Source: a virus (taxonomy: Duplodnaviria; Heunggongvirae; Uroviricota; Caudoviricetes). Taken from it: a stretch of 19,091 nucleotides of DNA. The notes below the pieces were generated by a model. The model saw only the letters and a program-made list of their open reading frames with translations, was not told where the DNA came from and did not search any database. The position numbers and the translations under genes are program-made. Below are positions 1 through 19,091 of this stretch, one piece after another. The first letter of the stretch is position 1; each line of letters opens with the position of its first letter. Location of the stretch: positions 1 to 19,091 of the IMG/VR virus record IMGVR_UViG_3300033156_000141. One strand, given 5' to 3'.

Positions 1-1
1 A

Positions 2-472
2 GATGGTAAGAAGCTCAAAGGATACTTTATCCTTAAGAGAGCTGGTAATGGATGGGTATTTATGAGAAGTAAGCTACCAAGTTCAGAAATGTCAAGAGTG
101 TTTGAAATGATGGAACTATATTATCAGCTGTTAGCAGCTGGTGATCCTAGAACAGGAGAACCATTTGATCCATTCCAAATAGAAGAGAAGAGAGGATGGG
201 ATCATTTCATAGTACATATCTATGATATACGTAAGTTTACTAGAGTAGAACCAGATGAGAAAGTAAAGAAGTATCTACCAGATCTAGAAATTCCAGAAGG
301 AGTGGAAATAGCTATAGGGCTGTATCCTGTACCAGGTAAGATACATCATGCTAGAGTAGCTTATGTAACGTTTAAATCTGACAAATGGGACTATGATAAA
401 GCAGTAAACTGGATTAAGAAAAACAAGCTACATGAGTTTGTTAGATCTCAGATAAGGGAGAAGAGGAAATGA
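2..472 (+). CDS. 5'-truncated protein (frame open from the window edge); N-terminal fragment resembles the C-terminal end of a LigD-type 3'-phosphoesterase domain, followed by an uncharacterised head-module domain
   Basis: The frame of the 62..472 ORF has no stop back to nt 2 and reads DGKKLKGYFILKRAGNGWVFMRSKLP, resembling the G-x-KLKG-x-F-x-L-x-R...W motif that ends LigD PE domains (recognised by eye). The stop overlaps the next ATG (ATGA 469-472). Confidence 0.6.
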   Translation, partial: DGKKLKGYFILKRAGNGWVFMRSKLPSSEMSRVFEMMELYYQLLAAGDPRTGEPFDPFQIEEKRGWDHFIVHIYDIRKFTRVEPDEKVKKYLPDLEIPEGVEIAIGLYPVPGKIHHARVAYVTFKSDKWDYDKAVNWIKKNKLHEFVRSQIREKRK

Positions 473-804
473 GTATGAATAAATGGATTAATAAAGTTAA
501 GGAAACTATCAAAGAAATAGAGTCTATAGATCCTAAAGACAGACTTGAATATGTTAATGGAATAAACAAATGTAACAAAGCTATATTAGCTTCATACATG
601 GGATGGAATGCATGGCTTACCAACCCATCTATTATGAGTGGCTTTAATGAAGATGAGCTTAAACAGATACTATCAGAGTTTAAAGAGATAGCAACTAAAA
701 TACTCAGGAATGATGTTAAGTGGACTGAACACATGATAAAGAAGCTTAATGTAAAAGATGAGGAGTATGATATCGATACTAATGCACAGTTCTATGTTAG
801 TTAA
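469..804 (+). CDS. DUF2153-like archaeal protein
   Basis: Pattern W..K...E....DRL......S..GW..WL.NP.IM..F..DEL.....F......DV..T matches my recollection of the archaeal DUF2153 family. ATGA coupling to the upstream gene; the start may be Met1 or Met3. Confidence 0.6.
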   Translation: MSMNKWINKVKETIKEIESIDPKDRLEYVNGINKCNKAILASYMGWNAWLTNPSIMSGFNEDELKQILSEFKEIATKILRNDVKWTEHMIKKLNVKDEEYDIDTNAQFYVS

Positions 805-806
805 TA

Positions 807-814
807 TTTAAATT
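807..814 (+). promoter_or_regulatory. Putative archaeal TATA box (TTTAAATT) for the protease-scaffold-capsid operon
   Basis: Lies in a 36-nt AT-rich gap and ends 26 nt before ATG 841, the spacing expected for a leaderless or short-leader archaeal transcript. Overlaps an imperfect inverted repeat AATTATAGT..ACTATTAATT (811-835). No clear BRE. Confidence 0.4.
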
Positions 815-840
815 ATAGTATATGCACTATTAATTGTGGG

Positions 841-2907
841 ATGGTTTCAATGAGTGATAGTATTGTTAATGAGCTAATAGCTGAAAATACCTATCTTAGA
901 CAAGAAATAGAAAAGCTTACCAAGAGGAATATATCAGACACAGTTGAAGTTGAGACACTATCAGATTTCTCTGTAGTAGAAGAGCTTGCAGACAAGCTCA
1001 GAATTTCAGGTATTCTGTTAGCTGAGGGCATATGGAATGGTGTTCTTTATTCCAAGGAAGAGATTAAAAAGATGTACAAGAGATTCAAGGATAAGCTTTC
1101 TAAACTTCCAGTAAGAATAGAGCATGAAAGAGATGATGAGTTTGGTTCAAAGGCTGTAGGACAACACACCAATGTTGAGTGGTCTGATACTCTTGGAGCT
1201 ATTTTGTATGAAGCTGAGATAACAGATCCTAAAGCTATAGAAGAGCTAAAGAACGGTAGATTTGTAGGTACTAGCTTGAAGCTATATCTGAAGAAAGAGA
1301 ATGTTGGTGGTGTTGATAAAGGAATAGATCTCGAACCAGTAGATAACTCTCTAACAAGTGCACCAGCTTGTGAATCATGTATTATAGTTAATGCTGAAGA
1401 GCTAAGTAAAGGCTCAGAACAAGCTATGTTAAAGTTTTATGGAGTAATAAAGGAAATAAATAAAAGTGATGACGTTCATATAGAGGATAAGGAGGAGACA
1501 AATATGAGTAAAGAAAACACAGAAAAAGAGCCTCAAGAGAACTCATCTATAGAAGAGACATTTGAGCTTAAACAAGATATGGTAGCTGTTCTACCTATAC
1601 TGAAACCTAGAGAAAGAGAAGTAGAGCTTGAGTTTATGCCTGCTGATGAAGCTATCAAGAATCATAGAGTGATATATGGTTTCTATCCAGCTGGGAAATA
1701 TCCAGTATCTAAGAAGAAAGCTAAGGTGAAAATTTACTACTATTATTATCCATACTATGGTTATCCACACTATCCTTACTATCCACATTACCCAGGCTAT
1801 AGTTACTATCCACAGTATGGCTATCCGTCTTATGAATACTATAAATACTATCCATATTACAAGGAAGGATATCCATATCCACAGTACTATTATCATCCAG
1901 GTTATAGTTACTATCCTCAATATCCAGTTCCTCAGTACTACTACTATGAATATCCATCTGGTCCAAGATCAGAGAAAGAGAGACTAATAGCTCACTTTGG
2001 AAAAGAAACAGCTGAGAAGCTTCTAGAGTTAATTGGCGATTTAGCTTACAAGCTTCTACCACCTAGAGGCACAGGAGCTCGTTTGACTGATGAAGAGCTA
2101 GAGGAGATAGAGGAACTAGGAGAATATAAGATAGTTAGAAACAAGAAGACTGGTAAGTATATTGTTATGGAGAAACAGAAAGATGGAAAAATGAAGATTC
2201 TAAAACAGTTTGATACTAAGGAAGAAGCTGAGAAGTTCATAGCTAGTCTTAATATTGCAGCTGGTAATTTAAGTAAGGAGAAAGAGGAACAAGCTAAGTT
2301 TAAATGTCCAGTGTGTGGAGAGGAATTCGATACTAAAGAGGAAATGATAGATCATTTCAACAAGGAACATGCTGATAAATATGGTAAGTATGGTGAAGGC
2401 AAGTATCCAGAACCTGAGAAGCAATCCAAGAATAAGGAAGAGAACTCTGAGGAATCATTAAATATAAACACTGATACAGAGAATGAAAATACTAAAGAAG
2501 AGAGTGATAGTGAAGAAATGTCTGATAAAGAGACAGCTACTAACGAAGAGAATAATGAACAATCTACACAGGAACAAGCTCCCACACAAGAACAAGCTCC
2601 TGAGAAACAAGAACAGGATACTCAAGAATCTAAGACAAATGAAGAGTCTAAGAATGAGACAAAGACTCAGGAACAGGAACCAGAGAAAGAATCATCTGAC
2701 TCTAACAAAGAAGAATCTAAAGAAGGAGAGGAATCTAAAGAAGAGTCCAAAGAAGGAGAATCTACTACACAGGAACAAACTCCTCAACAGAGTCAAGATG
2801 AAACCATCCCATCACCAGCTGAAATAGCTAAAATAATAGCTGAGAAAGGACTAATAGCTGATGTGTTAATAGCTGACTTCAGAAAGAGACGTGAGGCTCA
2901 AATATAA
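841..2907 (+). CDS. Prohead (capsid maturation) protease fused to a multi-domain scaffold-like region
   Basis: aa ~50-185 resemble a phage prohead protease (ISGILLAEGIWNG, PVRIEH with candidate His, GRFVGTSL with candidate Ser, DNSLTSAPAC). Then a Tyr/Pro tract, small globular segments, a C2H2 finger, an acidic low-complexity linker and a short helical C-terminus. Lies upstream of the capsid gene. Confidence 0.75.
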   Translation: MVSMSDSIVNELIAENTYLRQEIEKLTKRNISDTVEVETLSDFSVVEELADKLRISGILLAEGIWNGVLYSKEEIKKMYKRFKDKLSKLPVRIEHERDDEFGSKAVGQHTNVEWSDTLGAILYEAEITDPKAIEELKNGRFVGTSLKLYLKKENVGGVDKGIDLEPVDNSLTSAPACESCIIVNAEELSKGSEQAMLKFYGVIKEINKSDDVHIEDKEETNMSKENTEKEPQENSSIEETFELKQDMVAVLPILKPREREVELEFMPADEAIKNHRVIYGFYPAGKYPVSKKKAKVKIYYYYYPYYGYPHYPYYPHYPGYSYYPQYGYPSYEYYKYYPYYKEGYPYPQYYYHPGYSYYPQYPVPQYYYYEYPSGPRSEKERLIAHFGKETAEKLLELIGDLAYKLLPPRGTGARLTDEELEEIEELGEYKIVRNKKTGKYIVMEKQKDGKMKILKQFDTKEEAEKFIASLNIAAGNLSKEKEEQAKFKCPVCGEEFDTKEEMIDHFNKEHADKYGKYGEGKYPEPEKQSKNKEENSEESLNINTDTENENTKEESDSEEMSDKETATNEENNEQSTQEQAPTQEQAPEKQEQDTQESKTNEESKNETKTQEQEPEKESSDSNKEESKEGEESKEESKEGESTTQEQTPQQSQDETIPSPAEIAKIIAEKGLIADVLIADFRKRREAQI
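1735..1956 (+). repeat. Tyr/Pro-rich low-complexity coding tract with a duplicated PGYSYYPQY
   Basis: 74 codons: 38 Tyr and 15 Pro by hand count. PGYSYYPQY at 1792-1818 and 1897-1923 with synonymous differences. Confidence 0.95.
2299..2370 (+). other. C2H2 zinc finger within the protease/scaffold protein
   Basis: F-K-C-P-V-C-G-E-E-F-D-T-K-E-E-M-I-D-H-F-N-K-E-H fits the classical F-x-C-x2-C-x3-F-x8-H-x4-H pattern. Confidence 0.85.
2566..2763 (+). repeat. Short tandem coding repeats in the acidic linker (TQEQAP x2; EESK/EESKEG x3)
   Basis: TQEQAPTQEQAP at 2566-2601; EESKEGEESKEESKEGES at 2710-2763. Confidence 0.85.
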
Positions 2908-3161
2908 TGGATCAGACACAGTTACTATTGCAGATACTTGCTAAGTTGGAAAGCTTAGAGAAGAGAATAGAGACTCTAGAGAAGAAAGAAGAAGAGCTGA
3001 CACAGGAAGAGAATAAGCAAGCTGTGTTTGCATCTCTGAGAAGAGTAGAAGAGCTGACGAATCGTCTGAAGGATGTTAGAGCTCAAGTACAACCACTACT
3101 TGAGAAAGCTGCTGATGCAGCTATAGAACACTATAAGGTTCAACCACCTAAGAGGAGATGA
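2907..3161 (+). CDS. Small coiled-coil protein, putative scaffolding protein (paralog A)
   Basis: 84 aa with heptad-like L/E/K pattern; TAATG coupling to the protease gene; C-terminus AADAAIEHYKVQPPKRR is shared with the next ORF. Confidence 0.65.
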   Translation: MDQTQLLLQILAKLESLEKRIETLEKKEEELTQEENKQAVFASLRRVEELTNRLKDVRAQVQPLLEKAADAAIEHYKVQPPKRR

Positions 3162-3412
3162 AAATGACAGATATAGATACTCTGTTACAAATACTTGAAC
3201 GTCTTAAACAGATAGAAGAGCTTACAAAGAGAGTTGAGAAGCTAGAGAAAGAGATAGAGATATTAAAGAAGACTTCAAAAGAGCTAGCTATGAACAAGAT
3301 TACCAAAGATCTAACTAGTAAGATGGATCTACGTGAGAGACTTGGTTTAGCTGCTAATTTAGCTATTAAGCACTATGAAGTAGAACCACCCAAAAGGAGG
3401 GTATCTGGATGA
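3158..3412 (+). CDS. Small coiled-coil protein, putative scaffolding protein (paralog B)
   Basis: 84 aa; shares LLQIL..L...E and AANLAIKHYEVEPPKRR with paralog A; ATGA overlaps at both ends. Confidence 0.65.
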   Translation: MKMTDIDTLLQILERLKQIEELTKRVEKLEKEIEILKKTSKELAMNKITKDLTSKMDLRERLGLAANLAIKHYEVEPPKRRVSG

Positions 3413-4479
3413 GAGAGAAAGATTTGGTTGAATTAGCTTTAGGTACAGCTGATGTTCAACAGATTACTCCTAGAATTATAGCTAAGACTGTTGATTTTGT
3501 ATCTAGAAGAAAAACTGTAGTATCTCAGATATTTAGAGAGAACAGAGATCTTGAGAAGGTCAAAGCTAGGAGTATTGTTCTTCCTAACGTTACTGAAAGT
3601 ATAACAGTCGAGTCTGTTTCTGAAGGAGGTTCTGTTTCTACTTCCAGTACAATCTCATATACTGGTACCACTGTTGAAGTATCTAAGTTTGGTATAAGAC
3701 TTGAAATAGATAATGAAGCTCTTGAAACTCCAGTAAGAGATGTTCTTAAAGACTTTTTGTATGAAGCTGGTAGAAAGCTGGCTGAAGAACTTGATCTACG
3801 TGCTCAGACTATAGCTCTTGATTTAAAGTCTGGTACGATAACCAGCTGGAGTGGTGGTACACTTGGAAGTACTACACTAACACCGATAGTTGCTATCACT
3901 TCTGTATCACCTGGAGCTACTATAAGTGCAGTTGACTATTATGATGGTAAGGTTCTATTATCAAGTTCTGTATCAGCTGCTACAGTTACATTTCTGTATT
4001 CAAATAGATGCAAATCATCTGGTCTGGTAGTTGATGCTAATAATAAATCAAGTCTTACTGCATGGGACATACTCAATCTTAGATCTACGTTGTTAGCTGC
4101 CACTCTCAATCCAGATATAGTTTTGATAAATAGTAATGAAGTGTCTACTTTATTGTATGATCCAGATGTTTCATCTTTGTTTATAAATGCTAAGCTCTAC
4201 GACAAAGATCTGATAAATGGTGAGATAGGCATGATAGCTGATCTAAAAGTAGCGGAGTCACCACTTGTTCCAGAAGGAATAGCTATTATGGTTGATACCA
4301 GTAGACTAGGGTATCATGTTATAAAGAGAGATTTGGAAGCTGAAGAAGAGAACAAACCAGCAATAGATAGAACATGGTATCATCTATGGACAGAGAGAGA
4401 ATTTGCAGTAGCTGATGACAATGCAATTGGTATAATTGTTAATGCAAAGTCTGGAAGCTTCAGTGCTTCTGACTTATAG
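3409..4479 (+). CDS. Major capsid protein, HK97 fold, with a beta-rich insertion
   Basis: Motif order typical of HK97 MCPs: ITPRII, E-loop VSEGG, KFGIRLEIDNE, spine helix GRKLAEELDL, NPDIVLIN, GEIGMIADLKVAESPLVPEG, C-terminal EREFAVADDNAIGII. 356 aa; follows protease and scaffolds. Confidence 0.88.
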   Translation: MREKDLVELALGTADVQQITPRIIAKTVDFVSRRKTVVSQIFRENRDLEKVKARSIVLPNVTESITVESVSEGGSVSTSSTISYTGTTVEVSKFGIRLEIDNEALETPVRDVLKDFLYEAGRKLAEELDLRAQTIALDLKSGTITSWSGGTLGSTTLTPIVAITSVSPGATISAVDYYDGKVLLSSSVSAATVTFLYSNRCKSSGLVVDANNKSSLTAWDILNLRSTLLAATLNPDIVLINSNEVSTLLYDPDVSSLFINAKLYDKDLINGEIGMIADLKVAESPLVPEGIAIMVDTSRLGYHVIKRDLEAEEENKPAIDRTWYHLWTEREFAVADDNAIGIIVNAKSGSFSASDL

Positions 4480-4532
4480 CTTAAACAACCTTATTTTTAA
4501 ATACTTGTTTTAGTTAGTTAATATGGGAGATA
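4480..4532 (+). promoter_or_regulatory. Intergenic T-rich segment: candidate oligo-T terminator and/or TATA box (TTTAAATA 4496-4503)
   Basis: TTATTTTT directly after the MCP stop. TTTAAATA ends 29 nt before GTG 4533. Contains GTTAGTTAATAT (4513-4524), identical to 796-807. Confidence 0.4.
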
Positions 4533-4901
4533 GTGTTGAGTGTATATTGTAAAAGAGAGAAACCAGTAGGTCAATCTGATGTTCTAGCTTCAGAGACAGG
4601 TATATCTGGAGAAATAGATACTGATACAGATTCTTCTCCAGTTACTGTTTATACTCCACCATCTGGATATAAAGTTAGTACAAGAGCTGTTCATCTATTT
4701 ACTGATAGTACAGCTGGAGAAATCGAAACTAGATTTTCGTCTGGTAAGATAATCGCTAAGATCTATTGTGCTGTTCACACAATGCTATCTCTTCCAGAAA
4801 TAAAGCTCGATGGAGAAATAGATGATCCAATAGAAATAATCTGGGATAGCACTAGTCCTAATTGCAAGATATTTTATCAGATAAGATTCAAGATACTATA
4901 A
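4533..4901 (+). CDS. Hypothetical beta-rich virion protein (possible head decoration/cement protein)
   Basis: 122 aa; GTG start after GGGAG; TVYTPPSG plus alternating hydrophobic strands; sole gene between MCP and tail tube. Function inferred from position only. Confidence 0.55.
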   Translation: MLSVYCKREKPVGQSDVLASETGISGEIDTDTDSSPVTVYTPPSGYKVSTRAVHLFTDSTAGEIETRFSSGKIIAKIYCAVHTMLSLPEIKLDGEIDDPIEIIWDSTSPNCKIFYQIRFKIL

Positions 4902-4937
4902 GTTTTTATATTATTTAGCTACTATTTTATTTGGAAA

Positions 4938-4988
4938 CTCCCAAGTGGGAGCTTCTATAAATAGAACCTAACAAGTGTTAGGTGGAGG
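4938..4988 (+). promoter_or_regulatory. Three abutting inverted repeats around a TATAAATA box, followed by the SD of the tail tube gene
   Basis: CTCCC-AAGT-GGGAG (4938-4951), TTCTA-TAAA-TAGAA (4953-4966), ACCTAAC-AAGT-GTTAGGT (4966-4983); TATAAATA at 4956-4963; GGAGG at 4984-4988. Confidence 0.55.
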
Positions 4989-4996
4989 ATAAGAGT

Positions 4997-5941
4997 ATGA
5001 GCTATTTCACAGATAGATGGGTTAAATTTAGTAAAGAGACTACATGGGGAGAATGGACAACTCCTAGTACATTTCCTAACTATTTGACAGACTGGGCAGC
5101 TACTACTACAGAGAATAAGAATGAAGAGGATCTTATTGGTGGAAGTAGAGACTGGAGAAAAGTTACATGGCTAGAGGAAGGTGTAGTTGCTAGATGGACA
5201 CAGGAGATGGTGTCTGGTAAGATATTTGAATATATACTAGGTTCTACTACTGATACGTCTACTACACCAGTTACATACTCTCCAGCTTCATCATTACCTT
5301 CAATGAGTATCTATAGAGGACTATATCCAGATGAAAATGGAGACACTATAAGTCTAGGATACTATGGTATGAAAGTGGATACAGCTGAGATAACTATTGA
5401 ACAAGGTTCAGATGTACAAATAGAATTGAACTTTGCTGGTAAAGGAGTAACATTACCTACTGCATCAGCTAAACCTTCACTAGATATGACTGTTATGCCA
5501 TTTTCGTTCTATCACTCAAGTATAGATGTTACACATCCCAATGGACAATTTACAGCTACTATGGCAACTAGGTTACGGATCAGTGTAAATAACAACCTAG
5601 AAGCTAGGCTATCGGCTGGTGCTCAGGATTATAGACCAGTTGAAATAAGAGAGGGAGGATTGGAAGTTACTGGAAGATTGACTGTTGGAGGTAACTTTGG
5701 TGAACTGAGCTCTATTGTTCTCAATAGACAGACATGTACTATACAGGTATATTTGATAAAGACAGAGCATACAATACAGATTACTTTGAATAATGTTACA
5801 TTTGGAGAGCTACCAGATGAACTCTCTGGACTTGATGTCATAGAAGGAGAGTTTCCATTCTCAGCTAGACCTAGCTCTGGAAATGATGCTATTAAAGTGA
5901 TAGAGGACTTTAGTGGAACATGGGATAGTCTACCATACTAG
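4997..5941 (+). CDS. Tail tube (major tail) protein
   Basis: FSKETTWGE near the N-terminus, ISVNNNLE and EIREGGLEVTGRLT are motifs of siphoviral tail tube proteins. Start reassigned from GTG 4982 to ATG 4997 because GGAGG lies 8 nt upstream of it. Confidence 0.82.
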   Translation: MSYFTDRWVKFSKETTWGEWTTPSTFPNYLTDWAATTTENKNEEDLIGGSRDWRKVTWLEEGVVARWTQEMVSGKIFEYILGSTTDTSTTPVTYSPASSLPSMSIYRGLYPDENGDTISLGYYGMKVDTAEITIEQGSDVQIELNFAGKGVTLPTASAKPSLDMTVMPFSFYHSSIDVTHPNGQFTATMATRLRISVNNNLEARLSAGAQDYRPVEIREGGLEVTGRLTVGGNFGELSSIVLNRQTCTIQVYLIKTEHTIQITLNNVTFGELPDELSGLDVIEGEFPFSARPSSGNDAIKVIEDFSGTWDSLPY

Positions 5942-5953
5942 AGGTGATAGATA

Positions 5954-6358
5954 GTGACTAAGGATAAGATAGTAACTATCAACGATATAATAGATAGACC
6001 AGTTCATACTATAGATGTACCTGGGTTTGGAAAAGTAAAATATGTAGATCCAACTATGGGAGATAGACTAGATGCTGTAAAAGAGGCTAAGGAAGATCCT
6101 AGATGGGAACACTTGGATGAAGCTCAGAAGCTGTCTCTAATATCTGACTTCGTTGTGCTCAAGATGCTAGTAGAGCCAAAGATAACTAAGGAACAATACT
6201 ATAAGTCTTCTGTTATTGCTCTTGGAAACATAATGGATGCTGTATGGACTGACTATAACATTAGATATCTAAAGCTTAGAGAGAAGAGACAGAAACAGAT
6301 AAAGGATTTTTTAGAACTAACGAAGGAAAGCTTTCCATTGAATATTACTACATTCTAA
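5954..6358 (+). CDS. Tail assembly chaperone (gpG-like)
   Basis: 134 aa between tail tube and tape measure; GAGGTGA SD at 5941-5947; slippery heptamer near the 3' end. Confidence 0.78.
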   Translation: MTKDKIVTINDIIDRPVHTIDVPGFGKVKYVDPTMGDRLDAVKEAKEDPRWEHLDEAQKLSLISDFVVLKMLVEPKITKEQYYKSSVIALGNIMDAVWTDYNIRYLKLREKRQKQIKDFLELTKESFPLNITTF

Positions 6359-6534
6359 AAGAGAACAACTATGACTTTCAGAGAGCTTCAAGGATATTCA
6401 GGAATCTCACCGATATTCAGAGAATGTGGCTATCAGAGATGATAGACATGGAGATAAGAAGACAGAAGAAGGATGAATCACTACATAGGACAGCTGCTAA
6501 AGTATTTGGTTCAAGACGTAGGAGAGTGATATGA
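6307..6534 (+). CDS. -1 frameshift extension of the tail assembly chaperone (gpGT-like; fusion about 193 aa), absent from the ORF track
   Basis: In-frame codons GAT TTT TTA give the heptamer T TTT TTA (6307-6313). The -1 frame (FFRTNEGKLSIEYYYILKE...KVFGSRRRRVI) is open to TGA 6532-6534, one base before the tape measure ATG. Confidence 0.85.
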   Translation, partial: FFRTNEGKLSIEYYYILKENNYDFQRASRIFRNLTDIQRMWLSEMIDMEIRRQKKDESLHRTAAKVFGSRRRRVI

Positions 6535-6535
6535 T

Positions 6536-8194
6536 ATGTCAGCTCCTGATGAGAGTATAGGAATAGCATTAAGGCTGTATATAGATCCTGATGCATACAA
6601 TAAAGTAGAACAGCAACTATCTCAACTTCAGAATAAAATAAACTCTCTTAGACTAAATATGGAAAGACTAGGAAGAACTAGAGCTCCTGTTAGAATAGGA
6701 GATGAAGAAGTAAGAGCACCAAGAAGAGGAGTAGGAGCTAGACCTGAAGTTATTAGATCTATACGAGAGGAATACGATAGATTTGTAGAAGCTAATGCTG
6801 ATTTAATAAAAAGAATGCAGCTTTCTTCAAAGGTATGGAATGATATCGTTAAATTGACCAAAAGAGGAATTGTTAGTCAATCTGAGCTAAACAGACTAGC
6901 CGAAGAATTTGCCGATATAACTGGTATTTCAGTAACACAAGCTAGAAGACAAGTCAGAGTTCTCCAAGCTCTTCAAAGAGAACAGAGAGCTACTAGATTA
7001 TGGAGAGATATCACTGTATTGGCTACATCCAGTACAGCTAGGCAACGTGATTTGAATGCAGCTATAGCTTTGTATGCTAAGGAAATAGGTAGAGCTCAGA
7101 GAGATGTTAGACAATGGGTAGCTTCGTATCAACAAATAGCAAGACAACAACAGATAGCTGCTATATCAGCTCAGTCTTTAAGATATAGACAGGGATTGTT
7201 AGGACAGACTATGAGAGAGCTTGGTGGTACTGTGTTCTGGTTGGGACTTGGATTAATGTTTATGGTGATGTCTATTCAAAGAGTTAACAGAGCTTTATAT
7301 TCAATTACACTAGCAGTTAGAAGTGTAGAAAGAGCTCAGGAAAACTTAAAGCTAGCTCAAGAAGAATATACAAGAACGTTATTTGAATTTGGACCTAATT
7401 CACAAGAAGCTAGGATGGCTTATATGAGACTAAGAGATGCTCAGGAATCTGTTAGAATGTCTCAGATTAGAGTAAGAGAAGCACAAGAGAACTATATTAA
7501 CTCAATTCTTATGTTTGTGTTTGGAACTATACCTACATTCATAAGAGCTAGTATTTCATTGTATGATATTCTTACTAAAATCATAGTTACTAAATACATA
7601 GCTTCGAGAGTTACAGATCAAATGAGTGCTTCTGAAGCTACCTATTTAGCTATTGAAGCAGCTGGTAAACCAGTAAGAGTAATGGCAGTATCTTTGACAA
7701 CTGCTCAAGCTCTAGCAACTAATAAATTGGCTATAGCTGTTGGTCTGGCTACAGCTGGTATTTCACTTCTTATAGGATTACTTGCAAACTACTATGTGCA
7801 ACAACAAATGAATCAAGCTATGTTAGAAGCTACTACTGAGTCCTATCAAAATCTTGAAGGCACATTAACCAGACACTCAGTGGTTGATTCGTTGATTAGA
7901 ACAAGAGAAGAAGTAAGAAAGCTTAATGAAGAATTCACCAGACTTCCATTAAAATCACACTCTCCATTGGAAATTAAAACACAATATGGATGGGCTAATT
8001 TGGGAGCTTTAGATGAAACGGATATTGGTCTTGGTAGAAAGCTATCCGTTACATCTACTAATGTTCAGGTAGGAGTAACTGTAAATGGTCCATTCTATAT
8101 TAGAGAGGAAGCTGATATCAATAAGATAGCAAAAGCTATCCAGAGTCAAATAACTCGTGGAGTAAGAAGTAGAGTTGGAGGTGTCATAACTTGA
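6536..8194 (+). CDS. Tail tape measure protein
   Basis: 552 aa, helical A/Q/R/E-rich, with hydrophobic segments (LGGTVFWLGLGLMFMVMSI; LAIAVGLATAGISLLIGLL), a typical C-terminal VGVTVNG...ADINKIAKAI, and position after the chaperone pair. Confidence 0.85.
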   Translation: MSAPDESIGIALRLYIDPDAYNKVEQQLSQLQNKINSLRLNMERLGRTRAPVRIGDEEVRAPRRGVGARPEVIRSIREEYDRFVEANADLIKRMQLSSKVWNDIVKLTKRGIVSQSELNRLAEEFADITGISVTQARRQVRVLQALQREQRATRLWRDITVLATSSTARQRDLNAAIALYAKEIGRAQRDVRQWVASYQQIARQQQIAAISAQSLRYRQGLLGQTMRELGGTVFWLGLGLMFMVMSIQRVNRALYSITLAVRSVERAQENLKLAQEEYTRTLFEFGPNSQEARMAYMRLRDAQESVRMSQIRVREAQENYINSILMFVFGTIPTFIRASISLYDILTKIIVTKYIASRVTDQMSASEATYLAIEAAGKPVRVMAVSLTTAQALATNKLAIAVGLATAGISLLIGLLANYYVQQQMNQAMLEATTESYQNLEGTLTRHSVVDSLIRTREEVRKLNEEFTRLPLKSHSPLEIKTQYGWANLGALDETDIGLGRKLSVTSTNVQVGVTVNGPFYIREEADINKIAKAIQSQITRGVRSRVGGVIT

Positions 8195-10953
8195 GCAATC
8201 CAGCTCTTCAATCAAGATCATCTGTAGAAGTGTTCTTTCAAGTAGGATATGGAAATGATGGAATGTATGCTTATGATAGTGTTAAGTCTCCTTGGGGATT
8301 CTATCCTACTACAGGATGGAGTAATGATGGAGACATAGCTACTATTGAAGTAGAATCTGGAGAATCAACATTTGAGTCTACAATTCCATCAGCACTACTA
8401 TTAACAATGATATCTTCATCATTTCCAAATGTTTTCTTTAGAGCTAAGATCAAAGAAGCTGGCTCACAATACAAGTATGGAGTTAGGTATTATGATGATA
8501 CAGAAGAATTCTCTCCTTACTATGGTAATGAAGATTGGCAAACTAACTCACTAAGATTGTCAGCTATTGGAAAGAACATTAGATCATTCAAAATTAGTGT
8601 AATAGGCACGATCGAAGCTGACTACTTTATGTTTTGTGGAGACACAACTCCAGCTTATTTAACTATTCTTCCATTGAAAATGGACATTAAAAGAGCTATA
8701 ACTGATGAGATAGATACTGCTGAGTTTACGCTTGACTTTCCAGACTATTGTAACTATGATTTTCTTGGTTCACATATTAAAGTATGGCTAGCTAAGGACA
8801 CTGTAATTACTTCTTCAAGCTTTAGAAAAGTTTTTACTGGGATAGTCGAACATATAAACAAGACAGTTGAAGGTCATGAGCCTAGAAACTTAGTTTTAAA
8901 TGCTAATGGATATGGTTCATATCTTAGAAGGAAAGTGTTTAAGATAGGAAAGTCTATGGCAGGATACACTCATGAAGTTGTAAGAGGAATAGTGGAAGAT
9001 CTTGTTGAAGAAGGGCTAGTAACCACACATCATGTATATGAGACTTCTGAGTCCTTCTATTATTCAACAAGACAGAACAAGTATGCTTCTGATGCATTAG
9101 AAGAGTTAGCTGATAAGTACGATTATGATTTCTATGTTGATGTTGGAAGTGATCTTCATTTCTGGAAAAGAGGAACACTTGAGAGTGATTTGAATATAGA
9201 TATTGATGAGACACATGAATTTCCATATGAGGAGGATTTAGAGTCTGTAATTAATTATCAACAAGTTATAGGAGCTGACGTAGGAACTATTGGGAGTGAT
9301 ATGTTATGGTGTGATCAGCTTAGCAATTGGAGTGCAAGTGGTAATTTGTCCTTGGATAATCAAGTAGTTTATAGTGAAGCTGAGGGGTCTGTATCTCTTA
9401 GAAACTCTGTCTCTAATGCTATGATTTGGTTTGAACGTACTCTTGATCCAAGTGAACAGGATCTTTCACTAGGAGGTGTTTTGACATATGCTTTACAAGT
9501 AAGAGCAAATACTTCAGCTTCTGGATTGTCACCTAAACTTAAGACAAGAAATATGTTCATAAGTCCAAAGGGAACATTTACTGTTGTGGTAGAATCTTCT
9601 GGAGGTTTAAAATCAAAACGAAGCTTAGAAAGATATGATGCAATTCCTTATCCAGATTATCCAGGAGATGACTATTATTTCTGGTACTATCCATTTTCTG
9701 TATTTGAAGTTCCATTTAATTACAAAGCTAGAACACCACCAACTAAAGCTGGGTCGACGATTGACTGGAGTGAAATTCGTACAATAAGAGTTGAAGTGAT
9801 AGAACCTGATACTTCCAGCTCAGAAGGTATAGCTTGGTTAGATAATTTCTATATTAAGGATGTTTATCTCTCAACTATAGTGTCCAGCTATGACTCTATT
9901 GTGAAATATGGTAGAAGAGAAGGAATTCCAATTGGTCCAGATCCTGAACTGGATACAATGGATAAAGTGGCTTTCATTGGTTCTGTAGTAGTATCTGTTT
10001 ACAAAGATCCTATTAGAACAGTTACTGATGTTAAAACTCTAAGGGGATTTGATTTCCAACTCGGATATGAACATACCATTTCAGTTTTAGAAATGCAGAA
10101 TGTTCCATTAATACTTAGAAACATCAGACACGAAGTCAAGGGGATGGATTTTAATACCTATTTGACATTCACAAAGAGACATATACCGTCACCAGAGAAG
10201 CTATTAGCAATTACCAAGAAGCAACTAAGAGCTTATGGATGGGATATTGAGGCTTGGAAAAATGCAAGATCTCCAGCAAGTGTATTTGATACAAGATCAG
10301 AAGCTATTGAATTCTGGGAAGCTGATCTAGATTTTGCTAGAGCAGCTTTAGTTAGTTCAGTCTTTGCAGTATCCGTTGGAGATTCAACTGAAAATTATGG
10401 AGTATTAAATCCAACATACGTTGAGTCTTTTGAAGTTGGTGGAGGTGGTTATTACAAAGTTAGAATTGCAAACTCAGCTGGTCATTTATCTGGTGTAAAG
10501 TCAAAACTAAGATCATTAGATGGAAATAATAAAATACAATTTAGATTCAAAGCTGTACCAGAGATTTTTAGCTCTACTTCGGAAAATAGACACATGATAA
10601 TTGGTATTTACGATCCAGATACTGAATCTGGTTATCATTTTTACTTTGAAATGCCTGCTCTTGAAACAACTGGTACATTGTACTTTGTAGTAAACAACCC
10701 AGGAATTTCTACTTACAACACAGTTACTATCGGTACGTGGGCTAGTGGCAATACTTATGATTGTTGGTGTATAGTTGATCCAGATGTAAACAGAGTACAC
10801 ATATTACTTGATGAAGAACATATAGATACTGTCACAGACAATATAGTTTCTGGAACATTTCATCCATTTTCAGTGTATGGGTATACTGGTGAGGTTACAG
10901 CTGGTAGTATTCAGGTTGAATTATACGGTTATCAGGTGGCATATGCATGGTGA
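8191..10953 (+). CDS. Tail tip hub/Tal-like protein with additional beta-sandwich (carbohydrate-binding-like) domains
   Basis: KRAITDEIDTAEFTL, DALEELADKYDYDFYVDVGSDLHFW and SIVKYGRREG resemble hub-type tail tip proteins. TTGA overlap with the tape measure stop. Confidence 0.65.
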   Translation: MSNPALQSRSSVEVFFQVGYGNDGMYAYDSVKSPWGFYPTTGWSNDGDIATIEVESGESTFESTIPSALLLTMISSSFPNVFFRAKIKEAGSQYKYGVRYYDDTEEFSPYYGNEDWQTNSLRLSAIGKNIRSFKISVIGTIEADYFMFCGDTTPAYLTILPLKMDIKRAITDEIDTAEFTLDFPDYCNYDFLGSHIKVWLAKDTVITSSSFRKVFTGIVEHINKTVEGHEPRNLVLNANGYGSYLRRKVFKIGKSMAGYTHEVVRGIVEDLVEEGLVTTHHVYETSESFYYSTRQNKYASDALEELADKYDYDFYVDVGSDLHFWKRGTLESDLNIDIDETHEFPYEEDLESVINYQQVIGADVGTIGSDMLWCDQLSNWSASGNLSLDNQVVYSEAEGSVSLRNSVSNAMIWFERTLDPSEQDLSLGGVLTYALQVRANTSASGLSPKLKTRNMFISPKGTFTVVVESSGGLKSKRSLERYDAIPYPDYPGDDYYFWYYPFSVFEVPFNYKARTPPTKAGSTIDWSEIRTIRVEVIEPDTSSSEGIAWLDNFYIKDVYLSTIVSSYDSIVKYGRREGIPIGPDPELDTMDKVAFIGSVVVSVYKDPIRTVTDVKTLRGFDFQLGYEHTISVLEMQNVPLILRNIRHEVKGMDFNTYLTFTKRHIPSPEKLLAITKKQLRAYGWDIEAWKNARSPASVFDTRSEAIEFWEADLDFARAALVSSVFAVSVGDSTENYGVLNPTYVESFEVGGGGYYKVRIANSAGHLSGVKSKLRSLDGNNKIQFRFKAVPEIFSSTSENRHMIIGIYDPDTESGYHFYFEMPALETTGTLYFVVNNPGISTYNTVTIGTWASGNTYDCWCIVDPDVNRVHILLDEEHIDTVTDNIVSGTFHPFSVYGYTGEVTAGSIQVELYGYQVAYAW

Positions 10954-11231
10954 AAAGAATTATAATACTTAGGAAAAGAAACATCATAAAAGAGCTGGAA
11001 AATCTAGGGTTCAATGTGCTTTATGCAGAAAACGATAAGATTGTACTAGAACCTAAGGATTCAAACGCTACTCTATCAGCTAGAGCATTAAACAAGATTC
11101 TTCCTGGTTGGGAGAAAGAAGAAACACTTAAAAATAAAATTAAAGATACTGAGATAAAATCAATGATGAGAGCAGCTAGGAGGATGATACATGCCGATAG
11201 CAATTCCAATTCGGGTAATAAAGATAGTTAA
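10947..11231 (+). CDS. Hypothetical protein
   Basis: 94-aa ORF overlapping the hub stop and filling the gap; no recognised motif. Confidence 0.55.
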   Translation: MVKRIIILRKRNIIKELENLGFNVLYAENDKIVLEPKDSNATLSARALNKILPGWEKEETLKNKIKDTEIKSMMRAARRMIHADSNSNSGNKDS

Positions 11232-12042
11232 GAAAACATACAGGCGATTACTTAAGGAATTTCTTTCCATAAGAGAGAAAACTAATCTATTTGTTAATCT
11301 GAGTAAGTCAGTCAGTATTATAGAACGATTTGTACATAGAATGATCTTAAGAGATTTACTTAGCATCGGTTATTGCATCAAGATAAAAATTCTCCTATTT
11401 GAAGACATTATTTTATCACTGATAACCAAGATAGCTCTAAAGCTAAGAAATTACATTTCATTATATGAAAGACTAGTTATCAACTTGATGGTACATGATA
11501 CTGAGACTATTGTTAAGAATATTAAGATCAATCTAAGCTTACTTGAAAATCTACTTCAATCAGAAATTATTAAAGTCTTAATCTCTCTAAGGCAATCCAT
11601 ACTTACCTTTGAAAAATTGAAAATGCACTTGTTTATGACAGATATTCAATCAATCAGTAGTAAAATATCCTTAGTAACTAAGCAAATTGAAAGTGCTCTT
11701 GTAAATGAGCTACAGAATATTTATTTAAAAATAACCAAAAATGTATCTGCTAGTGATTTTCTTAAGAGAACACATCTGTTTATGAAAGAATCGTATTCAA
11801 TATTGAAGAGTATGAAAATGAAAATATCAAATCTAGTAGAAAACATAACATTATCTGATCTTTATCAGACACTCAAGCTTAAGCTTTCGAGTTCAGTGAC
11901 TCTATCAGAGAATCTTTATTACGAAGTTTATCCATTTGTATATTCTCTGGATATAGTCACTGGATATCCAAGTAAGACATTCCCTTCACTTGATATTACT
12001 AGTACAGAAGTTAAGACTTATGGGGAAGTTACTATATCATGA
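11191..12042 (+). CDS. Fibre-shaft-like protein with 14 tandem 16/17-residue repeats
   Basis: From aa 21: ten consecutive 16-aa units, then three 17-aa units and a final unit; consensus roughly L-x-E-x-I-S-I-x-E-x-I-K-I-x-L-x. Confidence 0.7.
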   Translation: MPIAIPIRVIKIVKKTYRRLLKEFLSIREKTNLFVNLSKSVSIIERFVHRMILRDLLSIGYCIKIKILLFEDIILSLITKIALKLRNYISLYERLVINLMVHDTETIVKNIKINLSLLENLLQSEIIKVLISLRQSILTFEKLKMHLFMTDIQSISSKISLVTKQIESALVNELQNIYLKITKNVSASDFLKRTHLFMKESYSILKSMKMKISNLVENITLSDLYQTLKLKLSSSVTLSENLYYEVYPFVYSLDIVTGYPSKTFPSLDITSTEVKTYGEVTIS

Positions 12043-12059
12043 AATATAGGTGAGTGAGT

Positions 12060-12353
12060 ATGAGTGAATATAAGATAAATGAAGTAAGAGTTGAAGGAGA
12101 TACAGCTCTTATAGTACTTATGTCTGATACTGATGGATTTGGAGTATCAATTGCATATTCACAGTTACTAGAGATGTCAGAATCTGAACTAGATGCATTT
12201 CTACAGTCCAGAATCAAGGAACGAATTAAACATCTAGAAGCTGTAGAAAAAGAGAAAGAAAATAGCAAGAATAAAGAAGAACATATTAAACATCTAGTTG
12301 GAAAGAAGATCAAAATTTCTAAAGAAATAATCGGTGAAGGAGGTGAAGAATAA
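12060..12353 (+). CDS. Hypothetical tail-associated protein
   Basis: AGGTGA SD 6 nt upstream of ATG 12060 (track start GTG 12054); beta N-terminal half, charged helical C-terminal half. Confidence 0.65.
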   Translation: MSEYKINEVRVEGDTALIVLMSDTDGFGVSIAYSQLLEMSESELDAFLQSRIKERIKHLEAVEKEKENSKNKEEHIKHLVGKKIKISKEIIGEGGEE

Positions 12354-12539
12354 ATGATCACTAGCAACCAAGAGATATCTGTCCTTATAGAGAAGATAGC
12401 TAGGAATCTACAGTCTGCTATATGGGTTCTTCAAAACACTATGGAAGATCTTCAACGGTTAGGAGTATTGATATCTGAGATTAATAGAGAACTACAAGAC
12501 AAGAAAGAGAATAAGACTAAGACCAAGGAGAAGAAATAA
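12354..12539 (+). CDS. Small coiled-coil protein (possible fibre chaperone)
   Basis: GGAGGTGA SD at 12339-12346; 61 aa with heptad pattern; TAATG coupling to the fibre gene. Confidence 0.65.
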   Translation: MITSNQEISVLIEKIARNLQSAIWVLQNTMEDLQRLGVLISEINRELQDKKENKTKTKEKK

Positions 12540-13735
12540 TGCTAGATTTCAAGTATGACATAGAGACTGGTAATCTCTTTCTGTTTGATTCAAGTAGAGT
12601 AGAGTCTATTGTAAAAAACATATTAAAGAAAGGATTCAAACTTGGAGATAACACTATCTATCTTAGACCAACATATATAGATATGGATGGTAATCCAATC
12701 CAGAATGCTGGAGACATGTATCCTAAAACAAGCGGAACATACTCGTTAGGATCTTCAAGCTATAGGTGGCGAGACTTATATTTAGCCAATAGAGTTTTTA
12801 TGAGCACAGATCGTCCAATAGCATTCGGAGATCTTGCGTTTGTATGGGGAAGATTTGATTCTGCAAGAATATCTTTTAATGCGTGGTATAATGGGTCAGC
12901 GTGGCAAATTCCAAATGCTTCGTACAGGAGTTCTCTTATAGATATCGGTATTGCTACTGGCTATACATGGGGAGATGCAATAGGATTTTACTTTACACAG
13001 ACACCTGGAGGAACCGATTTCGACGAGAGGGCTGTCTTAGATTATTTGGGAAATCTGAAAATAGACGGCGATTTTGATGCTTCAGCCTTGAAAATAGGCG
13101 GAACTGAGGTTCTGACAAGCGGAAGAGTATTGCAGAATATTGCTTCAGTAGCTCAGAGTTTACTTCCAAGCTCAGACAACACACACAACCTCGGCAGCTC
13201 AAGCTATAAGTGGAAGAATGGTTATATAATCACTAATGTAATCGGTTCTGGACTGTCACTTCCGAATAACATCGCTGGAGAATTGCATGTAGGCTGGAGA
13301 AAATATGGCACATCTGGCAACTATGAGGTCAGCAGAATAGCAATACAGCCGCCGTTTCATACTGGAGGACCGTTCATAGTGTTTGCGAGAGACGAACCCA
13401 CTAATGCATATCTCACCTTGAAATATGGCACTAACAAAATTTTCGAAATACGTCATAACGGCTTATTATGGCTTTTCAATACTGCCTATCTAAAAACTAT
13501 CTTACCAGACGCAAATAACGCCTTCGACCTCGGAAGTTCAAGTTACAGGTGGAGAAATGTTCATGCCGTCAACCTCTACGGTACGGCTCATTATGCAGAT
13601 GTCTATTTCCAAGATCTTGTGTGTCCTCTCTGTCATAAAAGGTTTAAAGAACATGACAAGCTAGTATTGATAGTAACTAAAGTATCGGATAAGGAAATAA
13701 GATGTCTTCCAGCTCATCTGGAGTGTGATTCTTAA
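12539..13735 (+). CDS. Tail fibre / receptor-binding protein
   Basis: Three P-x6-LGSSSY[RK]W repeats (12722-12784, 13166-13228, 13505-13567) typical of fibre knuckles, separating Gly/aromatic beta domains. C-terminal CPLC...HLEC putative metal site. Confidence 0.8.
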   Translation: MLDFKYDIETGNLFLFDSSRVESIVKNILKKGFKLGDNTIYLRPTYIDMDGNPIQNAGDMYPKTSGTYSLGSSSYRWRDLYLANRVFMSTDRPIAFGDLAFVWGRFDSARISFNAWYNGSAWQIPNASYRSSLIDIGIATGYTWGDAIGFYFTQTPGGTDFDERAVLDYLGNLKIDGDFDASALKIGGTEVLTSGRVLQNIASVAQSLLPSSDNTHNLGSSSYKWKNGYIITNVIGSGLSLPNNIAGELHVGWRKYGTSGNYEVSRIAIQPPFHTGGPFIVFARDEPTNAYLTLKYGTNKIFEIRHNGLLWLFNTAYLKTILPDANNAFDLGSSSYRWRNVHAVNLYGTAHYADVYFQDLVCPLCHKRFKEHDKLVLIVTKVSDKEIRCLPAHLECDS

Positions 13736-14460
13736 TGGGGTTTACGTGGAGTAGGACTATAACATCTGGTACAGATATTCAGGATAGTGATGTTAATGAG
13801 ATAAAGAACAATATCGACACTATATATTCTGAGCTAGGAATCAATTATCCTGGATGTACTGGAGCTGGATGGGTTGAGCTACCTGTGTCTGCTAATGATC
13901 CAATAGAGTCAGCTGACTTCCAAGAGCTAAGGGATCGTCTTGATTATGGATGGGACAATCGTTGTCCATCTCATGATGCAGCTGACTACACTACTTATGA
14001 TGATGCAGTGCAGACTTCAGATAATGACAACCATGATAGTAGCCATCATAATGATGATAACGAGACTCACTGGGAGCAACACTTCGATGTGCACTACTAC
14101 GACGAACATACAGGGTACCAGGGCTCACACCAGAGTTCAGATTACACAGGTGAACATGTCTCAGACTGGCTTACTGATTATTCAATCCACTATGATGGTG
14201 TCAAAGACTCTGCTGATGCGTCAGACTATCCTGGTGACTACACCAGTTACAATACAGGTCACGATTCAAACTATAACGGCTCATATTACTACAGTGATGA
14301 AGGAATAGTCTATATTGATGATCATGGCACATATCGTTCTGGAGTAGATGCATCTGACAATACCTCGGATTACACTTCCTATTGTAGTACTCACAGATCA
14401 GGAGCTGATGCTACTTATAATAGTAGTGTTAATTCTGACTATAATACTATAATTACATAG
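13735..14460 (+). CDS. Tetrapeptide-repeat His/Asp/Tyr-rich protein A (putative radical SAM substrate or virion fibre protein)
   Basis: Two copies of a W-x5/6-G/N-x2-I-x3-D-x2-E-[IL]-[KR]-x3-D leader-like domain, then 41 uninterrupted tetrapeptides; TAATG-coupled to the fibre gene. Confidence 0.8.
   Translation: MGFTWSRTITSGTDIQDSDVNEIKNNIDTIYSELGINYPGCTGAGWVELPVSANDPIESADFQELRDRLDYGWDNRCPSHDAADYTTYDDAVQTSDNDNHDSSHHNDDNETHWEQHFDVHYYDEHTGYQGSHQSSDYTGEHVSDWLTDYSIHYDGVKDSADASDYPGDYTSYNTGHDSNYNGSYYYSDEGIVYIDDHGTYRSGVDASDNTSDYTSYCSTHRSGADATYNSSVNSDYNTIIT
13963..14454 (+). repeat. Array of 41 degenerate tetrapeptide units
   Basis: CPSH DAAD YTTY DDAV QTSD NDNH DSSH ... RSGA DATY NSSV NSDY NTII; position 4 is H/D/Y in 31 of 41 units. 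Confidence 0.85.
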
Positions 14461-14469
14461 GTGATTGAA

Positions 14470-15054
14470 ATGCCATTTATTTGGACTCAGGACATTTCAG
14501 TTGGAGCTGCTATAGATGCAACTGATATAAATGAGATTAGAGACAACACGGATACTCTATACGATAATATGTGTTCTTCTCACGACTCTTCCTACTGTTC
14601 AGATCATAAATCTAACGATCTAGATACAGATGATGTTACTGTTGAAACTGATAAGACTGGTGTTGATGCTGAATACTTCTTTGAAGACTGGTCTGAATAT
14701 TGGACTGGAGTTGATTTAGACTACTGTCCAGATGATAAATCATCTCACTTCATCAATGCCTTAACTGATCATTTCACTGGTGATCAAGGCATCTATTATG
14801 CGTCGTTTCTAACAGGTGACGATGGACTAATATACTCAGCAGACTATACAAACCACTTAAATGATCATCATAGTGGATATGATTCCACTGATCGTACCTC
14901 AGAGGATATCGGACACGATAGTGGATATGACGGTGTATATAATTCTTCAGCTAAAACATCAGAATATTCTGGAGATAAAGGTGTTCATTATTCCTCGTAT
15001 TATGATGATGACAAAGGTGCTGTTTATTCTACACACAATTCGAGTGTGGTGTAA
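14470..15054 (+). CDS. Tetrapeptide-repeat His/Asp/Tyr-rich protein B (paralog of A)
   Basis: One leader-like domain (FIWTQDISVGAAIDATDINEIRDNTDTL), then about 39 tetrapeptides. Start reassigned from GTG 14461 to ATG 14470 because AGGTGA lies at 14459-14464. Confidence 0.8.
   Translation: MPFIWTQDISVGAAIDATDINEIRDNTDTLYDNMCSSHDSSYCSDHKSNDLDTDDVTVETDKTGVDAEYFFEDWSEYWTGVDLDYCPDDKSSHFINALTDHFTGDQGIYYASFLTGDDGLIYSADYTNHLNDHHSGYDSTDRTSEDIGHDSGYDGVYNSSAKTSEYSGDKGVHYSSYYDDDKGAVYSTHNSSVV
14572..15048 (+). repeat. Array of 39 degenerate tetrapeptide units with one 3-residue register slip
   Basis: CSSH DSSY CSDH KSND LDTD DVTV [ETD] KTGV DAEY FFED WSEY WTGV ... KGAV YSTH NSSV. Confidence 0.8.
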
Positions 15055-15056
15055 AA

Positions 15057-16316
15057 ATGGAATCAGTTGAGATATTAACATCAGCTTGGTGTCCTCTGAA
15101 CTGTCGTTACTGCTACATTCCAAAGACTCCATATATGAAAGAGATGCATGAGAATGTTAGAAAACAGATTAGAAATTATTTAGAAGAAGTCAAGTTACGA
15201 AAGGTCCCATATATCAGCTTCTGGGGTACAGAGCCACTGACAACTATTATGGATATTGATATTGACAGCTTCTACCATGATAAGCTACAAAGCGTCTCAT
15301 TCTCTACTTCACTACTGTATCATCCAGAACTGCTAGTCAAATGGATAGACAAAGTAAGACCACGTAACCTTGCTCTGAAAGTTCAAGTATCTTTAGATGG
15401 TCCTAGCTTCATCACTGACAGAAATAGGGCTAAAGGTGCATCATCCAAGATTCCTGAGAACTTAATGAATATTGTAAAAGACTTGAACAAAATAAATCTT
15501 GGACAGACAAGAGTCGAATTTACGTTTAAACCTACATTGACAATTGAGAATCTAGAAGGTTTAATAGAGAATCCAACTTTGATGGAGGAGTATGTCGGAT
15601 ATTTCAGGAGTATTGAGTGTGATTTCAAAAATACAAATAGGAATAAGAATGTAGCATTAAGGTATGGCAGCTACAGTCCTACAATGATGGTCCCTGGAAA
15701 GTACACTAGTACTGATGGTAAGATTTTTGCTAGATTTGTGAAGCTAAGTTATGAGAAGGGACTCAAGACATCATATCATTTCAGACTTAGAAGACTTTAT
15801 GATTTTGGATATGAACTTCATAAGAAACGAATGTTTACATGCTCAGGTGGTGACTCTAACTTTGGATATGACGGCAAGTGGCATATATGCCATAGAAGCT
15901 TCTATTTAGATAAGAAAAACTATGTTCAATCTGTTCTAGAAACTGATATTGAGAATTGGGATGTATCCTTGTTTGAGACTGGCAAAATAGATCTAGTAAG
16001 ACAGTATATTACTTCTGATGAAACTAGACTAAAATATGTATTACGTGGTCATCATGATTTCTGGAAGTTAGGAATCTCTTCTGTAATTGCTAGATTAAAA
16101 GAGCTTGCAGCTTGTAATCAAGTAAGTAGAATATATGAATCTGATGAGATAGCAACTAAGTTTGCTATTTTCTCTCAGAGCTGCATAGATTGCCCTATGG
16201 AAAACTTATTAAATACTGGTTCAATACATATAGTACCAGTATCTCTTATTAGACTATTCTGTAATGGAGCATTTGAAGAAATAGATAGGAGGGTAAGAAA
16301 TGAGCTATCAATCTGA
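15057..16316 (+). CDS. Radical SAM protein with a remodelled SPASM/twitch-like C-terminus
   Basis: CPLNCRYC (CxxxCxxC) at 15090-15113; WGTEP (GGEP-like); VSLDG; C-x10-G-x4-C at 15840-15890; late CIDC...C, but no CX2CX5CX3C. Confidence 0.9.
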   Translation: MESVEILTSAWCPLNCRYCYIPKTPYMKEMHENVRKQIRNYLEEVKLRKVPYISFWGTEPLTTIMDIDIDSFYHDKLQSVSFSTSLLYHPELLVKWIDKVRPRNLALKVQVSLDGPSFITDRNRAKGASSKIPENLMNIVKDLNKINLGQTRVEFTFKPTLTIENLEGLIENPTLMEEYVGYFRSIECDFKNTNRNKNVALRYGSYSPTMMVPGKYTSTDGKIFARFVKLSYEKGLKTSYHFRLRRLYDFGYELHKKRMFTCSGGDSNFGYDGKWHICHRSFYLDKKNYVQSVLETDIENWDVSLFETGKIDLVRQYITSDETRLKYVLRGHHDFWKLGISSVIARLKELAACNQVSRIYESDEIATKFAIFSQSCIDCPMENLLNTGSIHIVPVSLIRLFCNGAFEEIDRRVRNELSI

Positions 16317-17574
16317 GAATGATAAACTACTAAATTCATTTCTAGAAAGAACATTTTTTAAAGGATTTAAGTATCCAAGAGAATATCCAAACTGGTCAAG
16401 GTTAGAACTATATATGAATACAAGGTGTAATCAAAATTGTAAGTATTGTTACCTTGCACGTTATGGAGCTAAGCTCTATCCAGAATTTGATCAAGACAAG
16501 GTTATTAAAAATACCAGAAAGCTTCTTCATTGGTTGGATTATAATGACTTTCATCCTAACTTAGAACTATTCTCTGGTGAACCACTAGTACAATCTACTG
16601 GTTTTAAGGTTATAGACATGGTATTAGAACACAAGATTTCTTCACTAATAATACCAACTAATTTTAGCTTTATGCTGGATGATAAATTAGTTCATAAGGT
16701 CGAGGAACGTATTTTAGCTGCTAAAAACAGAGGGATTCGTCTATTTCTGAGTGCATCAATTGATGGTAAATATTGTGAAGAGAATAGACCACTTAAAGGA
16801 TATGAAATAGATCCACGTGATGACTCATTCTATGATAAAGTATTTGGATTTTGTAGCAAGTATAATTATGGATTTCATCCAATGGTATATTCAGAGCTTA
16901 TTGAGAACTGGTGTGATAACTTCTTATGGTTCCAAGATATGTTCAAGAAACACAAGATACCATGGTGGAATCTCTACCTACTAGAGGTACGAAATAAAGA
17001 GTGGACTAAAGAACAGATAGTGGAACTAGGTAACTTTATTAAGTTCCTAGTAAGATGGGTATATAACAAGACTGGTAAGGATGGATTTGTTAACTTTGTG
17101 TTTCGTGGTAAAGGATTTAATATTCTAAGTAATCCTCTTACAAGAGTTGGACGTGGTATAGGTTGTTCTATTCAATCAGTTATGTGTACTCGCCTACAAG
17201 ACCTAGCTATATTTCCATGTCATAGGACATCATATCCTCAGTTCAAAGTAGCTCAGTTTGATGAAAATATGAATATTAGGGCATACAATCCAGATCTTTG
17301 GATTACTATTTTGACTTTAGATGCTAATACCTTACCATATTGTGAGACTTGTCCAGTAAAGCATTTATGTGGTAAAGGATGTCTAGGTTCACAATATGAA
17401 GTCACAGGTGACTTATTTACACCTATTCCTACAGTATGTGAGATGGAACACTGGAAATTGTATAGTTATATTGAAGCTTTGAAAGAGATAGAAATGTTAG
17501 ATACTATCAAGAATACTGTCGAACTTAATAAAAGAAACTGTATTGAATTCTTGGAGGGTGAAATAAAGAAATGA
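16300..17574 (+). CDS. Radical SAM/SPASM domain peptide-maturase-like protein
   Basis: CNQNCKYC at 16426-16449; FSGEP; SASIDG; GCS...FPCH, then C-x2-C-x5-C-x3-C-x18-C (aa 348-380), the canonical SPASM spacing. Confidence 0.92.
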   Translation: MSYQSENDKLLNSFLERTFFKGFKYPREYPNWSRLELYMNTRCNQNCKYCYLARYGAKLYPEFDQDKVIKNTRKLLHWLDYNDFHPNLELFSGEPLVQSTGFKVIDMVLEHKISSLIIPTNFSFMLDDKLVHKVEERILAAKNRGIRLFLSASIDGKYCEENRPLKGYEIDPRDDSFYDKVFGFCSKYNYGFHPMVYSELIENWCDNFLWFQDMFKKHKIPWWNLYLLEVRNKEWTKEQIVELGNFIKFLVRWVYNKTGKDGFVNFVFRGKGFNILSNPLTRVGRGIGCSIQSVMCTRLQDLAIFPCHRTSYPQFKVAQFDENMNIRAYNPDLWITILTLDANTLPYCETCPVKHLCGKGCLGSQYEVTGDLFTPIPTVCEMEHWKLYSYIEALKEIEMLDTIKNTVELNKRNCIEFLEGEIKK

Positions 17575-18515
17575 TATTTTATTTTAATCTTAATGTAGGA
17601 GGAGGAATAGAGAGAACAGGACATGTAGTTGAAAGTATGCTATCAGATGCATATGTCTATCGTTTTCAGAATCCAGGATTTCTTATGTTTGAAGAACTTA
17701 TGAAAATTCAACCAAATGTAATTATAATGAATGAGCAGTTTCCACGTGTTATGGAAGCTGTGTATTATTATCAGCTAACAAGAAATTGTCGTATTATTCT
17801 TTTGAATCACTGTTATAGCAATTTAAATGGTAGAAACGAAAATGACCATGATAGACAACTTCTAGTTAAGAAGCTTTTACAAAGAACAGATGCTATTATA
17901 AACTTGAACTATGTACCAAGAAACTGTAGTTTATCCAGAAATGTAATAAGACTTTATCATCCTTGTAATCCAAAGTTTCGTCTTAAGATTCCATGGAACG
18001 ATAGACCAAGAAAATGTCTCTACTGGGGAAACTTATTACCTCATAAGTTTGATGTTAAACTCTTGGAAATGTATAGAGACATAGATATTTATGGAACTAT
18101 TCGCTATGATGGTGAATATAGAGATAAAATATTAGAAAGTGGATGTTACAAAGGTTATATTCCTGAAGATAAATTGGTTGATACTATTAATGAGTATAAA
18201 TATTTTGTAGTACCTCATAGCGGTTATGAACCATTTATGTTGACATTACAAGAAGCTATGCAGTGTGGTACTATACCTTTAGTAACTAACTCTAGAGATT
18301 ATCCAAAATCATACTGGATTGATTGGGCAAAGGGACTCTATTATGAGTTTGGATCATTAGATCTTCTTGTTAGATGGTTTAAGAGAGATCGTAATTTATC
18401 CGATTTCTCATTTTATATTTCAGATGAAATTCAAAAGAGACATAGTTATGAACGCTTTAAGATTATATTATGGTCATTAATTAGACAGAATCTGAAATGG
18501 GAGGTGGAGATATGA
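17571..18515 (+). CDS. Glycosyltransferase, GT-B fold, GT4-like
   Basis: N-terminal GGGIER; C-terminal YEPFMLTLQEAMQCGTIPLVTN carrying the E-x7-E motif (18228-18254); ATGA overlap with the rSAM/SPASM stop. Confidence 0.85.
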   Translation: MIFYFNLNVGGGIERTGHVVESMLSDAYVYRFQNPGFLMFEELMKIQPNVIIMNEQFPRVMEAVYYYQLTRNCRIILLNHCYSNLNGRNENDHDRQLLVKKLLQRTDAIINLNYVPRNCSLSRNVIRLYHPCNPKFRLKIPWNDRPRKCLYWGNLLPHKFDVKLLEMYRDIDIYGTIRYDGEYRDKILESGCYKGYIPEDKLVDTINEYKYFVVPHSGYEPFMLTLQEAMQCGTIPLVTNSRDYPKSYWIDWAKGLYYEFGSLDLLVRWFKRDRNLSDFSFYISDEIQKRHSYERFKIILWSLIRQNLKWEVEI

Positions 18516-19021
18516 GTGTGAATGACTTCTATAAGTGTTCAGAAGAGGTAAGACACTTACTGAAATTTAGAGACTTTGATAGGTTGTTTGGTAAGATGTC
18601 TTCAGAAGCTAGAGCTGTAATAAACACTTGTATTACTGATATGGAGAAGATAGCATCTGGGACCAAGATTATTGGTGATACCAATAGAGTACATAGAATG
18701 GTGGACATAGTTTTAGACAGAGTTACTAGAGAATATATTTCACCATATCTACATGATTTCTGTGAGAAATGTGGATTGCTTCTCTATAACTGGAATCAGT
18801 CCATTGAAAATCCATCAAAATCTTTAGCTACTAAGTTATGTGCAATTGATCGTCTAGTGAAATCACATTATACTATGTTAGATGCTATCAGAGTACTTAG
18901 GAACTTGACTAGGAGACCGTATACTCCAGCTGCATATGAATTAAGTAGACATTATTTACGAGCAATACATAATGAAAATAAAGAAATAAATACAAAAACT
19001 ATTAAAGATAAATCTCAGTAA
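18512..19021 (+). CDS. Hypothetical alpha-helical protein coupled to the glycosyltransferase
   Basis: GGAGGTG SD at 18500-18506 and ATGA overlap at 18512-18515 favour this start over 18497; no recognised motif. Confidence 0.7.
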   Translation: MSVNDFYKCSEEVRHLLKFRDFDRLFGKMSSEARAVINTCITDMEKIASGTKIIGDTNRVHRMVDIVLDRVTREYISPYLHDFCEKCGLLLYNWNQSIENPSKSLATKLCAIDRLVKSHYTMLDAIRVLRNLTRRPYTPAAYELSRHYLRAIHNENKEINTKTIKDKSQ

Positions 19022-19042
19022 TGTATATGGTGGTGTTTATGA

Positions 19043-19091
19043 ATGATTGAGAAAACTAAAGTAACTGAAGCTATTAGAATAGTTGTCAGAG
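19043..19091 (+). CDS. Start of a 3'-truncated ORF (MIEKTKVTEAIRIVVR...)
   Basis: ATG 19043 preceded by GGTGGTG (19029-19035); open to the window end; only 16 codons visible. Confidence 0.35.
   Translation, partial: MIEKTKVTEAIRIVVR

Follow-up and report, generated by a model that had tools for sequence, protein, structure and literature searches.

A conserved cassette of two radical SAM enzymes, a helper protein and tetrapeptide-repeat proteins behind a viral tail-fibre gene, with a putative role in protein maturation

The DNA analysed here, referred to as the window, is a stretch of 19,091 nucleotides covering positions 1 to 19,091 of the IMG/VR record IMGVR_UViG_3300033156_000141, and its source is probably an archaeal tailed virus. 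In agreement with an earlier note made from the letters alone, we found that six co-oriented genes follow the tail-fibre gene:

12539..13735, + strand: tail-fibre gene, 398 aa, matching PHROG tail-fibre families down to E 2e-10
~13560-13732, + strand: fibC, the Zn-ribbon-like domain at the fibre C-terminus
13735..14460, + strand: S_A, repeat protein with a long head, 241 aa (period-4 statistics, family alignment)
14470..15054, + strand: S_B, repeat protein with a short head, 194 aa (period-4 statistics, leader alignment)
15057..16316, + strand: rSAM1, 419 aa (PF04055 at 39.2 bits)
16300..17574, + strand: rSAM2, 424 aa (radical SAM core and SPASM, TIGR04085)
17571..18515, + strand: GT, GT-B / Glycos_transf_1 glycosyltransferase (GT4-type), 314 aa (PF00534 at 33.5 bits)
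18512..19021, + strand: U, core helper, 169 aa (predicted six-helix bundle)

The junctions are as the note had described them. Fibre and S_A genes meet at TAATG (13733-13737), gaps of 9 nt and 2 nt separate S_A from S_B and S_B from rSAM1, rSAM1 and rSAM2 overlap by 17 nt, and the last two junctions are ATGA sequences at 17571 (rSAM2/GT) and 18512 (GT/U), the latter with GGAGGTGGAG just before it. The preferred S_B start is the ATG at 14470, where GGTGA serves as the Shine-Dalgarno sequence, though translation could also begin from a GTG upstream, at 14461. Three repeats of the LGSSSY[RK]W type occur in the fibre protein, whose last 55 aa or so form a Zn-ribbon-like domain (CxxC...H..C). The whole set lies within the morphogenesis module and is followed by two beta-rich ORFs and a terminase-like gene.

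The tetrapeptide-repeat nature proposed for S_A and S_B is confirmed by a strict four-residue register (z 4-7 versus shuffles). In S_A, the autocorrelation of small residues (S/T/G/A/N) is positive at lags 4, 8 and 12 (z +6.2, +5.9 and +4.7) and negative at lags 2 and 6 (z -4.5), and the register runs through 171 residues with no shift; the autocorrelation of S_B is similar. It exceeds chance, and of 72 related repeat proteins 90% show it as well (median z 5.1). The heads consist of one or two copies of a unit of about 30 aa (W..[DE]I..G..I.A.D..E[IL][RK].N.D) with a terminal D-N-x-C, and the cores of about 40 units reading [D/N/Y/C]-[S/T/A/G]-[T/G/S]-[Y/V/D/H]. In S_A, whose homologues share 43-92% identity, residues 1-76 form a folded two-unit domain, modelled at pLDDT 89 with an extended segment and a helix in each unit, and about 41 tetrapeptide units run from Cys77 on. 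The S_B head is a single unit that ends D-N-M-C and precedes about 40 units; in its leader alignment W5 and E22 are invariant, and G12, R24, D28 and C35 are conserved at 90% or more.

S_A and S_B hold three cysteines each. The first repeat opens with an in-register Cys (C-P-S-H in S_A, C-S-S-H in S_B), and across the family Cys occupies position 1 of the repeat in 5% of cases. Both cores are acidic and rich in Asp. The motif [HYWF]-x-[ST] is enriched in S_A (16 observed against 9.3 expected, z 2.8) and in S_B (15 against 7.8, z 3.3), and aromatic cyclophane chemistry on these cores is possible, judging from sequence. However, 3 of 69 related cores, among them that of locus L035, contain hardly any His or aromatic residues, so that no single aromatic-based chemistry can apply throughout the family. 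Neither S_A nor S_B matches an NCBIfam family at E<=0.1, and the viral S proteins have no signal peptide and no twin-arginine motif.

The assignment of the enzymes as radical SAM/SPASM and GT4-type proteins is largely borne out by profile cut-offs and invariant cysteines. rSAM1 passes Radical_SAM (PF04055; cut-off 29.5 bits), with C12, C16 and C19 invariant. Beyond this core, only C262, C278 and C379 are invariant in an alignment of 25 homologues (at least 269 exist), which suggests a single, twitch-like auxiliary site; rSAM1 lacks the 7-Cys SPASM motif, which binds two auxiliary 4Fe-4S clusters. rSAM2 has an invariant CX3CX2C core (C43, C47 and C50), scores 21 bits with PF04055, under its cut-off, and passes the SPASM model TIGR04085 (27.5 versus 27 bits) with seven invariant cysteines (C289, C307, C348, C351, C357, C361 and C380); its homologues number 289 cluster representatives at E<=1e-30. 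Residues 193-267 of GT pass PF00534 (cut-off 26.4). For both rSAMs, the top HMM matches are peptide-modifying rSAM/SPASM maturases (PapB, AmcB, GrrM, HxsB, SCIFF) and the nearest solved structures in the PDB are CteB (for rSAM2, 5wgg, E 1e-13) and other RiPP enzymes, which sets them apart from the cofactor- and nucleotide-modifying families named beforehand as the competing kinship. The subfamily searches proposed in the note thus sustain the kinship with peptide maturases, but the best matches (AmcB and PapB at about 35 bits for rSAM1, PapB at 49.8 and HxsB at 31.5 bits for rSAM2) lie far below their cut-offs. No cassette protein reaches the cut-off of an NCBIfam or Pfam subfamily, CXXX-repeat, Hxs, triceptide and PapB models included, and hence the chemistry of the cassette cannot be transferred by homology.

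We surveyed 46 distinct loci, from IMG/VR viral contigs and from bins of CPR bacteria, DPANN-type and other archaea. The trio rSAM1-rSAM2-U is kept in 43 of them, the remaining three contigs being cut off, and short-period repeat proteins lie beside the enzymes in all 41 loci with at least 1.5 kb upstream. Of these 41, 37 have S genes with a leader, as a rule two of them; in the remaining four, the S slot is filled by leaderless S-like cores or by HxsA-type repeat proteins. In L024, L027, L032 and L035 the order is rSAM1-U-S-S-rSAM2-U, with two copies of U, and the set stays together though rearranged. The neighbourhood survey upholds the trio. Two other parts are less constant: GT is accessory (9/46 loci; in L038 it is fused to the C-terminus of rSAM1, where PF00534 reaches 41.5 bits), and fibC directly precedes the S genes in only 14/46. 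A pair of rSAM genes without repeat proteins, named in advance as evidence against the proposal, was found in none of the 41 loci. Altogether, these data support the view that the six genes make up a single conserved, functional cassette linked to the tail-fibre gene, and make the repeat proteins the best candidates for the substrates of the rSAM enzymes.

This pattern also bears on the alternative that the S proteins are unmodified fibre subunits or assembly chaperones, while the rSAMs act on the fibre Zn-ribbon, on another virion protein or on a small molecule. The N-terminal module of the S proteins is confidently predicted to fold alone as a compact unit and weakly resembles domains found in rudivirus proteins that are themselves uncharacterised (TMq 0.73, E 0.066); its role may be structural only, and not that of a leader recognised by the enzymes. 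rSAM1, in addition, lacks a full SPASM domain. However, enzymes and repeat proteins travel together even where the fibre gene and fibC are missing, their pairing is kept with a different head (HxsA-type in L044, L051 and L055) or none (L012), and both enzymes have peptide maturases as their best matches. We regard this alternative as quite unlikely.

The helper protein U, present in 43/46 loci, carries the conserved motifs NWN and PPAFELSRHYL and matches nothing in Pfam, NCBIfam, PHROG or PADLOC. Its modelled six-helix bundle (pLDDT 92) gave no informative match in a structural search. In complex prediction, U and the S_B head scored 0.34, against 0.02 for the best control. The mark used is one that 58 of 80 solved complexes attain, as do 2 of 110 mismatched pairs; at scores of 0.60 or below, only 7 of the 80 solved complexes attain it, together with both passing mismatches. 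At least 56% of contacts are common to the runs, and the partner pLDDT is at least 47. This prediction weakly supports a pairing of U with the S_B head.

The products themselves are large. Across the family, the cores are 70-400 residues long; at L017 and L026 the S proteins are fused to lectin-like domains of the Laminin_G_3 type (such domains measure 150-400 residues), and in L012 the last ~270 aa of a 505-aa tail-module protein are S-like repeats. These fusions speak for large proteins as the products, as the note suggested, and against small secreted peptides. A classical RiPP pathway, in which cores would be cleaved from leaders and released as small modified peptides with a bacteriocin-like or signalling function, shares with the cassette a leader-like conserved head before a core, a D-N-x-C junction that could be a processing site, and enzymes that resemble RiPP maturases. 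Nonetheless, the cores are long and some bear lectin-like fusions, the substrates (190-600 aa) are larger than RiPPs usually are, the cassette has no conserved protease or transporter gene, and it lies inside virion morphogenesis modules. Such a pathway is highly improbable here.

The cassette is not confined to archaeal viruses, as had been supposed, since it also occurs in chromosomes of CPR bacteria and DPANN-type archaea next to TatAC. In viral loci it follows a fibre gene whose end is fibC, while in CPR and DPANN cells fibC is a free protein of 94-122 aa, always directly upstream of the S genes. TatC-TatA and a mini-protein with a twin-arginine signal flank the cassette in eight cellular loci, bacterial and archaeal alike. 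In each of four cellular genomes the adjoining TatC is the only one, and TatC is present in only 24/400 other sampled genomes of the CPR phylum. This coupling to TatAC export fits a product that cannot be unfolded for export. The cassette itself is rare in cells (0/400 of the other sampled genomes of the CPR phylum), so that some "cellular" copies may be mobile islands, and a tblastn search with rSAM1 against 50,697 GenBank phage records gave no match. The recurrence of this unannotated kit in viruses and ultra-small cells indicates that it most likely modifies a fibre or adhesin protein.

Accessory genes commonly sit right after tail-fibre genes, and the position of the cassette would also suit an envelope barrier, in which S proteins block competing viruses as a cell defence or, in viral genomes, by superinfection exclusion. 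A precedent is HXS, which has the same four-part logic: its repeat protein has been shown experimentally to be matured by radical SAM enzymes, with HxsC binding HxsD, and after cytoplasmic maturation and export it acts as an antiphage envelope effector that blocks phage DNA entry (Li et al. 2026, PMC13128918). HxsB, HxsD and HxsA occur mixed with the enzyme trio in three loci, and the TatAC genes next to cellular copies imply export. On the other hand, the viral S proteins lack export signals and no Tat genes lie in the flank of the source virus, fibC is common to real tail fibres and cellular loci, S cores are fused to lectin-like and tail-module proteins, and these cores are acidic, unlike the basic, DNA-binding HxS repeats. 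PADLOC returned only generic viperin-type rSAM similarity. An envelope barrier is therefore unlikely.

We favour as probable a conserved protein-maturation cassette in which rSAM1, rSAM2 and U modify the repeat cores of the S proteins and the product joins the virion fibre. In the cytoplasm, rSAM1, with one auxiliary Fe-S site, and rSAM2, with a full SPASM domain, would perform radical chemistry on the cores, most likely at the recurring [His/Tyr/Asp/Asn]-x-[Ser/Thr]-type sites. U could act as a partner or adaptor, by analogy with HxsD for HxsC, and in the source virus lineage GT would then add sugars to the Ser/Thr-rich product. The matured S protein, probably cross-linked, would use its N-terminal module to dock onto the fibre at the Zn-ribbon-like end and become part of the host-recognition apparatus of the virion, a location to which gene position and fusions point. 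In CPR and DPANN cells, the same kit would be coupled to dedicated TatAC export. More tentatively, and with some doubt, matured S proteins might be extracellular fibres or adhesins of a new class, glycosylated and cross-linked by enzymes, and made by an undescribed radical-SAM chemistry. If so, archaeal and CPR viruses would mount such a fibre on the tips of their tail fibres, CPR and DPANN cells would export it by a dedicated Tat system acquired with the cassette, and radical-SAM chemistry would act on Cys-free Asp/Asn/Tyr/His-Ser/Thr tetrapeptide repeats.

Among known systems, the CXXX-repeat proteins share with the cassette a four-residue register with small residues between key positions, and an architecture in which small proteins consist of a head at the N-terminus followed by a repeat tail. 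The CXXX-type locus of SPN3US likewise has two rSAMs and helpers after tail-fibre genes. However, CXXX targets contain about 20-40 Cys against three in each S protein, and the kinship proposed in the note is not borne out: TIGR04114 (the target, with Cys every fourth residue) matches nothing in the complete genome of the virus at E<=10, and rSAM1 scores 21-21.8 bits with the maturase model TIGR04115 (cut-off 350), on which SPN3US_0163 scores 100.8. In hhalign, the alignment of the cassette enzymes with those of SPN3US is limited to the generic rSAM core, and the helpers SPN3US_0161 and SPN3US_0162 are not related to U (probability 0.1-0.2%).

Triceptide maturases (GrrM/OscB TIGR04261, FxsB TIGR04269, YhhB NF041707, AmcB NF041718) are rSAM/SPASM enzymes that act on short repeated aromatic-x-x motifs, to which the enriched [HYWF]-x-[ST] of the S cores may be likened, and AmcB is the top NCBIfam match of rSAM1. 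Their hallmark is a C-C bond from an aromatic ring to the C-beta two residues further along, and the motif enrichment is the one sign in the S cores that would fit it. Scores nevertheless stay far below the cut-offs (AmcB 35.5 versus 425, GrrM 29.3 versus 310, YhhB 26.8 versus 445 and FxsB 15 versus 370 bits). Unlike triceptide systems, the cassette has substrates of 100-400 aa, some nearly without aromatics, and an obligatory second rSAM and U. PapB (ranthipeptide, Cys-X3-Asp) and CteB (SCIFF) are thioether-forming SPASM maturases. The i/i+4 spacing of PapB echoes the four-residue register with Asp/Asn at position 1, and PapB is the top HMM match of rSAM2, although its cut-off is 340; since the cassette substrates are nearly without Cys, thioether formation cannot be their main reaction.

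Contrary to what the note supposed, a close analogue is on record, namely HXS (NCBIfam TIGR03976-03979, NF038309 and NF038313). It is the only characterised one, and its product acts in the envelope and not as a fibre, which speaks against the favoured reading. In both systems, a substrate with repeats is accompanied by two radical SAM enzymes and a small partner without enzymatic function, which in HXS binds one rSAM and of which U is the proposed counterpart; maturation in the cytoplasm followed by export is likewise proposed for the cassette in cells, and the modified S-H-x-S-S motif recalls the recurring in-register [H/Y]-x-[S/T]. Moreover, the three loci that combine them (L044, L051 and L055, all CPR) carry HxsB (476-514 versus a cut-off of 370 bits), an HxsD-like protein and HxsA3/A4-type repeat proteins directly upstream of rSAM1-rSAM2-U, and at L051 the substrate has a period-4 core behind an HxsA-type head. 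In the source virus, rSAM2 scores 31.5 bits with HxsB (TIGR03978, cut-off 370) and 13.2 with HxsC (TIGR03977, cut-off 267.9), rSAM1 matches neither model, HxsD (TIGR03976, LLNDYxLRE motif) has no match in the genome at E<=10, and the HxsA models do not match the S proteins. HXS repeats comprise five period-3 units against about 40 period-4 units, and the S proteins, unlike the HXS substrate, lack a signal peptide and a peptidoglycan-binding domain. HXS is found to 99.7% in Pseudomonadota (PMC13128918), whereas the cassette belongs to archaeal and CPR viruses and CPR/DPANN bins, in a tail-fibre context in viruses and with a Tat linkage in cells. The cassette is thus a member of neither the HXS nor the CXXX-repeat systems, yet by analogy it may work like both.

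The six genes that follow the fibre gene (12539-13735) probably encode a radical SAM (rSAM) protein-maturation cassette. In this reading, two tetrapeptide-repeat proteins, S_A (13735-14460) and S_B (14470-15054), would be the substrates of rSAM1 (15057-16316) and rSAM2 (16300-17574), the helper U (18512-19021) would be a partner of the enzymes, the glycosyltransferase GT (17571-18515) would be a lineage-specific addition, and the matured product would be a component of the tail-fibre apparatus. The earlier note had described the genes as co-oriented with tight junctions, and all of these were borne out:

13733-13737, plus strand: TAATG junction of the fibre gene and S_A, in the window sequence
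S_A/S_B: gap of 9 nt
S_B/rSAM1: gap of 2 nt
rSAM1/rSAM2: overlap of 17 nt
17571: ATGA junction of rSAM2 and GT
18512: ATGA junction of GT and U

For S_B, the ATG at 14470 is the most likely start codon. Translation of U begins at 18512, where the ATGA is preceded by the ribosome-binding site GGAGGTGGAG. The virus record has 109,754 bp with direct terminal repeats, and the window is its initial 19 kb. Genes for the major capsid, tail-tube and fibre proteins lie 5' of the cassette, and two beta-rich ORFs and a terminase-like gene lie 3' of it. In a related virus (L005 12700-15257), an intein interrupts the terminase large-subunit gene 3' of the cassette (Intein_splicing and Terminase_6C matches).

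We found that this is a conserved cassette and not a chance neighbourhood. Loci were gathered by profile scans (27 IMG/VR contigs and 23 genome-bin contigs) and identity look-ups, and iterated HMM searches over every ORF of these loci yielded 46 distinct rSAM1 loci. Both rSAM2 and U are present in 43 of them, the other three being cut-off contigs. Upstream sequence of at least 1.5 kb is available for 41 loci; in 37 of these, the repeat proteins share one N-terminal unit and come, almost without exception, as a pair of one long-head and one short-head protein. In the remaining four (L012, L044, L051 and L055), the slot of the repeat proteins is taken by period-4 cores that lack the leader or by His-Xaa-Ser repeat proteins. 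Four loci are arranged as rSAM1-U-S-S-rSAM2-U and so have two U paralogues; the accessory GT is present in nine, fused to rSAM1 in L038. Only four close relatives of S_A were found in a 5.8-billion-protein index; for rSAM1, relatives at 40-60% identity number 269 or more, and rSAM2 has 289 cluster representatives (50% identity) at E<=1e-30 and 840 at E<=0.001. A single-sequence rSAM1 scan of IMG/VR gave no match, and the loci were recovered by profile scan instead. Searches of GenBank phages by tblastn returned nothing for rSAM1 and, for rSAM2, only rSAM genes of Campylobacter phages (23-24% identity). Some rSAM1 homologues are interrupted by TGA only (4; L029 7001-8332) or by TAG only (13; L036 7001-8371); the single stop type therefore suggests that the cassette also occurs in stop-codon-recoded phages. 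Literature searches on rSAM, RiPP and CXXX repeats in phages and archaeal viruses found no published account of such a cassette.

The tetrapeptide repeats claimed from the sequence proved real by autocorrelation and register trace. Small residues recur with z of +6.2, +5.9 and +4.7 at lags 4, 8 and 12 and about -4.5 at lags 2 and 6, and the S_A register runs for 171 residues without a shift. Across the family, the register is kept in 90% of 72 repeat cores (median z 5.1), with D/N/Y (C 5%) at position 1, S/T/G/A at 2, T/G/S at 3 and Y/V/D/H at 4; the first unit opens with Cys in both S_A (C-P-S-H) and S_B (C-S-S-H). An [H/Y]-N-[S/T]-[S/P]-V motif, conserved near the C-terminus of many repeat proteins (window 14400-14457 and 15020-15051), may be a terminal cap or recognition site. 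The folded heads are composed of a unit of about 30 aa in which W5 and E22 are invariant and G12, R24, D28 and C35 reach 90% or more. Two such units make up the S_A head; its model (pLDDT 89) is a compact domain in which an extended segment plus a helix occurs twice. This model found no match in the PDB and a marginal one in BFVD, to uncharacterised rudivirus proteins (best TMq 0.73, E 0.066). The BFVD matches (K4NWU9, A0A3Q8Q405, B6EFD3, A0A6M3VYJ8 and A0A1X9SJN5; TMq 0.57-0.73, E about 0.07 or higher) are uncharacterised proteins of 320-533 aa from several rod-shaped viruses of Sulfolobales, and the S_A head superposes on only part of them. Pfam, NCBIfam, PHROGs and PADLOC held nothing for S_A, and for S_B the one Pfam match, DUF7532, stayed below threshold (18.1 bits vs a cut-off of 27).

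On the enzyme side, rSAM1 has a CX3CX2C motif and only three other invariant Cys (C262, C278 and C379), and rSAM2 has a canonical 7-Cys SPASM domain. The best NCBIfam matches of both are peptide-modifying maturases, although every score (PapB 49.8 and HxsB 31.5 for rSAM2; AmcB 35.5 and GrrM 29.3 for rSAM1) falls well short of the curated cut-off, 310-445 bits in these models; among solved structures, CteB and other RiPP enzymes come closest. That the enzymes work on another target is an alternative that we consider quite unlikely, given the peptide-modifying character of these matches and the repeat proteins beside the enzymes in all 41 loci that extend far enough upstream. In L055 (10156-15266), a tandem run of at least five radical-SAM-like paralogues of about 305-325 aa lies directly 3' of U. 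Outside the window, the same virus genome has two more small radical-SAM-like ORFs (G000:C1:55396-55647 and 81674-81925), in open frames of 270 and 243 aa, which the HxsC model matched weakly, at 31 and 17 bits.

U is modelled as a six-helix bundle (pLDDT 92). Searches with this model of the PDB (Foldseek), AFDB clusters and VIA-align wide returned only generic helical bundles and two family members; there was no family match in Pfam, NCBIfam, PHROGs or PADLOC and none in an Atlas feature search, and a word-index search with the U profile found only 19 proteins, none of them named. Prediction of a complex between U and the S_B head scored 0.34 vs 0.02 for the best control. Of 80 solved complexes, 58 came up to the mark, as against 2 of 110 mismatched pairs; with scores of 0.60 or less, just 7 of those 80 complexes did so, along with both of the passing mismatches. 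Contact agreement between runs was at least 56% and partner pLDDT at least 47. The prediction hints that U might bind the S_B head.

In viruses, the cassette is placed after a fibre gene with a C-terminal Zn-ribbon-like domain (fibC; about 55 residues, CxxC...H..C), found immediately 5' of the S genes in 14 loci. In the window fibre (12539-13735), an L-G-S-S-S-Y-[RK]-W-type repeat occurs three times, and a free 95-aa cellular protein (L007 4504-4791) consists of only the last such copy and the Zn-ribbon-like end. Laminin_G_3 lectin-like domains occur in S proteins of L017 and L026, and L012 encodes a 505-aa tail-module protein whose ~270 C-terminal residues are S-like repeats; these fusions argue that the repeat cores belong to large adhesin or fibre proteins. 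A released RiPP, to which the relatives of the enzymes might point, is thus very improbable. Upstream of the window fibre, a low-complexity ORF of 283 aa (11191-12042) takes the position of the N-half of the L012 fusion protein (4602-6119); a common fibre-shaft origin of the two was not upheld, the BLASTP E value of 0.077 being marginal. If the tail-fibre reading is true, post-translational radical chemistry would take place within virus particles, on the host-recognition apparatus, a case for which literature searches found no published example.

The cassette also occurs on cellular contigs of Parcubacteria, Saccharibacteria, Paceibacterota, an Iainarchaeum bin and another archaeon, with neighbours of cellular type (NifU, POR, RecG, TFIIE and CDC48). 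TatC-TatA genes adjoin it in CPR bacteria and DPANN-type archaea alike:

Upstream of the cassette: L007 3334-4791, L038, L040, L041, L047, L060
Downstream of the cassette: L045, L062

CPR genomes additionally encode a twin-arginine-signal protein (74-92 aa) and a free fibC-like protein (94-122 aa). The cassette-adjacent TatC is the sole TatC in each of four genomes checked; in a sample of 400 further genomes from the CPR phylum, TatC was found in only 24 and rSAM1 in none. The flanking genes, the sole TatC and its rarity elsewhere indicate that the cassette travels with a Tat system. Tat is an export route for folded proteins, which would fit a product modified, and perhaps cross-linked, in the cytoplasm. 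To our knowledge, the building of surface structures by CPR/DPANN episymbionts is little understood, and one cargo tied to the only Tat system of some genomes offers a handle on these surfaces.

A close parallel in logic is the His-Xaa-Ser (HXS) system, characterised in 2026, in which HxsA is matured in the cytoplasm by HxsB and HxsC, with HxsD bound to HxsC; the change is +8 Da on an S-H-R-S-S motif, and the matured HxsA, once exported, prevents phage DNA from entering (PMC13128918). In three hybrid loci, an HxsD-like protein, a true HxsB and a His-Xaa-Ser protein, in this order, lie immediately 5' of rSAM1-rSAM2-U:

L044 4234-6947
L051 2659-6947
L055 3682-6955

Their HxsB scores 476-514 bits vs a cut-off of 370, the HxsD-like protein has an LLN..LR motif, and the repeat protein matches HxsA3/HxsA4 (L055: 101 bits vs 55); no HxsC was seen in the three loci. 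Their His-Xaa-Ser repeat proteins have a membrane-anchor-like head, and in that of L051 a period-4 core follows a head of HxsA type. Judging by these gene sets, the rSAM1-rSAM2-U trio can evidently serve HxS-type substrates. The enrichment of [HYWF]-x-[ST] in S_A (z 2.8), S_B (z 3.3) and most of the family is in keeping with this, although aromatic and His residues are almost absent from 3 of 69 cores. The logic is alike, but the window proteins fail all four Hxs models, which rules out the window cassette as an Hxs system. Exclusion or defence by an HXS-like effector in the envelope, a reading favoured by the hybrid loci and set against the fibre-linked placement in viruses, is unlikely. On the maturation-cassette reading, the HXS logic would extend to hosts far outside Proteobacteria and to roles other than defence.

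The CXXX-repeat cassette of SPN3US shares with the window S proteins its period and small residues (repeat unit C-S-x-[G/S/T]). The target model TIGR04114 matched no window protein, the maturase model TIGR04115 gave 21 bits, and hhalign with the SPN3US enzymes aligned the generic rSAM core only, with U unrelated to the SPN3US helpers; a shared origin was rejected accordingly. In an Atlas feature search, the leads for S_A were all of low score (0.83-0.84); one of them was a viral cluster that in part bears the label PF27846, the CXXX target. The idea that the CXXX register is kept and Cys replaced is thus apt for form; homology being undetectable, descent is undemonstrated. As candidate substrates, the repeat proteins of the family are full-size (100-600 residues), contain up to 100 repeat units and have hardly any cysteine, which makes a chemistry other than that of known thioether systems likely. 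If the enzymes do modify the S proteins, they represent a big, uncatalogued family of radical-SAM protein maturation. Paired rSAM enzymes with a repeat protein and a small partner are an already known type of system; what is new are the enzyme families, the Cys-poor period-4 candidate substrates, U, the putative docking domain of the fibre and the cellular form linked to Tat.

Follow-up and report, generated by a model that had tools for sequence, protein, structure and literature searches.

Radical-SAM (rSAM) maturation has been described for small peptides (RiPPs) and a few proteins. The proteusin rSAM epimerase PoyD installs D-residues. EpeE/YydG is an epipeptide rSAM epimerase (PMC13012085). 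Epimerases of these two classes yield a regular pattern of D-residues and folds that lie beyond L-only structure prediction, which would suit a repeat that is independent of residue type. However, their periodicity is 2, not 4, and for the two viral proteins described here, A and B, the parallel is hypothetical.

The clearest precedent for a substrate with period 4 is TvgA of the poly-cyclopropylglycine system, in which the rSAM enzyme TvgB modifies one residue of each TVGG tetrapeptide repeat (PMC9062424). The likeness to A and B would lie in an rSAM enzyme acting on a precursor of repeating tetrapeptides. TvgA is, however, a short peptide whose repeats are nearly identical, and its system has one rSAM enzyme together with an oxidase/peptidase set (PMC9062424), whereas A and B have degenerate tetrads, paired chains, two rSAM enzymes, a helical partner protein and a tail-fibre context. 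In the HXS system, HxsB and HxsC mature the HxS-repeat protein HxsA (PMC13128918). As in the A/B module, two different rSAM enzymes and a small partner are combined with a repeat-bearing protein instead of a small peptide, but HxsA, an antiphage effector, combines a peptidoglycan-binding domain with five His-Xaa-Ser repeats of period 3 (PMC13128918), whereas A and B have period 4, tens of repeats and two substrate chains. Triceptide rSAM/SPASM maturases, such as HaaB and HtkB, act on short and often repeated motifs (PMC11499958). A and B resemble the triceptide precursors in their many aromatic-X-X triplets, as a matter of composition only; in the A/B family the aromatic residue is not conserved and Gly is tolerated at i+2.

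By functional analogy, A and B can also be compared with collagen, which has a strict Gly-X-Y period, length-matched chains and hydroxylation and glycosylation locked to the period. The short, nearly uninterrupted period and the matched chain lengths are shared; under the proposed model, so would be the in-register chains and the enzymes that modify and then glycosylate a given repeat position. In collagen, however, Gly recurs every three residues, which sets a period of 3, there are three chains, and the modifying prolyl and lysyl hydroxylases are 2-oxoglutarate oxygenases; A and B have period 4, two predicted chains and radical-SAM enzymes, and there is no homology.

The tail-fibre locus and its enzyme module

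The window is a stretch of 19,091 nucleotides from a virus of the Caudoviricetes (IMG/VR record IMGVR_UViG_3300033156_000141), and A and B are the only proteins of their kind in the 110-kb genome. The relevant features are the following:

12539..13735, + strand: tail-fibre protein, 398 aa, directly upstream of A (PHROG tail-fibre/tail-spike, E 2e-10 to 4e-5)
13735-14460, + strand: protein A, with the repeat from residue 77 (nt 13963), 41 tetrads plus one residue
13735..13962, + strand: N-terminal domain of A, residues 1-76, two helix-motif copies with Cys41 after the first
13963..14460, + strand: junction Cys77 of A, then 41 uninterrupted tetrads to the stop codon
14470..14571, + strand: N-terminal domain of B, residues 1-34 from ATG 14470, one helix-motif copy
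14572..15054, + strand: junction Cys35 of B, then about 40 tetrads, with one 3-residue unit at 14644-14652
15057..16316, + strand: radical SAM enzyme 1 (rSAM1), 419 aa, CxxxCxxC at residues 12-19, incomplete SPASM-like C-terminal part
16300..17574, + strand: radical SAM/SPASM enzyme 2 (rSAM2), 424 aa, overlapping rSAM1 by 17 nt
17571..18515, + strand: GT1-family glycosyltransferase, 314 aa (Pfam Glycos_transf_1, E 3.9e-8)
18497..19021, + strand: all-helical partner protein, 174 aa, homologous to the protein after rSAM2 elsewhere

The upstream tail-fibre gene places A and B in the tail-fibre module, and related viruses carry a fibre or spike gene at the same position. This gene order suggests that A and B are located in the virion. 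The same module is also found in apparently cellular contigs of candidate-phyla-radiation bacteria, where it adjoins tatA/tatC, which argues that it is not intrinsically a virion device. The most likely start of B is ATG 14470 (MPFIW...) instead of GTG 14461, since every homologue begins with M-x-F-x-W.

Both rSAM enzymes match only peptide-maturase rSAM/SPASM models in NCBIfam. rSAM1 is recognized by Pfam Radical_SAM (39.2 bits; cut-off 29.5) and has weak NCBIfam matches to peptide maturases such as AmcB and PapB. rSAM2 carries the CxxxCxxC motif, with a Radical_SAM score of 21 bits that lies below the cut-off, and its SPASM domain (TIGR04085, 27.5 bits; cut-off 27) contains the C-x2-C-x5-C-x3-C pattern. 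Furthermore, rSAM2 has 709 homologues, and the rSAM and SPASM cysteines are invariant in 42 sequences. Its best NCBIfam match is full-length but weak, to the ranthipeptide maturase PapB, at 49.8 bits against a family cut-off of 340. Ranthipeptide precursors are Cys-rich and carry several Cys-X3-Asp/Glu motifs. rSAM2 scores 31.5 bits with the HxsB model (TIGR03978; cut-off 370), which is not among the models listed for rSAM1, and no epimerase model occurs among the NCBIfam matches of either enzyme. As both enzymes score far below every curated NCBIfam family cut-off, their reaction is not readable from homology.

The 174-aa partner protein is related (BLASTP E 2e-12) to the protein encoded behind rSAM2 at both viral and cellular loci, with an invariant W-N in the alignment, and its AlphaFold2 model contains six helices (pLDDT 85). 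It has no Pfam family at E <= 0.01 and no match to HxsD (PF27806), and a PDB fold search gave nothing (best E 0.3). A PqqD-like recognition element was not detected. The partner's only counterparts in the AlphaFold DB are two uncharacterised proteins with 24-26% identity, which are probably members of its own family.

rSAM1, rSAM2 and the helical partner are obligate companions of the A/B pair: all three were present in 14 of the 14 loci that had been retrieved through the A N-domain and had enough flanking DNA, and the synteny of A and B with the enzymes is conserved in viral and cellular loci. The glycosyltransferase is an accessory that does not occur in all loci; it is kept in L002 and L007, absent in L005, L009 and L013, and in L012 it forms a fusion with rSAM1. 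A deposited-phage collection, searched at the DNA and protein level with the cassette and with rSAM1, gave no match. A scan of viral contigs with the single rSAM2 protein gave no match either, whereas an alignment-based scan did find homologues.

The four-residue register of proteins A and B

A preliminary description of this locus, made from the sequence alone, had parsed A into 41 uninterrupted tetrapeptides, and this count was reproduced exactly. The residue preferences that it had listed were recovered as well. Position 4 is Asp (12), His (10) or Tyr (9) in 31 of the 41 tetrads; position 1 is never Gly, Ala, Ser, Thr or Val and is aromatic (Tyr, His, Trp or Phe) in 17 of 41; and positions 2 and 3 are Ser, Thr, Gly, Asp or Ala in most tetrads. 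B had been said to keep the same register with a single slip, which holds: six tetrads are followed by one 3-residue unit (ETD, nt 14644-14652) and then by 33 tetrads. The orthologues L002_B and L007_B are one residue longer at this site and have no slip, which indicates that the slip in B is a recent one-residue deletion.

Fourier analysis of the residue classes HDY, YHWF and STGA gave a power at period 4 of 3-9 in A and 2-6 in B, compared to means near 0.2 for shuffled sequences. None of 2000 shuffles reached the observed power, so the expected peak over shuffled controls is present, and in a scan of periods 2 to 16 no period besides 4 stands out in A and B. As had also been proposed, the units are not copies at the DNA level: within 13700-15100, Tandem Repeats Finder reported only a trivial 8-nt duplication. 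In orthologues whose cores have diverged from A by about 50%, no indel is seen, and conservation is highest at position 4. The proposal that the spacing and not the sequence is under selection was right. Homologues keep the register, which is the opposite of the loss that the preliminary description had named as speaking against the periodicity.

The protein family and its tetrad profile

A and B belong to a family of at least 217 clusters at 50% identity, found in the tail-fibre modules of viruses and in genomes that were binned to bacteria of the candidate phyla radiation and to DPANN archaea. A and B are 190-240 aa long, and relatives reach about 500 aa and up to about 100 tetrads. One family member, P0147, is free of aromatic residues and is encoded on a short contig. 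A has no Pfam (E <= 0.01), PHROG or NCBIfam match, B has a single sub-threshold match to DUF7532 (18 bits against a cut-off of 27), and 70 relatives compared with Pfam gave only stray matches to unrelated models, in one or two members each. In the literature, no description was found of this family or of rSAM-modified virion fibres.

The strict period of 4 is a family trait that is kept without indels. The register is present (z above 4) in 133 of 150 representatives that are less than 50% identical; about 3,660 tetrads contain 40 slips, or about one per 90 tetrads, and 111 of 141 proteins have no slip at all. These figures bear on the idea that the cores are low-complexity, disordered spacers produced by replication slippage, with a register that is not selected. 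Such spacers would agree with the composition, rich in Ser, Thr, Gly, Asn and Asp, and with the low confidence of the AlphaFold2 model of A, which stays below pLDDT 50 throughout the repeat region with a 70-sequence alignment. However, the lack of a DNA repeat, the indel-free orthologues at about 50% divergence, the register in distant representatives and the rarity of slips all contradict this explanation, which is hardly credible.

In the family consensus, position 1 is Asn, Asp or Tyr, positions 2 and 3 are small, and position 4 is Tyr, Val, His, Asp or Glu, although all four positions vary in residue type across the family. DSGY, NSTV, NGTY and NSGY are the commonest tetrads, and the position profiles differ from the T-V-G-G of a TvgA-like core. 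Gly is confined almost entirely to positions 2 and 3 (97%), and Val is found at position 4 in 58% of cases and at position 1 in 4%. Position 1 is enriched for Cys, Asn, Asp, Lys and Arg; it is Asn or Asp in 43% of tetrads, and it holds 93% of the 230 core cysteines, each of which lies four residues before the next position 1. Pair dependence within the tetrads (aromatic to i+2, N-x-S/T sequon, acid to aromatic) amounts to weak effects without a target pair.

The preliminary description had read the repeat as a possible grid of modification sites, for example of three-residue cyclophanes. The grid has strong support from genome context, in the obligate link to two enzymes that resemble peptide maturases, whereas the cyclophane rule does not hold across the family. 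If triceptide-like rings joined an aromatic residue at i to the C-beta at i+2 in most tetrads of A and B, the richness of both proteins in Tyr and His at positions 4 and 1 would be accounted for. The NCBIfam model that rSAM1 matches best is that of AmcB, a cyclophane former, and the listed matches include GrrM/OscB and YhhB. In addition, an aromatic residue at position 1 slightly disfavours Gly at i+2 (18% against 24%, p = 3e-4) and favours Ser or Thr at position 3 (50% against 41%). Against this, the model scores are only 25-35 bits compared to cut-offs of 310-445 (AmcB 35.5/425, GrrM/OscB 29.3/310, YhhB 25-27/445; FxsB 15/370), Gly still follows 18% of the aromatics at position 1, and no influence on i+2 comes from an aromatic at position 4, after which Gly stands there in 13% of cases. 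An aromatic residue is present at only 51% of the position-4/position-1 junctions. The register persists in members whose aromatic content is only 3-5%, and in L119, the one of these whose locus is readable, rSAM1, rSAM2 and the partner are all retained. As aromatic-poor members retain the module, the cyclophane reading is not family-wide, and as an explanation of the repeat it is quite unlikely.

Two further proposals, a tight beta-solenoid and a poly-His/Asp metal-binding fibre, fared worse. Together they amount to a fibre with ladders of His, Asp and Tyr in which the enzymes have no role in the repeat. A precedent for metal binding exists in the needle of T4 gp37, whose HxH motifs bind iron, and the predominance of His, Asp and Tyr at position 4 of A would fit such a fibre. 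A weak super-period of 16 residues, or four tetrads, across the family (z up to 7.9) could match the coils of a solenoid. However, the richness in His and Tyr is limited to the lineage of A and B, while other members use Val, Glu, Ala and Gln at position 4, and metal binding thus fails as the reason for the period. The model shows no confident solenoid, and the obligate link to the enzymes would be left unexplained. A fibre of this kind is improbable.

Pairing of the two chains

Loci with a recognizable pair encode an A-type protein with two N-terminal helix motifs and a B-type protein with one. An HMM of this motif matches A twice (ORF residues 3-38 and 48-72) and B once. The N-domain of A is modelled with high confidence (AlphaFold2 pLDDT about 94, helices 17-34 and 59-74), and W5, E22, W46, P50, R66 and D70 are nearly invariant in 70 sequences. 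Each protein has three cysteines, among which the junction cysteine is invariant, in 70 of 70 sequences of A (Cys77) and in 28 of 28 of B (C35); M1 and W5 of B are likewise invariant in the 28 sequences. A PDB fold search with the A model returned only generic helical matches (best Z 5.4), and in a viral fold library the N-domain weakly resembled rudivirus proteins that are uncharacterised (E of 0.47 at best); no conclusion is drawn from either search.

The core lengths of A and B, which range from 57 to 424 residues, differ by no more than 6 residues in 20 of 31 loci and are correlated with r = 0.94; none of 50,000 permutations reached the observed matching. One chain is about 36 residues longer in 7 of the 31 loci, and 4 loci differ otherwise. 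In ungapped comparison, the A and B cores are no more similar at shift 0 than at other shifts that keep the register. The equal length is therefore not a relic of a recent duplication, and no in-register covariation between the chains could be demonstrated by this comparison.

In the heteromer prediction, suggested in the preliminary description, a bundle was predicted for the N-domains of A and B, whereas the cores stayed at low confidence and were not placed. The complex reached ipSAE values of 0.80, 0.80 and 0.76 against 0.00 for the best control; the ipSAE mark applied is reached by 58 of 80 solved complexes and by 2 of 110 mismatched pairs. At least 83% of the contacts are shared between runs, the partner pLDDT is 46-52, and the predicted interface joins residues 1-35 and 57-80 of A to residues 1-37 of B. 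These models support a bundle formed by the N-terminal helices of both proteins.

The predicted interface is relevant to an explanation in which the period is purely structural and arises from a regular fold of several chains, while the rSAM enzymes act at one special site or a few, above all at the junction cysteine. The repeat might then consist of repeated Asx or beta-turns, as exemplified by the NANP repeat of the Plasmodium circumsporozoite protein, and a thioether might lock A to B. The junction cysteine is the only invariant residue, it lies within the predicted A-B interface, and the junction of both proteins reads C-x-x-H-D, which has Cys-X3-Asp spacing, while all tetrad positions vary. 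The nearest enzyme models, moreover, include the thioether formers PapB, SCIFF maturase and QhpD. It would, however, require two rSAM enzymes and a partner to be conserved everywhere for one or two sites. The concentration of additional core cysteines at position 1 suggests that this position is used all along the core, and AlphaFold2 finds no fold for the unmodified core despite the 70-sequence alignment. A purely structural period is therefore unlikely, though it deserves consideration.

Proposed maturation of the tetrad

The favoured explanation, with a probability of roughly 0.6, is that A and B are two chains of a fibre-like protein of the viral tail-fibre module and that the tetrad is the unit matured by the rSAM pair. 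The tetrad would be the repeat unit of a regular two-chain structure, and rSAM1 and rSAM2 would mature A and B before assembly. The three helix motifs are predicted to bundle A with B and to bring the two junction cysteines close to each other, so that the cores would leave the bundle side by side. The rSAM pair may dock through the helical partner and the N-domains and may then act repeatedly along the cores, about once per tetrad. Where the glycosyltransferase is present, it may add sugar to the product rich in Ser, Thr and Tyr, and the end product would be a fibre tip that is rigid and chemically stabilised.

The tetrads share no conserved side-chain pair, so that a cross-link in every tetrad would lack an obvious universal target. 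Three chemistries can be ranked, as guesses. C-alpha epimerisation at the small positions 2 and 3 is placed first, because it is the only option that is independent of residue type; it would explain both why Gly exchanges freely with Ser, Thr and Ala at these positions and why structure prediction failed. Side-chain cross-links through position 1 are placed second, because Cys, Asn, Asp, Lys and Arg concentrate there. Modification of the junction cysteine alone is placed third.

Possible implications for viral and cellular fibres

The locus ties rSAM maturation to a widespread and unannotated family of structural proteins with more than 700 enzyme homologues. The strict register, the length matching of A and B and the invariant junction cysteine offer concrete experimental handles. 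If the tetrads are modified once per repeat, they would represent a new protein architecture that depends on chemistry and a new means by which viruses construct or harden their receptor-binding fibres, and the module would be a source of iterative enzymes for very long repeat substrates.

A broader reading is tentative and has somewhat less than an even chance: the family may constitute a new class of fibre with two length-matched chains and period 4, which would reach its native fold only after one rSAM modification per repeat, in the form of D-residues or cross-links. Such fibres would serve as fibre tips in tailed viruses of ultra-small archaea and bacteria and would be exported by Tat in candidate-phyla-radiation cells. 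If this reading is true, they would be a counterpart of the collagen principle in prokaryotes and viruses, achieved by radical chemistry.

Gene organization of the A/B module

The virus record is complete, at 109,754 bp, and carries direct terminal repeats. Its first 19 kb are the window, in which a major head protein and a tail-tube-like protein are encoded. Proteins A and B, which consist of N-terminal helix motifs followed by a core of four-residue repeats (tetrads, positions 1-4), are the only proteins of their type in the 110-kb genome. They are part of the following gene series:

12539-13735, tail-fibre protein, directly upstream of A
13735-14460, same strand as the fibre gene, protein A (241 aa)
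14461 (GTG, ORF) or 14470 (ATG, probable start) to 15054, same strand, protein B
15057-16316, same strand, radical SAM enzyme 1 (rSAM1)
16300-17574, same strand, radical SAM/SPASM enzyme 2 (rSAM2)
17571-18515, same strand, GT1 glycosyltransferase (GT)
18497-19021, same strand, 174-aa helical protein

GTG 14461 is the start of the longest ORF for B, while ATG 14470 lies nine bases past the stop codon of A and agrees with the B homologues, which all start with M-x-F-x-W.

The order fibre, A, B, rSAM1, rSAM2, (GT) and helical protein is conserved in related viral contigs, and the same order minus the fibre gene occurs beside tatC and tatA in long contigs that appear to be cellular and are binned as Parcubacteria. 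Among the metagenome loci found via the A N-domain, both rSAM enzymes and the helical protein are present in all 14 that have enough flanking DNA, the shorter loci ending inside rSAM1. Furthermore, rSAM1 and a GT1 domain are fused into one 830-aa protein in a single locus (L012 6488-8980), which ties the GT of the window functionally to the module. All matches of the two rSAM enzymes are to peptide-maturase rSAM/SPASM models (AmcB, PapB, HxsB, SCIFF maturase and others), with scores far under every curated cut-off for these models. Homologues of rSAM2 number more than 700 at about 45-50% identity, and those in species-representative genomes belong mostly to genomes binned as candidate-phyla-radiation bacteria or DPANN-type archaea. 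The 174-aa protein is homologous between viral and cellular loci and is confidently predicted to form a six-helix bundle, for which no known fold was found.

Some loci show further particulars. In L005 (2051-8954) and L012 (3614-11000), two of the long Parcubacteria-binned contigs, the module sits just 3' of tatC, tatA and three small ORFs; this position suggests that cells may use the Tat pathway to export the protein once it is matured, folded or cross-linked. In L011 (3718-10813 of a 539-kb contig), a 197-aa substrate, two rSAM genes and a 167-aa partner come directly after three genes, for an HxsD-family protein, a further rSAM enzyme and a TPR protein, so that the module possibly adjoins a second maturation system. 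The rSAM2 homologue of L119 (9101-10445 of a 238-kb contig) is split or frameshifted into two ORFs of 93 and 336 aa, and here the helical partner precedes rSAM1 instead of following rSAM2.

A strict four-residue register

The preliminary description had divided A into uninterrupted tetrads and B into the same register with one 3-residue slip. The tetrad counts for A were reproduced exactly, and the slip in B was confirmed at a site where orthologues are one residue longer and slip-free. In both proteins, the Fourier power at period 4, computed for three residue classes, exceeds all 2000 shuffles and is 10-40 times their mean, and no period other than 4 is prominent. In agreement with the preliminary description, the units are not DNA copies, with no DNA-level tandem repeat found at A/B. 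In A orthologues with cores diverged by ~50%, all 41 tetrads align with zero indels, position 4 being the best conserved.

When 1.8 billion cluster representatives were searched with a profile, 217 relatives were obtained at E <= 0.001; the family has no match in Pfam, PHROGs or NCBIfam. The register was analyzed in 150 representatives whose cores have 32 residues or more, namely A and B of the window and 148 relatives, each standing for one cluster at 50% identity. Loss of the register in homologues, the outcome that had been named as speaking against the idea, was looked for; the register is kept family-wide, with period-4 z > 4 in 133 of the 150. A tracker reading only small versus non-small residues, to which positions 1 and 4 are indistinguishable, found 40 slips in about 3,661 tetrads, with 111 of 141 proteins slip-free and longest uninterrupted runs of 266 residues. 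The strict four-residue register is a family trait.

The consensus is N (22%), D (21%) or Y (14%) at position 1, S/T/G/A (68%) at position 2, T/G/S/A (75%) at position 3 and Y (20%), V (14%), H (14%), D (13%) or E (9%) at position 4. Positions 1 and 4 differ chemically: of the 230 core Cys, 93% are at position 1, which also takes 71% of the Lys and roughly half the Asn and Asp, whereas Val is found to 58% at position 4 and to 4% at position 1. The His/Asp/Tyr richness of A/B is lineage-specific, position 4 being elsewhere Val, Glu, Ala or Gln, and the entire module is retained around an aromatic-poor member. A grid of modification sites, with an aromatic at i and S/T/D/G at i+2 as in three-residue cyclophanes, had been put forward as one way to explain the spacing. 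Such a grid is possible for A/B of this virus but fails as the cause of the family-wide period, since aromatics are dispensable (their content is down to 3-5% in some members) and Gly is tolerated at i+2; as a general rule for the family it was rejected.

The residue class at position 4 also shows a weak super-period of four tetrads across 151 proteins (z up to 7.9). The autocorrelation of aliphatics is negative at odd and positive at even tetrad lags, with its peak (z 7.9) at a lag of 4 tetrads or 16 residues, and for aromatic and for acidic residues the recurrence is at lags 4, 8 and 12. A structural unit of 16 residues or block duplications could account for this pattern.

A and B as a length-matched pair

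In almost every locus the A-type gene comes first and the B-type gene next, the N-terminal motif HMM matching twice in A-type and once in B-type proteins. The only invariant residue is the junction Cys at the entry into the repeat core (Cys77 in A, Cys35 in B), present in 70/70 A-type and mixed and 28/28 B-type sequences. Core length, taken from this Cys to the C-terminus, varies between loci (57-424 residues), yet matches within a locus: A and B are within 6 residues in 20 of 31 loci (r = 0.94; window, 165 and 160 residues), a match reached by 0 of 50,000 permutations. The similarity of A and B cores at shift 0 is not above that at other register-keeping shifts (12% versus 5-11% in the window), and recent duplication therefore does not account for their equal length. 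A and B are a defined pair.

The longest pair, in L128 (334-3200), has length-matched cores of ~424 and 420 residues with more than 100 tetrads each. In seven loci with unequal cores (L014, L015, L016, L018, L025, L125, L131), the difference is 33-41 residues, or about nine tetrads, and the longer chain can be A or B; Cys41 to Cys77 in window A likewise spans 36 residues, the length of one N-motif module. In some relatives, L019 (1355-3136), P0208 and P0245, the N-motif and repeat module are C-terminal in much larger proteins (594-960 aa), which suggests an A-type chain fused to a fibre protein.

AlphaFold2 predicts A alone with a pLDDT of ~94 at residues 1-76 and below 50 in the repeat. Predictions of the A-B complex gave ipSAE values of 0.80, 0.80 and 0.76 (best control 0.00), with a contact agreement between runs of at least 83% and a partner pLDDT of 46-52. 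Of 80 solved complexes, 58 reach the ipSAE mark, as do 2 of 110 mismatched pairs; these rates are approximate for A-B because own alignments were used. The confident interface joins A 1-35 and 57-80 with B 1-37 in a predicted bundle to which all three helix motifs contribute; the two junction Cys lie at the exit of this bundle, and the repeat cores are left unplaced. These models support a putative binding of A to B.

Proposed role and relation to known systems

The data fit a two-chain fibre in which the N-terminal helices would dock A to B, and the equal-length tetrad cores would be the substrate, and probably also the product scaffold, of the rSAM pair. As to the chemistry, we infer C-alpha epimerisation to be the first candidate, being most economical because all tetrad positions vary and Gly exchanges freely with Ser/Thr/Ala at positions 2-3; cross-links at position 1 would rank second and a reaction of the junction Cys only third.

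Precedents exist for rSAM enzymes working along tetrapeptide repeats, as TvgB does on TVGG repeats (PMC9062424), and for two rSAMs acting with a partner, as HxsB and HxsC with the small HxsD mature the repeat protein HxsA (PMC13128918). On the features compared, the A/B system does not match either of these, nor the triceptides or the ranthipeptides. No description of the A/B family or of rSAM-modified virion fibres was found in the literature. The present analysis contributes the strict family-wide register, the A/B architecture, the matched core lengths, a predicted heterodimer and the reasons to reject cyclophanes as a general rule.
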